The notes below the pieces were generated by a model, which saw only the letters and a program-made list of their open reading frames with translations, made no database searches and had not been told where the DNA came from. Shown one piece after another: positions 1 through 64,000 of a stretch of 64,000 bases of DNA. The DNA comes from an uncultured virus (IMG/VR IMGVR_UViG_3300046546_000013) (taxonomy: Duplodnaviria > Heunggongvirae > Uroviricota > Caudoviricetes), in IMG/VR virus record IMGVR_UViG_3300046546_000013. One strand, written 5' to 3'. Positions within the stretch are counted from its first letter, which is position 1. Each line of letters opens with the position of its first letter. A program made the translations under genes and the position numbers.

Positions 1-36
1 GCCGGCTGTTCGATTCTAAGTGAATTTGAATCAATG

Positions 37-76
37 AAAAAAGCTCCCTACTCTAAATTGAGTAAGGAGCTTTTTT
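37..76. terminator. Bidirectional intrinsic terminator after lysin 1
   Basis: aaaaaagctcc-ctactc..gagta-aggagctttttt stem with A and T tracts. Confidence 0.8.
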
Positions 77-1030
77 ATTACCACGGAAGCTTGTTGTTAT
101 TAAGCGCTCGTGTAAGGATTTGACCATATTAGACGTAGAGCTGAGAATGCCATCTTGCGTGGTACCCAAAGCTTTCTGCATCGCTTTGATTGTGTTTTTA
201 CCGCACAATCCATCGATTCCTCCATTGTAGTATCCTTTGGCTTTCAAGCCTTTTTGGATTACGCGAATCAAGTCAGATCCGATCAATGTCGTATCGAATT
301 GAGCCGAATGGAAGTTAGCGTTACACGCTTCTTTGTATTGGTGACTTACTTCTCCGTCTTTATAGGTATCGTGATACTCTTGTAAGCGTGTGGTTACTGC
401 AGGTCCCCACTTACCATCAACTGGCAATTTTGTAAACTGCTCAACGATGTTCGATGATGTATTACCAGATAGCAAGCTGTTCACTTTGTTTTGGACTTGG
501 GTCGCATCATATCCTGCAGACTTCAATGCCGCATTACGTTTGTCTCCATTTCCCCACAAGCCGTTGATGACTTCTTTAGCGACTACTTCAACTGATTTGC
601 CGCCAGTGGTTGTGCTTTCAGTAGTGACGATTCGGTAAAAATGATGCGTTAACCGTGTACTCATATATGAATCGTGGCTATCAGTGTGGATTCCGTTCCA
701 ATAATAGGAACAATGAATGAAACTTTGATTGCTTAGGAAAATACCTGTATGCCCACCTGACCCATTAGACTGACCAGGAGTACCAGCAACAAAAATGTCT
801 CCACGTTTCACTTCTGATCGACTAATTTCTTTCAATTTAGTACCTGACATTGCAAATAATGTTTCAGTGTTACCCATGGACCCGCTAGGTAGAAAACCAC
901 CTGCGATCATGGCCAAGAATACTGCAGAAGAACAGTCGTAGCTTTTAGGACCCAAACGACTTGTCATTGAATAGTTTACTTTACCTTCACGGTCTAGAAA
1001 CCATTTGATCATATTTTCAATTGAAGACAT
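53..1030 (-). CDS. Endolysin: NlpC/P60-type amidase/peptidase, CW_7-like repeat and peptidoglycan-binding domain; C-terminus frameshifted
   Basis: YDCSS...GHTGIF catalytic motifs; VAKEVINGLWGNG CW_7-like motif; DGLCGKNT PG-binding motif; near-identical to 42467..43417. Confidence 0.9.
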   Translation of the reverse strand: MSSIENMIKWFLDREGKVNYSMTSRLGPKSYDCSSAVFLAMIAGGFLPSGSMGNTETLFAMSGTKLKEISRSEVKRGDIFVAGTPGQSNGSGGHTGIFLSNQSFIHCSYYWNGIHTDSHDSYMSTRLTHHFYRIVTTESTTTGGKSVEVVAKEVINGLWGNGDKRNAALKSAGYDATQVQNKVNSLLSGNTSSNIVEQFTKLPVDGKWGPAVTTRLQEYHDTYKDGEVSHQYKEACNANFHSAQFDTTLIGSDLIRVIQKGLKAKGYYNGGIDGLCGKNTIKAMQKALGTTQDGILSSTSNMVKSLHERLITTSFRGNKKAPYSI

Positions 1031-1033
1031 GGA

Positions 1034-1282
1034 TTATTCCTCCTTCTTATCTGTGAACTCCTGACCGTCTCCATAATCTAGTTTTTGTTCATCTTGATAT
1101 TGGCTGCTAGCGATATTCAAGAACACACCGGCTAAAGTTGCAGCAGCCGTGATCGTCCCAACAATGATTTCTGTTGAAAATCCATATAAACCACCTAGAG
1201 TTACGATAAACGCCGTGATACCTGGCACCCCAACGGTTAAAACTTTTTTAGCTAGATCATACTGTTTGTTTGTTAATTTCAT
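1034..1282 (-). CDS. Holin
   Basis: 82 aa, two hydrophobic helices, charged C-terminus, directly upstream of the lysin. Confidence 0.85.
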   Translation of the reverse strand: MKLTNKQYDLAKKVLTVGVPGITAFIVTLGGLYGFSTEIIVGTITAAATLAGVFLNIASSQYQDEQKLDYGDGQEFTDKKEE

Positions 1283-1293
1283 GATAGTTCCTC

Positions 1294-1758
1294 CTAATGT
1301 TCATCAATTTCTTTTTGTTGCAGAATACCTTCATCACGTACATTTAAATTAGATACCTTGGCACGTAATGTGTCGCCAGTTCCATTTCCACCTAGATTCT
1401 TATAGGCTTCAAATAGATAATCAAAGTTGTTCAACTCACCAACAGTGATATATCCACGCTTAATGTACTCATCTGCTTTGTTCCAAATTTGGTTGTGCAA
1501 AGAAGCTTTCTCAGCTTTAACGATTTTCTGACTTCTGACCTCTGCCATTGCTTGATAATCTTCTACTTTTTGTAGACGTTTATCTTGGTCATTATTTGCC
1601 GTTTCTAAAGCTGTGATTGTCTGCTCCCTAAGTTCGTTCTCAGCCCTTTTAGCTTTAACTAGCTTAGTGACCCATGTACCTACTCGCCAAAGGGTAGCCA
1701 GTAAGCCGCTGCCAAATACTGCTGCCCAAAAACTATTGATCTCCAAAAATTCTTTCAT
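1294..1758 (-). CDS. Lysis-module membrane protein (one TM plus coiled coil)
   Basis: N-terminal TM; YKNLGGNG motif typical of phage pre-holin proteins; start refined to MKEFLEIN. Confidence 0.6.
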   Translation of the reverse strand: MKEFLEINSFWAAVFGSGLLATLWRVGTWVTKLVKAKRAENELREQTITALETANNDQDKRLQKVEDYQAMAEVRSQKIVKAEKASLHNQIWNKADEYIKRGYITVGELNNFDYLFEAYKNLGGNGTGDTLRAKVSNLNVRDEGILQQKEIDEH

Positions 1759-1817
1759 TCTAATTTCCCCCAACTGAACATATGCCACCTACTTTCATAA
1801 ACTAAAAAGAGCAAGCT

Positions 1818-2066
1818 TTACGCCTGCTCCTCCACTTCATTTAATAAATCATCTTCAATAGCCCAGACTTTTTCTTGAAACTCGTCAACGTCCTTACGGC
1901 ATTCCACGCGATTCTGCCGATATAGATTTTGATCCGTGATCGATTGGTTAATAGTGGTGTTTCCTGCACTGTCTGTTGTGACATTTGCGGATAAGTAAAT
2001 TGCTTGTTGTCCATTGACTTTTGATTCACCAGTGATACTAATTGATTTTTTAACTCCTAATGCCAT
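1818..2066 (-). CDS. Phage hypothetical protein
   Basis: GGAGG RBS before MALGVKK. Confidence 0.7.
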   Translation of the reverse strand: MALGVKKSISITGESKVNGQQAIYLSANVTTDSAGNTTINQSITDQNLYRQNRVECRKDVDEFQEKVWAIEDDLLNEVEEQA

Positions 2067-2101
2067 GATAGTTTCCTCCAATTTTTTTTTTAGAAAGCTA
2101 G

Positions 2102-2515
2102 TTACTCAACGTTTTCCTTTTCAAACTCATCTAGCAGCCGATCATATACTTCGGCGTCCTTTCCGGATAACATGCCATCGTAGTCTTCTAAGATTCGAGG
2201 AATTTCATCAAAATTCCGGGCATACATGCCACCTTCAATTACGACTTCTTCTTCCATGAGGATTGCTTGTTCCTTGTTGAATCCAGCTACATCTTTCGCA
2301 TCTTGACTCTCGCCATCTTTTAGTTGTCCATTTTCATCCAACAAATTGAATTTTTCCATGAGTGCCTTTTCTTCATCTGATAATTCTTTGAACGCTTCTC
2401 GGATCCGCTTGACTAATTTTGTACGATGGCGGCTGTCTTTGTTTGCCTTGAGTGTCATATCTTCTAAGAAATTGATTGCCGGCGCTAATTCGCTGTTCTT
2501 TAAAGTGATTTTCAT
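2102..2515 (-). CDS. DUF1617-like phage protein
   Basis: Position after the tail fibre; similar to 44108..44542 (DAEVYDRLLD vs DADVYDELMD). Confidence 0.6.
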   Translation of the reverse strand: MKITLKNSELAPAINFLEDMTLKANKDSRHRTKLVKRIREAFKELSDEEKALMEKFNLLDENGQLKDGESQDAKDVAGFNKEQAILMEEEVVIEGGMYARNFDEIPRILEDYDGMLSGKDAEVYDRLLDEFEKENVE

Positions 2516-2546
2516 TGTAATTCCTCCATAAAATAAGAGTTAGAAG

Positions 2547-5500
2547 CTATGCAGCTTCTAACTCTTTTAGTTTGTTTTTCAATTGACTTACTTCTTTTTT
2601 TAGAGATTGGATCTCCTGCTCATGATCACTAAGGATAACATTTTGATACATGGTCAAACGATCATAAGCTAAACCTTCAACTTGACCAGAAGAACCATAT
2701 AAAACGACTTCCTTTAATCCTTTATTATCGAAATCATCAGCCACAAACCCGTAATGCCTTTGTGGTTTGTCTCCGCGAGCAATTTCAGCTTTATCGTACC
2801 AAGATGAAGGGAGAATAGACAAAAACCGTTTTGCTTTAGAAATTACTTCATCGGCCACTTGAATATCTTCTTTATACTTTCTTGCAGAAGTCGATCGACC
2901 TATAGTTCCTGCATTTGTTATAAACATATTTGATGCACTAGAATAGGTTCGATTATAAATGGCCATGCTCCAAATTCTTGGCGTACTATCCAGACCTAGC
3001 GAAATACCTGCAGGAGCATTAGAAAAATAACTATCACCGCCATTATTTAATTCTAATCGATCGGTTTTTAAAGTCATATTCGCTCCAGAGTAAACATCTA
3101 ATTTTATCTGGTTATACTTAGCTTCAATTGGCGTGTATAATGAACCACTTTGATTATGCTTTATACGAACCCCATATTCTCCTTCCACAGAAAGATATTT
3201 GTCTCCATCCATTTGCATGACATAGCTGTCCTTGTTACCGGTGACAATTCTTTTTGCTTCCACGGTATTTGTACTAATAAATCTGAGTTTTGCGTTCACT
3301 GTGTTGTTGAAGTTAACTATTGCGTCCACATTTCCCAAACCGTACATTTTCCACTCCATATTCGTTCTTGAAGACGTATCTGGAATTTGAAAGATTGGCA
3401 TAGAAGTTGTATCAGTTGCTGATCCGGTATTTATTGAAAATACCTCTCCAGGCATCTGCACAATGGCTAATCCCACAGGTTCTTTCGACACATAGATAGG
3501 CTGGATTCTGGCTAATTCGTTTGTGCTTCTTCTAAAATAAATGCTCCCTTTTAGAAGTTCCATACTATATTCACCGGAATCTGACTGAGTTATTCTCCCA
3601 CCAGTCAGATCAATTGCATTTAAAGTGCCCGACACAATGCTATTCGCATTTAAGTTGATAATGTTCACATTTGAAGCGTTTAGCGTTCCAGTGGTAATCT
3701 TGGTTGCTGATAGACTACCGATTTTAGCATCAGTGATCGCTGCATCCGCAATCTGAGCAGTGCCAACTGCGAGATTTGCTATCTGCGCTCTACCGATAAC
3801 ACCGTCTTCAATAGTAGTCTGGCCGGTTATCCGAACTTTATTACCGGCAATTAAAATTTCTTCTGTAGATAAGTTGATTTGATTGATTACATCATCTTTT
3901 TGAACCCTAACATTCAATTGGTCACCCAAACTACTAATCTGACTTGTGTGACCATTAGCTAAGTCCGTTGTTTGTTGCCATTGACTAGCCAACTGTGTTA
4001 CCTGAGACTGATCAGCCTTGTTAGAAACTGTAGTCTGAATAGTATCCACACGTTGAACAAAACTAGAGAATTTGACCACACTGACTTGATCTTCTGGAGA
4101 TGGTACCCAGTCATTGACGATGGTTCCCTCAGCAATCATAGCGTGCCAGATAATAAATTCTAAATCATCCGCCACCACATTTCGATAGAATACAAACTGC
4201 ATGGCAGCTGTACCAGCAGCTTGCTTAGCTGGATTCCAAACTAATCTTGCGGTTGTTCCGGCTGGCACATCTAAGAACTGGCTGATATTATTGTGGACTC
4301 TCATCGCTTTCGTTCCAGTATTGCTGATATAAATACTATGGATGTAGTTTACATTAGCAGTTATGATACGGTTAGCTCGAAGAGTACCAACAATGACGTT
4401 AGTTCCTCCAGTCACATTGTGTTTGACTGCATTTGTAGCTTTCCATTCAGTTACAGATTGATTCTCGGTATAAGTTATTGTAGATCCTAAATAATTTGCC
4501 ACCTTAGGGGATTCAGAATTAGGTAAATAATTTCTAGCCCCTACCGACAAGTTATCAAGATCATTTTTAACACTGCTAACTGTACTGCTTAGTCCGGAAT
4601 AGCTCGATTGTAAACTGCCAATTTGAGTAGTGTGTCCATCAGTTTTTGTATTTAAGGCAGTGATTTGACCAGCTTGAGTATTTAAAGACGATTCAACAGA
4701 AGTCACTTTTCCACTAATCGTTTCTACATCAGTTTTATTAGCCTTAATTTCTATCTGCCCAGCCATTGTTGTGATTTGACCTTCAGCAGTTGATACTCTT
4801 CCTGTTAGAGTATTAACTGTACTTGAATCAGCCTTTTGGGTGATAGCATTAGTATTTTGTGTGATCTTAGTCGTTTGATTTCCGACAGTTCCTTCAAGTG
4901 TGTTAAATTTATCTTGGCTGACTTTTCGTGAAAGCTCACCGTTGATTTCACTTAACTCAACTTTTACTTCACCATCTACTTTATTTGGATCTTTTATCCA
5001 AGTATAGTCTTCTGGATTTGTTGATTTTTCATTGCTAAAACCAATATACGTTGGATAGGCGTTGGTAAAGTCGTCGGCCGGCGCCGGTGTGTAAATTGTA
5101 GCTGTATCAGTTGCCGATTCTGCCTTTTCTATTTTAACGTTAGTGATCTCAAAAAAATCACTAGTATCATAAACACTATAAAACTCAATCGTATCGTAAT
5201 CTAGCGTTGCGTCCGTCCGTTTAGTAAGAACCGTGTTTACTTCTAACCGTGTTTTTTCGGTCCCTACATTACGAATTAGCTTACTGGTAAAGATGAAAGG
5301 TCCCTTACGATTTGAATTATAAACGGTTAATTGTAGTCCTTTAAGCATTACAATGTCAAAAGATATAACGGCCCTATCGCCTGATTCAAAATTGTCGACC
5401 CAGGTGGTCCCGATATTAAGAGTTTGGTATTCTTTTCCCGATCTAGCTGCAGCTTCCAGGTCGCCGATTTTGGCGGTTTGACTACCTAAAAAATAGTTTT

Positions 5501-7115
5501 CGTTAGGGTACTGCGTCGTAAAGCGATCAGTACCATCAGCACTCCAAGCGTAAGCTGGGAACATGCCTAATTCTTTAAACTTATCAATTGCTGCCTGCGC
5601 ATCGGTCTTAGCACTGTTAGCAGCGTTCAATGCGTTTTGAGCATTTGAAACTGCCAGCTGTGCATCTTGCTTTGCTGTATTGGCGTTTGATATTGCGGAA
5701 GAAGCGTCAGCTTTTGCTTGATTAGCTGCAGCATTTGATTGATCTGCTTTCACACTAGCTTCATTAGCTTTACTTACAGCATTGTTGGCGTTACTTAATG
5801 CATTGGCAGAATCCGTCTTCGCTTGATCAGCTGCTTCTTGAGCATTTTCTCCTGCTTGTTTTGCCTGTTCGATTTCTTTTACCAAATCAGGATCTGTTGC
5901 AGTGGATACTTTAAACACCCAATCCAATTCTCCAGAACTATTTTTCTCGTATACCCAAATCTCAGTATCTACACCATTTGGCTTAAACCAAATATCGCCT
6001 TCTTTTGGATCTATAGGCTCTGTTTGATCGTAGTAATTGCTGTTCCATTTATTGGCACTAAGAAGAGATTCAACATAATCCACTCGTTGATTTAAAGGAC
6101 CACGGTATCTATAAGTTGCCTGTGAACTTGAATTGGTATTTGCTTTTGATTCTGAAGACATTCCACCATTAAAGGTGATATTGTACGACAGATTAGGGAC
6201 AGAATATCTAGTACCGTCTTTATCAACAATATAGATCCAGTCTCCTGCTTCCAAAATGGGACTTCCACGCCACTTCAATTCGTAAGGAAAATAATTAAGT
6301 GTCTTGACTAGTTCCCACATTTGATTCAAATGTGTTTGAGTCATCACTTTATTCTCAAGCTCAACTTGTGATCCATTGGTAGAACCAACGCGAATGACAT
6401 CCGTTTCTTCTTCACCGGTTTTCACCGTGATGCCACCAATTCGATAGCTGTTCTCATTTTTAGTAAATCCCTTTAACATGTATGATTCTGGAGTGATTTC
6501 AAAGTTTGTGGGTGCTAGTCTTTTTATTGTTAATTCACCCTTGCGGTTAAAACTTGCAAAACCACCTTCAAACTGAGCAATCAAACCGATTGCTTGGCGA
6601 AACGTATATCCTACAGGTTTCTGAACCCACTCAGTTCCAAGAGAAGCAAATGAGGCTTGATCAATTTCAACACCTGCTAAATTAGCTATTTCTAACGCAA
6701 CTTCCCGATATGGCTTAGGATAGGTTAATTTTGATTCATATATTCCTTCCATATAAATCATTTTGTCATTTGCAGTAATTGTAGTCTTATTACTGTTTCT
6801 ATCACGCTCAAAGTCTGTTATAAAAAAATGACCTAATTTAGTGAACTGATATTCACCATTAATTAAAATCCCCAACTCTGGTTCAATTTCTAAATCTTCT
6901 TTCACTGTTTCAATAATTGTTGGAAAAACTACCTGAACCGAATTCAGAGGGGTTGAACCAATCTGAAACACTTCACCCGATATACTGCCAGAATTAAAAG
7001 AGAGTGAGGTAATTTCCTCACTCCCATAGGTGATATCATTCATTTTTAATCTGATTGACAATTGCCTTGATGTATTAAGCCAAGCAGCATGAATTTCTTC
7101 ACTTGTGGCTAACAA
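2547..7115 (-). CDS. Baseplate/tail fibre (host-recognition) protein with C-terminal S74-type intramolecular chaperone
   Basis: 1522 aa; KEGDIWF motif, coiled coils, AxIAxL repeats, C-terminal SARKYKEDI...HYGFVAD...LAYDRL plus coiled coil. Confidence 0.85.
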   Translation of the reverse strand: MLATSEEIHAAWLNTSRQLSIRLKMNDITYGSEEITSLSFNSGSISGEVFQIGSTPLNSVQVVFPTIIETVKEDLEIEPELGILINGEYQFTKLGHFFITDFERDRNSNKTTITANDKMIYMEGIYESKLTYPKPYREVALEIANLAGVEIDQASFASLGTEWVQKPVGYTFRQAIGLIAQFEGGFASFNRKGELTIKRLAPTNFEITPESYMLKGFTKNENSYRIGGITVKTGEEETDVIRVGSTNGSQVELENKVMTQTHLNQMWELVKTLNYFPYELKWRGSPILEAGDWIYIVDKDGTRYSVPNLSYNITFNGGMSSESKANTNSSSQATYRYRGPLNQRVDYVESLLSANKWNSNYYDQTEPIDPKEGDIWFKPNGVDTEIWVYEKNSSGELDWVFKVSTATDPDLVKEIEQAKQAGENAQEAADQAKTDSANALSNANNAVSKANEASVKADQSNAAANQAKADASSAISNANTAKQDAQLAVSNAQNALNAANSAKTDAQAAIDKFKELGMFPAYAWSADGTDRFTTQYPNENYFLGSQTAKIGDLEAAARSGKEYQTLNIGTTWVDNFESGDRAVISFDIVMLKGLQLTVYNSNRKGPFIFTSKLIRNVGTEKTRLEVNTVLTKRTDATLDYDTIEFYSVYDTSDFFEITNVKIEKAESATDTATIYTPAPADDFTNAYPTYIGFSNEKSTNPEDYTWIKDPNKVDGEVKVELSEINGELSRKVSQDKFNTLEGTVGNQTTKITQNTNAITQKADSSTVNTLTGRVSTAEGQITTMAGQIEIKANKTDVETISGKVTSVESSLNTQAGQITALNTKTDGHTTQIGSLQSSYSGLSSTVSSVKNDLDNLSVGARNYLPNSESPKVANYLGSTITYTENQSVTEWKATNAVKHNVTGGTNVIVGTLRANRIITANVNYIHSIYISNTGTKAMRVHNNISQFLDVPAGTTARLVWNPAKQAAGTAAMQFVFYRNVVADDLEFIIWHAMIAEGTIVNDWVPSPEDQVSVVKFSSFVQRVDTIQTTVSNKADQSQVTQLASQWQQTTDLANGHTSQISSLGDQLNVRVQKDDVINQINLSTEEILIAGNKVRITGQTTIEDGVIGRAQIANLAVGTAQIADAAITDAKIGSLSATKITTGTLNASNVNIINLNANSIVSGTLNAIDLTGGRITQSDSGEYSMELLKGSIYFRRSTNELARIQPIYVSKEPVGLAIVQMPGEVFSINTGSATDTTSMPIFQIPDTSSRTNMEWKMYGLGNVDAIVNFNNTVNAKLRFISTNTVEAKRIVTGNKDSYVMQMDGDKYLSVEGEYGVRIKHNQSGSLYTPIEAKYNQIKLDVYSGANMTLKTDRLELNNGGDSYFSNAPAGISLGLDSTPRIWSMAIYNRTYSSASNMFITNAGTIGRSTSARKYKEDIQVADEVISKAKRFLSILPSSWYDKAEIARGDKPQRHYGFVADDFDNKGLKEVVLYGSSGQVEGLAYDRLTMYQNVILSDHEQEIQSLKKEVSQLKNKLKELEAA

Positions 7116-7125
7116 ATTTCCTCAC

Positions 7126-7482
7126 CTACCTCTCAATAAAACTCATCGTTAAGCCTTCCCACTTTGGCAGTTTATCATGCCAAGAGTATGCTGGAGCCGT
7201 TCGATCACCGACATAGAATGTTTTTGTAACAATGCCACCTTCCATGGGATCTGGATAAGTGACTTCAAAAAATACCGGCATCACCGCTTTTAAAATTGGT
7301 GAAATTTCTGCATCAGTTAGCGGACCCCACTCAAGGTCCATTTTCCTTTTTGTGGTTAGATAATCACGGGTCATATCACCTTTGGCGTTACGACCAGAAT
7401 CACCATCAACCGCTTGGATACCAGCTGTAAACTTTTTAGGATTCTTGATCGTAACACCATTTATTTTTAAATATCCAGCCAT
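7126..7482 (-). CDS. Small distal-tail (Dit-like) protein
   Basis: Between tape measure and fibre; DSGRNAKGDM..FYVGDR motifs. Confidence 0.65.
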   Translation of the reverse strand: MAGYLKINGVTIKNPKKFTAGIQAVDGDSGRNAKGDMTRDYLTTKRKMDLEWGPLTDAEISPILKAVMPVFFEVTYPDPMEGGIVTKTFYVGDRTAPAYSWHDKLPKWEGLTMSFIER

Positions 7483-7496
7483 AAAATCACTCCTTC

Positions 7497-10400
7497 CTAT
7501 ATGTTTAACTCGGTATACCCAAGCTGTTGATGGTATTTGTTGATTTCTTTAACTGCAATACGTCCGAATTCTTTACCGCCAATATTAATGACAATATCAC
7601 CATTTGGCGCTTGTGTTGGCGTTGCTCCCAATGCAGAAATAGCATTCATCAATGTGGTTACCATAGATGAAGTGAAGTCTTTCATACCGCCACCTTCATA
7701 GTTCATTTGATTGTTGTTACTAAACGTACTGTTAGACGGTGTGAACGTTGGTTCTTGGAACATTTCCGGCAACACTATACTTGAATTGAACATATCCAGT
7801 CCAAGATACTCAACGGCTTGTTGAATCAATTCAGCGGCACGTTGTGGTTTCTCTAGTGGAATAACCATCTCTTTCTTGTTTCCTTCGCCCATACGGTATA
7901 AACCGTCTTGATTGACTATGCCGCCGTTTTCATAACCTACAATTCTTCGACCAGTTGGTCCCCAACCTCTGCGACCATAAGGTAGGTCATACCGCCAATT
8001 TGAATTATTGAAGAAAGCTAACAATTGATGATAGCCATTAAAAATATTTTCATAGCCGCGAAGTTTATAAGCATTAAACGTGGACGGGATATATTGAAGC
8101 AGGCCTCTTGCTGGGTTCCCATTTGCCATGTTTATATCCCACACAGCTGAGCTTTGAGTAATACTCTGATTACCACCAGACTCTCTTTGAATTTGAGCGA
8201 GAACTCCATTAATTTCAGAACTGCTAATCCGCTGTCCTAGTTTGCTTGCAGCCTGTTTGATTTTCGATGTCCATCCACCATTACCTACAGCAGCACCGCC
8301 GATTGCACCAAACGAAGCATTTTTGTCGATATCGCTTGGTCCAAGAGATCCATTGATATGCAAGTGATCGTAGTGGTCATTCTGCGGCCATCTTACCCAA
8401 CTGCCACTTGATCCAGTACCAGACATTCCTTTACGGTCTCGAACTTTCCCTTGAGTGATTACATAAGCTACTTTTGATGCAAAGTTATCAAACACCCAAT
8501 TGGCAGGAGCCATGTATTTAGATGATCCATTCATACTTGCTGGATACGCAACGTCAATTGCCTGATGCTTCCCATGGGAATGAGGGTCCCCTGGTCTGAA
8601 ACCAGAGGTGATTCGCATACCTGGATATCGATCGACAGTCTTTCTAGCGATATCGTATAGGTATTTGTATACACCCCAACTTCCCATTGATCCATCAAAC
8701 GAACTATTTTGTGCTTCATGTCCTGCAGCAAATTTTGATTTAAACCATTCATAGGAACCCTCAGCAACAGTTCCAACAGCTCCTTTAGCCATTGATAATG
8801 CTGGCTCAAAAGCATTACTTAAATTAACAAATTTGGAAACTGCAGCATTCAATAACTTTTTAGGATTAGATGCATAAGACCAAATGTCTGAAGCAATTTC
8901 TTTTGCACCATTCCACTTTTCTTTGAACCAGTCACCTATTCCGTTAGCATAGGCCGGCACTCCGTACATTGCAGCAGTCTTTGGACCACTCAACACAGAT
9001 GTTCCTTTTGGCAAATTTACCATCAAATTTCGCTGTGCCGGGAAGATACCTGTGCGACCGTCTGGCGTACGATAGGCTTCTTGATAGTTAGATCCTAATC
9101 CATCATTGACTAAAGCAGGCCCACCCGGGTGATATCCAGTACCTCTTGCATATTTGGGGACTTCCCACGAAGATAGCGTACTTTTTCCAGCTCCCACCTT
9201 TTTTAGAACCCAGTTGATACCATCAATGACGCCATTAACACCCTTACCTATTACACTAATCATGCCATTGAAGATCTTTCCAGCACCATCTTTTACAGAC
9301 TTAACACCATTACTTAAACCTTTTCCGATTTTGCTTCCAAGACCATTTGCCCAATCGCCAATCTTTTCAAAAACACTCGAAGCAGTAGACTTCATCGAAT
9401 TTAAAGAATTGCTCATATTTGTTCTTAATGTTGAAAAAGCATTGCTAGCGTTATTCTTAGCTGCTCCGGCCTGGTTTGAAACCTTATCTTTGATTTCATC
9501 CCATTTTGATCGCGTATTGCTCCAAGTCTCAGACCATCGATCAGAGACATTTCTTTTTAATTCTTGCAGTCTTGTTGAAGCATTTTCCTTAGCGGTTTTG
9601 GCTTTAGACGAAATAGTAGTAGAAAAGTTATCCCAAGTGTCCTTGGTGTTTTTCTTAACATCTGACCATCTGTTACTTACAGATTTCCAAATATCAGAGG
9701 CTTTATCAGAGACTGTTTTTTTCGCATCATTCCATTTTTCGCTAGTCCACTTAGTAACTTTTCCCCAAGCTTCTGAAGTGGCCGTTTTAATGCCATCCCA
9801 TTTTTCTCCAATCCATTTACCAAGTTTCCCTGCTGCTTCTTTAATCGTATCCCAATTTTTCCAAAGTAACACACCTGCAGCTACAGTTGCAGCAATCGCA
9901 ATGGTTATTGGCCCACCTAAAACTGCTACTACTCCACCAATTGCACTGCCCACAGCCGATAGAATTCCAGCAAGTCCACCTATTGAACTGAGGAAACCGA
10001 ATATTGAACTCAATACTCCGACGACTGTAGATAAGATACTTAATAATTTTAAGGTCGCCACAAATGTTCCGAAAACAATTACAAAGTTAGAAAAACCTTC
10101 AGAGTGCTTGGTTATCCAATCCCCTATATCAGATAATACGTCGGCTAAAGATTCTATGAATTCAACAACTACTCCGCCAGTCCATGTTGCTATAGGTTTT
10201 AAGAAGTTATCCCACAACCATTTAAAAGCAGGCTTTAACCCCTCGATAATTCCGTTTAGTAAATTTAGAGCACCACTAAGTAAATCTAAAAATGCCGGTA
10301 TGACATTTTCTATAGTAAATTTTGCTAACGGCAGTAAAACATTCTCATAAAACCAAGCTAGTCCAGCTCCTATATTTTCCGCTAGCGGCTGAATAGATTT

Positions 10401-12644
10401 CAATAAACCCTCAATAGACGACAATAAAGGAGTAAAGTTAAGCTTCTTACCCCACTCTTCGGTAGCTCCAGCCATTACACTTATTTTTTCTAATAAGCCA
10501 TCAACAATTTCAAGAATAGTTGAAAAGATAGATTCACCAACACTGCCAGCTTTCCATGCCTCTGAGAATTGGTTAGCTATATTTGATACTGCATTATTTA
10601 ATTTTGTAACGATTTCTAACAGATTTCCCAAAATTGATTCGCCTAGTCCGTTGTCATTCCATGCATTTCTAAATGAATTCGCTACTTCATGCAATAAGCC
10701 CAGAATCGAATTCCACAAATCAAAATACGATTGAATCAGGCGTGTTCCTCGTCCGTTGTCTTCCCAAGCTCGTCTGAAAGCACTAGCGATATCACCAATT
10801 ATTCCGAGTATATCTGCAAGCAGGATTAATATATTTTCTATGAAAAGCCGTCCTGTACCATTGGTCCAAACTTCCATAAATGACCTGCCGATAGCAGAAG
10901 CCAAACCTATTACTTCACTTAATGCATATTTCCAAGCATCGATCACTCGTTGTCCTTGATTTTTCCATGCATCTTGGAAAGGCTTGAAGAAATCCTTCAA
11001 CAAGTTTTGGATGTCTTTCATCCATTTAGGCGTAGAATAGGTACCAGTTGCAGCTCCAAAATCAATACCAGGAGCAGAATCTTCTTTCTTTTCATCATCT
11101 GTATCCATCGTTAGCTTGTTGATTTGGTCAAATCCCATGAGAGACTTTTGTAGTTTCTTCACTTTTTCATTGGCTTTATTTGCGGAAGAACCAGTATCGT
11201 TTAGCGCTTGGATATTGTCATACAATCCACTAGCGCCTTGTTTTGCTGCATCATATGTTGTCCCGAATAGCATTGCAATAAAGGAAGCTAGCTGCCCTGT
11301 GAGCTGTGCCACCGTACTCATTAACGCATTCAATGCTGGTAAGATTGCCGTATATATTGGATAAAATGCCGTCATCAGGTTGACTTTAATCTGATTCAAC
11401 GAAGCACTGAATTGATCGTTCGTTTTCAATGCTGACATCATACCGCTAGCCAGTTTAGTAATTGCGCCACCTAACAGCTGATAAACGACCAATGAAGGTA
11501 ATAGATATTTCATCGACTGGCCAAAAGCGTTCGTGCTTCCTGTCATTCGATTTGTTCCAGCTGTAACTTTGTTGGAATTACTAGAAAATAGACTTCCGAA
11601 CTTTCCAATAAATCCAAGAGAGTTCCTCAAGCCATTTCCGACGCTCCCAAATCCGTGTGAAACTGCATTGGACATACGGTTGAATACTCCGCCATATTTA
11701 GAAACAGCTCGCTCAGATTGCTTCAACCCTGAGCCTGTCATACTTGCACCGTTAGAAGCATTACCAGTTTGAATGGAGGATTGGCCCAATGCAGAGTTAA
11801 CTCGTTGTAGAGCCTTTCTCAATGTTTCTGCTCGATCTTCTGTTTGGGAATACTCCTTCTGTAGACGATCATTATCACTGATTAATTTATTCATCTTGAT
11901 TGATTGTTTTTGAATCTCACCAGACGTTTTCAGTGATTGAGGAGTATCCTCATAGTTCTTGAATCCAGATGTAAAGCTGCCAGTTGGCACACGTTGATCG
12001 TTATATTCTGCCTTTAATGTTCGAATTCGTTTTCTCATCGCTTCGATTTGAGACTCGTTTTGACTCATACCTTTTGTAATGTTGTCCAGTGAAGAAGGAA
12101 CTGCATCAAGTTCCCGTTTGATGGTATTACCCAATCCAGCTGCTTGATCTTTGAACTTCGTCATTTGCGCTTGCGCTCGGGCGATCTGTTCATCATATTT
12201 AACGACTTTGCCTGTATCCCCTTGACTCGATGCCGTTTGTCTTTGCGATTTCAGATAAGCAACCTTTTCTTGCGCTGCTTTCGCTTGGCCCATTTTAGCG
12301 TTGATTTCATTGATCATCGCATCAATTTCTTTGGTTACTTTCGGACGAGCTTTGCGAATACCAGAAGAAAAATTGTCACCAGCAGCTTCAGATGATTGCT
12401 TTGTCGATCGTTCGAAGTTTGATAACGTCTTCTCGAGTGCTTGATTCATTTTTTCTAGTTGTTTTGTGAAATTGCTAGCACCTTTTTCAATATCCATATT
12501 CTTCTCAGTACGATCCATAGAGTTACCGGACATTTGTTGGATTCGACTCATAGCACTTTCAATTTGTGGCAGCACTCGTTCCAAAGACTGCTCAACTCTG
12601 GCAGTATTAATATCGAGGAGTACCTCAAGCGTTTCTAATTCCAT
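7497..12644 (-). CDS. Tape measure protein with C-terminal peptidase-like and lytic transglycosylase domains
   Basis: 1715 aa; Trp-periodic repeats; H..H.AIDV...HYDHLH motif; IQRESGG...GLLQYIPSTF SLT motif. Confidence 0.9.
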   Translation of the reverse strand: MELETLEVLLDINTARVEQSLERVLPQIESAMSRIQQMSGNSMDRTEKNMDIEKGASNFTKQLEKMNQALEKTLSNFERSTKQSSEAAGDNFSSGIRKARPKVTKEIDAMINEINAKMGQAKAAQEKVAYLKSQRQTASSQGDTGKVVKYDEQIARAQAQMTKFKDQAAGLGNTIKRELDAVPSSLDNITKGMSQNESQIEAMRKRIRTLKAEYNDQRVPTGSFTSGFKNYEDTPQSLKTSGEIQKQSIKMNKLISDNDRLQKEYSQTEDRAETLRKALQRVNSALGQSSIQTGNASNGASMTGSGLKQSERAVSKYGGVFNRMSNAVSHGFGSVGNGLRNSLGFIGKFGSLFSSNSNKVTAGTNRMTGSTNAFGQSMKYLLPSLVVYQLLGGAITKLASGMMSALKTNDQFSASLNQIKVNLMTAFYPIYTAILPALNALMSTVAQLTGQLASFIAMLFGTTYDAAKQGASGLYDNIQALNDTGSSANKANEKVKKLQKSLMGFDQINKLTMDTDDEKKEDSAPGIDFGAATGTYSTPKWMKDIQNLLKDFFKPFQDAWKNQGQRVIDAWKYALSEVIGLASAIGRSFMEVWTNGTGRLFIENILILLADILGIIGDIASAFRRAWEDNGRGTRLIQSYFDLWNSILGLLHEVANSFRNAWNDNGLGESILGNLLEIVTKLNNAVSNIANQFSEAWKAGSVGESIFSTILEIVDGLLEKISVMAGATEEWGKKLNFTPLLSSIEGLLKSIQPLAENIGAGLAWFYENVLLPLAKFTIENVIPAFLDLLSGALNLLNGIIEGLKPAFKWLWDNFLKPIATWTGGVVVEFIESLADVLSDIGDWITKHSEGFSNFVIVFGTFVATLKLLSILSTVVGVLSSIFGFLSSIGGLAGILSAVGSAIGGVVAVLGGPITIAIAATVAAGVLLWKNWDTIKEAAGKLGKWIGEKWDGIKTATSEAWGKVTKWTSEKWNDAKKTVSDKASDIWKSVSNRWSDVKKNTKDTWDNFSTTISSKAKTAKENASTRLQELKRNVSDRWSETWSNTRSKWDEIKDKVSNQAGAAKNNASNAFSTLRTNMSNSLNSMKSTASSVFEKIGDWANGLGSKIGKGLSNGVKSVKDGAGKIFNGMISVIGKGVNGVIDGINWVLKKVGAGKSTLSSWEVPKYARGTGYHPGGPALVNDGLGSNYQEAYRTPDGRTGIFPAQRNLMVNLPKGTSVLSGPKTAAMYGVPAYANGIGDWFKEKWNGAKEIASDIWSYASNPKKLLNAAVSKFVNLSNAFEPALSMAKGAVGTVAEGSYEWFKSKFAAGHEAQNSSFDGSMGSWGVYKYLYDIARKTVDRYPGMRITSGFRPGDPHSHGKHQAIDVAYPASMNGSSKYMAPANWVFDNFASKVAYVITQGKVRDRKGMSGTGSSGSWVRWPQNDHYDHLHINGSLGPSDIDKNASFGAIGGAAVGNGGWTSKIKQAASKLGQRISSSEINGVLAQIQRESGGNQSITQSSAVWDINMANGNPARGLLQYIPSTFNAYKLRGYENIFNGYHQLLAFFNNSNWRYDLPYGRRGWGPTGRRIVGYENGGIVNQDGLYRMGEGNKKEMVIPLEKPQRAAELIQQAVEYLGLDMFNSSIVLPEMFQEPTFTPSNSTFSNNNQMNYEGGGMKDFTSSMVTTLMNAISALGATPTQAPNGDIVINIGGKEFGRIAVKEINKYHQQLGYTELNI

Positions 12645-12654
12645 GCTTTCTCAC

Positions 12655-13029
12655 CTACCTTTCTTCTAGAAGTTTTCTTCTCTCTCGTGTTGCGTTGATT
12701 GCGTGTGCTTGGGCTAGGAAAATTTCTTGATCCCGCTTCATCGCGTCTTGCTTTGATTCCTCTTCTGTTTTGGCTTCCTCAACTGCTTGCTCAATCTGTT
12801 TGAGAAATGGATATGCGTCTTCAAATTTTGGAAACTTCTTCGGATCGTTAAAAGCAAAAACAGCTAAGCGTTGCTGAGAATAGTCAAACATTGCTTTTTC
12901 CTTCAACTCATTCTCTTTAACTTTCTTGTTTGCTTTCACTTGTATCATAATTTCTTCAAGCGTCATTCCCCAGTACTCAGTAGCAGGGATTCCTGCTTCA
13001 ACCGCTTGAGGATACATGTGCTCAAGCAT
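12655..13029 (-). CDS. Tail assembly chaperone, second part (gpT-like; likely a frameshift fusion)
   Basis: Its frame is open back to a T TTT TTC heptamer in the upstream gene. Confidence 0.75.
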   Translation of the reverse strand: MLEHMYPQAVEAGIPATEYWGMTLEEIMIQVKANKKVKENELKEKAMFDYSQQRLAVFAFNDPKKFPKFEDAYPFLKQIEQAVEEAKTEEESKQDAMKRDQEIFLAQAHAINATRERRKLLEER

Positions 13030-13052
13030 TTCAGATAAATTAGAGAAGTTTT

Positions 13053-13460
13053 TTACAGAAGACTGTCTTCGCTGTTCGTCTGATCCAAAGATTCCCCATC
13101 TGTCGGTTCGTTCTCCGTTTCTTTCTTTCCGAAAAAACCTGCTTCATCCAAGAATTCATTCACTTCACCAAATAGATCCATAGTTGTTTTCCCAGAATCT
13201 AGGTATTGTTCGAATGCTTCAGTGATAACTTTATCCGTTACACCGCTTGTTTTATTTGCACCTTGCAACACGATCAGCAAACTATTTGATGGAGGTAATT
13301 TGATTTCTCCTTGTTTCTTAACGAATAAGCCCATGATGCCTTCATCTAATCGTTTTTCAATTGCTAAAACGGCTTTACCATCCAATCGGAGTTGTAAAGT
13401 TAGATCCCCTAGTTCGAATGGTGTTGTGTGTGGAAATTGTGCAATATTGTTTTTTGACAT
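13053..13460 (-). CDS. Tail assembly chaperone (gpG-like)
   Basis: Between tail tube and tape measure; GFFGKK slippery region. Confidence 0.8.
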   Translation of the reverse strand: MSKNNIAQFPHTTPFELGDLTLQLRLDGKAVLAIEKRLDEGIMGLFVKKQGEIKLPPSNSLLIVLQGANKTSGVTDKVITEAFEQYLDSGKTTMDLFGEVNEFLDEAGFFGKKETENEPTDGESLDQTNSEDSLL

Positions 13461-13499
13461 AGTTATTTTCCTCCTAAGATAAAAAGGCTAGTCTTTCGA

Positions 13500-13790
13500 C
13501 TAACCTTCCTCTGGTTCTGTTAATGTTAAAACGTGTGTGTCTTTTTTATTCCCGGCATTTGTTGTACCTGTTGTTGTATAGGTTCCTGGCGGCACATCTG
13601 CAGTCCAGGTAATATTCCCAGTGTTCGATACTGCTAAACCTGCAGTAGTTGGTGCAATTGTATACTTAACAGTTTTATCAGTAGCATCACTAGGTGATAC
13701 AGTTGCTGTCAATTGACGATTTGATGCAGTCCCCGCAACTGCGGTAGATGTCTTCGGTGACAAAGTAACCGACTCGGGGTTGATTACTTT
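13500..13790 (-). CDS. Ig-like domain, probably added to the tail tube protein by -1 frameshift
   Basis: VINPESVTLSP...QLTATVSPSDATDKTV is Big_2-like; no clear RBS; -1 frame open across the upstream stop. Confidence 0.75.
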   Translation of the reverse strand, partial: KVINPESVTLSPKTSTAVAGTASNRQLTATVSPSDATDKTVKYTIAPTTAGLAVSNTGNITWTADVPPGTYTTTGTTNAGNKKDTHVLTLTEPEEG

Positions 13791-14197
13791 GCCGGCGCAG
13801 GTGTCATAGTCGGCCCTTCACTAACAACCACACCTAAGTTAAATCCAATGGCTTGATTGACTTCTGCGCCATCAAATTTGTAATATGGTTCTCCAGTAAA
13901 CTCTGATTTTAATCCATCTGGATATGTGATTGTCCAATCGACCGATTTTTTTGATTCAACCAAGGCGTGAATATCACGGAAGTTATCTCCTTGATATACG
14001 ATCGCAAATTCTAAGTTGTCAGTATCTTCGATACCTTTGATATAAGCTTTCTTTTCTGATCCCAAGTGTGTAACGTCTACTTTCTCTGGGTCACTACCCA
14101 AAGCCGGGATAGATTTAACTGCTGCAACAGTTTTTGTCGTTGAACCATCTTTATATGTTAAGACAGTTCCTTTTGATAATAGTCCTGCAAAATCCAT
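13784..14197 (-). CDS. Major tail tube protein
   Basis: LGSDPEKVDVTHL...ITYPDG motifs; position. Confidence 0.85.
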   Translation of the reverse strand: MDFAGLLSKGTVLTYKDGSTTKTVAAVKSIPALGSDPEKVDVTHLGSEKKAYIKGIEDTDNLEFAIVYQGDNFRDIHALVESKKSVDWTITYPDGLKSEFTGEPYYKFDGAEVNQAIGFNLGVVVSEGPTMTPAPAK

Positions 14198-14209
14198 GTG
14201 TAATTCCTC

Positions 14210-14575
14210 CTATTTTTTGTATACATATTTTGTAACATTATCAACTACAGCTGTTACTTCAACGATGATCCGCTTTAGATCAGCCGTGTTAGCATCTTTA
14301 GCGGTACCAGAAAAACCAATACTACCGAATGTGCTTAAAACACTTTCAGCAATACTGGTCTGGCTTTTGTCTCCGTACAATTCAACTGTGATTGTCCAAT
14401 CTGTTTGTAACTCATTACCCAACGAATCGATCTGATGTGGTTTATTGGCTGTCCGATAAATTGCTAATGGGAATGTATTCCAACTTGAAGGATAGTCCGT
14501 CGCAATCTTTTTGATGTCAGTGACAGCTTGTAATACTTCAACGGTGACTGTCTTCATCTTCACACGTTCCATCAC
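14210..14575 (-). CDS. Tail terminator/completion protein
   Basis: Position and size. Confidence 0.6.
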   Translation of the reverse strand: MMERVKMKTVTVEVLQAVTDIKKIATDYPSSWNTFPLAIYRTANKPHQIDSLGNELQTDWTITVELYGDKSQTSIAESVLSTFGSIGFSGTAKDANTADLKRIIVEVTAVVDNVTKYVYKK

Positions 14576-15114
14576 TTCAACTCCCTTAACTTGCGTTGTA
14601 CATGTTCTTTGTAGATTTCTGGCGCTTCACCGATCAAATCTACTAAAGAAGGATACAAGAACGGTCGTGCTGGCTGTCCTATGGTAATGTAGAAGTCTGT
14701 ACCTTGAACAGTCACACGAGGAATACCGTATATAGCTTCTAAATCCACCGCAACATCTTTCGCTGGGATAAACCATGCTGTTTGCGAATAGACTGGTGTA
14801 AATCCTTCTGGCAAATCTTTAGGACTAGCTTCACCGACAGGACCTGTACCAACTTCGCGAAATAGTGCTTCTTGCTTGTCGGACCAGACACGTCCAACAA
14901 TTTGGTTCTGTGCATTAATCACGACTTCGTTTTTCAAACTACCCAACAATTCACCACTAGAATATTTCATGCTAGATGACAATCGCAGTTCTGCGGCTTG
15001 CTTAATCAACTCGGTGATTTCAAAAGTCGCATCCCACATCGCATCATCCAAGATTTGCGGTATCGCTTTGACTTTTCGCCGTAAACTTTCAAGGCCTTTG
15101 ATTTCAACTCCCAC
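14572..15114 (-). CDS. HK97 gp10-like neck protein
   Basis: SGELLGS, EVGTG and GQPARPFLYP motifs. Confidence 0.75.
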   Translation of the reverse strand: MGVEIKGLESLRRKVKAIPQILDDAMWDATFEITELIKQAAELRLSSSMKYSSGELLGSLKNEVVINAQNQIVGRVWSDKQEALFREVGTGPVGEASPKDLPEGFTPVYSQTAWFIPAKDVAVDLEAIYGIPRVTVQGTDFYITIGQPARPFLYPSLVDLIGEAPEIYKEHVQRKLRELK

Positions 15115-15454
15115 GATTATCATTCCTTTCTAGCATAATGTTCTTGTGTGTCGAAAATGTCTGGATAGATTTGATTGTGAAATCTGGCTCTTCATCTTTG
15201 CCAACATATACGCAAACGCCATCTAGTTCGTTATGTGCCTCGTTAATCACAAAACCTTGGTATTTACATGCTTTCATTGTTTCGAGCTTGCTGCCATAGA
15301 TTTGGGCATTTATCGTACCACTTGCAGCCTGTACATTCATACGCAACTCAATTGGTTCAAATGGGTATGTGATTATTTCTTCTGCTTCTTCGTCATGAGT
15401 GACTTTTCGCTTTTTTAGGTAGACTGTTTGCAAGTCTCGTTCTCTAAGTCTCAT
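15104..15454 (-). CDS. Head closure/head-tail joining protein
   Basis: Position and size. Confidence 0.6.
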   Translation of the reverse strand: MRLRERDLQTVYLKKRKVTHDEEAEEIITYPFEPIELRMNVQAASGTINAQIYGSKLETMKACKYQGFVINEAHNELDGVCVYVGKDEEPDFTIKSIQTFSTHKNIMLERNDNRGS

Positions 15455-15786
15455 CTGAACGACCTCACTTTTGCTACTCTATAGCGATTGAGTTTTGATC
15501 GAATCTTTGCAGGAATACCAATTTCGAACGATTGAGATACACCGCCCTCAGTACGGGCTGTTTCCCCTTCGTTGCCTTCAGTATTTCTGCGAAAGATATA
15601 CAAATCTTTAACAGAAGATGGCATATTGCCCACAAGCACATCACGATTGCAATAATCCAAGGCATCATACATGGCATCTTTGATATCATCTTTCAATACC
15701 TCAATAGCCGTTGGATCCGTGATAGAAAACTTACGCCCTAGTTCGACAGCAAGCGTATCTAGGACGACTTGGTTTTGTTCTTTCAT
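15451..15786 (-). CDS. Head-tail connector protein
   Basis: DYCNR...GNEGETARTEGGVSQSF motif. Confidence 0.8.
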   Translation of the reverse strand: MKEQNQVVLDTLAVELGRKFSITDPTAIEVLKDDIKDAMYDALDYCNRDVLVGNMPSSVKDLYIFRRNTEGNEGETARTEGGVSQSFEIGIPAKIRSKLNRYRVAKVRSFR

Positions 15787-15799
15787 AAGCTATCACACC

Positions 15800-16060
15800 T
15801 TACAAAGTTACTTGATTGTCATTCATTAGCTGAATCAACGCATCCCGATCAGCTTCTTCAGGAATATCAATCTCTGCAGCCTCAAGCGCTTTGCGCAAAG
15901 TAGCTTCTTTGACTCCCTTGAATGGAACATTTTCAATTTCTTCGATTTTATCAAACAAATCATCATTCATATGTTCGTTTTCAATCGTTAGTTCTTTACC
16001 AGAAACATATCGTTTCCCCGCATAAAATACGGGGATATCTTTTACTTTGACTTTAAACAT
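15800..16060 (-). CDS. Capsid-associated hypothetical protein
   Basis: Follows the capsid gene; RBS present. Confidence 0.6.
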   Translation of the reverse strand: MFKVKVKDIPVFYAGKRYVSGKELTIENEHMNDDLFDKIEEIENVPFKGVKEATLRKALEAAEIDIPEEADRDALIQLMNDNQVTL

Positions 16061-16071
16061 TGTTTTTCCTC

Positions 16072-17094
16072 CTATGCGATTGGTTGTGCTTGGAATACTT
16101 CATCAGCAGCTGCAAATGAAGGCAATGCAGTTGCAACAGCTTTCGTCCAAGTTCCGACAGGATCACGCGTTTCATCGTAAACAGATGCCAATACATTGCT
16201 GACAAGCGTAGTATCAACTGCTGGGTCACGAGTTAAACGCGTTTCTTCAGCGGTTGGCCCATATAATGTTTCACCCAACAAGTCGTCATTGAACATTGCA
16301 AATTTGTTTTCTGGGAAATATTTCTTAGTAGTATATTTCCCATTAGCTTCCTGTACTTTGTATTTTTCATCGTAAGTACGGATCACTGGATACCCATGAG
16401 TTTCCATGAACGCATCCAAGTCAGCTTGAGAAACTATACGACCAGAATCTTTACCGAAGATTGCAGCAATGATTTTAGGATGGGTAGCAAGCGCACGATA
16501 AATTTTGCGAGAAGTCAATGCACGAGTTGGCTTAGTATCCAATACATCAATCCAACGTTCAATATCAGCTAATGGATCAGAATTTTCATTCGTCCATACA
16601 TTTGTGCCAGTCAAAGCTTCTTTATGTTCAGCAGGCACATGGTAATCAAGCGTGAAGTTCAAACCATTTTCTTTAACAGTCACTTGGCCAGCAGCTAATA
16701 CTTCCATCCGCATAGCTTCAACACGAGCCCGGACACCAGCTACTAACTGATCGATGTCATTGTAGACTTGACCTACTACATATGCTTGTTCTGCAGGCGT
16801 GCGTGGATTCTCTAATGCAATGATGTCTGTTTCTTTCAATTGCATTTTGCGTTTGATCAAGCTCAGTTCCAACTCTTGCTTATTAGCAATACGGCTGCCA
16901 ATTTCCGCCTCAGTATCGAAGTCGTGGATAGATGCCGCGATAGGGATACGGCTACCACCGCTTAATTGATCCAATTTCAAAGAAGGTTGTTTGCGTTCAG
17001 GGAAAAGAGTTTCACCTAGCAAAGGTTTATATTCGCGATCACGAACATAGCTTAAAACTTCATTCTGTGTAAATAATTCCATAATTGTTGGCAT
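16072..17094 (-). CDS. Major capsid protein (lambda E-like family)
   Basis: 340 aa; LGETLYGPTAEE and DPVGTWTKA motifs; follows scaffold and decoration genes. Confidence 0.85.
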   Translation of the reverse strand: MPTIMELFTQNEVLSYVRDREYKPLLGETLFPERKQPSLKLDQLSGGSRIPIAASIHDFDTEAEIGSRIANKQELELSLIKRKMQLKETDIIALENPRTPAEQAYVVGQVYNDIDQLVAGVRARVEAMRMEVLAAGQVTVKENGLNFTLDYHVPAEHKEALTGTNVWTNENSDPLADIERWIDVLDTKPTRALTSRKIYRALATHPKIIAAIFGKDSGRIVSQADLDAFMETHGYPVIRTYDEKYKVQEANGKYTTKKYFPENKFAMFNDDLLGETLYGPTAEETRLTRDPAVDTTLVSNVLASVYDETRDPVGTWTKAVATALPSFAAADEVFQAQPIA

Positions 17095-17116
17095 GTTTAT
17101 TTCCTCCTGCTTTCTT

Positions 17117-17443
17117 TTATTCTCCGCTGCCAGCGGCTACTTTTGGTTTTTTGTTAGCATCTAAGAAAGTGATATTCTTCAATGAAGTGATTGCAGCATC
17201 CGTGGGTGCTTCTGGCAAACGATCAGCCAAAACATAACCACCTACAAGGATCGCTACTGGTTGCGAGCCTGTTTCGGCATCCGCAGTTACTGAATTAAAT
17301 ACAATACCTAAAGCTGTAGCGTCATTCGCTGGATAGATTTCACCTGCTTCGAAAGATTTGTCAGCTTGATAGGTAAAGTTTTGAAATTTTGCACTAGCTA
17401 AGAAGTTTAAATGCTCAGCTGTTTTAATTGGTTTTACGTACAT
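17117..17443 (-). CDS. Head decoration protein
   Basis: AGEIYPAND..GYVLADRLP motif; between scaffold and capsid. Confidence 0.65.
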   Translation of the reverse strand: MYVKPIKTAEHLNFLASAKFQNFTYQADKSFEAGEIYPANDATALGIVFNSVTADAETGSQPVAILVGGYVLADRLPEAPTDAAITSLKNITFLDANKKPKVAAGSGE

Positions 17444-17464
17444 TTGTTTTTCCTCCTATTTTTT

Positions 17465-18130
17465 TTATTTCCAAAAGTTGTCGTTTTCTGCTTTTGCACG
17501 ACTGTTTGCATTTTTGGCATATTGACTACCGATTGATTCTGCACCTGAACCACCACCGTTACCTGCTGGGTTATCAGCTGATCCTGCAAGACGAATGTTG
17601 ACTGCTTGTTCAACTGCTTCACGAAAGGCTTTAGATACATTGCCATAAGCTTCATCCAAATTCTTTTCATCACCGCCGAACAGTGGTGCCAAAACAGTTG
17701 AGAGCGAATCAGGCAGTTTATCAGTAGCAAGCCGTTTGATTGTACCCGCTTCGTCTTTATCCCGCTTCAGAGCCACACGATCGGCTTCTAATTGATCACG
17801 TTCTTGTTGCAACTCGTATTGCGCTTTTTCTTCGGCAGACATTTGACCTTTTTTCTCAGCATCTTTGATTTTTTTATCTGCTTCTTCTTGCCATTTAGCC
17901 TGTGCTGTTTCGATAGCTTTAGAAATACGTTTGTCAACAACAGAATCAAATTCAGATTGGCTGGTAAAAGAAATTGTTTTACTTTCTCCATCGCCTTCAC
18001 CGCTACCTTGACCACCGTCTGCACCATCACCATCGCCACCATCAGCAAAGAATTGCAGTTTCATCTTCATCAACCGATTGCCGCATTTTTGTCCTACAAA
18101 TTGGTCCATTAACAATTTATTCTCTTTCAT
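17465..18130 (-). CDS. Capsid scaffold protein (DUF4355-like)
   Basis: AAAGGAG RBS; MKLQFFA motif, FTSQSEFDSVVDKRI, coiled coil. Confidence 0.85.
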   Translation of the reverse strand: MKENKLLMDQFVGQKCGNRLMKMKLQFFADGGDGDGADGGQGSGEGDGESKTISFTSQSEFDSVVDKRISKAIETAQAKWQEEADKKIKDAEKKGQMSAEEKAQYELQQERDQLEADRVALKRDKDEAGTIKRLATDKLPDSLSTVLAPLFGGDEKNLDEAYGNVSKAFREAVEQAVNIRLAGSADNPAGNGGGSGAESIGSQYAKNANSRAKAENDNFWK

Positions 18131-18295
18131 AGCTTTCTCCTTTACCCATGCACACTCAAAACAGGCATAACAAAAAGCACCCCATCCACGCATTCGCCCA
18201 AACACAGTGCTCTCACTTTTGTATTCTATTTTGAACCCACACACGTTATTAGATTATTGCTCACTTAATTTGTAAAGCCCCAAGTAGCTAATGGG

Positions 18296-19582
18296 CTATT
18301 TTGCTTGCTGATAAGCTTTTTTTAATTTGTTATAGCCATTTTTGTTGCCGTATTTCAAGTTTTGGTACTCATTTAGGTTTATCGGCGAATCTTTCTTACC
18401 CAAAACATCTTTCAACGACCTGTATTCAGCATTGTCACGCTTGGCATTGACTACTTTTCTCCTCTGTATAGCAATTTCATCATCCGAATACTTTTCTTTC
18501 AGCTTATTCATCCAGTCGTTATAGGTCGTATCATCTCTGATCGGAATAACTTTACTGCTGATAGGATCTAATGCGTTTCTAGGTAGATTCAGAGTACGTT
18601 TACTGTACATGACAGCTATTGTTCTACACCAAGGATGAAACGGCGGATACGTTCCGCTAGCACCGTTTACCTTAGCTTCAGAAACTGGATAAATTTTATG
18701 ATCTTTAGCTTTACAGATTTCAGACGTTCGCAAATCCAACACAGCAACAAGCATGTACTCTTTTACGCCGTTGTCTTGCCACGCTTTTAGTTTTGCTTGG
18801 TTAGCCATGTAATTAGCTTCTGTACGAATCAAACGCCTAGCGACACCAATGGAACGGTCAAATTCACTAGCTATTGCCTTAGTCATTTCAAACTCAGACA
18901 TGCCAGTCATAGACTCGACAGTGAACAACTCTTCTAGCCTAGCTGCCAAAGCTTCAGTATCTCCCCATATCCGTTTAGAATAATTCGATCCATGCCAGTG
19001 GCTATCAAGGATGTTTTTTGTATACCTGGTCGATAGTTCCTTAAACTGATAATCCTTCTTATTCCAGACCTCGATGACTATGCCATTCTTAGCATTCTCT
19101 TGCGCTTTTCGGATGACTGATTCAGCCGTTGCCTCACGATACGATTCGTGAATAGCATCTACATAGAATTCCGTCTGCTTTTCTAGTTGAATATCAGCAA
19201 CTTGCTTAGAAACTAAAAAAGACTTGGCTTTCAAGTCCTCCGCACGAGTGATGCGCTCTTTAAATGCTAATGCTTGCAATCTGTTTTTTGCTGAAGCTTG
19301 TAATTCAGGATCTTTAATCTGTTTAGATAGTTTTCTCAACTCTGTTAAATCTTCAACTGATGTTGTTTGGTTCAGTATCCGTTTAGCCTCATCCTCAGAT
19401 AGTCCAGATCGTTGCTGAGAGCGAGTAAATAGCTTCCTAACCTTTTGGGTTAAATATGTTTGTGCTTGTCTATACGCTTTCGCCACAGCTTCCTCAACTT
19501 TGATTGCATCATCGTTTATCTTTTGTTCAGCATCAACATTGCGGCGTTCCCAGTAGGATAGCTTGCGTTTCTTTTGAGCCAT
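18296..19582 (-). CDS. Minor head morphogenesis protein (SPP1 gp7/Mu F-like)
   Basis: RLIRTE..LDLRTSEIC..PPFHPWCR motif. Confidence 0.85.
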   Translation of the reverse strand: MAQKKRKLSYWERRNVDAEQKINDDAIKVEEAVAKAYRQAQTYLTQKVRKLFTRSQQRSGLSEDEAKRILNQTTSVEDLTELRKLSKQIKDPELQASAKNRLQALAFKERITRAEDLKAKSFLVSKQVADIQLEKQTEFYVDAIHESYREATAESVIRKAQENAKNGIVIEVWNKKDYQFKELSTRYTKNILDSHWHGSNYSKRIWGDTEALAARLEELFTVESMTGMSEFEMTKAIASEFDRSIGVARRLIRTEANYMANQAKLKAWQDNGVKEYMLVAVLDLRTSEICKAKDHKIYPVSEAKVNGASGTYPPFHPWCRTIAVMYSKRTLNLPRNALDPISSKVIPIRDDTTYNDWMNKLKEKYSDDEIAIQRRKVVNAKRDNAEYRSLKDVLGKKDSPINLNEYQNLKYGNKNGYNKLKKAYQQAK

Positions 19583-19594
19583 TTAATCAGCTCC

Positions 19595-19798
19595 TTATTT
19601 CACCCCACCAGTTAAAATGCTGATAGAAAATTTTAAAGCTTGCTCTTCGTTAAATCCCTCTTCTAAACATTTATCGAACAAATATTTCCCTTGCTTCGCT
19701 ATATAATCAAAACTTTTTTGCATTTCAAAGAAAGTAGCTTCAAGTGTTTGATTGTTCTCGTTCATCTTCATTAGCTCTTTTAACTGTTGTTCATTCAT
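19595..19798 (-). CDS. Small phage hypothetical protein
   Basis: GAGGAGG RBS inside the portal 3' end. Confidence 0.6.
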   Translation of the reverse strand: MNEQQLKELMKMNENNQTLEATFFEMQKSFDYIAKQGKYLFDKCLEEGFNEEQALKFSISILTGGVK

Positions 19799-21230
19799 CT
19801 TCTTCGTCCTCCTCTGGCTCATCATCCAAATCTGAATGACTATCTTCAGCTTGTACACCTAACACTTTAGCTTGGAGTTTCATGTTTTCCTCTTTTTGCT
19901 GATTCAGCATTTCAACCACTTCTTGTGGATTATCGATATCATCCAACCAACCTAAGCTAATTAATAACGGTATAAACTCTTGCGATTCCTTGATCTGATT
20001 TATGATATCCGATCGGTTGATTGGCAAGTTAGGTTTAAATTTGATAGTTGTTCCTTCGACATCCACATTATGACCTTTTACATTCAAAATATTTTGCAAC
20101 AGTTCCAAACGCTGCATGATCCCATCTTCCAAGTATCCAATTTTGATTGACAATACAAGCAGCAATCCAAACAACTTATATTTCATTGCTTCTCCGGATT
20201 GAGTACCAGCAAAGTTTTCATCATTCAGATTAGGTACATAGGTAGTCTTGTGGAAATCATCAAGTAAAGAGTCAGCAAGTGTTTGTACTTGAGTTTCATC
20301 AAACGTGTTAGTAGCATACTGAAAATCTCCACCATCTGATTTTGCTGGCGCTTCAATGGCCATGGTTCCATTTATCTCTTCTGGTTTTTCATCTGGCAAA
20401 CCAAATCCGAACATAATCATAATCGCTTTGACGAAGTTTTTCTTGTCTTTGATACGATCAGTTTGCAGAATATTATATCCATCAATCTGAGACAGTTGCT
20501 GCTCGTAGTCGCCTTGCTTTTCTTCGTTGTTTCTAAACTCAACCACAGGCACATCCTTGTAGTAATGTGATTTAACTTTAGGATTCGGAGATTTATTGAT
20601 TAGGCTTGTAGGATCTAATCGCTTCGTTTTAGATAGATAAGTGATCACCCACTTTTGAGTGTAAACTGTTATCTCCCAGAACGTTCTTCTTTTCAAGTCT
20701 CGTTTCTTGACCATACGAACAGCAAATAGTTTCGTGCGATCGATAGTATCATCAACCACTAAAAACATCCCTCTAGGGTCAATCCAAGCAATTTTAGGCA
20801 CTGTTTCCGGAACATCGTTTCCTTCTGTGCCAGGTTTAATAGCAAGGTAATGCAACTCAAGACCCATGCCCATTGTTGATAAACCTTTTTCTAGTTCCTT
20901 GTCGTGTTTCTTAATTTTCATCTTTTCTAATGCATCGGTAACTGGTGTAATATCTTTATCCTTTGCTGGTGCATAAGAGACAGGAGCGCCCACTGTGAAT
21001 CCCACCATCATATCCGTTACATATTTAGCATTGTTGACAAAGATTTCATCCATATCGTGTGGCGTTCGGATCTTCGTTTGTCCGACCTTATGTGGTTTAC
21101 CTTCGTAGTAATCAAACAACATATCAAGCCGCGGTATTTCTTTTTTATGCTCATCCATGCAAAAATTGATTACTTCCATACTTGGGTTATTAATATCACC
21201 AGCTAATTCACGATCAATAGCGATTGCCAT
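19791..21230 (-). CDS. Portal protein (SPP1 gp6-like)
   Basis: YYEGK, VPVVEFRNN and SGEAMKYK motifs. Confidence 0.9.
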   Translation of the reverse strand: MAIAIDRELAGDINNPSMEVINFCMDEHKKEIPRLDMLFDYYEGKPHKVGQTKIRTPHDMDEIFVNNAKYVTDMMVGFTVGAPVSYAPAKDKDITPVTDALEKMKIKKHDKELEKGLSTMGMGLELHYLAIKPGTEGNDVPETVPKIAWIDPRGMFLVVDDTIDRTKLFAVRMVKKRDLKRRTFWEITVYTQKWVITYLSKTKRLDPTSLINKSPNPKVKSHYYKDVPVVEFRNNEEKQGDYEQQLSQIDGYNILQTDRIKDKKNFVKAIMIMFGFGLPDEKPEEINGTMAIEAPAKSDGGDFQYATNTFDETQVQTLADSLLDDFHKTTYVPNLNDENFAGTQSGEAMKYKLFGLLLVLSIKIGYLEDGIMQRLELLQNILNVKGHNVDVEGTTIKFKPNLPINRSDIINQIKESQEFIPLLISLGWLDDIDNPQEVVEMLNQQKEENMKLQAKVLGVQAEDSHSDLDDEPEEDEEDE

Positions 21231-21243
21231 TCTTTCACCTTCT

Positions 21244-22539
21244 TTATTCCATCCATGTAGGACGATTAGTAATTTTAACTTTGTTGCTCTTGAAGATAAT
21301 CGTGTAAACGAAATATCTTACGGCATCCATTGCATGGTCATTTTGCTTTATAGGCTTATCCTCTCCACGATCCATTGCTTTAGAATCCCATATATAAGAA
21401 CTAAATTCCTTTAGGGTATTCACACAAGAGGAATTAAACGCTATTTTTTCTTCGTTAAGAAGAGTACCAACAAAACGAATGCCATCTAGCACATCATTTT
21501 TTGCTTTTCTTATTTTGAAGTTTCTCTTCTTTAATTCGGCAATAAAAGAAGCAGCGGACGGATCCACAATCACTTCTTTAATACGGATGCCTTCTGTAAA
21601 CTTCTGTAATTCATCAGCAAATTCACTATCGGTCTTTTGTTTCTTGCTATCACGTCCAGAATAATAGAATTCTTTTACGCAATACCAGATGCCATCTTTG
21701 CCTTTTTGCCACAACAAAAATACGGTAGCGTTCTGCGTACCGTAGTCAATGCTTATATAATTATCACCAAAGATGAAATCAACTAATTTATTGTAGACAT
21801 GCTTTGATTGATCAAACATATCGTAAATGATACCTTCAGCAACTGTCCACAAACCAAGAATATACCGTTTGTAGAAGACTCCTGAATACATGCTGCGATA
21901 TCTCTTCTTGATAGACTCATCTAAACTAAGATTGTCATCCATCGTAAAGTGAAGATACACCAAATTTTTTTCTTTAATCTTGTCAATCCAATTCAGTTTG
22001 AACCAATGATATGGGCCATCTGGGTTGCAGTTAAACCAAAACTTGGAACCTTTCTCGGAACAACGCCCAGTCGCTTGGTTTACAAAGGATTCTGGCATAA
22101 GTGCTACTTCATCAAAAAACATGCCAGCTAATGTAATACCTTGAATCAAGTCTTGAGATCGTTCATCTTTACCACCAAAAACATAGAAGTAATTGGTATT
22201 GCCTTTTTTAGTGACTTCCAGCATGTTGTCAGCACGATGGTCTTTGTAACGATATCCTCTTGATAGAAGCATGAGTTTTAACCAAAAAAGAACATTCCGC
22301 CGAAATGAGCCGATTGTTTTACCTGCCATACCAAGGTTTTTGCTGTCAAATGTTGACATAGCCCACATGACATAAGATAAACACATTGAAATAGTCTTGC
22401 CAGAACGAATAGCGCCATCTGCTATGATCCCGTCTTTATCTTTGACAGCAGACTTTTTTGTCCACCATGTAAGAATCATCTTCTGCTTTTTGCTGAAAGG
22501 TTTGAATTTGAAAACCGCCTGTTTTACTCTTCTGGCCAT
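21244..22539 (-). CDS. terL: Terminase large subunit (PBSX family)
   Basis: DGAIRSGKT Walker A, FFDE Walker B, NCNP and DHAMDA motifs. Confidence 0.92.
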   Translation of the reverse strand: MARRVKQAVFKFKPFSKKQKMILTWWTKKSAVKDKDGIIADGAIRSGKTISMCLSYVMWAMSTFDSKNLGMAGKTIGSFRRNVLFWLKLMLLSRGYRYKDHRADNMLEVTKKGNTNYFYVFGGKDERSQDLIQGITLAGMFFDEVALMPESFVNQATGRCSEKGSKFWFNCNPDGPYHWFKLNWIDKIKEKNLVYLHFTMDDNLSLDESIKKRYRSMYSGVFYKRYILGLWTVAEGIIYDMFDQSKHVYNKLVDFIFGDNYISIDYGTQNATVFLLWQKGKDGIWYCVKEFYYSGRDSKKQKTDSEFADELQKFTEGIRIKEVIVDPSAASFIAELKKRNFKIRKAKNDVLDGIRFVGTLLNEEKIAFNSSCVNTLKEFSSYIWDSKAMDRGEDKPIKQNDHAMDAVRYFVYTIIFKSNKVKITNRPTWME

Positions 22540-23384
22540 AGTTCTTCACCTTCAGCTTCCAATGCTGCCAAGAAACCATCGTCTTCCATATCAAACTCTT
22601 CGCTGCCATCCTTATTCTTAGCAATAGCCGCAGCAATCTGCACTTCTCGCAACCGATCACCGCCAAGATATTTCATGAGTTCTGACATGGCTTTTTGTTT
22701 GTCATAAAGTTTGACCGATATGCCGTCTTTCCCCTTTTTGACTTCTTGAATAAGCGTACCATCAACCTCTTCACTACTCTTCAGTGCAACCTGTGATGAT
22801 TTGTACGTTTCTAACTCCCCAGTAAACTCGTTAAACACCTCTCGCTTCTCACCAGCATCATCATACTCATATAGTTTGTGTTCTGTTGATGAGAACTCAA
22901 CGAAATCAGTGATATCAGCAAACGCCTGCTTTGCGTATTCTCTTATCAGATCTTTTACATCAAGAAAGACATCTTGCTGCAATTCCGCCTTCAGCCTTCT
23001 TAACTCGACCTTTATGCTATCTTTTGCTATCAATCTTATGCTGTTAGACCTAGCGGAATTATAGTCGCATCCATACGCTTGTTGATACGCCTTCGTTGCA
23101 TTAAATGATTGTAAATAGTAAAGACAGAACAACTTTTGTTGCTCTGTCAGGTCATCGTTATTAATTATTAATTGCGGTGAATCATTTGCCTTATCGGAGT
23201 GTTCCTTTTTATTCGGAGCGCTCCTTTTGGAATCGGAACGCTCCCAGTTATCTTGTGATTTCCATTTTCTGATAGTTGACGGACGTTCTCCTAATTCCTT
23301 GGCTATATCTACTAAAGGTCGTTCTTTTGATTTTAGCCACAATTTATAGGCTTTATCTCTATTTGGGTTTCTTTGTCTAGCCAT
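22524..23384 (-). CDS. terS: Terminase small subunit
   Basis: N-terminal HTH (TIRKWKSQDNW), FNATKAY motif; overlaps terL. Confidence 0.88.
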   Translation of the reverse strand: MARQRNPNRDKAYKLWLKSKERPLVDIAKELGERPSTIRKWKSQDNWERSDSKRSAPNKKEHSDKANDSPQLIINNDDLTEQQKLFCLYYLQSFNATKAYQQAYGCDYNSARSNSIRLIAKDSIKVELRRLKAELQQDVFLDVKDLIREYAKQAFADITDFVEFSSTEHKLYEYDDAGEKREVFNEFTGELETYKSSQVALKSSEEVDGTLIQEVKKGKDGISVKLYDKQKAMSELMKYLGGDRLREVQIAAAIAKNKDGSEEFDMEDDGFLAALEAEGEELWPEE

Positions 23385-23430
23385 CCATTCACCACCACCT
23401 CACAGTCTGTGTTGTTTTGTAATAGTATGT

Positions 23431-23459
23431 AAAAAAAGACACCCTGTTTTTAGGGTGTC
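23431..23459 (-). terminator. Intrinsic terminator
   Basis: GACACCCT-aaaaac-AGGGTGTC followed by T7 on the minus strand. Confidence 0.8.
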
Positions 23460-23465
23460 AACCAA

Positions 23466-23864
23466 TTATTTTTTGAACCAATCAAGATAGCTTTCTATCG
23501 ATTTTAAATCAAATAGTTCGCCATTACCCTCATAGACGGCTTTTCCATCTCTATAAATGATATCGTCAATCTTTGTTGCATCTAAAACTCCCGGCTCATA
23601 CACTATAACCTCGATATGTGAATCTCCATCATAATCGACTTTTATTTGGCGGTCTCCGATGCTGAGTACAGTTCCTCTACGGTTCCCAGTTTTCGCTACG
23701 TTGATATTGTTCTGATTTTCATCGATGTTAAGATCCTCAGTCAATTTATTCTTTAAATTAAAGAATTCACTTGCGATATCATCTATAACGCGCTTCATTA
23801 TCGTCAGCTTAGATGTTTCAGGTAGTTGACTACCTACATATTCTTTCAACTCTTCGTAATTCAT
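23466..23864 (-). CDS. Moron-like hypothetical protein (132 aa)
   Basis: GGAGGGTG RBS before MNYEEL; flanked by terminators. Confidence 0.7.
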   Translation of the reverse strand: MNYEELKEYVGSQLPETSKLTIMKRVIDDIASEFFNLKNKLTEDLNIDENQNNINVAKTGNRRGTVLSIGDRQIKVDYDGDSHIEVIVYEPGVLDATKIDDIIYRDGKAVYEGNGELFDLKSIESYLDWFKK

Positions 23865-23920
23865 GCTTATCACCCTCCATTCAAAACAATAATAATTGTT
23901 ATTTAGAACGAAAGCAATGT

Positions 23921-23944
23921 AAAAAAGCAGCCCCGAGGGACTGC
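23921..23944 (-). terminator. Intrinsic terminator ending the late leader RNA
   Basis: GCAGTCCC-tc-GGGGCTGC followed by TTTTTT. Confidence 0.75.
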
Positions 23945-23996
23945 AAAGTAGGAAGTACCAAAGATCATGTGAGTAATCTAATCGACAACTCCCAAA

Positions 23997-24081
23997 GCCA
24001 CTGGTGAGGACTTGAACCTCACTTACGAGTCGTACACATTCTATGCATAGCCTCTGCATTTCCCCGGTCTGCCACAGTGAC
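23997..24081 (-). ncRNA. tRNA-like element with no canonical anticodon arm
   Basis: 7-bp acceptor GTCACTG/CAGTGGC; D-like arm; T arm GTGAGG-TTCAAGT-CCTCAC. Confidence 0.7.
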
Positions 24082-24255
24082 ATAAAATTAAGACGGCTAG
24101 CGAATGAAGATAAGGAGTGTGTTCAACTCCATTCATTTTAAATTTTTGGGTGCCGTCTTAATTAAATACAGGGCGCTGAAAGGTAATCACGAAAGTAGGT
24201 CTGCCAACGAATCATAAAGGAGTGCGCCCTGATATTTAAAAATTTCTACAATACT

Positions 24256-24302
24256 ATTGTATCACTGGATTTGTTGCATGTGTGTGCATGTTTTGTGCAT
24301 GG
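24256..24302 (-). promoter_or_regulatory. Putative late promoter with activator-binding repeats
   Basis: Three CATGCA repeats followed by extended -10 TGATACAAT, right after the activator stop codon. Confidence 0.65.
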
Positions 24303-24303
24303 G

Positions 24304-24822
24304 CTACCAATCATTAATCATGTCGATACCAAACAGAACTACCGATAAATCTTCAAGCGCTTCTTTACAGTTGCGACTAATAGTAGAACGATCAACATGT
24401 AATTGCTCTGCTAATTTATCATCATTCAACAATGGACGCTCAATAAACTTTTTGTTAATGATTCGCCACTTCCGCTTGTCTTCCGGCTTACCTGTTGAAA
24501 GACAAATCTCCTTATAAGCTTCTAGGCATATATCAACATGCTTCATAAGCTTAACTGATTTCGCTTTATTTTGCATCAGTAAATCGAGGTTCAACCACTT
24601 ATGCTCCCAAAATGTTCCTTGCACTTCCTCTACATGCTCCTCAACCGCTTCACTATGGGCTTTTAACTTGTGATAGTTGTTCATCAGCAATCTTGTATTG
24701 TGAAAAGCTCTTTTCTTGAACTGTTTTTTCTCATATTCCCTGTCTTTTTGAATTCCTTTCCTAATTTTTAGAGCTAGTTCATCTAATTGTTTATCTGAAA
24801 GTTCATGAACATTAATTTCCAA
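24304..24822 (-). CDS. Late transcriptional activator (RinA/ArpU-like)
   Basis: C-terminal HTH (LAEQLHVDRSTISR..LFGID); last early gene before terS; start refined by GAGGAGG RBS. Confidence 0.75.
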   Translation of the reverse strand: MEINVHELSDKQLDELALKIRKGIQKDREYEKKQFKKRAFHNTRLLMNNYHKLKAHSEAVEEHVEEVQGTFWEHKWLNLDLLMQNKAKSVKLMKHVDICLEAYKEICLSTGKPEDKRKWRIINKKFIERPLLNDDKLAEQLHVDRSTISRNCKEALEDLSVVLFGIDMINDW

Positions 24823-24942
24823 TAACTGGACCTCCTCTTTATTTCCACCTTGACTCGGGCGTCTAGATGAATACATTTCTTTTTTATTTACATTATTTTA
24901 ATAATCGAGGTATATAATATAATTATGAAAGGGGTGAAGACC

Positions 24943-25104
24943 ATGAGTGAACAATTACAAGTACCTTTTGTACACATCACTTTAAATACTATTTCAAATC
25001 TTTTTCTTGTTTATTATGAAAACAATCCAGAAGTTTTTGCATGTGGTATAACTATAGAAAAAGCTTTAGATAATCTGTACAAAGTTACTAGCAGACACTA
25101 CTAA
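24943..25104 (+). CDS. Small HicB-fold-like protein (53 aa; not in the ORF track)
   Basis: AAGGGGTG RBS; FLVYYENNPEVFACGITIEKALDNL motif; own terminator. Confidence 0.6.
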   Translation: MSEQLQVPFVHITLNTISNLFLVYYENNPEVFACGITIEKALDNLYKVTSRHY

Positions 25105-25196
25105 AAAGTAGTGCTTTTTTTATTTTCCAAAATGTAAGCCATGTTGATGTTCTTCATCAATGATTAAAACTCTTCAAGGTCTTACCAAGGACTTTT

Positions 25197-25373
25197 TTAT
25201 TTAATGTTCCATTTACCTTGGCTTTTTCTAGCAACTTGCGCTTCTCCTTTTTTACTTTCGATTTTTTCTTTGGCAATGGCTTCTTTCTCCTTTTCATCTA
25301 ATTCTTTACCGAAAATCACACTTGCAAATACTGTGCCAAAAAGTGCCACGGCTACTAACACTGCGAAATCCAT
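25197..25373 (-). CDS. Small membrane protein (58 aa)
   Basis: MDFAVLVAVALFGTVF TM followed by a charged tail. Confidence 0.6.
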   Translation of the reverse strand: MDFAVLVAVALFGTVFASVIFGKELDEKEKEAIAKEKIESKKGEAQVARKSQGKWNIK

Positions 25374-25376
25374 CTT

Positions 25377-25577
25377 TCATCCCCCTGCTTCCATCGCATC
25401 CCTGACTAACGGATCGTTGATAATAATCTTGTACTTCATCTGCTCATGCTGCAGCTGTTCATGTAACTGCTCAATTTGCTTTTGTTGGTCCACAATTGTA
25501 TAGGATAGCCAACTCAAGCCGGCGATCGTTAGCAGTATTGATACCATAGCTAGTACTGTGTAATGATTAACTTTCAT
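25377..25577 (-). CDS. Small membrane/coiled-coil protein
   Basis: TM followed by a Q-rich coil. Confidence 0.6.
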   Translation of the reverse strand: MKVNHYTVLAMVSILLTIAGLSWLSYTIVDQQKQIEQLHEQLQHEQMKYKIIINDPLVRDAMEAGG

Positions 25578-26055
25578 TGGCTTTCAACTCCCAAAATGGC
25601 GCCAATTTATATAGTTTTCCGACTTCTCTATTCAGCGAACGAACCATACTTTCTAGTACAGTCGCCCTAGTTCCGATTGTGACATTTCGCTTTTTGGCTT
25701 TTTTAACGCTTGTTATGCCGATGTTGTGGCTGAGTTCATCAAAAATCAAAATGCCCTCATGATAGTATTTCCAACCTAAATCTTGATCGGCTTGGATTGC
25801 TTCCCATAGTTCGTTAGTTACCACGAGATAGTTATAATCACCGATAAACGTTTGACCTGCCTTTGATTTCAAATCAGCTAGCGTGACTTTGATCTCATAA
25901 CAGCGAATCGTGTTATCTGTTGAATACGTGATATAGTCCACTCGCTCTTTGCCGTACCAACCGATAGTGACTTCAAAACATCCGAAAACACCCATTTTAT
26001 TTGTATAGTTCCATAAGCATTTCTCTGCTTGTCTGGTTAAATTTGTTTTACTCAT
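25567..26055 (-). CDS. PD-(D/E)xK nuclease-like protein (MmcB-like)
   Basis: E..VD...CYEIK...D motif. Confidence 0.55.
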   Translation of the reverse strand: MSKTNLTRQAEKCLWNYTNKMGVFGCFEVTIGWYGKERVDYITYSTDNTIRCYEIKVTLADLKSKAGQTFIGDYNYLVVTNELWEAIQADQDLGWKYYHEGILIFDELSHNIGITSVKKAKKRNVTIGTRATVLESMVRSLNREVGKLYKLAPFWELKANES

Positions 26056-26599
26056 CGGCTTGTTCCAACAGTTCTGGGTTCTCGTAGATGTTGCCTAAAA
26101 TAGTTATATCGCTAGATGCTAAGTTAAAATTGTGCAAGAATATTTCTTCTAAATCTTCCGCATCAGGTAAACTCGTAGAAACAGAAATACCATCAATTTC
26201 ACTAGGTATAGGTTGGGGAGTGTCGAAATCATACTTGGCATCTTTGATTACCCATGCTGTTCCTGTTTCATCTGTATCAACCACACCGATCATATGATTT
26301 TCTTGGTAATAGCCCATAGGCCACTCTTCCCAAAAGATATCAATGATGTCACCTCTATAAACGTCCTTTTCTTCATCGTCTTCGTGGGAATCTGACATAT
26401 ACCCTTTCAAGCCAGTGGATTGCATCAGCACACACGTACCTAAGCCATCATCATCTAATGCAGACCATACGTCCCTTGGCTTACCGTTATCAACTACCCT
26501 AAATTTAACTTGTGTATGTTGCACTTCGCTAAAGCCTAAACTGGTCACTTTACCCATAAGTTTGTCATTTTTATCCCACGCTCTAAATTTTGGTACCAT
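26048..26599 (-). CDS. YopX family protein
   Basis: PKFRAWDK, LMQSTGL and ILGNIYENPELL motifs. Confidence 0.85.
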   Translation of the reverse strand: MVPKFRAWDKNDKLMGKVTSLGFSEVQHTQVKFRVVDNGKPRDVWSALDDDGLGTCVLMQSTGLKGYMSDSHEDDEEKDVYRGDIIDIFWEEWPMGYYQENHMIGVVDTDETGTAWVIKDAKYDFDTPQPIPSEIDGISVSTSLPDAEDLEEIFLHNFNLASSDITILGNIYENPELLEQADE

Positions 26600-26600
26600 C

Positions 26601-26795
26601 TTATCCCTCCTGTTCAATCAAACGAATAGCACGACCGCAAGCAAGCTCATTGTTAAATCTGTAAATATTTTTCCTTACAGAATCCAGATTTTCTTCTTTA
26701 ACTTCTTGATTCATTTTGTATGAAAAATTTGCCCAATCATTAAAGGAATCAAGCCATCCTTGTTCTTCGTTGTCAGTAGTAATGATATATTTCAT
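26601..26795 (-). CDS. Phage hypothetical protein
   Basis: GGAGGG RBS. Confidence 0.65.
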   Translation of the reverse strand: MKYIITTDNEEQGWLDSFNDWANFSYKMNQEVKEENLDSVRKNIYRFNNELACGRAIRLIEQEG

Positions 26796-26797
26796 TC

Positions 26798-27307
26798 TTA
26801 TCCCTCCTGTTCATCCTGTTGGATTTGATCAATCAAATTAATGACTTGACCTTTGCTTAGATTACCTTTGATCCCCAATATTTTCTTTTTCAGATTCAGT
26901 TTAATCGCAGCCGTAGTTTCCTTTGAAACCTTGTCAGATACTCTTTCAGCAATTTTCTTTTCTTGTCTTTTTAACTCGTAGACTTCATCAGCTAATTGCT
27001 TTTTTTCGATCATCAGCGTATTATTTTTTGATTCTAGATCTTCTATCCGAGACTTATAACGGTCGATGCTGTATAGTCTTCCATTCAAATCCGCAATTGT
27101 TTTTTCTTTGTTCTCCAGTACGACTTTCAAGGCTTCAAATTGCTGCAGATCATTTTGAAGTTTTTTGATTTCAGAATCTTTCTGTTCAATTTGCAATTCC
27201 AAAGCCTTTTCTTTCTCATATCCTTGGACTACATATTTTTTCAGATTATCTACGGGAATTTGATCAGCTAAATCATATTCTTTTTTCTTCTTTGTTAATC
27301 CGAACAT
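26798..27307 (-). CDS. Coiled-coil hypothetical protein
   Basis: RBS; heptad pattern. Confidence 0.7.
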   Translation of the reverse strand: MFGLTKKKKEYDLADQIPVDNLKKYVVQGYEKEKALELQIEQKDSEIKKLQNDLQQFEALKVVLENKEKTIADLNGRLYSIDRYKSRIEDLESKNNTLMIEKKQLADEVYELKRQEKKIAERVSDKVSKETTAAIKLNLKKKILGIKGNLSKGQVINLIDQIQQDEQEG

Positions 27308-27351
27308 CTTATCCCTCCGTTCATGATATAATCGCCATAGGAGGCGATCGT

Positions 27352-27612
27352 ATGAAAATTACTGTTGATCTAAACTCAGTTGTTCCAATAGCCGTCATTG
27401 ATGCTGTTAATGAAATGATGTATCCATTACGAGTCATCGAATTAAGCGATGATCCTAACGAATTTCTGAAACAACTGAGTATTTACATAAATGAGTATTC
27501 TGATGAATTTTCTGAAATTCTTAAGCAACAGTTTATGGTTAGAGTGACCGAACGTGTTGCAGTTGATCTGAAAACACAAGGAATTTCAATAGTTCCAAAA
27601 GAAGACTCTTAG
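27352..27612 (+). CDS. Antisense-oriented hypothetical protein (86 aa)
   Basis: TGATATAAT, AGGAGG RBS and terminator aagactc..gggtcttttt. Confidence 0.7.
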   Translation: MKITVDLNSVVPIAVIDAVNEMMYPLRVIELSDDPNEFLKQLSIYINEYSDEFSEILKQQFMVRVTERVAVDLKTQGISIVPKEDS

Positions 27613-27622
27613 TGGGTCTTTT

Positions 27623-27648
27623 TTCCGTTATCGCTGACGATTACTGAC
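27623..27648. repeat. Putative recombination site R5
   Basis: ttccgttat-cgctgacg-attactgac. Confidence 0.6.
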
Positions 27649-27769
27649 TTATTTGTTTTTTTACAATCTAAAGATTTTTTATTATCAAAAAATCAAATAA
27701 CGATATTTTCAATTCATTTACATTAATTCTATTAATTAGTATATAATCTAACTGAAAGGTGGTTTATCT

Positions 27770-28078
27770 ATGAAAAAAATTTGTTTTGTCTTAGTGCTCA
27801 ATAATGTAATGTCGTATACGCCATTATCTCCGGGACTTCTTTTTAAAAAAGATACAAGCCTTAAAGATTATTTCTCTCAGTTTTACGATGTTTCAGTAAA
27901 TTATCTTAGGGACAAAGATAATGTTGACTACTTGGTCCTTCCTGAGCCATTCGTTCCTTTTGATAATGAAAACAACCTTCCTATCATAAAAGTTCCTTCT
28001 AAATTCTTTCTGACTAAAGATTTTGAAAAAATTAAAGAGTACATTGATGACTACTTTAAAGAAAACGATGATAAGTAA
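27770..28078 (+). CDS. Hypothetical protein in the R5-R4 interval
   Basis: Own promoter-like TTTACA..TATAAT and GAAAGGTG RBS. Confidence 0.7.
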   Translation: MKKICFVLVLNNVMSYTPLSPGLLFKKDTSLKDYFSQFYDVSVNYLRDKDNVDYLVLPEPFVPFDNENNLPIIKVPSKFFLTKDFEKIKEYIDDYFKENDDK

Positions 28079-28129
28079 CGCTATCCTCGATCGTTTATAG
28101 CCCCTACTGGTTGATATCATTATCAATCA

Positions 28130-28155
28130 GTTTTTTATTTCGTCGGATAGCTGAC
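28130..28155. repeat. Putative recombination site R4
   Basis: gttttttat-ttcgtcgg-atagctgac. Confidence 0.6.
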
Positions 28156-28156
28156 T

Positions 28157-28375
28157 TCAATTTGCTTTTTGATTAGTTATCCGATTCAAGAATTCTTTTT
28201 CAAATAGTATAGTGTTAGTGTTGAACCAATTAGCCAGCTTTAAATCATCACCACTAAGCCAATGTGTTCCGTTTATTAACCAATCAACGTCCGCACTATA
28301 TAAATCATGCAAAGATCGATATTTTTCAGATAGTCGGTTAATTTCATTAATTACCATAACTGGTATTTTCTTCAT
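28157..28375 (-). CDS. Hypothetical protein
   Basis: GGAGG RBS; stop codon 1 nt from R4. Confidence 0.65.
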   Translation of the reverse strand: MKKIPVMVINEINRLSEKYRSLHDLYSADVDWLINGTHWLSGDDLKLANWFNTNTILFEKEFLNRITNQKAN

Positions 28376-28539
28376 CGAAGTTCCTCCGATTTCAGTCTTG
28401 CTTTCAATTCTTCCAGATCCTTTTCAGCAAATATTCTGTTTCCATGCCATTTTGAAATGAACTCAAAGTCGTTAGTTTCCAGCGCTTCTTCTAGAGCAGC
28501 GATTTTCTTTTCGATAATTCTCAAACTTGCTTTGCTCAT
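28372..28539 (-). CDS. Hypothetical protein (55 aa, MSKASLRII; not in the track)
   Basis: GGAGGG RBS next to R3; ATGA overlap with the next gene. Confidence 0.65.
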   Translation of the reverse strand: MSKASLRIIEKKIAALEEALETNDFEFISKWHGNRIFAEKDLEELKARLKSEELR

Positions 28540-28551
28540 GTTTTCCCTCCA

Positions 28552-28577
28552 GTTTTCTATTTTGGTGGATAGTGGAA
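28552..28577. repeat. Putative recombination site R3
   Basis: gttttctat-tttggtgg-atagtggaa. Confidence 0.6.
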
Positions 28578-29315
28578 TTACTCTCTGTAATAATCATAGA
28601 TTTCTAAGTAGCCAGATATATCACTCGGAAGATAATCAGACGTCGTCACAATTATTTCTTGTAATAGTGTTTTGCTTAATTCCACTAGATCATTTAAATC
28701 ACCCAAGTTGATAATCTCTATAGACAACAAACTGTAACGAATTATTTAGTTTAATCCGAGCTTTGTCAGTGCGTTATTTAGCTAGAAAGTAACCGCTATT
28801 CCTATACCAATGTTTTTAATTTTTATATTACAGTTTTCTTTCTATAATATTTTGTACCAATTTAGCAATATTTTTCTCATGAAATTTTCATAGTTTTTTC
28901 CATTATTTTTTCACTAAAAACATATCGATAGTATACTTAAATTATTTAATTATCCGATATTTCTTTAAAGGACTTGAAATGTAATGAGAAGCCAGAAACA
29001 AATTACAATAAAAGATTTTTTTAATACTAAGAGTAATATCATTAATTTACTAAATTCAATTAATCAGGATAACAAAAAAGAACTCGAATTCGTTTTTTCA
29101 AAATTTTTTCCATATGGTAAAATAAAAATTTTCGATCTTTTCCAAAATAAGCCTTTACATAAAAAGGTTTGTCGACAATCAGTGCCTTCCTATCCTCAAC
29201 CGATTACTTTTTACAATCAAAATTATTATCCAAGCATTTGTAGAGTTTTTATTCTATTCAAATTATTATTCATACATAATCTACTTCACACTGTTCAATA
29301 ACGTAATTATTTCTA

Positions 29316-29341
29316 GTTTTCAATCTCTGTCGATTAGCTAC
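29316..29341. repeat. Putative recombination site R2
   Basis: gttttcaat-ctctgtcg-attagctac. Confidence 0.55.
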
Positions 29342-29510
29342 TCTTCTTAAATTTTTTTACGCTCAATAGCGTTGGTTGCAAATAGTATTCAAAGGCATAA
29401 AATTTCTCGCAACTTGGACACTGTTCCTCTGTAAATTCTTCTTCAGGAGCGATTTCGTGAATTTCAGTTTCATAAATCGTCCCACAATATGGACATTCGA
29501 TACCTAACAT
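29334..29510 (-). CDS. Zinc-ribbon protein (58 aa; not in the track)
   Basis: GAGGAGG RBS; CPYCG...CPSC. Confidence 0.75.
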   Translation of the reverse strand: MLGIECPYCGTIYETEIHEIAPEEEFTEEQCPSCEKFYAFEYYLQPTLLSVKKFKKSS

Positions 29511-29526
29511 AATTTGTCCTCCTCTA

Positions 29527-29552
29527 TTCCGTTATCTCTTCCAATTCTGGAA
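29527..29552. repeat. Putative recombination site R1
   Basis: ttccgttat-ctcttcca-attctggaa. Confidence 0.6.
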
Positions 29553-29855
29553 TTATTTCAGGTCACTGGATTTAACGAAAACACCATTGACCATCTTCCC
29601 AGTTCGCCCTTTGATTTCGTCATAAGCGAAATTCAAGCACTCGTATAAATCCATGTCGTTTTGCAAAGCTAAAATAATAATGGTCACAGCAACATCTCCG
29701 ATGCCATCGCGTAATGCATCTTGGTCATTTCTAGCTAATGCAGCCGCAACTTCTCCGACTTCTTCGACAACTTTCAGCATTTGCTTGCTGGAATCTGCCT
29801 TATCAAGTCCCTTGTTTTTCGCCCACTGCTCTACTGATTCAATTAATACATCCAT
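29553..29855 (-). CDS. MazG-like NTP pyrophosphohydrolase
   Basis: KVVEEVGE...DGIGD...AYDEIKGRTG motif. Confidence 0.85.
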   Translation of the reverse strand: MDVLIESVEQWAKNKGLDKADSSKQMLKVVEEVGEVAAALARNDQDALRDGIGDVAVTIIILALQNDMDLYECLNFAYDEIKGRTGKMVNGVFVKSSDLK

Positions 29856-29875
29856 GTTATTCCCTCCAATTTAAG

Positions 29876-29945
29876 TTATGCACATATCCACAAAGTTATG
29901 CACAATATATTGTAGGAACGTATTTTCGCCCACTATATATTGATT
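29876..29945. promoter_or_regulatory. Cluster of DnaA-box-like and tandem NrdR-box-like motifs
   Basis: TTATGCACA x2 and ATATCCACA; CAATATATTG and CTATATATTG 30 bp apart. Confidence 0.55.
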
Positions 29946-30141
29946 ACTTTGTTCTTTTATAGCCCAATTCAATCAAAAACTCTTCCCTTTGGTTCAAAGC
30001 GTTACGATAAATCGCCTGTACACCAATTTGATCCGCATAGGCTTTTCCTTCTTGACTAGTAATAAAACGATAGGTCCTTGCTGTTTCATCTACTAAAATC
30101 GCGTGAAATTCGTTGTAATAAATTCTTTTCAAAATATTCAC
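29944..30141 (-). CDS. Hypothetical protein
   Basis: Starts right after the recombinase stop; GAGG RBS. Confidence 0.6.
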   Translation of the reverse strand: MNILKRIYYNEFHAILVDETARTYRFITSQEGKAYADQIGVQAIYRNALNQREEFLIELGYKRTK

Positions 30142-30142
30142 C

Positions 30143-31141
30143 TCAACTTACAAACTTTTGATGGGAGATCTTCACTTCATCATCATTGATCATCGAGTAA
30201 GCCATCGTAGTCTCAATATTTTCATGACCGAGGAACCTAGAAACGAGTTCTATCGGCATCCCGTGTCTTCTCGCAAGTGTTGCGGCTGTCCTTCTGAATC
30301 TGTGTGGGTGAACATTCAAAACACCTGCACGTTCCCCTAGACGATTGACCAACTTTTGGATTCCGGCATTAGTCATCTCTTTCCCTCTCGTCTGTCCATA
30401 AAATAATGGACCAGTGATGTGAGGCACCTCTTTTAAGTAATAATTCAATGCCAGCTTTGCCTTGGCATTAAAGTATAAAGTTCTTTGCTTGTTGCCTTTT
30501 CCAATCACTTCAATCGAATCATTTTCTTGGTCATAGTTACTAAAATTGAGAGAAACCAATTCAGAGACTCGACATCCAGTACTCAATAGCAGTTCGATGA
30601 TTAGCGTTTCTTTCGCATTAGATGCAGCAATTCGTAGCTTTTCAACTTCAAGCTCGCTGAATTCTTGTTTGCGCCTTTTGGGTACTTTTATCTTTTCCAC
30701 CCTTGCGCCAGGATCTCGATCGATAAACTCTTCGATATACAGCCAGTGAAAGAACCTAACGATGCAGCCACGTTCACGAGCAAGCGTACCTTTAGATATT
30801 CGATCCTGAATTTCCCTGTTGGCAATAAACAATCGAATGTCATTTGTGGTGATATCCTTAAACGGCTTTCTAAGCTTGCTCATGAAGAAGTTGATCGTCT
30901 GCATATAAAGTTTCAACGTTCCGTCTGAAAGCCCCTGAATCTTCTTTGACACCATAAATTGATGGTATGCAGCTGCATCGGATCTCTCATCATAGATCAC
31001 TACATCAGTTGAAGTTTTAACTAAGTCGAAGGAATCCAAATGCATCAATAGAAGCATATTTACTTTCCTAAGTTGTTCTGGATCCAAATCATTTTCTAAA
31101 TCTCCAACAATTTTATTAATCAGCGACTCCTTGTTGGTCAT
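30143..31141 (-). CDS. Second tyrosine recombinase (XerC/D-like) in the early region
   Basis: GCRVSEL, GKGNKQR, HPHRFRRT and LGHENIETTMAY: full R-K-H-R-H-Y set. Confidence 0.9.
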   Translation of the reverse strand: MTNKESLINKIVGDLENDLDPEQLRKVNMLLLMHLDSFDLVKTSTDVVIYDERSDAAAYHQFMVSKKIQGLSDGTLKLYMQTINFFMSKLRKPFKDITTNDIRLFIANREIQDRISKGTLARERGCIVRFFHWLYIEEFIDRDPGARVEKIKVPKRRKQEFSELEVEKLRIAASNAKETLIIELLLSTGCRVSELVSLNFSNYDQENDSIEVIGKGNKQRTLYFNAKAKLALNYYLKEVPHITGPLFYGQTRGKEMTNAGIQKLVNRLGERAGVLNVHPHRFRRTAATLARRHGMPIELVSRFLGHENIETTMAYSMINDDEVKISHQKFVS

Positions 31142-31150
31142 CGTTCACTC

Positions 31151-31333
31151 CTAACCGAAACTCTTTCGAATTTCATATTCGTGGTCGATCAACTCTTTCA
31201 ATGTATCTTTGGGATATAATTTCTTGCCCGACCGCTTTTGATGCTGCACACACAACCACTGAAACTTTTCGATGGTTGCATCATCCATAGCGTATCTGGG
31301 TCTTTTTTTCTTCGTAGCCAACAGGTGGGACAC
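31151..31333 (-). CDS. Small basic protein, possibly DNA-binding
   Basis: AGGAGG RBS; 60 aa, basic. Confidence 0.55.
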   Translation of the reverse strand: MSHLLATKKKRPRYAMDDATIEKFQWLCVQHQKRSGKKLYPKDTLKELIDHEYEIRKSFG

Positions 31334-31363
31334 CTCCTATGAAATGGTGGGACACCTTGAGGG

Positions 31364-31669
31364 TTACTCCTTCCAGCGGTAAATTCGCCCTTGTTTATCA
31401 GGTTTCCCACTTTGGATTAAATTTTTAACAGTGACTTTGGACTTCTTGCATTTCTCACTAACGGTTTTCTTATTTCCTGTAAAAATGACGTCCCCTTTAT
31501 ACAGGACCTCAACTAAACGTTTTTCAGGGTTTACACCTTCATAGAGATCCTTCCGAAGCTTTTCCCATTCTCTTTTGGCATCGGGGTCTTTTTCAAGATC
31601 GACTTTTTCCGCAAGGTAAACCATCCGTTGCCGGCGAATCTTTTTTTCAAGACTTTTTTCTTTATCCAT
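31364..31669 (-). CDS. Hypothetical protein, possible C-terminal HTH
   Basis: GGAGGTG RBS. Confidence 0.6.
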   Translation of the reverse strand: MDKEKSLEKKIRRQRMVYLAEKVDLEKDPDAKREWEKLRKDLYEGVNPEKRLVEVLYKGDVIFTGNKKTVSEKCKKSKVTVKNLIQSGKPDKQGRIYRWKE

Positions 31670-31673
31670 CTAA

Positions 31674-32519
31674 CTAACCACCTCCCTTTTTGTTTAGATA
31701 GGCTTGGACCTTAGCATTTATTTCCGCTTGGCGTTCTGGGGCAATTTCAGGCTCTGGTTCAGGATTAACGAACCTTTCAGGCAATGGTTCTTCTCGAATA
31801 AAAGGTTTCTTCATTCGCTTTTGGTTACTTGTTTCTTTTTTTATCTCAAACTTGAGACTGTCAAATTTTTCTCTCAGCTTTTTAGCACTTCTGATATTGC
31901 CAAACCAAAACTCACTTGAAGGAAGCCAATTGATCACATATTCCATTTGTTTGATAGTACGATCATCCTTTTCCTCCATAAGGCGGATAACATCTGCCCA
32001 TTTTTCCAAGTTGGCTTTTTTCATTTCTTTAGGAAAATCATATATCAAATTATTTTTAAGCTTCGAAGCAAGCGTGAAGTGTTCGGTAGAATACTTCACA
32101 GGAGGAGTTTCAACTTCTTCTTTATTTGTATTATTAAATGTATTATTAATAGATGTATTATTATCTTGATAGATTTCTGGGTGAGGGGTCACCCATTTTT
32201 CTGGGCTACACCCTACATTTTTCTGGGTGGGGCCGTCTAGAATTCTGATATACCTAGCTTCAATTTCCTTAGTCCCTTTTTTGTATTTGACCTCTCTGTA
32301 TATGAACCCCCTATCTTCAAGGGACTTAAGCCAATTTTGAATAGTAGACTTACCTACTTTATACTGACTGGCGAAATAGTCATTACTTGCCCAGCAATAG
32401 CCTTTTTCATTGCACAAGGCGGTAATTTCTCCGTACAAAAGTTTTGCGTTAGGTATTAAAGTATCGTCATATCTAACACTGGCAGGAATTACTGCAAAAT
32501 AACTTCGGTGATCACTCAC
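31674..32519 (-). CDS. Replication initiator (replisome organizer)
   Basis: YFAVIPASVRYD..AKLLYGEI..GYCWASN HTH; C-terminal FWFGNIRSAKKLREKF; internal iterons. Confidence 0.85.
   Translation of the reverse strand: MSDHRSYFAVIPASVRYDDTLIPNAKLLYGEITALCNEKGYCWASNDYFASQYKVGKSTIQNWLKSLEDRGFIYREVKYKKGTKEIEARYIRILDGPTQKNVGCSPEKWVTPHPEIYQDNNTSINNTFNNTNKEEVETPPVKYSTEHFTLASKLKNNLIYDFPKEMKKANLEKWADVIRLMEEKDDRTIKQMEYVINWLPSSEFWFGNIRSAKKLREKFDSLKFEIKKETSNQKRMKKPFIREEPLPERFVNPEPEPEIAPERQAEINAKVQAYLNKKGGG
32127..32230. other. Putative phage replication origin
   Basis: TTTCTGGG iterons at 32174, 32198 and 32220 next to three TGTATTATTA AT-rich repeats, inside the initiator gene. Confidence 0.7.
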
Positions 32520-33237
32520 GATACTCCTCCTCAATAGCTTTCTTGAACAAATCTTCCGTTTCGTATTCTTCATCAAATCGCATAATTTGGGCGTTGTTCA
32601 TAATGCCGATCTTGATCAATGCCTCTTGGTCTAAGTAGACTGGTTTGATTTGATATTTTTGAATAAACTCTTCTTGACCTAAGTTGTGAGCGATATTGTG
32701 GTACTTCCAACTCAAAGCAACAAATGGAAACTTCCGATGATCGACTTTGTTCCTGTGTCGGTTTCCTACCGCTGTTACATGGTGGATCTGCGCGCCTGAT
32801 TGACCAGTTACTGCGCATTTGCGGTATTTGCAGCAGAAGTAGAAGAAACTATCGTGTTCCAGAAGATAGTTATAACGCCTAGGCAGTTGAACCCCTTCTG
32901 CAACAACGTATTCGATTAGAAAGTCAATCCATCGGTTCATCTCTGATTTACTAGCCTCAGCATGGCTGAACTCACAATCGTACGTATTTTGATAAATGTT
33001 TCGCATTTTCTCTTTCGCTTCATAGCGTGGAATATTTTCACTCTCAGCAATATCTTTGATCAATGAATGAGACAATGCATTTTGCTTCGCACTTCTGGGG
33101 TCATTATCTATAAACTGAATTTCTGCGAATCCCTCCTGTCCCCTGCGGATCGTTTCAAGGTGCTCAGGATTCACATTCTCGTCAACTTCCAGTAGAAATC
33201 TGTTCCCCTGTTGCTTTAGAATCTTGGCTAGCATCAC
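32512..33237 (-). CDS. Putative HNH-like nuclease (NinB/DUF968-like)
   Basis: RSAKQNAL; CAVTG...IHH...HNIAH motif. Confidence 0.7.
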   Translation of the reverse strand: MMLAKILKQQGNRFLLEVDENVNPEHLETIRRGQEGFAEIQFIDNDPRSAKQNALSHSLIKDIAESENIPRYEAKEKMRNIYQNTYDCEFSHAEASKSEMNRWIDFLIEYVVAEGVQLPRRYNYLLEHDSFFYFCCKYRKCAVTGQSGAQIHHVTAVGNRHRNKVDHRKFPFVALSWKYHNIAHNLGQEEFIQKYQIKPVYLDQEALIKIGIMNNAQIMRFDEEYETEDLFKKAIEEEYRE

Positions 33238-34148
33238 TCAATCACTTCTATAACATCAATTTTTAATTCAACAATTCGTTTGTTTAGCTCAAAAAATTTT
33301 GCTTCCGATCCTCCAAGCTTTATAGTTGAGACTTTTTCATAAACCGGCGTTTCCCTTTCTCCGACTGATTCTTCTTTGATTTCGCCAGTCTCTAAGTCAA
33401 TTGGCACCGAGGGGACATGCTCTTTTTGTTTGACTTCTTGGATAACTTCTTCGCCTATAGCGATACGAGCTTTTTGCTCTGCCACGACTTGATTGATTTG
33501 ATCAAAGACTTCTTGCAATTCGTGGCCTTGATCGATCCAACGAACCCAAGAGAATGGATCTAAGCCAACAGCCTGCGCATAGCTTTCAACTGCTTGTTTA
33601 TTCGCTGCTAATGTTTGTTTCTTTGTCACGATTTCATTAATGGTATCTGTGATTTCTTTACTGATCGCTTTTGTTAATTCACCCTTAGCAGCAGTGAATG
33701 AACCTTTATTTGTCCATCGATCAGAAATTTCAATTTCACTTGGATCGACACCTAATGCACTGCACAGATCCTCTATTTTTTCTTTCACTTTCTGCAATCG
33801 GGAATCACGTTCTTTCGTTTCGAACTTTTCGAGGCTCTGAGAAATTCCTTCTTTTGCCGCTTCCATCTGATTAACAAATGTCTTGATCTTGGCTTCAAAT
33901 GCTTTTAACGGCTCTGAATACCCGTTTTTTACTTCTTTTCGTTTTTCTTCCAGCAATTTGATAATGTTATTCAGAGACGATCGTGCATCTTTAGCTCCTT
34001 GGATGTCTCCTTCACTAAAGGTCAAACTTTTGTAATGATTGGCGGTATTTTTAACAAGCGCTTCAAGCTCTGCTTCATTTTTGATTTCAATGGTACTTGG
34101 TGTATAGTCAATCTGAATTGATGTGTCTGTTTTGATTAATTCATTCAT
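33234..34148 (-). CDS. DUF1351-like coiled-coil protein
   Basis: AKDARSSLN..KRKEVK..PLKAFE motif; next to Sak. Confidence 0.7.
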   Translation of the reverse strand: MNELIKTDTSIQIDYTPSTIEIKNEAELEALVKNTANHYKSLTFSEGDIQGAKDARSSLNNIIKLLEEKRKEVKNGYSEPLKAFEAKIKTFVNQMEAAKEGISQSLEKFETKERDSRLQKVKEKIEDLCSALGVDPSEIEISDRWTNKGSFTAAKGELTKAISKEITDTINEIVTKKQTLAANKQAVESYAQAVGLDPFSWVRWIDQGHELQEVFDQINQVVAEQKARIAIGEEVIQEVKQKEHVPSVPIDLETGEIKEESVGERETPVYEKVSTIKLGGSEAKFFELNKRIVELKIDVIEVIE

Positions 34149-34905
34149 CAGATATTTTCCCCCATGTAAATGATTTAGTTTCATTCTTTTTCGGTACTGC
34201 TTGTTCAGATATTTTAGCTTTCTGAATTTTTTCCGCTTCAAGTTTCAAACGATTTGCACGATTCAAAATAGACCCATACTCATTTTTATTTAATTGATCA
34301 AATGGTGTTTGTATTTTTGTGTTTTCTCGTATATTTGCAACAAGGATTTCAAAATCAGTGTCTGTCGCTTGAGCAACAACATTGAGTATTTCGTCCAAAT
34401 AGCCGACTTGTTCCTCGCTAATTAGTTCTGGCTTAGAAATATCTTCTGGCATATCTTCCCCTGCATATAGATACAAGCCTAATCCATGTTTGGCCAACGC
34501 TTTAACAAAGCAGCGTTTATTACTAGTGTTAATTTGAAAACTGTTAGGATTAGATACTGGATACTTGGCTTTTTCAACAATTGGCAGCCATTCTGTTTCT
34601 GCCTTACCTTGAAATGTCACAGTGTTTCTCACGAAAAATCCTTGTGGTGTTTTTAAATAAGGGACCGTAACCCCTTCAATCATTCGAAATTGATTATCAA
34701 ACATTGGAAATTCGTGTACTTTTTCTGATGCCTCTGGATCGATACGCTTCATTTCTCGCCATCCGTATGACCACGAAAGATATTCAAGAGTATATTCTTG
34801 AGGCTCTCCTTGCTTGTCTGTATATTTTTGGACATTCTTTTTAACTGCTTTCTTTATGTCTCGGTTGTAAAGATCCTCAAAAGGAACAATTGCTTTTATT
34901 GTCAT
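34141..34905 (-). CDS. sak: Sak (Rad52-like) ssDNA annealing protein
   Basis: YLSWSYGW and RCFVKALAKHGLGLYLYAGED motifs. Confidence 0.85.
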   Translation of the reverse strand: MTIKAIVPFEDLYNRDIKKAVKKNVQKYTDKQGEPQEYTLEYLSWSYGWREMKRIDPEASEKVHEFPMFDNQFRMIEGVTVPYLKTPQGFFVRNTVTFQGKAETEWLPIVEKAKYPVSNPNSFQINTSNKRCFVKALAKHGLGLYLYAGEDMPEDISKPELISEEQVGYLDEILNVVAQATDTDFEILVANIRENTKIQTPFDQLNKNEYGSILNRANRLKLEAEKIQKAKISEQAVPKKNETKSFTWGKISDE

Positions 34906-35090
34906 AACGGCACCGGCTTTCCTAGTTTTGATTTGCAGTACTCCAACAGGTCATCCTCATGGATGAAGTGATCATCAATGGAATAGACTAGATCACCTTG
35001 GTATAAGGGATTGCCACGCCAATCAAATGCAATCGGATCTGGTTCATCTGGCGGCAATTGTCTTGCCCCTAGACTGTCAAATGAATTCAT
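34902..35090 (-). CDS. Hypothetical protein
   Basis: AAGGAG RBS. Confidence 0.6.
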   Translation of the reverse strand: MNSFDSLGARQLPPDEPDPIAFDWRGNPLYQGDLVYSIDDHFIHEDDLLEYCKSKLGKPVPL

Positions 35091-35116
35091 AGTATAATCT
35101 CCTTAACTAATAATGT

Positions 35117-35269
35117 TTACATTTGGTCTACACTAGCGGGAACTGGTGTAGACTCTTTTTTTCGTTTCATTCGTTCGATATGTTGTCTAGATCGAATTAA
35201 CGGCTTGTTGTGTCTGTACCATCGATCAGCAATGACTTTACCAATGCATAGCGCTTCTGCTCTACTCAT
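35117..35269 (-). CDS. Hypothetical protein (50 aa, MSRAEALC; not in the track)
   Basis: Overlaps the upstream stop codon; open frame. Confidence 0.5.
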   Translation of the reverse strand: MSRAEALCIGKVIADRWYRHNKPLIRSRQHIERMKRKKESTPVPASVDQM

Positions 35270-35441
35270 ATCGCTTCACTCTCCGTTCAAAAGTTGCTTC
35301 GTCATACAGCATTAGCCACCATATAGCTAAAACTGGAAAAGCAATTTTTAACCACGCTGGTACATCTCCTGTAATCAACACCCCAACAGCAAATGTGGAG
35401 AGAATTAATGCTACACGTCTGAGCCAATACACTTTTTTCAT
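35262..35441 (-). CDS. Small two-TM membrane protein
   Basis: GGAGG RBS; ATGA overlap with the antirepressor. Confidence 0.6.
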   Translation of the reverse strand: MKKVYWLRRVALILSTFAVGVLITGDVPAWLKIAFPVLAIWWLMLYDEATFERRVKRYE

Positions 35442-36151
35442 GCCCGATCCTCCATATCCAATTCTGTTTGAATCTGATTGATTCGTTCCTTGGTTACAGA
35501 TGACGGTTGCCAATGATCAATAAAACCCAGAACCTTTTGAAAATCCTTGTCTTTGATACGGCCACGATTTGGAACGTTGAACAATTGTTTGATGCTAGAT
35601 CCCAAATCCTGAAACAGCATGCTTTTTGCGCCTTGCCCAAGATGTTGATCCTTGCAGATCTGATAGACTTTCTTTTGAACCGCACGATCGATTGTTCCTT
35701 TGTCTTCAGTAGTGATCAACTTATTTTCTTCGATGTCTACCAGACGAGTGTTGATGTTATCAAGGCGTTGATTTGTTTCTTCGTTTGCTTCTAAAGCAAG
35801 TTTTGCTAATTCACGAGGCGAAGTTGGAATCTGTGGCTGCTGTTTGATGCGATCTTCCATTTTGTTGAATGCATCAATGTATTTAAGCTTGAATTGCAAT
35901 GCAGCCTTCCCTGTGAATCCCATAGCCAGCAATGTGAAGCCGTCTCGATTCATGATAATTTGCGGATAAGTTTGTTTATTTTGCGGATGGACGTAATTAT
36001 CTTCAAAAAATAAGTCTGTCCAATTTTGGACACCCTCTTTTAAATTCAACAGGTCTCTTAATACGTGCTGATGTTTCTTTCCGAATACTTCTGCAACTTG
36101 TAAACTACTTGTTACCGCTTGCTGATCTTTCATAATTGCTAAATTTGTCAT
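35438..36151 (-). CDS. Rha-family regulator/antirepressor with ORF6C-like C-terminus
   Basis: VTSSLQVAEVFGKKH and MNRDGFTLLAMGFTG motifs. Confidence 0.85.
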   Translation of the reverse strand: MTNLAIMKDQQAVTSSLQVAEVFGKKHQHVLRDLLNLKEGVQNWTDLFFEDNYVHPQNKQTYPQIIMNRDGFTLLAMGFTGKAALQFKLKYIDAFNKMEDRIKQQPQIPTSPRELAKLALEANEETNQRLDNINTRLVDIEENKLITTEDKGTIDRAVQKKVYQICKDQHLGQGAKSMLFQDLGSSIKQLFNVPNRGRIKDKDFQKVLGFIDHWQPSSVTKERINQIQTELDMEDRA

Positions 36152-36229
36152 TTTTCAATTTCCTTTCTTTGGTATAATTTCCTTATCAGTCAGTGGTCGG
36201 CTGAAATAATTGATAAGGGGGTGAAATTT

Positions 36230-36511
36230 ATGGCTCTCTATGCAATCACGTATGATTTGCACAAACCTAAACAAGATTACGAAACTCTACATGATACGAT
36301 TAAATCTCTAGGTGCTTATTCAAAAAGATTCGATTCATTTTGGCTCATAGATACATCGTTATCTGCATCAGAAATACGAGATAAAATCAATAATGTCATT
36401 GATTCAAATGATGTCGCACTAGTGATAGAGGTTCGCAAACATTGGGCTTCGCATAATCTTCCTAAAGAAGCTGTTGATTGGCTTAAAAGCGATAAGCGAA
36501 CTTTTAATTAG
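36230..36511 (+). CDS. Cas2/VapD-like ferredoxin-fold protein, antisense-oriented
   Basis: YAITYDL...Y..L...I...DSFWL pattern; own -10 and RBS. Confidence 0.6.
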   Translation: MALYAITYDLHKPKQDYETLHDTIKSLGAYSKRFDSFWLIDTSLSASEIRDKINNVIDSNDVALVIEVRKHWASHNLPKEAVDWLKSDKRTFN

Positions 36512-36677
36512 AAGAATCAACACCTGTATTAGATCTCATATCTTCAAATGGGATCTTTTTGATTTCAATTGATATAACGGAATCATCAATATTTAGTAAA
36601 ACTAATCGTTCTATCTCGATGCGAGATAATTTGGAATGTTTTTCTCCATGGCCACCTTCATCAATAATTAAATCCAT
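36504..36677 (-). CDS. Hypothetical protein (57 aa; not in the track)
   Basis: AAGGAGG RBS before MDLIIDEG. Confidence 0.55.
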   Translation of the reverse strand: MDLIIDEGGHGEKHSKLSRIEIERLVLLNIDDSVISIEIKKIPFEDMRSNTGVDSSN

Positions 36678-36711
36678 TAATATTTCCTCCTTTACATTTG
36701 TTCAAATGTTT

Positions 36712-36834
36712 CTATTCTTTCGAAACACTATTAGGATAATGAATAATTTTCACTAATTTTTGCTCTAGGTTGCTTCCGACAGCTTGGAGCAATTTTGTTA
36801 TTTCCCCTGGTGTTGCCTCGATTGTAATTTTCAT
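36712..36834 (-). CDS. Hypothetical peptide (40 aa, MKITIEATP)
   Basis: AAGGAGGG RBS. Confidence 0.5.
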   Translation of the reverse strand: MKITIEATPGEITKLLQAVGSNLEQKLVKIIHYPNSVSKE

Positions 36835-36850
36835 TTTGGTCCCTCCTTTT

Positions 36851-37138
36851 TCATGCAACCTCTGAAGGTTTCAATTTTTTTGATCTATAACGGTTAGCTT
36901 CTTTCCATTTCAAATACCAAAGGAATGTTCCAAGGTGAATCCAAGTTACGCTATGGGTTGGTTTTAAAACGCCCTCTTTGAATTCAGGAATACTCTCCAT
37001 CTCTTTTTGATACGTATTTAAAGTAGTACGAGATAACCCATTGAAACGAATCATTAAATCTTCACGCCTATCCCATTCAGAAATCGAAGTCTTATCCGTA
37101 GCCATTTTGATTAATTCCGGAATAGTTGGTTTTTTCAT
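36851..37138 (-). CDS. Putative excisionase/winged-helix DNA-binding protein
   Basis: Follows cro; GLSRTTL...FLWYLKWKE pattern. Confidence 0.55.
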   Translation of the reverse strand: MKKPTIPELIKMATDKTSISEWDRREDLMIRFNGLSRTTLNTYQKEMESIPEFKEGVLKPTHSVTWIHLGTFLWYLKWKEANRYRSKKLKPSEVA

Positions 37139-37350
37139 GCTTTTTCTCCTTTCTGTTCTTGATTTTCTTTTTCTAATAACATCTCAATAGAAACGTTCAA
37201 GTAATTAGATACTTTCAACAACTTTTCAGCTGAAGGCATTGATTTATTCCATTTAGAAATATAAGATGAGCTAAATCCTAAATCCCTCTCCATTTTGTTA
37301 ATAGAAACATCTTTTTGAAACGCAAGTTTTTTAATTTTTTCATACAACAA
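37135..37350 (-). CDS. cro: Cro-like XRE repressor
   Basis: 71-aa HTH protein divergent from cI. Confidence 0.85.
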   Translation of the reverse strand: MLYEKIKKLAFQKDVSINKMERDLGFSSSYISKWNKSMPSAEKLLKVSNYLNVSIEMLLEKENQEQKGEKA

Positions 37351-37370
37351 TCAAAATCCCTCCTTTCTAT

Positions 37371-37569
37371 TAGAATATTTTCTAAAAAACTATTGACACA
37401 CCTCGGAAAATATTCCATAATAAAAGCACAACGAAATAAGCGTATGCCACCAAACATTATCGCTATTTCATCCACTGTTACGTGGGTTATTTTGTGTACC
37501 TTTGTCTCACACACATAATATATCACGGAATATTTTCCACGTCAACAGAAAAATATGAAAAATTTTCCG
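37371..37569. promoter_or_regulatory. Lysis/lysogeny switch: convergent promoters and palindromic operators
   Basis: Plus strand TTGACA-17-CATAAT (37393-37421); minus strand TTGACG-17-TATATT (37545-37517); palindromes TAGAATATTTTCTA, GGAAAATATTCC, GGAATATTTTCC and GAAAAATTTTCC. Confidence 0.75.
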
Positions 37570-37579
37570 AGGTGTAAAA

Positions 37580-37924
37580 ATGGACGTTTTGGGTAAAATA
37601 AAAGAGCTGGCTAAACAGAGGAATATTAGCCTTGCTGAGTTGGAAAGGCGTACCGGGTTATCAAGCGGTTCAATTACTAAATGGGGAAAAAGCGCTCCAT
37701 CTGTAGACAAATTAGCGAAAATCGCTGAATATTTCCATGTGTCCACTGATTATCTTTTAGGAAGAACAGATAACCCACACATGGGTATGTCCGAAAAACA
37801 AAAAGAATTGACCATAGAAGAAGCTTTAAAATCTGTTATGAGTTATAACGGTAAAGAAGTTTCTGAAAATGACCGTGAAGTATTAGAGAGGATTGCAAAA
37901 GCATACTTGGACGGAAAAATATAA
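37580..37924 (+). CDS. CI/ImmR-like repressor
   Basis: XRE HTH with VSTDYLLGR; upstream of ImmA. Confidence 0.88.
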   Translation: MDVLGKIKELAKQRNISLAELERRTGLSSGSITKWGKSAPSVDKLAKIAEYFHVSTDYLLGRTDNPHMGMSEKQKELTIEEALKSVMSYNGKEVSENDREVLERIAKAYLDGKI

Positions 37925-37936
37925 GAGGGTGTTTGT

Positions 37937-38293
37937 TTGGATGCTCAGATTTTAGAAATTGTTGAAAAGTTGAACATAACAATAGTTTATGATGAGTTTT
38001 TGGAAGATCATGGAAAATATCTTCCGATTGTAAATATTATCGCATTGAATAGTAAGTTGAATGATTTTGAAATGAAGAGGGCTTTACTTCATGAATTGGG
38101 TCATGCTTGTGAGGATCAAGATAATTACGAGCTTTATAAACTCTCATTTGTCTTAAAGTCAAAAATGGAATATGCTGCAAATAGATTTATGATAAGCTAT
38201 TTCACCAGCGAATACGATGATATCTATAATTACAGTCAATTAATAGAAGAATTTAGTATTGGGATGGGCTACGATGTTAAATATGCAAGATAA
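37937..38293 (+). CDS. ImmA/IrrE-family metallopeptidase (anti-repressor)
   Basis: HELGH...E..ANRF motif. Confidence 0.85.
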   Translation: MDAQILEIVEKLNITIVYDEFLEDHGKYLPIVNIIALNSKLNDFEMKRALLHELGHACEDQDNYELYKLSFVLKSKMEYAANRFMISYFTSEYDDIYNYSQLIEEFSIGMGYDVKYAR

Positions 38294-38383
38294 AAATACC
38301 CCTATCAAAGGACCAGCTTCGATAAGGGTTACTCATTTCTGAGATAGTACAAATATATTATATCAGAGAAATGAGGAAAGAAG

Positions 38384-39325
38384 ATGAAAAAAGTCGTACC
38401 GTGCTTATTGTTTGTTGGTTTAATAATGACCGGATGTTCTAATAATGAAGAAAGTACAACTCCCCCAACTGATACAACTTCTCAAACGACTTCTGTTTCT
38501 GAAGAACAGAAAGCTGACTTCGAATATGGGAAAATCATTACTGACGAGTTTGAACTTACTTATAAAAATTCTGAAATAGTTAAAAGTCCGTCTGAAGATG
38601 GCTATGGGTTATATATAACGTATTCATTAAAGAATACTTCAGATAACAATATCACACCTATTGATATTATTAATGATTACGTTTTATTTAAACAAGAGAA
38701 TGAAACTTCTGAGGTTGATCTCGATAACACCTACTATAGCTTAGATGCATTTGGATCAACAGATGATGTCGAATCATATAATGAGCAAGTTGATAAAGAA
38801 AACTCTCGTTCTGATGAACTGTTACCCGATAAAACCGTGGACATAATAGAGACTTACTCTCTGGACAACTTAGATTTCCCAGTTAAAATGATAGCTATGT
38901 ATGAAGATAAAGAAATAGGTATTTATGAAATTGATTTGACTGAATTAGAAAAGCCTGAAGAAACAAAATCTTTAGCCAATACAAATAATCCCAATGAAGA
39001 TAGTTCCTATAACGAAGGCCTTTCCGATATGCCAGCAAGCTGGCAAGAAGGTGAAGCTGAGTGGGAAAAAGCAAAGGCTGAAGGCTGGACAGCCGAGGAT
39101 TGGGAAGAAGCAGTCAGAGCTAGTGAAAACGAAACTTATGTAGTAGGTTCCGGTCAATATGAAGATTCATTTAATGGTAGTCAAGCTGAGCAAACAACAT
39201 TGCCTGAAGGAACTTCTGAAAATGCAAGACGTATATATAATGAAATAAAAAGTATTCAAGATAGAGAATTAACATCTGGTGAAATTCAAACATTAGAAGC
39301 AATCGAACAAGGCTATTACGAGTAA
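38384..39325 (+). CDS. Acidic lipoprotein, possible superinfection exclusion
   Basis: Lipobox MTGC; between ImmA and integrase. Confidence 0.7.
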   Translation: MKKVVPCLLFVGLIMTGCSNNEESTTPPTDTTSQTTSVSEEQKADFEYGKIITDEFELTYKNSEIVKSPSEDGYGLYITYSLKNTSDNNITPIDIINDYVLFKQENETSEVDLDNTYYSLDAFGSTDDVESYNEQVDKENSRSDELLPDKTVDIIETYSLDNLDFPVKMIAMYEDKEIGIYEIDLTELEKPEETKSLANTNNPNEDSSYNEGLSDMPASWQEGEAEWEKAKAEGWTAEDWEEAVRASENETYVVGSGQYEDSFNGSQAEQTTLPEGTSENARRIYNEIKSIQDRELTSGEIQTLEAIEQGYYE

Positions 39326-39427
39326 ATAAAAAACACGCCCCTCCGACCAAAGACAGGCGTGCAAAACAAAATAAACGATAGGCTTATTTAGTCATGCCTA
39401 TTGTATCAAAGAATTGAGGTATACACA

Positions 39428-40567
39428 ATGTGGAGCGAATCTTTAGGCAACGGAAGATATAAGTTTATAGAAAGATACAAAGATCCCTATACCGAAAAAT
39501 GGAAAAAGACAAGTACTGTTCTAACAAGTGATTCTTCCAGAGCCTGGAAGAATGCACAGAAAATATTAGACAAAAAAATAGAGGAAGCTTTAAGTAATTA
39601 TGATAAATCTGACATCACTTTCAAGGAGCTTTACGAAGAGTGGTTTGTTTATTATCAACAACATGTAAAAAGAACAAGTTGGACCAAAGTTCCAAAGATG
39701 ATGAAACATATTCAAAAAGTTATATCTGACGATGTTCTTGTTCGAAATATAGACGAGAATATGATTCGTAATATTACAGAAAAAATGTATACTTTCGGTG
39801 ACCTATCCTTGAATTATACGAAACAGACCAAGACGACCCTTTCAATCATGTTGAATTATGCAGTTGAGAAAAAGTATATTAAACAAAATCTAGCGCTGAA
39901 TGTCAAAATTCAAAGAAAAAAAGCTGAAGAAGAAAAAAGAAAAAAGAACATGGATGAAAAATACCTTGATCAAAGCGAAATGACAGAGTTGCTTGTATAT
40001 ATGAGAAAATCTACTAAAAGATTATTGCACGCTAACATTGCAGAATTGTTATATTTAACAGGCCTAAGATACGGAGAGTTACAGGCATTACAAGTAAAGG
40101 ACTTTGACGGGAGTACTTTGGATATTAACGGCACATTGGACTATTCTTTCTTAAAAATGGCAGATGCTATAAAAACTTCACCTAAAAATATCTATTCTAA
40201 AAGAATAGTTTCTTTGCCTAATAGAGCAGTAAAAATTGTTAATGAAATCATAGAACACAACTCTTTAGTATTTGGCTCCCAAAGTAACGAGGATTATATA
40301 TTTAAATCATCTAGAGGTACTCCGTTGTCTCTCCATAGCTTTAATATGGTACTGCATAGAGTTCAAGACGAACTAAAATGGGATAAAAACTTATCCTCAC
40401 ACATATTCAGACATAGTCATATTTCTTTACTAGCTGAATTGAATCTTCCTTTAAAAACCATAATGGAGAGAGTCGGACATTCCGATGCCAACACGACTTT
40501 ATCAATTTATAATCACGTGACCAAAAAATCCAAAGAGCAGGTTATCGATCGATTAAACAATTTGTAA
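39428..40567 (+). CDS. int: Prophage 1 integrase (tyrosine recombinase)
   Basis: GLRYGEL, SHIFRHSH and VGHSDANTTLSIY motifs; GAGGT RBS; adjacent to att. Confidence 0.95.
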   Translation: MWSESLGNGRYKFIERYKDPYTEKWKKTSTVLTSDSSRAWKNAQKILDKKIEEALSNYDKSDITFKELYEEWFVYYQQHVKRTSWTKVPKMMKHIQKVISDDVLVRNIDENMIRNITEKMYTFGDLSLNYTKQTKTTLSIMLNYAVEKKYIKQNLALNVKIQRKKAEEEKRKKNMDEKYLDQSEMTELLVYMRKSTKRLLHANIAELLYLTGLRYGELQALQVKDFDGSTLDINGTLDYSFLKMADAIKTSPKNIYSKRIVSLPNRAVKIVNEIIEHNSLVFGSQSNEDYIFKSSRGTPLSLHSFNMVLHRVQDELKWDKNLSSHIFRHSHISLLAELNLPLKTIMERVGHSDANTTLSIYNHVTKKSKEQVIDRLNNL

Positions 40568-40801
40568 TTTGCCCCTTTTTTGCCCCTTTTGTATAAAAAT
40601 TAACATTAAACAAACAAAAGAACCCCTATAAATAGAGGTTCTTTTATTATAACTACATCATGCCGCCCATCTAAGATTGTCTGACACACTCATTTCTACC
40701 AGTATAAAAATGCCTATATAATAACCTTTTGATCAATTTAATTTATAAAAACAATTCAACTAGTTCGAACTAATAAAGTTATTTTGCCCCTTTTTTGCCC
40801 C
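40568..40801. other. Hybrid attP-like junction: groEL 3' core (40653-40670) between arm-type repeats
   Basis: Minus strand ATGGGCGGCATGATGTAG; TTTGCCCCTTTTTTGCCCC at 40568 and 40783. Confidence 0.85.
40616..40645. terminator. Bidirectional terminator between int and the groEL-tail core
   Basis: aaaagaacc...ggttctttt. Confidence 0.75.
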
Positions 40802-40820
40802 CTATTCTTTATTTAATTCC

Positions 40821-40849
40821 TTTACAAAAAGAACAAACGTTCGTATACT
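40821..40849 (+). promoter_or_regulatory. SigA promoter with a LexA (Cheo) box in the spacer
   Basis: TTTACA-17-TATACT with AGAAC-AAAC-GTTCG at 40830-40843. Confidence 0.8.
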
Positions 40850-40880
40850 GAGGAAGAAGTAAACAAGAGGAGTGGTCAAA

Positions 40881-41201
40881 TTGAAATATAATGATTTTAA
40901 AAACCTTTTGGAAAACCGTCTATCTGGTTACGAAGTATTTATGCAAAAAGCCGAGGAATTCCAAATTGCTAAGAATAAACTGCGTTCCGGAAAGGCTAAG
41001 TGGAACGATAAAAAAGTTAACAAAGCAATTAACGGTATGTGGGATCAAGCTGCACAAAATATCTATCAGACTGTTAAAAATATGGATAAGATTCCAAACA
41101 GTCGATCCTTAGACCCTTACAATGATTGGCTTAAATTTATGGAAAGTAGAAATCTATTTGAAGTACTGTCAGATTCTCTTGCTGATGTCGAAATGGAATA
41201 G
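40881..41201 (+). CDS. Hypothetical protein, first gene of the SOS-boxed operon
   Basis: AGAGGAG RBS; TTG start (GTG at 40872 is an alternative). Confidence 0.7.
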   Translation: MKYNDFKNLLENRLSGYEVFMQKAEEFQIAKNKLRSGKAKWNDKKVNKAINGMWDQAAQNIYQTVKNMDKIPNSRSLDPYNDWLKFMESRNLFEVLSDSLADVEME

Positions 41202-41212
41202 GAGCGATTGAT

Positions 41213-41503
41213 ATGCAAATACCATTGGCGCATCAAAGAACCTATGCACTCGAAAGATATTACTACGAGTTTATCGAAAGAATGGGTCCCGCCCACTTAC
41301 TTTACGATCAGTTTGTTCGGACGATGGAAAACACCGGCAAACCTTTTTTTACCGTCCCTTCGGGCTATTCAAAATATTCTGAGGTGCTAGCTTTTGTTTT
41401 TAAAAAAGACGGAGATAATTATCTGTTCGATCACGTTAGAACGCAAGACAAGATTCTTCGAAAATACGACCCTAACATAAAATACAAACCGGGCGGGAAC
41501 TGA
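41213..41503 (+). CDS. Hypothetical protein (possibly DUF5960-like)
   Basis: AGGAG RBS; operon position. Confidence 0.6.
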   Translation: MQIPLAHQRTYALERYYYEFIERMGPAHLLYDQFVRTMENTGKPFFTVPSGYSKYSEVLAFVFKKDGDNYLFDHVRTQDKILRKYDPNIKYKPGGN

Positions 41504-41504
41504 A

Positions 41505-41771
41505 ATGAATCTTATTACTCAATACGAGCAAGGCTACCTACCTATTTCTGAGTTCATAAATGAATTTCCAGACAGTATTTCTGAGTCACAGGAAGCTTTA
41601 TACGGCGCAAGATGTATTGAATTTTATGTCGCTGTCGCATTAGGTAAAACAGATTGTTGCTATCATGTACAACGCTATGGAGGCGATTGTTATGAAATCG
41701 ATGAAAGGCTATGTATCGAAGATACGAGTACTGAAGATGAGCAAGGCCCCTTTGGTGCGGTTTTCGCTTGA
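41505..41771 (+). CDS. Hypothetical protein overlapping the next gene
   Basis: Starts 1 nt after the previous stop. Confidence 0.5.
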   Translation: MNLITQYEQGYLPISEFINEFPDSISESQEALYGARCIEFYVAVALGKTDCCYHVQRYGGDCYEIDERLCIEDTSTEDEQGPFGAVFA

Positions 41772-41967
41772 TGAAGTGAACTGTTTGATCGCAGCTCATA
41801 GTCTGAACTTTTTGGCAGATGTAGATGAAGGAATGGAAATCATTGTCGCTGGTGATTTTAAAGATCGCAAACAGTTTTTTGTGAAGAAGTATTCGGTGAT
41901 TGGTAAGACGAAGATCATGATTGAATTTGAAGCAATGAACAAACAACTAATTGCACCTTATAACTGA
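41692..41967 (+). CDS. Small OB-fold-like protein
   Basis: GGAGG RBS; G.VSKIR...VRFSL...EG..I.VAG.F...QF.V beta pattern. Confidence 0.65.
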   Translation: MKSMKGYVSKIRVLKMSKAPLVRFSLDEVNCLIAAHSLNFLADVDEGMEIIVAGDFKDRKQFFVKKYSVIGKTKIMIEFEAMNKQLIAPYN

Positions 41968-42001
41968 AAATGATATTGTAATTATAATGGAGGCGATATC
42001 A

Positions 42002-42430
42002 TTGGAAAACATTGTTAACAGCTCTTGGGAATACTTTAAAACAGAAGCAACTTTAGATCCTTCTAAGGTAGGAAAATGGATGATTTTTTTCGATTTTCCA
42101 ACTAGCCGAGAAGTTATGAAGAATTATTGTAGAGAAGCTGTTGAAAAAGAAATTATACCTTCCTCTAAATTGAGTAATAGACCTAATCCAGCAGGTCAAG
42201 GTGTAGCATGTTTTTATCTTGAAATCGATGATTATGAGGGACACAAAAAGATCATAGAATTTCTTATAAGTCATAATTTAATTCGTAAAACCAAAAATAA
42301 TGAAAAATTTTATAATATGTCATTCAAACTAGATTCTCAAACAAAAAATAATGAATATAAAGAAAATTTTATTTCAAAACTTACTTTGGATAAGTTTATT
42401 GACTTAAAAACAGGTGATTGGTTAAAATAA
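42002..42430 (+). CDS. DUF1917/eIF4E-like (phosphothreonine-lyase fold) protein
   Basis: GKWMIF...K.S...VACFY...FK.D..T motif; GGAGG RBS with TTG start. Confidence 0.5.
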   Translation: MENIVNSSWEYFKTEATLDPSKVGKWMIFFDFPTSREVMKNYCREAVEKEIIPSSKLSNRPNPAGQGVACFYLEIDDYEGHKKIIEFLISHNLIRKTKNNEKFYNMSFKLDSQTKNNEYKENFISKLTLDKFIDLKTGDWLK

Positions 42431-42463
42431 AAAATCCCCCTACTCAAATGAGTAAGGGGATTT
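42428..42463. terminator. Terminator between convergent genes
   Basis: aaatcccc-ctactc-aaat-gagta-aggggattt; related to the hairpin at 37-76. Confidence 0.75.
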
Positions 42464-42466
42464 CGT

Positions 42467-43417
42467 TTACCATGGAAGTTTATTATTGTTCAATGCTGTT
42501 TGCAATGCTTTCACCATATTTGAAGTCGGGCTGATGATTCCATCTTGTGTGGTACCCAAAGCTTGTTGCATTGCTTTGATTGTGTTCTTTCCACACAAGC
42601 CGTCAACTGCACCATTGTAGTAGCCTTTTGCTTTCAAGACCTTCTGAATAGCACGAATAAGGTCAGATCCGATCAATGTAGTGTCGAATTGTGCCGAATA
42701 CAAGTTAGCGTTACACGCTTCTTTGTATTGGTGACTTACTTCGCCATCCTTGTAGGTATCGTGATACTCTTGCAGACGTGTGGTTACTGCAGGTCCCCAC
42801 TTGCCATCAACGGATAAAGTTGTAAATTGCTCAACAATGTTCGAGGATGTGTTGCCAGATAACAGACTGTTCACTTTATTTTGCACCTGAGTCGCATCAT
42901 ATCCTGCAGCTTTTAATGCCGCATTTCTTGCGTCACCATTTCCCCACAATCCATTAATCACTTCTCTAGCTACCGCTTCAATAGATTTTCCGCCTGTGGT
43001 TGTATTTTCTGTAGCTACAATACGATAAAAATGATGTGGCAGACGAGTGCTCATGTACGAGTCATGGCTATCGGTATGGATTCCGTTCCAATAGTATGAA
43101 CAATGAATGAAACTCTTATTACTTAGGAAGATACCTGTATGTCCCCCTGACCCATTAGACTGACCAGGAGTACCAGCAACAAAAATATCTCCACGCTTCA
43201 CTTCTGATCGACTGATTTTTTTCAGTTTAGTACCTGACATTGCAAACAATGTTTCAGTGTTCCCCATGGACCCGATAGGTAGAAAACCACCTGCGATCAT
43301 GGCCAAGAATACTGCAGAAGAACAGTCGTAGCTTTTAGGACCCAAACGACTTGTCATTGAATAGGTTACCTTGCCTTCGCGGTCGGTCATCCATTTGATC
43401 ATTTGTTCAATGCTCAT
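42467..43417 (-). CDS. Endolysin (NlpC/P60-type, CW_7-like, PG-binding)
   Basis: Same motifs as lysin 1; intact C-terminus NNNKLPW. Confidence 0.9.
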   Translation of the reverse strand: MSIEQMIKWMTDREGKVTYSMTSRLGPKSYDCSSAVFLAMIAGGFLPIGSMGNTETLFAMSGTKLKKISRSEVKRGDIFVAGTPGQSNGSGGHTGIFLSNKSFIHCSYYWNGIHTDSHDSYMSTRLPHHFYRIVATENTTTGGKSIEAVAREVINGLWGNGDARNAALKAAGYDATQVQNKVNSLLSGNTSSNIVEQFTTLSVDGKWGPAVTTRLQEYHDTYKDGEVSHQYKEACNANLYSAQFDTTLIGSDLIRAIQKVLKAKGYYNGAVDGLCGKNTIKAMQQALGTTQDGIISPTSNMVKALQTALNNNKLPW

Positions 43418-43458
43418 TTTTATCTTCCTTCCTATAAAAGAAAAGAGCAGCCGCTAGG

Positions 43459-43776
43459 CTACTCCTTCTTTTCTGTGAACTCTTGGCCATCACCGTAATC
43501 TGGTTTTTGATCATTGCTACCTAAATTTAAAAGTTGTACAAATAATTGGTGCATCCCTGTGGATGCAATCCCGCTAACCGCCCCATAAACAATCGCTTCC
43601 ACAGTTAATCCATTGATGATTGCTCCTAGAATCGCTCCTAAGACAATAACAATCAATGGAATATAGCCATTGGCCACTGCTGCAAATACGGGCGTTGACT
43701 TGATCAAATATCCCACTACTAAACACGCTACGACAATCACTGGTACTAAATACTCCTGCAAGAAATTCAAATCCAT
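43459..43776 (-). CDS. Holin (three TM)
   Basis: Hydrophobic; GIASTGMHQ motif; upstream of the lysin. Confidence 0.85.
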   Translation of the reverse strand: MDLNFLQEYLVPVIVVACLVVGYLIKSTPVFAAVANGYIPLIVIVLGAILGAIINGLTVEAIVYGAVSGIASTGMHQLFVQLLNLGSNDQKPDYGDGQEFTEKKE

Positions 43777-43778
43777 TT

Positions 43779-44072
43779 TTATTTCCCTCTTTCTTTCCAT
43801 AAAGATTTTAATTGTTCTCCATGCTCAACTAATTTTTCACTATGCTTATCTAATCGTTCATCCTGACGCTTTAATTCGTCATGAATCGCAACTCGATCAG
43901 ACTTACTGGCTTCTAAATCACGATTTAACAAATCCAGACTATGAGTCATCTTTGTTAGATTCTCAGTGATTTTTGTGAAATTTGACATTACTGGTCTAAT
44001 AACAAATGCCATCAAACCAACAATTGTCATAATCCAGCCCGCCCAAGTTGCTAATTCCCCTACGTTTAACAT
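43779..44072 (-). CDS. Lysis-module TM/coiled-coil protein
   Basis: N-terminal TM plus coiled coil. Confidence 0.6.
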   Translation of the reverse strand: MLNVGELATWAGWIMTIVGLMAFVIRPVMSNFTKITENLTKMTHSLDLLNRDLEASKSDRVAIHDELKRQDERLDKHSEKLVEHGEQLKSLWKERGK

Positions 44073-44107
44073 ATGCCACCTACTTCCCTAAAATAAAAGG
44101 AACAAGC

Positions 44108-44542
44108 CTAAGCCTGCCCTCCTAATTTTTCTAGTTGATCCATTAATTCATCATATACATCCGCATCAACACCGCCAAAAGCAACATCGCTTTCATCTAA
44201 CCCAGAAATAAGGAATTCAAGGAAAGGCTCGAATTCGGTCAAATCGATCACCACTGTTTCGTTGTCCAATTCCTTGCGTTCTTTGGCATACTCTTCTTGA
44301 TTGGCACCATCTAACAAAATAGGTTGATCAGAATCATCTAGCTTGGCATTCCCGTTTTCTTGCACTTCATAATAAGTGGCAATCAACCCTTTCTGGCTTT
44401 CCGTCCATTCTTCGATTTTCTCATTTGCTAATCGGCGAAACTTGGAGATGGCACGAGCCTTTCGACCTTTTGATGTAACTACCGCTAAAATTTGAGCATA
44501 TTTGTGCAGCTTGCTATTGGTTGTTGTAAATGTTGTTTTCAT
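44108..44542 (-). CDS. DUF1617-like phage protein
   Basis: Similar to 2102..2515. Confidence 0.6.
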   Translation of the reverse strand: MKTTFTTTNSKLHKYAQILAVVTSKGRKARAISKFRRLANEKIEEWTESQKGLIATYYEVQENGNAKLDDSDQPILLDGANQEEYAKERKELDNETVVIDLTEFEPFLEFLISGLDESDVAFGGVDADVYDELMDQLEKLGGQA

Positions 44543-44566
44543 CTGAATCCTCCTATTTATAAATAC

Positions 44567-44770
44567 TTATTTTTCTGATGCTAATTTCGCTAATTTTTCT
44601 TTTGCTTTATTTGATACCTCAGAAAGGTCTAGCTCTTCCGGTGTAAATGTTAGTGACGCATTAATTGCACCATCATTATTACCGCTACTGTTATCTACTT
44701 GAATAGAGTAGTATAGCACCTCGTCGTTTTGATCATACGTAACATTAATATTCGTAAATCTAAAAGCCAT
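44567..44770 (-). CDS. Hypothetical protein
   Basis: AAGGAGGG RBS. Confidence 0.65.
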   Translation of the reverse strand: MAFRFTNINVTYDQNDEVLYYSIQVDNSSGNNDGAINASLTFTPEELDLSEVSNKAKEKLAKLASEK

Positions 44771-44783
44771 TGTTTTTCCCTCC

Positions 44784-47351
44784 TTATCCGATATAGTAAC
44801 TTATCCCAGAAATTGAACAGTACGTTTGACCTGTAGTTTCAGGATTATAAAAGAAATTGCCCGCCCCAGATATTGCTAAGCGACCTCCCGCATTTTGATT
44901 TGATGCGCCATAACCAAACTCTGTTTTGTCTGGTCTAATTGCAACCGGAATTCCTCCAGCTCCAAAAGGTTGCTGATTACCTGATGGAATCGTTCCACTG
45001 GTTGGAGCGAATTGTCCTCTAAACCTTATTAAATATGAGCCATCTAGTTGAGGAAACATTCGATACTGACACGGATTATTTTCCGCTGTTGTCCATCCAG
45101 AGGCATAAGGCAGGTTTACCCAACTTGTTGAATTCAATGCAGAAGCCGGAAGATAGCCCCCTACTCCACTCTCGACCATATATAGCTTTCCTTGCCCTAA
45201 TCGTGTAGTTCTTGCAGGAGCAGTCGATCCCGCTTTATAACTATCTTCAAAACCGAGCTGGCGATCAACCTTAGTGGTCCATGACGATCCGTCGCTTCCC
45301 GTTCTTGAGATAACGACATTTCCATCTTTCATCGTCGTAGTGCCTGTGTAAGTTACTCCTGATTCCGTATAAGTAAATGCATTAATAAACTCGGACCCAT
45401 TAATGACGACACCCGTAATAGTTCCTGCGTCTACCTCTCCTAATTTTGATGTGAGAGCTGAAAGCTTTTCTACATTTAATTTATCCGTGGTAATACTGGA
45501 TGCTGCAATTCTCGCTGCAGCAAGATAACCTGTGTTGATTTTTGCTGCATCTAGACTGGCTATCTTGGCATTATTGACGGCCAAGTCAGCAATTTTTGCT
45601 GTAGTAACTGCTAGATTTCCAATTTTCCCTTCAGTCACAGCGAGGTTCGCTATTTTACCGTTAGAAACTGCTAGGTCAGCTATGTGAGCTGTTTTTATGA
45701 TGGCATCTGAAATATTCGATTTTCCTGTCAGATAAATATTCTCAGAAGAAATAGTAACTATCTGGTTTTGCATATCAATCTGAGTTACGCCGCCATCAGT
45801 TGAAGTTAGCTTGAAATTCATCTGGTCTGACAGCTGGGTAATTTGAGATATGGTCGCCATATCTTCAGGAGCAGGCGCCCAGTCAGTTGGCATTGTCCCT
45901 TCAATAAGCATAGGTGAATTTATCCAAAGGCTACCAGCACTAAATATCCTTCCTAAAAGAATCTCTTTACTTGCACTCGCACCTTGTTGAGTCCATGTTA
46001 TCCAATATCTCTTCCATGAAGTCGTGGCAGCTAAAACATTATTGCCATCCGATCCAGTGCCGTTTTTACCATCACTATTCACGACACTTGTAGTTGTACC
46101 AGTTCCGTAAAAGTAATTGTTGAAATTAATGTTGCGATCTGCTTTAGCCCAGAAAGTAACAGTGAACTTTCCATCTCTTGGTATAGATGCTGTTTTTTGA
46201 CGAAAAGTATCTACATAATTACTAGAAAAGGTACCTTTCAAAGTAGCATTTCCATTATAGGAATTATTAGCGTCAAGGCTTCCAGATAATCTATCTGCTA
46301 AAGTAGCAGTTTTAGTAAGCAAATTTCTGGTAGCAGTGCTTAGGTTGTTGATATCAGATTGGATATTAGTAACTGTTGTGGTTAGCCCATTTGCCGTTGC
46401 TTCAACTTGTGTAGCTTTAGTTAAAGCAGTATTTGCAGTTGTCTCAATGCTTGAAATAGTTGTTTTCAAACCATTCGCTGTTGTCTCAACTTGAGTTGCT
46501 TTAGTAAGTGCTGAATCAGCTGTTGTTTTTGTTGTTGCAATTAATTGGGTGTGACCATCTACAGTGCTTGAAACAGTATTGACTTTGCTTAACGCACTAT
46601 TTGCAGTAGTTTCTACGCTAGTTAGAGTCTGTGTAACTCCGTCAACAGTAGTCTCCAATACATTTGCTTTATTCAATGCACTGTCCGCAGTGGTTGTCAC
46701 TGTTGCTAAAGTTTGCTTTTGGCCATCAACTGTGACGACTAATTCATTCAGTTTTTTAGTGGTACTTGTTGATGTCGTCTCAATATCTGTCATACGCCCA
46801 GTTAGACCAGTAACTGAGGTTTCTAGCGTTGCTGTTCTTCCTTCCACAGCGGCTGCTTTCTCATAAGCTTCGTTAGCCTTACTACTGATAGCTGTAACTG
46901 TTCCATTGATAGTAGCTACATCAGAAACAAGCCCATTTACATCAATCTGGATCGCATCTGCTTTTGCTTTAGCTGTTTGAGCATCTAAACTAGCTTGCGT
47001 AGCTAAGTTTGCAGCATTTTCTCCTGCTAGCTTCGCCTCACTTGCTGCCGATTGAGCTGCTTCACCTGCAGCTTGTGCATCTTTCCCAGCCTTTTCAGCT
47101 GCCTCTGCTTTTTCGATAGCAGCTGCTACCTCTGTTTTTGTATCTTCCAAATCTTGATAAAAGTCCGGATCTAAGACTTCAACAGATAACCGTTCTGGTT
47201 TCCACTCGCCATCTTTGTATATCATGGCTACTGGTGGACTTTTAGACGTATCTGTCCATCGTTGACCCTCGACAGGATTAGCAGGTGCAGTTACCATTTC
47301 TTCGCTATCTAGGTAGTTGGTAATCTGCTTGCTAACCTCAATAATTGCCAT
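44784..47351 (-). CDS. Tail fibre/receptor-binding protein
   Basis: Coiled coil, 25-aa Thr-rich repeats, AVxxxKIAxL repeats, beta-rich C-terminus. Confidence 0.8.
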   Translation of the reverse strand: MAIIEVSKQITNYLDSEEMVTAPANPVEGQRWTDTSKSPPVAMIYKDGEWKPERLSVEVLDPDFYQDLEDTKTEVAAAIEKAEAAEKAGKDAQAAGEAAQSAASEAKLAGENAANLATQASLDAQTAKAKADAIQIDVNGLVSDVATINGTVTAISSKANEAYEKAAAVEGRTATLETSVTGLTGRMTDIETTSTSTTKKLNELVVTVDGQKQTLATVTTTADSALNKANVLETTVDGVTQTLTSVETTANSALSKVNTVSSTVDGHTQLIATTKTTADSALTKATQVETTANGLKTTISSIETTANTALTKATQVEATANGLTTTVTNIQSDINNLSTATRNLLTKTATLADRLSGSLDANNSYNGNATLKGTFSSNYVDTFRQKTASIPRDGKFTVTFWAKADRNINFNNYFYGTGTTTSVVNSDGKNGTGSDGNNVLAATTSWKRYWITWTQQGASASKEILLGRIFSAGSLWINSPMLIEGTMPTDWAPAPEDMATISQITQLSDQMNFKLTSTDGGVTQIDMQNQIVTISSENIYLTGKSNISDAIIKTAHIADLAVSNGKIANLAVTEGKIGNLAVTTAKIADLAVNNAKIASLDAAKINTGYLAAARIAASSITTDKLNVEKLSALTSKLGEVDAGTITGVVINGSEFINAFTYTESGVTYTGTTTMKDGNVVISRTGSDGSSWTTKVDRQLGFEDSYKAGSTAPARTTRLGQGKLYMVESGVGGYLPASALNSTSWVNLPYASGWTTAENNPCQYRMFPQLDGSYLIRFRGQFAPTSGTIPSGNQQPFGAGGIPVAIRPDKTEFGYGASNQNAGGRLAISGAGNFFYNPETTGQTYCSISGISYYIG

Positions 47352-47366
47352 AAAGATTCCCCCTTT

Positions 47367-49907
47367 CTAGTAGTCAAAGCTGCGGTCGCTACCTGCTCCG
47401 TACCGCACGATATCTACATGCTTTTTCTTTGTGTCCAAAACAAAAACGTCCCACAAGTCTTCTTCTAGTTCTCCTAAAGGCCGATCTCTTTGATCTTTCT
47501 TTGGGCGACTGACAGAACAACTTGTTGAAACGTTTGTAATCCCATATTTAGTTGTGATTCGATCTGTGTGATGATGTCCATGAGCAAGAAAAGCAATGTT
47601 TTTTGGCGTGTCGAATGTAATTGAAATATCACTAGCGAAATCAGCGTTCCCTGTGTATTTGCGTGTAAAACTTGATCCTTCTTTTGCCGCCTTTAAAATA
47701 CCTTCTACAGATTCCCAGTTATAAGGATAATAGGCACTATTCGTTGCGTACCATTGCCCCCATTGATGATGCTGAAAACAGACTGCAGTGTAATCATCAG
47801 GCATACTTTTAAGATTTTCCGCAAACCATTTCAGTTGTGCTTGTCGATAACCAGCAACATTAATCGTCAAGTATTTCACTAACCCATCCGTGTCAAAAAC
47901 ATATGGAATATCATTTGTGTTTAGTAAAAACACACGCACTTTTTTATCCGGAATGTCATAATAAAAATACATATTTTTATCATTAGGATTTTCATTGATT
48001 GCCCATATAGTTGAAGGTCGTGTGATGATTTCATACATTTCACTTGGCTTAATTGTGTAGCTCATGTTTCCGTGCCATGACTTACTAGTAGGATCGCTGG
48101 CCATATAGTTTTGATTGACTTTATTTCTAGCAGTAGTTCCTCGACCTTGCCGACCATCTCCCCACGAGTTATCATCATGATTCCCTTTCGCTAAGAAAAA
48201 TGGGCAGCTTGCCAATCCAAACAGACTAACAACCTTCTTCATATTTGAGACGTTTGTGTCTTTAGTAGTACCACCATCAACAAAGTCGCCGCCTCCGACA
48301 ATACAGTCTAAAGGAATCATATGAGACAATTCTGCAACATTTTTGATATGATTTTCCGTACGTCCATAATTCTCAAGATCCTCTTGAATGAAGGTATCTG
48401 TAGCATAATGGGTATCTGTGATAAAAGGAATCGTGACAGTATTTTCATTTTGTAGTCGCATGATCTTGCTCGCTGTTTTCTTCAGTCCGTTCCAGAAATA
48501 TATGGCTTGGACAAATTTATTTTCCGCATACATGACCTGGCATGAGATTTGGTTATCACGCCTTACATCATCTAAGTGAACAGATACTTTGTTACCAGCA
48601 TCCTTATTGGCTTCTATCCACTCTGTTTTCAGGTTCCCGTCTTTGTCGGTCAGCTTCCAATAAAACTGGTAGTTTTCCAGATTGGCGGTAATGTCGGCAT
48701 TGCCTTTATAGACCTTTACCTCGAAGTTTCTCAAGTTACCATCTTCTGTTGCAATCATTTCGGTTGTGATCGTGTCATCGGCTTTTTGGTTGATTTGGTT
48801 CTGCAGCTGCCGCAACTTAGCGCTGATTGCACTTTGTAATTCGATCACATTCCCTATGACAAGCCCATTATTCGATGGATTTGTCCGACTGATGTCTTTC
48901 TGGAGGATCCTAGCGCTAATTCTCAGTGCTGGGTTGTACTCTTCATCGATAATCGTCACACGATCGCCCACCATGAAGTCCGTATTGCTAAAAATGGCTT
49001 CAACAGTATACGTAGCCTCTGGCTGATTAACTTTCTTTAATTCAGCTAAACCTTCTGCAAACATTTGAGACGGATCGTCTGATTGCGATTGGTAGTTGCC
49101 ATATACCCAACCAGAATCGCGAGTATCAGTCGTATGGCCTCTACCCCATAAGGCATTGGCTTCACGGTCGTAGATAATTGATTCGCCTATACGGGTGAAG
49201 TAGTTTCCGTCGTTGTAGACCAAATTGTTAAAATTGCTTCCACCTGTTACGATCAAAGCAGTTTTCAGATTGTTGGTATTCACATGCTTCGTAGCCACCA
49301 TTAAATCGGTACCTGCACGCAGAACAACTTCTGTATCCACGCCGATCCTGTAAACAATGTTAATGAGTTTAGAAATCACAGCGAGATTTTGAAATTTGAC
49401 TGTAAAGTACATCTCACAACCATACTCGCTACAAATTTTTTGTAATCTAGCAAGTGTTGTTTCATTATTTGAAAAGTCTATTTTCCGTTTTAACCCTTGA
49501 ACTTCATTTAAACCAATCTCCCAACCACTATCGTATATTTCTCGGTTCACGTAGTATTCAATTGGTTGAGAGAATGAGGATGCAAAAGTATTAGGAGATT
49601 CATTGATTAACTGCATTCCTAAATCCTCATAATGACAAACTCGTTCGTATCTATTTGAGTCTTTGACATCGGTTAATTCAAGGCAGATGTTATTCCCATT
49701 TTCATCCTGAAAAGCGATATAAGTACCCGCTTGAATATAAGCAGCGTCTGGATGAACTTTGCTGATCGTAACATCCAATATATTTAGTAGTGTTGAATTT
49801 GAAATCCCAAAAGAATGTTTGTCCTCATTCATGATCACAGATTCTTTCGATTCGCTATTTATAACACAAATTGATTCATACTGACGGTTTAAAATATGGT
49901 AGATCAT
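47367..49907 (-). CDS. Tail-associated (Tal/spike) protein fused to a calcineurin-like metallophosphoesterase
   Basis: Follows Dit; C-terminal DTH, GDFVD, GNHD, HH and GHHH motifs. Confidence 0.8.
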   Translation of the reverse strand: MIYHILNRQYESICVINSESKESVIMNEDKHSFGISNSTLLNILDVTISKVHPDAAYIQAGTYIAFQDENGNNICLELTDVKDSNRYERVCHYEDLGMQLINESPNTFASSFSQPIEYYVNREIYDSGWEIGLNEVQGLKRKIDFSNNETTLARLQKICSEYGCEMYFTVKFQNLAVISKLINIVYRIGVDTEVVLRAGTDLMVATKHVNTNNLKTALIVTGGSNFNNLVYNDGNYFTRIGESIIYDREANALWGRGHTTDTRDSGWVYGNYQSQSDDPSQMFAEGLAELKKVNQPEATYTVEAIFSNTDFMVGDRVTIIDEEYNPALRISARILQKDISRTNPSNNGLVIGNVIELQSAISAKLRQLQNQINQKADDTITTEMIATEDGNLRNFEVKVYKGNADITANLENYQFYWKLTDKDGNLKTEWIEANKDAGNKVSVHLDDVRRDNQISCQVMYAENKFVQAIYFWNGLKKTASKIMRLQNENTVTIPFITDTHYATDTFIQEDLENYGRTENHIKNVAELSHMIPLDCIVGGGDFVDGGTTKDTNVSNMKKVVSLFGLASCPFFLAKGNHDDNSWGDGRQGRGTTARNKVNQNYMASDPTSKSWHGNMSYTIKPSEMYEIITRPSTIWAINENPNDKNMYFYYDIPDKKVRVFLLNTNDIPYVFDTDGLVKYLTINVAGYRQAQLKWFAENLKSMPDDYTAVCFQHHQWGQWYATNSAYYPYNWESVEGILKAAKEGSSFTRKYTGNADFASDISITFDTPKNIAFLAHGHHHTDRITTKYGITNVSTSCSVSRPKKDQRDRPLGELEEDLWDVFVLDTKKKHVDIVRYGAGSDRSFDY

Positions 49908-51382
49908 AGATACAACTCCTCAATAGTAGCGGTGACGACTGGTGATTGATCCCCCTCATAAGAAAAAAAGATCTCGTTATATCCAACCTCTGCTTGTATA
50001 TAGTCGGTACCTATCACCGAGAAGCCGTTTGCAACTATGCCATTCAATAGTAGTCTTCCCGACTCTTCTATAATAAGTTGATCACCTGCATTAAAAGTTT
50101 TGGGTATTAAGCTATTGTTGCGTGTTGCATATCGTGTAACCCTTAAATGAGTAATTGACTGATACATAGGTTGTTTGTCTCGCCAATTCAGCATTGCCAT
50201 ATCGATTCTTGCAGGCATTAACATTGCAACTTCTTCATTGGTCCAATTATGAGTAGCTTTCCACGATTCTGTAAAACCACCTTTTGGATTACTGACTAAT
50301 CTTGCTAAGTAAAAATCGAAGTTGTTACCAACTTTTTTTATTCGAATCATTCCGAAAAAGCCCCCTCCATTATTCAATACGGATGAGGGTAACGTACCTG
50401 TTTTTATTTCAGCTTCCCCAGCATAAAATTTGTATTCAACCCTGTATTTGGAATCAGTGTTATCTTTCATTTCGAATCCACAAACAAAATTATTATCTTC
50501 ATCAACAAAATTTATCTCGATAATACCTTGTTTCTTGGCCTTGTCTTTCGTGGCACCGTTCGGCTTGAAATTGAAGCGTACATACACCTCGCCATCTGAA
50601 AAAGGATCAAAAAACCTAGTTAATGTCGGACCATGCCAGAAAGCATCATCTTTTCCAGATGGTCCATAAGAATCAACAGTAATAGCATCGGTTTCATATT
50701 TCAACGATCCTTGAATTTTTGAAGAGTTTTCTCCAGAATCATTACGCCAGCGAATTTTACCAACGTTCCTTGAATACTGTCCGCTAGTGGATGATTTCAT
50801 TGGATCATCGAACAAAACTGTGTTTGATAAGTCTTCATCAATGTCTTCAGTACCTGAGTGGCCAAATTCCATGATCTTGTCTTCTGTAACCAGACCGAAT
50901 GACTCGCAGTCACTAGGAAAATCAACAACCCACCTAATCGGTGTCTTATATGACCCTTGATTATTAATAGTCACTAACCCATCTGACATAGTATAAATCT
51001 TTGGATTAATAGCATGGGCCACACCGTCAGGAATTAACCATTCAATAGTACCCTTACCCAAAAAATTAATTTCATCTAGGTTTACGTAATTGTTTGGAAT
51101 GGCCAAGTAATACTTGTCAGGTTCATCACTAAAGATTAATTTTTGCGGTGTTAAACTGCTTAGAGCAGCCGCAAGTTCTCGGCGCTTTTTGTTTAAATCG
51201 TACCTAAGTATGAATGGCATTGAAATTACCTTTTCATCAAACTTAGAACGGACGAACATCTTGCCCAATCCGTTCACATCTTCTAGATAATTAGAACGAG
51301 GTAACCCAATGCCACGATCGAATTTTGATGTAACACCCAAAATATCCGAAAGTTTAAAATCACCATATGTCACTTCTAGCAC
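49904..51382 (-). CDS. Distal tail protein (Dit, with insertion)
   Basis: KLIFSDEPDKYYLA..G.GTIEW..PDG motif; follows the tape measure. Confidence 0.85.
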   Translation of the reverse strand: MLEVTYGDFKLSDILGVTSKFDRGIGLPRSNYLEDVNGLGKMFVRSKFDEKVISMPFILRYDLNKKRRELAAALSSLTPQKLIFSDEPDKYYLAIPNNYVNLDEINFLGKGTIEWLIPDGVAHAINPKIYTMSDGLVTINNQGSYKTPIRWVVDFPSDCESFGLVTEDKIMEFGHSGTEDIDEDLSNTVLFDDPMKSSTSGQYSRNVGKIRWRNDSGENSSKIQGSLKYETDAITVDSYGPSGKDDAFWHGPTLTRFFDPFSDGEVYVRFNFKPNGATKDKAKKQGIIEINFVDEDNNFVCGFEMKDNTDSKYRVEYKFYAGEAEIKTGTLPSSVLNNGGGFFGMIRIKKVGNNFDFYLARLVSNPKGGFTESWKATHNWTNEEVAMLMPARIDMAMLNWRDKQPMYQSITHLRVTRYATRNNSLIPKTFNAGDQLIIEESGRLLLNGIVANGFSVIGTDYIQAEVGYNEIFFSYEGDQSPVVTATIEELYL

Positions 51383-54300
51383 TGTTTGTCCCTCCTCTTA
51401 ATCGATCTTCGAATTGCTGCATTTGTTTAATCTCTTCATAAGTCATTCTGGCTGTTTTCTTCACAATGGTCTCGCCGTCAATTTGAACATACATCGGAAT
51501 TTGGAACACTGTGCCATCCGAAATACTTGATCCTGATACAAGTCCTTTGCCTTTGTATAACTCGGCAGCTCTATTGGATGCATCGGAATATTTGCCGACT
51601 CCAGACACTGATTCTGGCGAAAGTACTCCATTCATCAAAGCGTTCATCGCTGGTATTTCAGTTGGAATTGATTTGATTAAATCGTTAAAATAGTTTGAAT
51701 CAAATTCAGATTCGATTCCTTCTTGCAATTCGTTTGCCCATGTTGCGACATTCGATTTTACTTCTGAGAATCCATTCAACAATCCTTCTCTAAGCCCTGA
51801 TACCAAAGCCAGCCCATTTTCTATTAATACTTTTTTATCGTATGGAATCGGTCCTTTTAAACTTGCGATTGTATCTGCCCAACCCGAAACCGTCCTTTTA
51901 ACATTTTCAAAGCCTGACATAAGCCCACTTAACAAACCGTCAACTAGCGCAATACCATTATTGATAAGTGCTCCACCAGGCAAGGCTCCTATCAATGCAT
52001 TAAGTAGATTTGCCCCTGCATCGCTCATGGCTCCTTGATTTCCTCGTATATTATCAGCTAGACCATTAACTAAAGTTATTCCCGCTTGAAACAATCTATC
52101 TTGTGCCCTAAGAATTCCAGCAACAGTTTGATCTACGAGATTCATACCTGCTTCAATAATACGTCCGATATTATTTGCAATCCCGTTGATAACCGCAACG
52201 ACTATACTGACACCGGCGGTTATTACCCTTCCTAAGTTAGCTGAGATTCCGCCAAGGAACTGAACAACTAAATTTATTGCTGCAGCTACAATACTTGGCA
52301 TCATAGTAGCTAACCCATTAATGAAATTAACTATTAAGGTGGCACCAGCAATGACTATTTGCGGTAGTTGAGACGAGAGTGCGGTTAAAAAGGCTACTAT
52401 CATTTGCCCAACAGCAATTATCAGATCGGGTAATTTTTGGGTTATCCCTTGTATCACTGCGACCAATAAAGACATACCCGCAGTTATAATTTCTGGTAAG
52501 TGCGATGTAAGAGAAGTCAGCCAAGTAACGATTAAAGTTGCTGCAGACTCGATCAACGCTGGCAGTTGCTGTGTAATTCCTTCTAACAGCGCTAATATCA
52601 GCGATCCGCCGGCAACAATAATTTGAGGCAGTCCTGCTGTTAAAGCTGCTAATAAAGCCACAATGATTGCTGTTGCTGATAAAGCAATTTGCGGTACTAG
52701 AATAAGCATAGCTGCTGTGAAAGCTATAATTAGTTGACTGGCAGACATTGCTAATGAAGGTAAGCCTTGTGCGATTCCAGATACAATAGCAGCTACTATT
52801 TGCAATCCTCCTGAGATAATACCAGGTAATGCACTTGCAATAGCCGTGAGAATGCCCTCAATTGCCTTTCCAGCAGAACTTCCTACTTTCGGTCCGTTGC
52901 TTTGTAACCCAGATGCAAGCGAATCAAAGGCATCGATAATTTTATCTATCCCTTTTGATACGTCCCCGCCTCCTAGAGCCTTTGCAATCAATTCAAACGC
53001 TTTGATGAACAATCCTATAGGTCCAAGTAATCCAAGAAAAACTGACTGCAATATTTTTAGAGCAATTCCAAATGGATCTATTGATTTTTCACCGCTTTTG
53101 AATCCGTTAATCAATGAGCGAATTCCTAAAGCGATTTTGGTCATTCCGTTCCATAAGCTTTCAGGAAACACCTCTAAAAAATCTGCTTTTAAATTGGTTA
53201 CACTTACCGAGAAATCATCAAGCGCTATTGCTTTAAAAGCTTTCGCCAGAGTTGAAATCCCTTGTACTATTCCTTTAGTACTTTGTGCGAACTGTGTCAT
53301 ACCGTTCCACAGAGATTCAGGGAATAGTTTGACGAACTGATCATGTAAATCAGAAAGACTTACACTGAAGTCGTTGAAAACAATGGCTTTAAAAGCTTGT
53401 GCCAGCAACTTAATGCCTTCAATAACATCTCCAACAGGAGCCATAAAAGATTGTAAGGTCTTAACCGCCCCATTAACCTTTTCTCTAAAGGTATCACTTG
53501 TGTTGTAAAAATAGATAAATGCAGTTACCAATGCACCTATAGCTAGAACAACTAGTGAAACTGGACTTGTTAGAGCCATAAAGCCGGCTTTGACCCCTGA
53601 CATGATTGCTTTCAATTTCGCAAAATTGTTTGCTGCGAGATATGCTGCTCCTAATGCTGCAGCTAAAGTAGTTACTGCACCTACAACAACATATACAAGC
53701 GCAGGATTTTCTCTAAACACTTCTGCTAGCTTTGCCATTGCTCCACTAATTTTTTGAACAATTGCAAGAAATGGATCAAGCAACGGGGCACCAAAAGCTG
53801 CCCCTAAATCCGTGATGGCTTGTTTCATGTTTCCGATAACGTTCTCAAGACCACCGCCTTCACGTGCAGCTTGTCCTAATGCACCTGATAACTTGTTACC
53901 ATCCTCAACCATTTGTAAAAGTGTCAACTGCTTCTGGGCTTCGGATAAGTCGTTAAAAGATTTGCCGTAAAGCTTATTTGCAGCTGCATTTCGAGTGGTT
54001 TCAGTGGATGAAATCCCAAGTGCTGCATCGTTTTCGTAGTTTCCTTTTAAATACGACTGTAAGCTCTCGGAGACTTCGCCAATTGATTTATCGTAAAAAG
54101 CAGCGCTGTCGGCAGCCGCTTTAGTTGCTCGACTAGTTAAGTCTAATGCGTCAGCTGTATCCATACCGGTCGTTTTTGCAAATGCAGCCATAGAAGTGAA
54201 GGCTGGTTTCAAGCGATTAGGCAGGATATTGGTTTCTTTCGAGATTGAATCAATGCTACTTTGAGCGTTCTTCTCTAAATTGCCGAACACTTGAGAAAAT

Positions 54301-54551
54301 TGAGCATCCATTGCTTGCATGTCGGCTGCAGCTTTTATTGAAAAACCAGCAACTGCAGTTCCTACTGCCAAAATACTCAAACTAGCTTTTTTTGCAAACT
54401 CTGTGGACTGTTCAGACAGTGAGTTGAAGGCTTTAGATTTGCCGATTTTATTATCCAATTGTTGTGCAGCTTCATTACCAAAAGCCTGGTACTGTTTCCT
54501 TGCATTATCGGTATTAAATTCGACTTCAATAATTACGGAACCATCATTCAT
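51360..54551 (-). CDS. Tape measure protein
   Basis: 1063 aa with amphipathic repeats; position. Confidence 0.88.
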   Translation of the reverse strand: MNDGSVIIEVEFNTDNARKQYQAFGNEAAQQLDNKIGKSKAFNSLSEQSTEFAKKASLSILAVGTAVAGFSIKAAADMQAMDAQFSQVFGNLEKNAQSSIDSISKETNILPNRLKPAFTSMAAFAKTTGMDTADALDLTSRATKAAADSAAFYDKSIGEVSESLQSYLKGNYENDAALGISSTETTRNAAANKLYGKSFNDLSEAQKQLTLLQMVEDGNKLSGALGQAAREGGGLENVIGNMKQAITDLGAAFGAPLLDPFLAIVQKISGAMAKLAEVFRENPALVYVVVGAVTTLAAALGAAYLAANNFAKLKAIMSGVKAGFMALTSPVSLVVLAIGALVTAFIYFYNTSDTFREKVNGAVKTLQSFMAPVGDVIEGIKLLAQAFKAIVFNDFSVSLSDLHDQFVKLFPESLWNGMTQFAQSTKGIVQGISTLAKAFKAIALDDFSVSVTNLKADFLEVFPESLWNGMTKIALGIRSLINGFKSGEKSIDPFGIALKILQSVFLGLLGPIGLFIKAFELIAKALGGGDVSKGIDKIIDAFDSLASGLQSNGPKVGSSAGKAIEGILTAIASALPGIISGGLQIVAAIVSGIAQGLPSLAMSASQLIIAFTAAMLILVPQIALSATAIIVALLAALTAGLPQIIVAGGSLILALLEGITQQLPALIESAATLIVTWLTSLTSHLPEIITAGMSLLVAVIQGITQKLPDLIIAVGQMIVAFLTALSSQLPQIVIAGATLIVNFINGLATMMPSIVAAAINLVVQFLGGISANLGRVITAGVSIVVAVINGIANNIGRIIEAGMNLVDQTVAGILRAQDRLFQAGITLVNGLADNIRGNQGAMSDAGANLLNALIGALPGGALINNGIALVDGLLSGLMSGFENVKRTVSGWADTIASLKGPIPYDKKVLIENGLALVSGLREGLLNGFSEVKSNVATWANELQEGIESEFDSNYFNDLIKSIPTEIPAMNALMNGVLSPESVSGVGKYSDASNRAAELYKGKGLVSGSSISDGTVFQIPMYVQIDGETIVKKTARMTYEEIKQMQQFEDRLRGGTNSARSDIW

Positions 54552-55239
54552 CCTTCACCTCACCTCTTTCTTCTTGTTTTTTCAACATGTATTCACGTTT
54601 TTGCTTAAGGTCCATCATTTCAAATTCCAAGTTTGCTCGATCTTCTTTCAAAGCCACCGCTAATTTTGCTTTTCTTATTTCTTCAATTTCATCTGGTGTG
54701 GCTTTTTCTGGGTATTCCATCATGCGAATCTTGATGACATTTTTGAACTTGGTATTCTCAGACAAACCAGCCAATAAATGGTTGAACTTATCCCAATGCA
54801 GTGTTCCCTTGCTTCTTTCCACCATCAAATCCATGCCATAATCCATCAAAAAAGAGGAATAGATGTAGCCAGAATCCTGTTCGAATTCATACCACTTCTT
54901 TTCCTCGTCTTCTAAGATATTTCCTTTTAAGTCACGTTTGACTGTTGTGCTTTCGAATTGATCCCCAGCAATCCTTTTGATGATAGCGTTTGATAATGGA
55001 ATTAAATCATCCTGTGGAATAATGTCTGCTAGTTCTTCGATCGTTTCTGGAAGTGCTTCCGCCCAATCATGGGATAAAATTAGGATAATGGAATATAGTA
55101 CTTTTCCTTCTTTAGATAATTCGGGATCTTTCCACATTTCGTACCATCGGAGAACACGAGAAAATTCTAGATTTAATTCATAAGTGTTTTCATTGATTAC
55201 GATCGAATCATCAATACCCCAAGCAAGAGATAATGCCAT
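54544..55239 (-). CDS. Tail assembly protein (A118 Gp15-like)
   Basis: FEQDSGYIYSSF..DY..LHWDKF..L motif. Confidence 0.8.
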   Translation of the reverse strand: MALSLAWGIDDSIVINENTYELNLEFSRVLRWYEMWKDPELSKEGKVLYSIILILSHDWAEALPETIEELADIIPQDDLIPLSNAIIKRIAGDQFESTTVKRDLKGNILEDEEKKWYEFEQDSGYIYSSFLMDYGMDLMVERSKGTLHWDKFNHLLAGLSENTKFKNVIKIRMMEYPEKATPDEIEEIRKAKLAVALKEDRANLEFEMMDLKQKREYMLKKQEERGEVKDE

Positions 55240-55251
55240 AAAGCATCACCT

Positions 55252-55656
55252 CTATTTCTTTTTACCGTCGATATAGGATTGTGCTTTTTGTTTTGTTTGA
55301 AGCTTTTTATACTGGTCAGCAACTTCAAGGAATGCTCCGACAACCAAATCAATTTCATCATCTGCAGCATCCATCAGTTTATCGAACGATCCTTCACCCA
55401 GCACTAAATCAATAACGTCTTTGACAACAGACTCAACTTTATCATTAGCTTCAACGACTGCTCCGTAATCACCTGATTCAGAAGCGGTTTTGATAACCTT
55501 TTCTTGCTTTTGAATAAATTCAAGCATTTTGGGTAATTCTGACAAATACTGATCACGATATTTCTTACCTGTTTTGATTCCGAAATCTAAACCCGCAATT
55601 CTTACTGGTTGAACCTGCTTTTTAAAACCTACTTCGATTAAATTATTTTTTGACAT
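55252..55656 (-). CDS. Tail assembly chaperone
   Basis: LGEGSFDKL motif; position. Confidence 0.7.
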   Translation of the reverse strand: MSKNNLIEVGFKKQVQPVRIAGLDFGIKTGKKYRDQYLSELPKMLEFIQKQEKVIKTASESGDYGAVVEANDKVESVVKDVIDLVLGEGSFDKLMDAADDEIDLVVGAFLEVADQYKKLQTKQKAQSYIDGKKK

Positions 55657-55705
55657 TTATAATTCCTCCTAATTTTTATGTAAAAGAAAAAGGCTAGTAC
55701 AATGA

Positions 55706-56212
55706 CTAGCCTTCTGGGGTTGTATCTGGTTTGGTATCTTCTGGAACACCATTGAAAGATACTTGCATTTCAAAGTTACCACGGTTGTTAGGTCCCCCGC
55801 CGGTATGAACAATACCTGACAGAGTTGCATTACCTTGAATTACCCGACCGTCTGGCTCAGTATGACGGAAGAATACAATTCGATCTTGACCAGCTTTATT
55901 TAAGCGATCGCGTACAAATTCTTGCGCTGGATCAGTGGCATATTTTCGATGACCTGTAAAAGCATAAACACCAGTAACACGTGTGATATCGGTGTTTGAT
56001 CCACCCTTATCACCGTAATATTCATATGTTTCAGATGATTCATCTTGGGAAGGTGTTGCTTCCTGAATACCATCTGCTAGCTCGTGAACGGTCGTAGGTG
56101 GCACAAGTTTTCCATTTTCACCAACCGTTGCAGCTACACCGATTTCATATTTGTTCATCCAGTTAGGTGAATAGCCTTCACCAGCTGCAAAATACTGTAA
56201 ATTCATTTTCAT
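55706..56212 (-). CDS. Major tail tube protein
   Basis: YYGDKGG, GHRKYATDPAQ and FNGVP motifs. Confidence 0.8.
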   Translation of the reverse strand: MKMNLQYFAAGEGYSPNWMNKYEIGVAATVGENGKLVPPTTVHELADGIQEATPSQDESSETYEYYGDKGGSNTDITRVTGVYAFTGHRKYATDPAQEFVRDRLNKAGQDRIVFFRHTEPDGRVIQGNATLSGIVHTGGGPNNRGNFEMQVSFNGVPEDTKPDTTPEG

Positions 56213-56223
56213 GAAATTTCCTC

Positions 56224-56661
56224 CTATTTACTTATATTTAATCGAACAGTTAGTACATAAAGATATGCATCATGTTCTTGAATTCCTAAATTTCTAGGTT
56301 GCGTGTAAATTTCGCTCGAATCAAACAAAAATGAGCCATCACTCGAGCGAAGTGTGACCCATTCGCCATTTTCTTTTCTTGGCAATTTATCAAAGCTATC
56401 TGCAATCTTCCAAGCATCGTTAAAAGCTTGTGATTGGTTTGTGTTTTTGATAATGATTTGAACCATGAACGGAATTTGCCTGTTTCTAGCCAAGTCCTGC
56501 TGTCCTTGTCCGGATGCAATCCCTTGTATAGATAAATCTCGTTCATTGTCCTGAGGAGGTTTGTCTTCTTGAATGACTTGCTTCCCAGTACTTGTTACTC
56601 TTGGTGTTTCAAGTCCTAATAAGCGTAAGTGATCAGCAACTCGTGCAAATAAATCCATCAC
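56224..56661 (-). CDS. Tail terminator/minor capsid protein
   Basis: Position. Confidence 0.6.
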   Translation of the reverse strand: MMDLFARVADHLRLLGLETPRVTSTGKQVIQEDKPPQDNERDLSIQGIASGQGQQDLARNRQIPFMVQIIIKNTNQSQAFNDAWKIADSFDKLPRKENGEWVTLRSSDGSFLFDSSEIYTQPRNLGIQEHDAYLYVLTVRLNISK

Positions 56662-56987
56662 AGAGCCTCCTTAATCGCTTTTTCTGCCACATCCAGTACT
56701 TCATCCATATCTTGAGCTTTCGCAACCTCAGCCCACCGTATAGATGCTTGAGGATTGTGGTTTTTAGATGGAGTTCCCCTATAATATGCGTACCCAGCAT
56801 ACTCTGTACCCCATACCAGCTTTCCTTTTGGGAAATCACTATCAACCCAAACACTAGCTTCGGTTGCCCCAGTGTCTTTCTTAACATACTGATTAGCCGC
56901 TTTAGCAAATGCGATTGATGTCGGATTCAGAGCGGATTCGATAGCTCTCTCAATACGATCGAAATTACCTTCAAATCTCCCGCTCAT
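56658..56987 (-). CDS. Minor capsid/neck protein
   Basis: YVKKDTG..EYAGYAYY..NPQA..RW motif. Confidence 0.7.
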   Translation of the reverse strand: MSGRFEGNFDRIERAIESALNPTSIAFAKAANQYVKKDTGATEASVWVDSDFPKGKLVWGTEYAGYAYYRGTPSKNHNPQASIRWAEVAKAQDMDEVLDVAEKAIKEAL

Positions 56988-57328
56988 TGCAACATCACCT
57001 CAATATGATGTGGATTTAACTGGTCAGTGAACACCTCATAGCATTCAACGATTTTTAGTTTGCGGTTTTGAAATGTAATTGTTCCGTCCTCGCTAGGATT
57101 TACAAAAGGTTTTGAATTAACAGCATCGACGTACAAAATGCCGTTAGTCAAAACCTCTGTATTATCCGTTTTTATAATTCTTTTTCGCTTAGGAGTAAAC
57201 CTTACATGTTCAATCTTCTGTGGGTTAGGTAGTTCACCACTTCCCATTGAGCCATCATCATCAGGCTTTGGGGCCTGATAGATAACCTCATGGATTAACA
57301 GGTGTTTAGGTATTGGTTTAAATGACAC
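56984..57328 (-). CDS. Head closure/minor capsid protein
   Basis: PIPKHLLIH..PHHIEV motif. Confidence 0.7.
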   Translation of the reverse strand: MSFKPIPKHLLIHEVIYQAPKPDDDGSMGSGELPNPQKIEHVRFTPKRKRIIKTDNTEVLTNGILYVDAVNSKPFVNPSEDGTITFQNRKLKIVECYEVFTDQLNPHHIEVMLQ

Positions 57329-57725
57329 CGATCCTCACACTCCTTTTTCTCAAAAGACCGGTTCCTTCTAAATATGAAAGACAACTCGGAGCGACCCGAT
57401 TGGCTTGCTTGCTAGTTGACGTTGTTGCGCCAGAATAGCTAAACCCACCAATAGAAGCGCTTTGACCGCTCGAAGTATTACCTGTAACATCAAGATCTAT
57501 ACCTTCGACTTGATAGTATTCTATTTGAGCACAACATGCTTTTTTAATCAGTAGCTGTACATGTTCAGAAAACTTATCCAAACCAATTTTAGGTACATGA
57601 TAATCTGTCAAAGAGTCAATAATGTCCGAAGCCCTTTTGGATAGACGAGAAAAGTCCTTATCATCAACAGGAGTTCCCTCGTAATCATTCTTGTAAAAGG
57701 CTTCATCAACATAAGGTTCAGACAT
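57318..57725 (-). CDS. Head-tail adaptor
   Basis: RASDIID..KACCAQIEY..SIGGFSY..LEGTGLL motif. Confidence 0.75.
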   Translation of the reverse strand: MSEPYVDEAFYKNDYEGTPVDDKDFSRLSKRASDIIDSLTDYHVPKIGLDKFSEHVQLLIKKACCAQIEYYQVEGIDLDVTGNTSSGQSASIGGFSYSGATTSTSKQANRVAPSCLSYLEGTGLLRKRSVRIGVI

Positions 57726-57734
57726 GATCTTCAC

Positions 57735-57941
57735 CTACTTTTCTTTTTTGTCTTCCTTCTGATCGTCTTTGCCGGCTTTCTTGTCATCTTTCTTTTCTTC
57801 AACACGTTCTAAGAAAGAATCATCTAGATTTACAGCAACTTCTTCAGCACGTTTAACGGTCATATCAATGACCGTCCCTGCTTCATAAACTTCTTTAGTT
57901 TCTTTATCACGGAATTTTTTTAAAACGTTGTATTTTGCCAT
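57735..57941 (-). CDS. Small capsid-associated protein
   Basis: KVLKKFRDK..Y.AG..RAEE-type motif after the capsid gene. Confidence 0.6.
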   Translation of the reverse strand: MAKYNVLKKFRDKETKEVYEAGTVIDMTVKRAEEVAVNLDDSFLERVEEKKDDKKAGKDDQKEDKKEK

Positions 57942-57961
57942 GTTTTTCACCGTTCCCTTTC

Positions 57962-58900
57962 TTATCCTTCTGGAGTAGCATCAATACCGAAGTAAGCTAG
58001 TGCTTTAGGTTCACGAATGATGAAGTCAATATCATCAAGCATGAAATGATATGTTGCCTGTTTGGCAACGGCACGGCTGTCTTGAGCAGCAGTTGTCAAT
58101 GTAACAGTCAAACCAGAAACAACAGCGAGGTTTTCATAAGGAGTGAACAGAATTACATTGTTTTCCATAGACTCAACAACTTCGACGCCGAATCCACCGA
58201 TATTGCGCAGGGCACCGTCCACTAATACTGCATCTCCCAAAGCAGTATTTCGATTTTGTAATTCAACAACATAGTTTGTTGCTGTGGCTTGAGACATAAA
58301 GAACTTAAATGTTCCTTGACGCAAATATTTCGGTTCAATTCTAGCAGTTGCAGCAGTTAGTTCTTGAATAGTCGGCAATTTTGCACCTACTACTTTTACT
58401 TCAGCAGATGCTTTAGCCATTTTGATGTAACCATCATTTAACTTCACGAATGCATCAGATGAAGATTCATCCCCATTAAATGCTAGATCTTGCAAATCCG
58501 CTGCATACTGAGCTTGCATTAGTGAAAGTAACGCTTGACGGACATCTTGCCCACGAGTACGAGCGGTATAAAATGTATTGCTGTTCTCGATCCATGTATC
58601 CAAGTAAACCGGGACAAGAGAGAAAGGTACTGTGTCTTCTTCTTTGATATCCGTGCCTGTATCTTCAGTGTTAATACCTAGATGTTTTTTCAATGTACGC
58701 TTTTTAACACCTAATTTATCCAAAGATCCTGTCCCTGATTTGGCAAAATGGACAAATATTTTCCCGATAGTTCCTGCAGTTGCAACTGCATCTAAGAAGA
58801 ATGCTCGAGCATTGTCTTCACGTAAGGTAACATTGTTACCAGCTTTCAAGATTGCGTTCATTTGTTTGATCAATGTTTCATTCGATAAAACGTTTGTCAT
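57962..58900 (-). CDS. Major capsid protein (PBSX XkdG-like)
   Basis: DLQDLAFNGD..NDGYIK motif; follows the XkdF-like gene. Confidence 0.8.
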   Translation of the reverse strand: MTNVLSNETLIKQMNAILKAGNNVTLREDNARAFFLDAVATAGTIGKIFVHFAKSGTGSLDKLGVKKRTLKKHLGINTEDTGTDIKEEDTVPFSLVPVYLDTWIENSNTFYTARTRGQDVRQALLSLMQAQYAADLQDLAFNGDESSSDAFVKLNDGYIKMAKASAEVKVVGAKLPTIQELTAATARIEPKYLRQGTFKFFMSQATATNYVVELQNRNTALGDAVLVDGALRNIGGFGVEVVESMENNVILFTPYENLAVVSGLTVTLTTAAQDSRAVAKQATYHFMLDDIDFIIREPKALAYFGIDATPEG

Positions 58901-58914
58901 TTGTGTTTCCCCCT

Positions 58915-59964
58915 TTATTCAGAAATTGGGAAAGCAGCGTCCACATAAGATGGTACAACCGATTTCTCAACTTTTTCTGTGTAATTTTGTTCAGCATTGT
59001 TGCTGATTCGAGATTTTTCGAGATTCTCGATCTTCTCATTCAAAGGTGCTACGGCTTCTGATACAGCCTTAGCAATAGCATCAGCATCTAACTCAACACT
59101 AGCTTCCGAATTAACTGTTTCTGGTTTTTCATCTGATTTATCGCCTTTTTCCAAAGCTGATAAACGATCGTTTACTGGTTTGAGCGCTTCGCCGAGCGCT
59201 TTTTTTAACTGTTCTTCCGTCATTTCCTCATCCTCCTCGGATTTATTTGTACTAAAAAAGGACTTAACCGATTCGATTAGTCCTTGTTTGGTAACTGATT
59301 TAGTTGTATTTATTGTGCCGATCAGCGTTGATAACTCGTTAATTTCAGATTGAATACTAGCTATCTTGTCAGCATCGTTTGCTGTGTAATTATCTAAAAT
59401 AGACCATGAAGCAGATCGAAAAGCATCTAAAGCTGCATTAATATCCCGATAAGTCTTGCTGTTGTTAAAATTATCAGCTGTTTGCTTTTTGACATCCTCC
59501 ACTTGAGCGGTTCCTGCTAAAGAGTAGCCTGTGAAATCCCCTTTCTGGATTGACTCCCACATTTCGTCAGTAGCTTTAGTGACAAGCACCCAAGTTCCTT
59601 TGGTGATTGTGGTTTCGCCGATAGTCATATCAACAGGGGCAACATAACTCTCTACTACTTTTCCAGCATTTGTGGTGAAATCGTGCTGTTTGTCAATTTG
59701 TTGATAATCCGCCATGAATCCATGTGCAGCCTTCTCGATTGTTTCAGCATCCATGAAATCCCCATGAACGTCTTCAACATCAGGCTCATAAACAACACCA
59801 TATACAAGCTTCTGTGGATCATTCGATTTAGTAACCAACTTAACTTCGGTTTCAAAATTAGGTTTGAGATCTTCAGCAGATTTAGTAAGAAAGAATGATT
59901 TCTTATTGGCTGCCTTATCTACATATGAAACATGTGTTACAAGAACGTTTTCTAGTTTTCGCAT
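58915..59964 (-). CDS. XkdF-like prohead protease/scaffold
   Basis: VSYVDKAAN, YGVVYEPD..D.HGD, VVESY and GYSLAG motifs. Confidence 0.85.
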   Translation of the reverse strand: MRKLENVLVTHVSYVDKAANKKSFFLTKSAEDLKPNFETEVKLVTKSNDPQKLVYGVVYEPDVEDVHGDFMDAETIEKAAHGFMADYQQIDKQHDFTTNAGKVVESYVAPVDMTIGETTITKGTWVLVTKATDEMWESIQKGDFTGYSLAGTAQVEDVKKQTADNFNNSKTYRDINAALDAFRSASWSILDNYTANDADKIASIQSEINELSTLIGTINTTKSVTKQGLIESVKSFFSTNKSEEDEEMTEEQLKKALGEALKPVNDRLSALEKGDKSDEKPETVNSEASVELDADAIAKAVSEAVAPLNEKIENLEKSRISNNAEQNYTEKVEKSVVPSYVDAAFPISE

Positions 59965-59983
59965 TTTCTCACCACCTTTCTAA

Positions 59984-60802
59984 TTATTTTTTTATTTCTG
60001 GCACCACAAAACAGTGACAATGAATCGACTCTTTAGCAGATAACATAGGGTCACGAGGATAACGGCAGCTTTCGCCATTGACGATGAAATACTCGCCTTT
60101 AGCGATTGTTTGACCGTCCATCGCTTCGTGTCCCTTTCTCGGTTCTTTGATGCCATGAGTATGGCGCCAGGTCATGCCAATAACAGCATCGTTTTGCATT
60201 AATGCTTCATACTGGCTGCCAGAGTACATCCTTAATCCCTCAGTGATCGCAGTTGTTCTGGCACGATTGCGAGAGAATTCAGGGAGTGAAGACAGCTTAC
60301 TTTCTAACCATCGGATGCCTTTACCTTCATCAAAAGATTCTTGAATCACTCCTACAAGAGCGTTCTCTGTAGAAACGTTCATTAGTTTTGGCAGCTTCCT
60401 AAGCCATTTTTCGATGTCTCGGTAGTGTTTAGTCTGATAATCAAAATCCTCAGATCCGTCATACTTGGCATTAAATTCATCAAACAACCCAAAGAAAGCT
60501 TTTCTCAGTTCTGGGATAACACTTTCTTCCATGTTTGATTTGAATGATCGTCCACGGAGCATAACTTTTATAGATAACTTGGTAGGTTTCTTTTTCCGAT
60601 TCTCTACGAATTTTTTAACCTTTTCCCATACTTCCTCGTAATCAATTTGCAAGGTCTCATCCATCTTATCCTCTGAATTTAAGATGAACGTAAGCAATAT
60701 TGGGACAAATAAAAAGCCTGCTTTTTCTAGAAGCTTAGCCAGTTCATCATCCTCTTCTTTTTTTAACTGTAAAGCGGCTTTAATTAACTCTTCATCATTC
60801 AT
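59984..60802 (-). CDS. Minor head protein (Mu F-like)
   Basis: RARTTAITE..R.GH..YPRDP..IHCHC motif. Confidence 0.8.
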   Translation of the reverse strand: MNDEELIKAALQLKKEEDDELAKLLEKAGFLFVPILLTFILNSEDKMDETLQIDYEEVWEKVKKFVENRKKKPTKLSIKVMLRGRSFKSNMEESVIPELRKAFFGLFDEFNAKYDGSEDFDYQTKHYRDIEKWLRKLPKLMNVSTENALVGVIQESFDEGKGIRWLESKLSSLPEFSRNRARTTAITEGLRMYSGSQYEALMQNDAVIGMTWRHTHGIKEPRKGHEAMDGQTIAKGEYFIVNGESCRYPRDPMLSAKESIHCHCFVVPEIKK

Positions 60803-62327
60803 CAGACTTCACACTCCGGATCATACGCCGAATACTTGCTGCAACTTCACTTACTTCTCCTTCACCATATGCCTTAGCTACGTCCAAATCACCAAGATTA
60901 AACGCTGATGACGATGATTGTCTGTTAAGTGGATAATTGTACTCTTCTCCATCAAAAGCTTCTAGCGGCTTATTGAGGGCTTTTGAAAGAATATCCCTCA
61001 AATCATTTGGAGCGACTGCATTTGCTTGGATAGCTGGTGTGAGAATCGCTTTAACATCCTCCATATTTACAAGATTGGATGATTTCAGAAATACTTCTAC
61101 ATACTTGAATTCATATTCCCTAAAAAGCGAATTAATACGCCAATCGTAAGATTCTCGCATGGGCTGGAACACTTGCTCTTCCGTCAGTTCTTTAGCAGTC
61201 TCAGCAGTAGCTCTTGTATAGTCGCTTGATCTTGCTACATAAATTGGGGGCAAACGGAATGCTCCAAGGACTGATTCAATGACGTTCTCATCATACTCAA
61301 GAAATAGAGCATCTTTTTGTAAGATGTCAGCTAGTTTCTCAATGTTAATGGCTGGCTTGAATTTATCTTCCCCATATCCTAAACCTTCTTCTGCAGGACT
61401 TACTTTTTCAGCTTCTAGCAATAAAAACTTATGCTGATTTTCTTCCCCACCAATTGCATTAGCATATGCCTGTAATGTGGCTTCGGATTGTTCAGTCAGC
61501 TGCGCATTCTCTAGCGTGATGGCAAGAGGAATATGTCTTCCCTGAGTAAAATATCGATAGTTCAATTCGTCGGCCTTGCGATTTCCAAGTATTTTAATCA
61601 ATGGACCTACCCAGCGAGGCTTGCCATAAGGATCTTGAAAATCACCATTTTTAAGGTGAATGATTTCAGTAGCTGTGCCTTGCCCCTCAGAACCCACGCT
61701 TCCATTTGAATTCAACGGAGTAGGGTCCCCATAGGTTTTATACCATGTTCCAGATTCTTTAACAGAATCATCCATAGAATCACGAAAAACAAAATAGCGG
61801 ACCTTAATCTCTGATCCGTCCGCATTTATAACTCTATTTAGTTTGGTAACAGTCATGTACTCAGGCTTTACAGAATCAATTCCTACAACATCACCTTTAA
61901 GATTACGAATAACTTCAATATAGCCATTCCCGCATTCTTCAACATGTCGAATGACCTCCTCAATAACTTCTTTTGGCGGACGTTCAAAGGATAATTCTTT
62001 GAGTAGGGTATCCAATTGATTCCATTCTGCCTTCATTTCTGCTGTTTCTTCGGTGTCGTCAACCTTGTAACGTATACCAAAACCGAATCCAGCCACGTTC
62101 GTTACGTATGCTTCAATTGATTGGTTCAGAATGTCAGATATATCGGTGATTGATCGTAAAGTAGCAATATCATATGGTGGAGATAATTGGGTCAAATCTC
62201 TTCTTTGATCAAAACCACCTGCAGACTTAAACTTTAGAGTTCTTTTCTTCTCAATGCTCACGTTCTTTTTGATATATTCTTTAGGAACAGATCCTGACGA
62301 TCCGCCACTAATAATTTTTGATGTCAA
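60795..62327 (-). CDS. Portal protein (PBSX XkdE-like)
   Basis: GNGYIEV, YGKPRW, FRLPP and YTRATA motifs. Confidence 0.85.
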   Translation of the reverse strand: MTSKIISGGSSGSVPKEYIKKNVSIEKKRTLKFKSAGGFDQRRDLTQLSPPYDIATLRSITDISDILNQSIEAYVTNVAGFGFGIRYKVDDTEETAEMKAEWNQLDTLLKELSFERPPKEVIEEVIRHVEECGNGYIEVIRNLKGDVVGIDSVKPEYMTVTKLNRVINADGSEIKVRYFVFRDSMDDSVKESGTWYKTYGDPTPLNSNGSVGSEGQGTATEIIHLKNGDFQDPYGKPRWVGPLIKILGNRKADELNYRYFTQGRHIPLAITLENAQLTEQSEATLQAYANAIGGEENQHKFLLLEAEKVSPAEEGLGYGEDKFKPAINIEKLADILQKDALFLEYDENVIESVLGAFRLPPIYVARSSDYTRATAETAKELTEEQVFQPMRESYDWRINSLFREYEFKYVEVFLKSSNLVNMEDVKAILTPAIQANAVAPNDLRDILSKALNKPLEAFDGEEYNYPLNRQSSSSAFNLGDLDVAKAYGEGEVSEVAASIRRMIRSVKSDE

Positions 62328-62338
62328 GAAACCACCTC

Positions 62339-63634
62339 CTAAAATGCTGTTTTTCTATTTGTGCGTCTTTTCTTGGCTTGCTGACCTTTACGTCTTTCCA
62401 GCTCAATAGAGTATCGTAACATCGCCATTGCATCATCAAAGAAATTCACCGGATCGTCCGTAAAAGTATTTGATTTCTCGTCCTTTCTCCACTTCCATTG
62501 TTGTATTTCTTTGATTGTATTTGTACAACTTGGATGGATATGGATGCGCATCTGCTTCAAATAATCGATCTGTGCTGACACACTTCCGGGTTCTTTTACA
62601 ACAGGTTCAGCATGATAGCCAGCTTTGCGCCACATTTTAATTCGATCCGGTTCGGCAGAATCACACCACATAACCAGCTTTTTATTGATTCTTTTTTCAT
62701 TAGCGATTGCAATAAGCTCACTCGTATCTTTTTCGAACTCATAGATTTCACGGCACAAAAAAAGCTCGCCATCTTTAAATCCAATTTCACCAATAGCATT
62801 GGCATGATTGAATCCGAAGTCTTGAGCGTTAACCATGTAGTCAAAACGTTCTGGGTCTGTGTTAAAGTTTTCTACAATATAATTAGTAAGGATAAGTCCA
62901 CCAGACTCACCCCATTCGCCGAGTCCATAGATTTGATATCCATCAGGATCACGCTCTTTTCGCATCATCATCCGCCGGTGATAGGCTTCATCAATGAATC
63001 GATTCTGTAGATATGTTGATTGATGAGTAAAAATGTCTGGATGCGTTACATCAAAGTACTTTGACTTGATCCAGTGAGTAGCTGATACCGGGTTAAAAGT
63101 AAATGTCATTTGATAGTAAAGATATGGGTTAAAATCCAAATTACCACGTAAACGGTCATCGAGAATATCTACATCGGCTTCATAAAGTTCTGTCGCTTCC
63201 TCGATCCATATCCATGTGAGTTTACCACGGTCAAAAGTAATAGATTTTACTTTTTCTCGCTGTCCGTCATCTTTCATCCCACGAAATATCACTTGATTGC
63301 CAGTAATCTTTGATTCGAGCATCATAGGCGATGATTTAATGGACCAATATTTGTGGTAGTCAGATCCGTAAATCTTATAGATAGCAGACTTCAATTCAGC
63401 ATACGTACTATCTTTATTTGACTCGGCGACTTTACGAACACAAAGAAGATTTGCTCCTTTATACTTCGGATCTCCAAGTTTTATGATAAAGTCTTGCGCA
63501 GTATTTACTGATTTACCAGAACCAGCTGATCCTTTAGCTAATCGATATCTTTTCCTAGTGGTATTGTATGTTTGGAAATTTCGGTTAAATTGTACCTTAA
63601 CTATCATTTGGCGCTTCGTTTTCGCCATCGCCAT
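62339..63634 (-). CDS. terL: Terminase large subunit (PBSX family)
   Basis: KGSAGSGKS, WIEEA, TFNP and DDAMAMLRY motifs. Confidence 0.92.
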   Translation of the reverse strand: MAMAKTKRQMIVKVQFNRNFQTYNTTRKRYRLAKGSAGSGKSVNTAQDFIIKLGDPKYKGANLLCVRKVAESNKDSTYAELKSAIYKIYGSDYHKYWSIKSSPMMLESKITGNQVIFRGMKDDGQREKVKSITFDRGKLTWIWIEEATELYEADVDILDDRLRGNLDFNPYLYYQMTFTFNPVSATHWIKSKYFDVTHPDIFTHQSTYLQNRFIDEAYHRRMMMRKERDPDGYQIYGLGEWGESGGLILTNYIVENFNTDPERFDYMVNAQDFGFNHANAIGEIGFKDGELFLCREIYEFEKDTSELIAIANEKRINKKLVMWCDSAEPDRIKMWRKAGYHAEPVVKEPGSVSAQIDYLKQMRIHIHPSCTNTIKEIQQWKWRKDEKSNTFTDDPVNFFDDAMAMLRYSIELERRKGQQAKKRRTNRKTAF

Positions 63635-64000
63635 AATCAACCACCACTTTCAGATCCATATTGCCATCTAGTTCCACTTTATCAGTCCATAGGCTATACC
63701 TTTTGCCAAGGAGTTCAGCTGCTCTTATACGATCTTTATTAGCTACTTGCACATCTTCTATCGTTGAACCGTATTCAGATCCTTGAAAGACTACCGTTTG
63801 ATCTGTTTCTTCTCCTCGCATAACCTTACTCAAATATTCCAGGACCTCTTCTTGATTAGCGATTTTTTCTGATTGCAGCTGTTCAAGTCTTTCGTCTATA
63901 TATTGTCTAATGTCAGGTTTTGTCAGGTTCTCACTACCTACAGACTTAGCAGTTCGTTTGCTGTACCCAGCAGAAATAGCGGCTTGAGTAGCATTACCGC
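63597..64000 (-). CDS. terS: Terminase small subunit (5' end outside the window)
   Basis: Frame is open to the window edge: GNATQAAISAGYSKRTA...RIRAAELLGKRY. Confidence 0.88.
   Translation of the reverse strand, partial: GNATQAAISAGYSKRTAKSVGSENLTKPDIRQYIDERLEQLQSEKIANQEEVLEYLSKVMRGEETDQTVVFQGSEYGSTIEDVQVANKDRIRAAELLGKRYSLWTDKVELDGNMDLKVVVDYGDGENEAPNDS

Follow-up and report, generated by a model that had tools for sequence, protein, structure and literature searches.

Short junction sites, in which two inverted arms flank an asymmetric 8-bp core, lie between small accessory genes in the window (the whole 64,000-nucleotide stretch of phage DNA analysed here) and in its relatives, where they keep a fixed order and enclose hypervariable, slot-bound cargo, with recombinant joints falling between their arms. 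From these sequence comparisons we tentatively favour the view that the sites are protein-recognised, site-specific points of crossover between collinear phage genomes. Literature searches found no published description of this arrangement.

A family of junction sites in the window and its relatives

The junction sites are 26 bp long, with the 8-bp core held between two inverted 9-bp arms of consensus ~KTCMGYWAT. Those recognised in the window, with their arms-only matrix scores, are:

29527..29552, minus strand: R1, class A site, TTCCAGAAT-TGGAAGAG-ATAACGGAA, 19.8 bits
29316..29341, minus strand: R2, class A2 site, core CGACAGAG, degenerate arms, <11 bits
28552..28577, minus strand: R3, class B site, core CCACCAAA, 18.5 bits
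28130..28155, minus strand: R4, class C site, core CCGACGAA, 20.6 bits
27623..27648, minus strand: R5, class D site, core CGTCAGCG, 22.0 bits
25488..25513, plus strand: class E site, GTCCACAAT-TGTATAGG-ATAGCCAAC, 23.2 bits, the highest in the window

R1 to R5 had been proposed in a preliminary description, and all five 26-mers were verified, with coordinates, strand and arm-spacer-arm letters as given there; their arms are complementary at 6, 5, 5, 5 and 6 of 9 positions, respectively. Each site had also been placed at or next to a stop codon. For R1-R4 this is the stop of a minus-strand ORF of 40 aa or more, which the site adjoins or overlaps, whereas R5 comes after a TAA at which no ORF of this size ends. 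R1 lies between the stop codon of a MazG gene and the ribosome-binding site of a Zn-ribbon gene, R2 overlaps the stop codon of the latter, and the right arm of R4 is also the T-run of a plus-strand terminator-like hairpin (28106-28131). The class E site sits within the ORF of a 66-aa membrane protein (25377-25577, minus strand) and its matrix-preferred strand is opposite to that of classes A-D; across loci there are 31 class E sites, and that of L071 is intergenic.

Judged on the window alone, the motif does not exceed chance. The R1-R5 set gives 12.69 bits over 18 arm columns, whereas in 60/60 Markov shuffles of the region a greedy search turned up five sites that together scored higher (at least 14.04 bits), and the sum-of-pairs score of the five sites is 106/180 against 123-136 in 40/40 shuffles. 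The degenerate pattern of the preliminary description matches five places only, but it was fitted to them. In relatives, by contrast, the motif stands well clear of shuffled DNA: across 42 related loci (416,632 bp) there were 169 arms-only matches of at least 14 bits compared with 5.2 expected and a maximum of 9 in 20 shuffles, a count that is partly circular because the matrix was trained on arms from the same loci, while the core classes are matrix-independent. The cores of 149 of the 169 matches fall into six classes, and ~9 more belong to the same classes on the other strand. In a second test, a matrix made from 67 arm pairs of relatives, with the window left out, scored five window positions at 15 bits or above, against 0.42 expected and a maximum of 3 in 100 shuffles; these are R1, R3, R4, R5 and the new site at 25488-25513, which came top although the training set had no class E site. 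As had been proposed, the sites form a genuine family whose inverted arms enclose an asymmetric core of 8 bp, and they occur with the same cores in the same order in viral contigs and several Enterococcus species. In samples holding this DNA, R1, R3 and R4 are the only places where contigs of other, co-resident phages match the window, the matches being 19-23 bp long and in order.

The two arms mirror each other in consensus, with T at left-arm position 2 in 75 and A at right-arm position 8 in 76 of 79 sites, and mirroring also at positions 1/9, 5/5 and 6/4. Arm-arm pairing showed no covariation above that of randomly re-paired arms (a mean of 5.35 Watson-Crick pairs per site versus 5.20, sd 0.10), which fits duplex half-sites rather than a hairpin, and an Rfam search of the sites gave no match. 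The arms may be half-sites for a protein dimer. The sites occupy the gap from the stop codon of one gene to the ribosome-binding site of the next: for classes A-D, the left edge is the stop of an ORF of at least 40 aa in 80/128 sites, and an ORF of this length begins no more than 30 nt past the right arm in 90/128. They are often the sole sequence common to otherwise unrelated genes. In five Enterococcus genomes, matches to the consensus were the prophage arrays, with the remaining matches at control level, and no host regulon was found.

Core classes keep their order and cargo keeps its slot

The core classes are collinear, A>A2>B>C>D>E, with each class once per array, and the sole exception to the order is a pattern-only match 3.5 kb away in L150. 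Sites A-D all have the same orientation. The core class of R2, YGACAGAR, holds the same relative position, between A and B, in eight other loci (e.g. L141, L020, L015 and L026), and the class D core is invariant in 37/37 sites, many of these loci having been found with this core. In the window, the cargo bounded by the sites and the gene ahead of it are:

29553..29855, minus strand: MazG-like pyrophosphatase gene, last before site A
29334..29510, minus strand: slot A-A2, 58-aa Cys-rich (Zn-ribbon-like) ORF, weak Cys_rich_CPXG and Zn-ribbon matches, below cut-off
28578..29301: slot A2-B, 105-aa gene at 28984-29301 (plus strand) and 50-aa ORF at 28578-28730 (minus strand)
28157..28539, minus strand: slot B-C, 55-aa and 72-aa ORFs
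27770..28078, plus strand: slot C-D, opposite-strand 102-aa gene
25377..27612: slot D-E, 106-aa ORF (plus strand), 169-aa, 64-aa, YopX-like 189-aa and 162-aa ORFs, and the start of the 66-aa ORF

The sites bound self-contained gene units, as first described. However, slot A2-B had been called a decayed AT-rich segment, and its 105-aa gene is 43% identical (E 5e-19) to an ORF of L013 in the same slot and orientation; the 50-aa ORF there matches phrog_11889. Likewise, the 72-aa family of slot B-C is found in that slot of L020, and the unit 28157-27628 is 93% identical to L011.

Across the arrays, 210 cargo ORFs form 113 families, 72 of them singletons, and distinct gene contents number 14 in 16 loci for slot A-B, 18 in 21 for B-C, 18 in 25 for C-D and 15 in 29 for D-E. 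Not one gene recurs in every array, that of the 66-aa membrane protein being the most widespread (28/34 loci). Among the 41 families that recur in two or more loci, only three have both flanking site classes different. By this distribution gene families evidently stay in their own slot, in the manner of allele-like cassette replacement and not of integron- or pdif-like mobility.

Recombinant joints fall between the arms

At the junctions the left arm stays with the gene before the site and the right arm with the gene after it, and since each arm tracks its own flanking gene, crossovers fall between the arms. In pairs with only the upstream flank in common, left arms have 0.67-1.0 mismatches and right arms 2.5-5.25, pairs with only the downstream flank in common show the reverse in classes A and B, and class B pairs with both flanks unrelated differ at 0.22/8 core positions compared with 2.88/9 and 2.32/9 in the arms, all of these being statistics on core classes partly defined by core patterns, with class D loci found via the D core. 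Arm types had been reported to occur in all four combinations, as crossover inside the spacer would produce; in relatives they reassort around constant cores, and the breakpoints bear this out.

Three-way mosaics show the between-arm joints directly at R1, R3, R4 and R5. At R1, six relatives match the upstream flank and left arm and cease to match at core position 8 or at the right arm, and the BLAST blocks of six relatives stop at 29520-29532. R3 is identical to a site of L041 at 26/26 bases with both flanks unrelated, and its core and downstream flank are common to the window and L020. R4 has the upstream flank, left arm and core of L020, and the right arm and downstream flank of L011. For R5, the right arm and downstream flank are common to L010 and L048, and the upstream flank to L011, where there is a misfit to strict core-only crossover, as the flank shared with L011 runs up to the stop codon and 3/9 left-arm positions differ. 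L004 carries a hybrid site, with a B core followed by a right arm and gene found after C elsewhere, which is the product of a B-by-C deletion.

The adjacent recombinase and other recombination genes

Upstream of R1 the window encodes a tyrosine recombinase, and further recombination functions lie nearby:

30143..31141, minus strand: Xer-like tyrosine recombinase, 332 aa, Pfam Phage_integrase and SAM-like N-terminal domain
29944..30141, minus strand: 65-aa ORF past the recombinase, phrog_8929, unknown function
34141..34905, minus strand: Sak-like (Rad52-type) single-strand annealing protein, phrog_659, E 8.7e-46

The catalytic set of the recombinase is intact and its active-site motifs align with those of XerD (1a0p), its best solved relative (E 4.4e-25). 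Its best NCBIfam match is XerA-type (206.3 bits, cut-off 220), and it scores 64.8 bits as an integron integrase (cut-off 265). The 65-aa ORF accompanies it in 10 loci. Where present, the recombinase heads the array in both of its lineages, and in the second (72-74% identity) the stop codon of the recombinase gene overlaps site A. Relatives at 34-39% identity lie in Type I R-M loci with several hsdS genes.

Co-occurrence of sites and recombinase, which the preliminary description implied, was not borne out. The gene lies within at least 4 kb upstream in only 2/23 distinct site-bearing loci, sampled independently of the recombinase, and in 0/9 Enterococcus or Bacillota genome loci, and the Xer-like genes of five array-bearing host genomes are only 25-33% identical to it. 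In 3/10 close relatives (L006, L012 and L013) it is truncated or split, and site quality is equal with and without it (19.83 versus 19.74 bits). Nine recombinase-less loci carry RecT/YqaJ, RusA or RecU, so that, with these or a Sak-like protein nearby, enzymes of homologous recombination are always at hand.

Alternative explanations

The main rival is recombination by annealing proteins at short linkers, in which Sak, RecT, Erf or RecA would act on the 11-22 bp that are identical around the core, without a site-specific enzyme, and the arm symmetry would have another cause or none. We consider this possible but doubtful. Every array-bearing phage examined has such recombination genes close by, the sites persist where there is no tyrosine recombinase, cassettes are replaced in a strictly allelic, collinear way, which homologous exchange would predict, and the R5 arm mismatch with L011 suits a less precise process. 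Short conserved boundary sequences are an established idea, as outlined in PMC3029335, and phage Rad52-like enzymes are described in PMC3945230 as recombining short, diverged sequences. However, the minimal efficient pairing segments quoted in the latter are 23-27 bp for Red-beta and 31-34 bp for RecA, whereas the exact identity run through the centre of same-class sites with unrelated flanks, under the class definitions given above, has a median of 16 bp in 1454 pairs and reaches 23 bp in only 23.5% and 31 bp in 3.8%. Homology would also favour identity of the whole element, yet cores are near-invariant and arms ~30% different, and a single mirror-symmetric arm consensus around five or six unrelated cores is left unexplained.

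It is unlikely that the 26-mers are operators or RNA signals serving the stop-to-RBS gap, with recombination incidental to their conservation. Their position in that gap, a mirror symmetry typical of operators and the shared T-run at R4 would suit such a role, but in an operator the arms must be conserved and the spacer free to vary, whereas in these sites it is the spacer that varies least, and it is position-specific. Neither a gene common to all arrays nor a regulon in the five Enterococcus genomes accompanies the sites, the lack of arm-arm covariation argues against a conserved hairpin, and the Rfam search was empty.

The preliminary description, which is partly supported overall, had proposed an integron- or pdif-like system in which the neighbouring recombinase cuts out, inserts and reorders cassettes inside the phage genome. 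The site architecture does fit a tyrosine-recombinase core site, the enzyme is found at the array head in both lineages, and the L004 hybrid is of the kind that deletion would leave. Nevertheless, we regard this model as very improbable, as the enzyme is no integron integrase and is absent from 21/23 sampled arrays, the sites score at most -2 bits against the E. faecalis dif sequence and are without hairpin covariation, and families do not move between slots. With one site per core class in each array, identical partner sites are absent within a genome, and this, with the fixed order, fits exchange between genomes rather than rearrangement within one. Finally, the notion that five sites were picked by eye in AT-rich DNA, which the window-alone scores would suit, is refuted by recurrence of the same sites in relatives, the ordered classes and the three-way mosaics, and has a negligible chance of being right.

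Relation to known systems and proposed exchange

Core sites of the lox/FRT type have exact 13-bp inverted arms around an asymmetric 8-bp spacer, and in engineered recombinase-mediated cassette exchange heterospecific spacers flank a cassette, sites pair only with those of the same spacer, and the cassette is exchanged instead of being deleted. The phage sites resemble these in their inverted arms, 8-bp asymmetric spacer and differing spacers on either side of a cassette, but their arms are 9-10 bp and degenerate, the enzyme is a candidate only, and the system is a natural one across a phage gene pool. T4-type promoter-early stem-loop cassettes are also small early accessory genes flanked by short repeated elements (promoter plus stem-loop), which are thought to drive modular shuffling; the phage sites, however, have neither a promoter nor a conserved hairpin. 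As in integrons (IntI, attI, attC), small, mostly promoterless genes are arrayed between imperfect inverted-repeat sites, with a tyrosine recombinase at the array head in some phages, but this enzyme is far below the integron-integrase cut-off, cassettes keep their slot, and sequence rather than folded structure is conserved. In the pdif (Xer) modules of Acinetobacter plasmids, Xer-type sites with a 6-bp centre and alternating orientation bound gene modules with no recombinase in cis. The phage arrays share this bounded layout, mostly without a recombinase in cis, but have an 8-bp centre, a single orientation for A-D and no likeness to host dif (the E. faecalis sequence used for comparison being that given in the supplement of PMC3025954).

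The nearest relatives of the window recombinase outside the phage group sit between hsdS genes, in the kind of phase-variable Type I R-M locus that has hsdS-inverting tyrosine recombinases such as PsrA of S. pneumoniae (PMC7096588). These enzymes shuffle gene segments at short repeats, but by inversion between inverted repeats in one locus, whereas the phage sites are direct, between genes and once per genome. Modular theory, as presented in PMC3029335, places short conserved 'linker' sequences at lambdoid module junctions, with joints inside them and unrelated modules reassorting between collinear genomes, much as here; unlike the linkers outlined there, the phage sites form an ordered array of five or six, share a mirror-symmetric arm consensus with an own 8-bp core each, and mostly fall below the quoted homologous-recombination pairing segments in identity.

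In many temperate phages of Enterococcus, the early accessory-gene region has five or six places, fixed and collinear, at which the elements lie, the core being position-specific and almost invariant between phages and the arms loose in consensus. On the site-specific reading that we favour, two collinear phage genomes in one cell would swap DNA within the core of a matching site, by a putative exchange of tyrosine-recombinase type that requires identical partner cores. Every gene would thereby retain the arm, stop codon and ribosome-binding site that belong to it, and unrelated genes would replace whole slots. The adjacent Xer-like recombinase is the only candidate enzyme visible in the sequence, but it is dispensable in cis; were it responsible, it would have to work in trans throughout the phage pool. 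Because cores differ by position, neighbouring sites should not recombine with each other, and if they do not, the array would be protected from deletion.

Five sites in the early region of a tandem prophage

Five 26-mers on the minus strand, R1 (29527-29552), R2 (29316-29341), R3 (28552-28577), R4 (28130-28155) and R5 (27623-27648), had been proposed as recombinase-like sites separating accessory genes, and all five were found there with every letter matching. The window holds two prophages in tandem, with the array of sites in the first. The early region of this prophage carries, in order, a Rha-like regulator, a Sak-like gene, a DnaD-like gene, the Xer-like recombinase gene, a 65-aa ORF and a MazG-like gene, past which a string of small genes with no assigned function extends to an ArpU-like regulator immediately before the terminase.

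Features of the two tandem prophages
39401-40564, plus strand, att integrase, first prophage
near 37.6-38.3 kb, repressor region, first prophage
about 37 kb down to 24 kb, minus strand, early genes, first prophage
34141-34905, Sak-like annealing protein, early region, first prophage
31674-32576, DnaD-like replication organiser, early region, first prophage
30143-31141, minus strand, Xer-like tyrosine recombinase (332 aa), early region, first prophage
29553-29855, MazG-like gene, early region, after the 65-aa ORF
after the early genes, down to the lysin at 56-1030, terminase, portal and structural genes, first prophage
42470-43417, lysin, second prophage
43462-43800, holin, second prophage
60798-62327, portal, second prophage
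62342-63640, large terminase, second prophage

The second prophage occupies 40565-64000 and is oriented like the first, its early region lying past the window end. A 6.7-kb contig from the same samples has R1-, R3- and R4-type sites at ~680-bp intervals, the DNA in between being unrelated, and may be the array of this second prophage.

Between the 65-aa ORF and the MazG-like gene there is a 47-bp non-coding element (29896-29942, minus strand), which is common to several other contigs from the same samples with 4-6 differences and with both flanks divergent. Within it is an 8-bp inverted repeat, CAATATAT ... ATATATTG; two copies of GTGCATAACTT come next, and direct repeats are present near 29873-29903. 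This element does not belong to the site family; it is possibly the array's promoter or operator, as well as a further mosaic junction.

The sites recur in related phages in a fixed order

Window-only statistics cannot support the sites, because the five-site set was no better than the best sets in shuffled sequence: it scored 12.69 bits, while a greedy search found better sets of at least 14.04 bits in all 60 regional shuffles, and a sum-of-pairs score gave the same outcome in 40/40 shuffles. A pattern that matches only R1-R5 was fitted to those sites after the fact.

Relatives were collected both through the recombinase and independently of it. With the recombinase protein as query we recovered 12 viral contigs, two of which are identical to the window and 10 of which are distinct (92-98% protein identity). 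Upstream of the array the DNA of these relatives matches the window, and a matrix built from R1-R5 found the same kind of 26-mer repeatedly 3' of the recombinase in every one of them. Searching the phage collection with the region by megablast returned only two partial records, and a protein-pattern scan of genome contigs with the recombinase returned no relative. Independently of the recombinase, viral contigs scanned with the 14-base D core gave at least 120 loci, about half of which, among the matches listed, are chance matches in unrelated DNA. Likewise, a 20-base D string used to scan a single genome of each species gave 13 loci, nine of them from Enterococcus species or a Bacillota MAG; the remaining four lie in high-GC MAGs, where no further sites were found.

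An arms-only matrix applied to 42 loci (416,632 bp) gave 169 matches of at least 14 bits compared with 5.2 expected, a count that is partly circular since the matrix was trained on the arms of those same loci. The discreteness of the cores is free of that circularity: 149 of the 169 matches have cores in six classes, and ~9 more belong to the same classes on the other strand. When the window was left out of training, R1, R3, R4, R5 and a new site, E, were recovered, with five positions at 15 bits or more against 0.42 expected. R2, which has degenerate arms, was missed by this matrix, and its core class was found between A and B in eight other loci. Class order is always A, A2, B, C, D and E, with some loci lacking some classes.

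Site classes, their cores and the corresponding sites of the window
Class A, core YGGAAGAR, R1
Class A2, core YGACAGAR, R2
Class B, core CCACCAAA, R3
Class C, core CCGACGAA, R4
Class D, core CGTCAGCG, R5
Class E, core CCTATACA (TGTATAGG on the other strand), new site at 25488-25513

Conserved cores lie between mirror-image arms

Each site consists of two inverted 9-bp arms around an 8-bp core. The arm consensus is a mirror image, with KTCMGYWAT on the left and ATARCNRAM on the right; T occupies left position 2 in 75/79 sites and A right position 8 in 76/79, and the mirrored positions are 1/9, 2/8, 5/5, 6/4, 8/2 and 9/1, the last two being partly fixed by the collecting pattern. Complementarity between the arms of R1-R5 is 5-6 of 9. 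Across the collected sites the arms form 5.35 Watson-Crick pairs compared with 5.20 (sd 0.10) for randomly re-paired arms, and with no extra complementarity within sites the symmetry points to a half-site common to both arms rather than to a hairpin. The sites have no match in Rfam, and on this and the absent covariation a hairpin, RNA or attC-like reading was rejected. A reading of the sites as a host regulon was also rejected.

Among sites found by their arms alone, the exact core was present in 22/26 for class B, 23/24 for C and 29/31 for E. The A and B cores vary at their outer positions, which go with the adjacent arm, so the invariant centre may be 6 bp with 10-bp arms. Classes A-D read on the gene strand, and E alone prefers the other strand. 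The element occupies the intergenic gap: its left edge is the end of an ORF of at least 40 aa in at least 80 of the 128 class A-D sites, and an ORF of that length begins within 30 nt past the right arm in at least 90 of the 128. In the window, the reported adjacency to minus-strand stop codons holds for R1-R4, each of which touches or overlaps the end of a real minus-strand ORF, and fails for R5.

Rarer cores with good arms were also seen: GATGATGG upstream of A (loci L026 1875, L041 1878 and L146 3818), CTACGGAA between B and C (L011 8317, L038 2091), ACGGACCA far downstream (L054 5090, L058 9958, L146 9292) and TAATAAAA in two Enterococcus genomes (G003:C7:545302, G006:C2:35570). The site family probably comprises more than six classes and extends outside the A-E stretch.

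Two sites of the window overlap other features. Site E lies within the stretch that encodes LSWLSYTIVD in a 66-aa membrane protein (25377-25577, minus strand) that is present in 28/34 loci; in L071 it is intergenic, immediately 5' of the homologous gene, and in L009 and L011 one flank has been replaced at it. From these forms and replacements, the junction seems to swap an N-terminal membrane segment in frame. At 28106-28138 on the plus strand, a hairpin with an 11-bp stem terminates an opposite-strand 102-aa gene, and its T-run is the R4 right arm (ATAAAAAAC on the minus strand), so that this arm variant has two purposes; it goes along with the 102-aa-gene cassette in L011.

Accessory genes are exchanged in place at the sites

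Synteny with relatives breaks at the sites, as the preliminary description had suggested should be checked. The match between the window and related DNA ends at R1 (29520-29532) in six loci, and in L011 it picks up again between 28157 and 27628 exactly, the stretch from R4 to R5. The cargo between sites comprises 210 ORFs in 113 families, 72 of them singletons, with 14 distinct contents of the A-B slot in 16 loci, 18 of B-C in 21, 18 of C-D in 25 and 15 of D-E in 29. For only three of the 41 families found in two or more loci do both flanking site classes differ; cassettes are swapped in place and do not hop between slots. DNA methyltransferases are frequent in the B-C slot, with L058 5364-6290 identified by Pfam as a C-5 cytosine methylase, and the N-termini of the ORFs at L008 8257-9015 and L010 7942-8607 look methyltransferase-like by eye only.

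Joints could be followed within the sites themselves. Where a pair of sites has only its upstream flank in common the left arms are similar and the right arms different, and where only the downstream flank is common this pattern is reversed. R4 is such a mosaic, the window being the same as L020 over the upstream gene, left arm and core, and the same as L011 over the right arm and downstream unit. R3 and the corresponding site of L041 are identical at 26/26 bases with both flanks unrelated, and for same-class sites with unrelated flanks the median exact identity is 16 bp. An exception to strict crossover in the core is R5, where the window and L011 have a common upstream flank and their left arms differ at 3/9 positions. 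In the samples containing the window, R1, R3 and R4 are the only places, taken in sequence, at which contigs of other phages match it, which places exchange partners alongside the window's phage. The 23 sequencing runs with this DNA, all of them contigs and 22 of them possibly the source sample, gave no listed joints.

These elements are crossover points at which collinear phage genomes exchange accessory-gene slots. The original observation is confirmed and extended, and its interpretation as real recombination-type junction sites bounding cassettes stands; the tie that it drew to the recombinase is not supported, and integron-like mobility does not hold.

The recombinase is carried by a minority of site-bearing loci

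The enzyme at the head of the array is a simple Xer-like recombinase with XerD as its best solved relative (E 4.4e-25). Alignment to XerD 1a0p showed conserved RVSEL, GKGNK, HxxR, LGH and Y motifs, and the catalytic Arg, Lys, His-x-x-Arg, His and Tyr motifs are intact. Its best NCBIfam model is the XerA type, at 206.3 bits just short of the cut-off of 220, and it falls below the cut-offs of the other Xer equivalogs (XerC 149.3 against 335, XerD 143.9 against 330, XerS 83.1 against 267).

A second lineage of the recombinase (72-74% identity; L021, L071 and L076) has the stop codon of its gene overlapped by site A. Relatives at 34-39% identity, the closest outside this phage group, belong to Type I R-M loci with several hsdS genes and lie on human fecal phage contigs (L135 6869-7858, L137 2454-3446, L138 1185-2177), placed among hsdM, several hsdS (some inverted) and hsdR, an arrangement that phase-variable Type I restriction systems have. 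Those at 31-36% lie between the tail and lysis genes of clostridial-type phages, as in Clostridium phage phiCp-D and Terrisporobacter phage TPELB_ph1; a distant homologue in L136 is placed likewise. The arm matrix found no site arrays in L135-L138.

The expected co-occurrence of sites and recombinase was not borne out. In the D-core sample, with at least 4 kb upstream required and near-identical copies merged, the recombinase was present in two of 23 independently sampled, distinct site-bearing loci among the matches listed; L071 is a third carrier, its D site lying below the cut-off used. It was present in none of nine Enterococcus/Bacillota genome loci, and in five array-bearing host genomes the only Xer-like genes are 25-33% identical to the phage enzyme. 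Furthermore, among 77 ORFs of nine recombinase-less loci neither recombinase class was found, and their replication modules are quite different. Site quality is equal with and without the recombinase.

Three of the ten close relatives have a truncated or split recombinase gene, shortened to 315 aa in L006 (6001-6948), split into 230 + 77 aa in L012 (6001-6923) and lacking the N-terminal third in L013 (5971-6633), and the junction sites are intact there.

The array is neither an integron nor a pdif system

The proposal of an intragenomic integron- or pdif-like system failed on enzyme, site structure, site sequence, orientation and cassette mobility. The window's recombinase is not of the IntI type: it scored 64.8 bits with the NCBIfam integron integrase model (cut-off 265), and the IntI4 structure matched it only at E 6.9e-6 over 68 residues. 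Integron attC sites conserve structure through paired arms, whereas here the core sequence is conserved and the arms lack covariation; integron cassettes can take any array position, whereas here families are slot-bound and class order is fixed. pdif sites resemble the host dif, with an 11-bp arm, a 6-bp centre and an 11-bp arm, unlike the sites described here, and pdif modules have sites that alternate in orientation, whereas A-D all lie on the same strand. The E. faecalis V583 dif (PMC3025954, supplement) reached at most -2 bits against the arm matrix, whatever the frame and whichever spacer of 4-10 bp was allowed, and was rejected as a model of the sites. The array is therefore neither an integron nor a pdif system, and an intragenomic mechanism of either kind is highly improbable.

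In design the array comes closest to engineered cassette exchange between heterospecific lox or FRT sites. In concept it is closest to the short conserved boundary sequences of modular theory (PMC3029335); here too a short conserved sequence lies at gene boundaries between unrelated flanks and the joints fall inside it. Full-text searches with four cores as strings, and the literature on Enterococcus prophage mosaicism, conserved junctions, hypervariable early regions and recombination hotspots, yielded no description of these sites, subscription journals lying outside the scope of both.

Exchange may be guided by a protein that reads the arms

Exchange between like sites would depend on such a protein and on the two cores being identical. 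This is suggested by five or six unrelated cores all having the same mirror-symmetric arms, and by a core that is nearly invariant within a class when the arms differ by ~30%; such a core is the strand-exchange requirement of a tyrosine recombinase and not what pairing driven by homology would select. The median identity of 16 bp also lies below the pairing segments quoted in PMC3945230, which are 23-27 bp for Red-beta and 31-34 bp for RecA. As in core sites of the lox, FRT and dif type, inverted arms of a common consensus flank an asymmetric 6-8 bp centre that is the same between partners. Differing cores would, in addition, stop neighbouring sites from deleting the genes between them, and a site in L004, where a right arm of C follows the core of B, shows that such deletions do happen, rarely. 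However, few of the sampled loci encode a recombinase alongside the sites and an enzyme common to all of them is not apparent, whereas annealing proteins and resolvases occur throughout, and infrequent events would be enough over evolutionary time. We lean only tentatively towards site-specific exchange, by an enzyme that is unproven.

Recombination at the linkers by annealing proteins is the main rival explanation and somewhat less probable: homologous-recombination enzymes are present, and the identity mostly falls under the pairing segments quoted in PMC3945230. It is rather unlikely that the window's own recombinase acts on the sites. We also consider it rather unlikely that they serve a natural, heterospecific cassette exchange in which an Xer-like recombinase, carried by a minority of Enterococcus phages, joins like sites in trans between co-resident phages. 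Such an enzyme would pair A with A, B with B and so forth between co-resident genomes and would thereby reshuffle five or six accessory-gene slots over the whole phage gene pool, and good arms would be kept because only cassettes with good arms would spread. That the sites are expression elements at which recombination is incidental seems improbable.

Significance for phage mosaicism

The origin of phage-genome mosaicism is an old open question, with one view holding that joints are random and illegitimate and the useful ones are kept by selection, and the other that exchange is guided by short conserved linkers. The linkers described here, five or six in a set order and all mirror-symmetric, delimit hypervariable slots of small early genes and recur in phages of several Enterococcus species, an arrangement that opens the mechanism of mosaicism to direct test by two-site assays and phage crosses. 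Such early accessory genes are a common place to look for anti-defence and host-takeover functions, and the sites provide a simple rule for locating cassette boundaries and further accessory genes in prophages of Enterococcus. Should a site-specific enzyme be involved, they would form a naturally orthogonal set of recombination sites, and if a recombinase does act on them in trans, this would be the first known site-specific system dedicated to making phage mosaicism.
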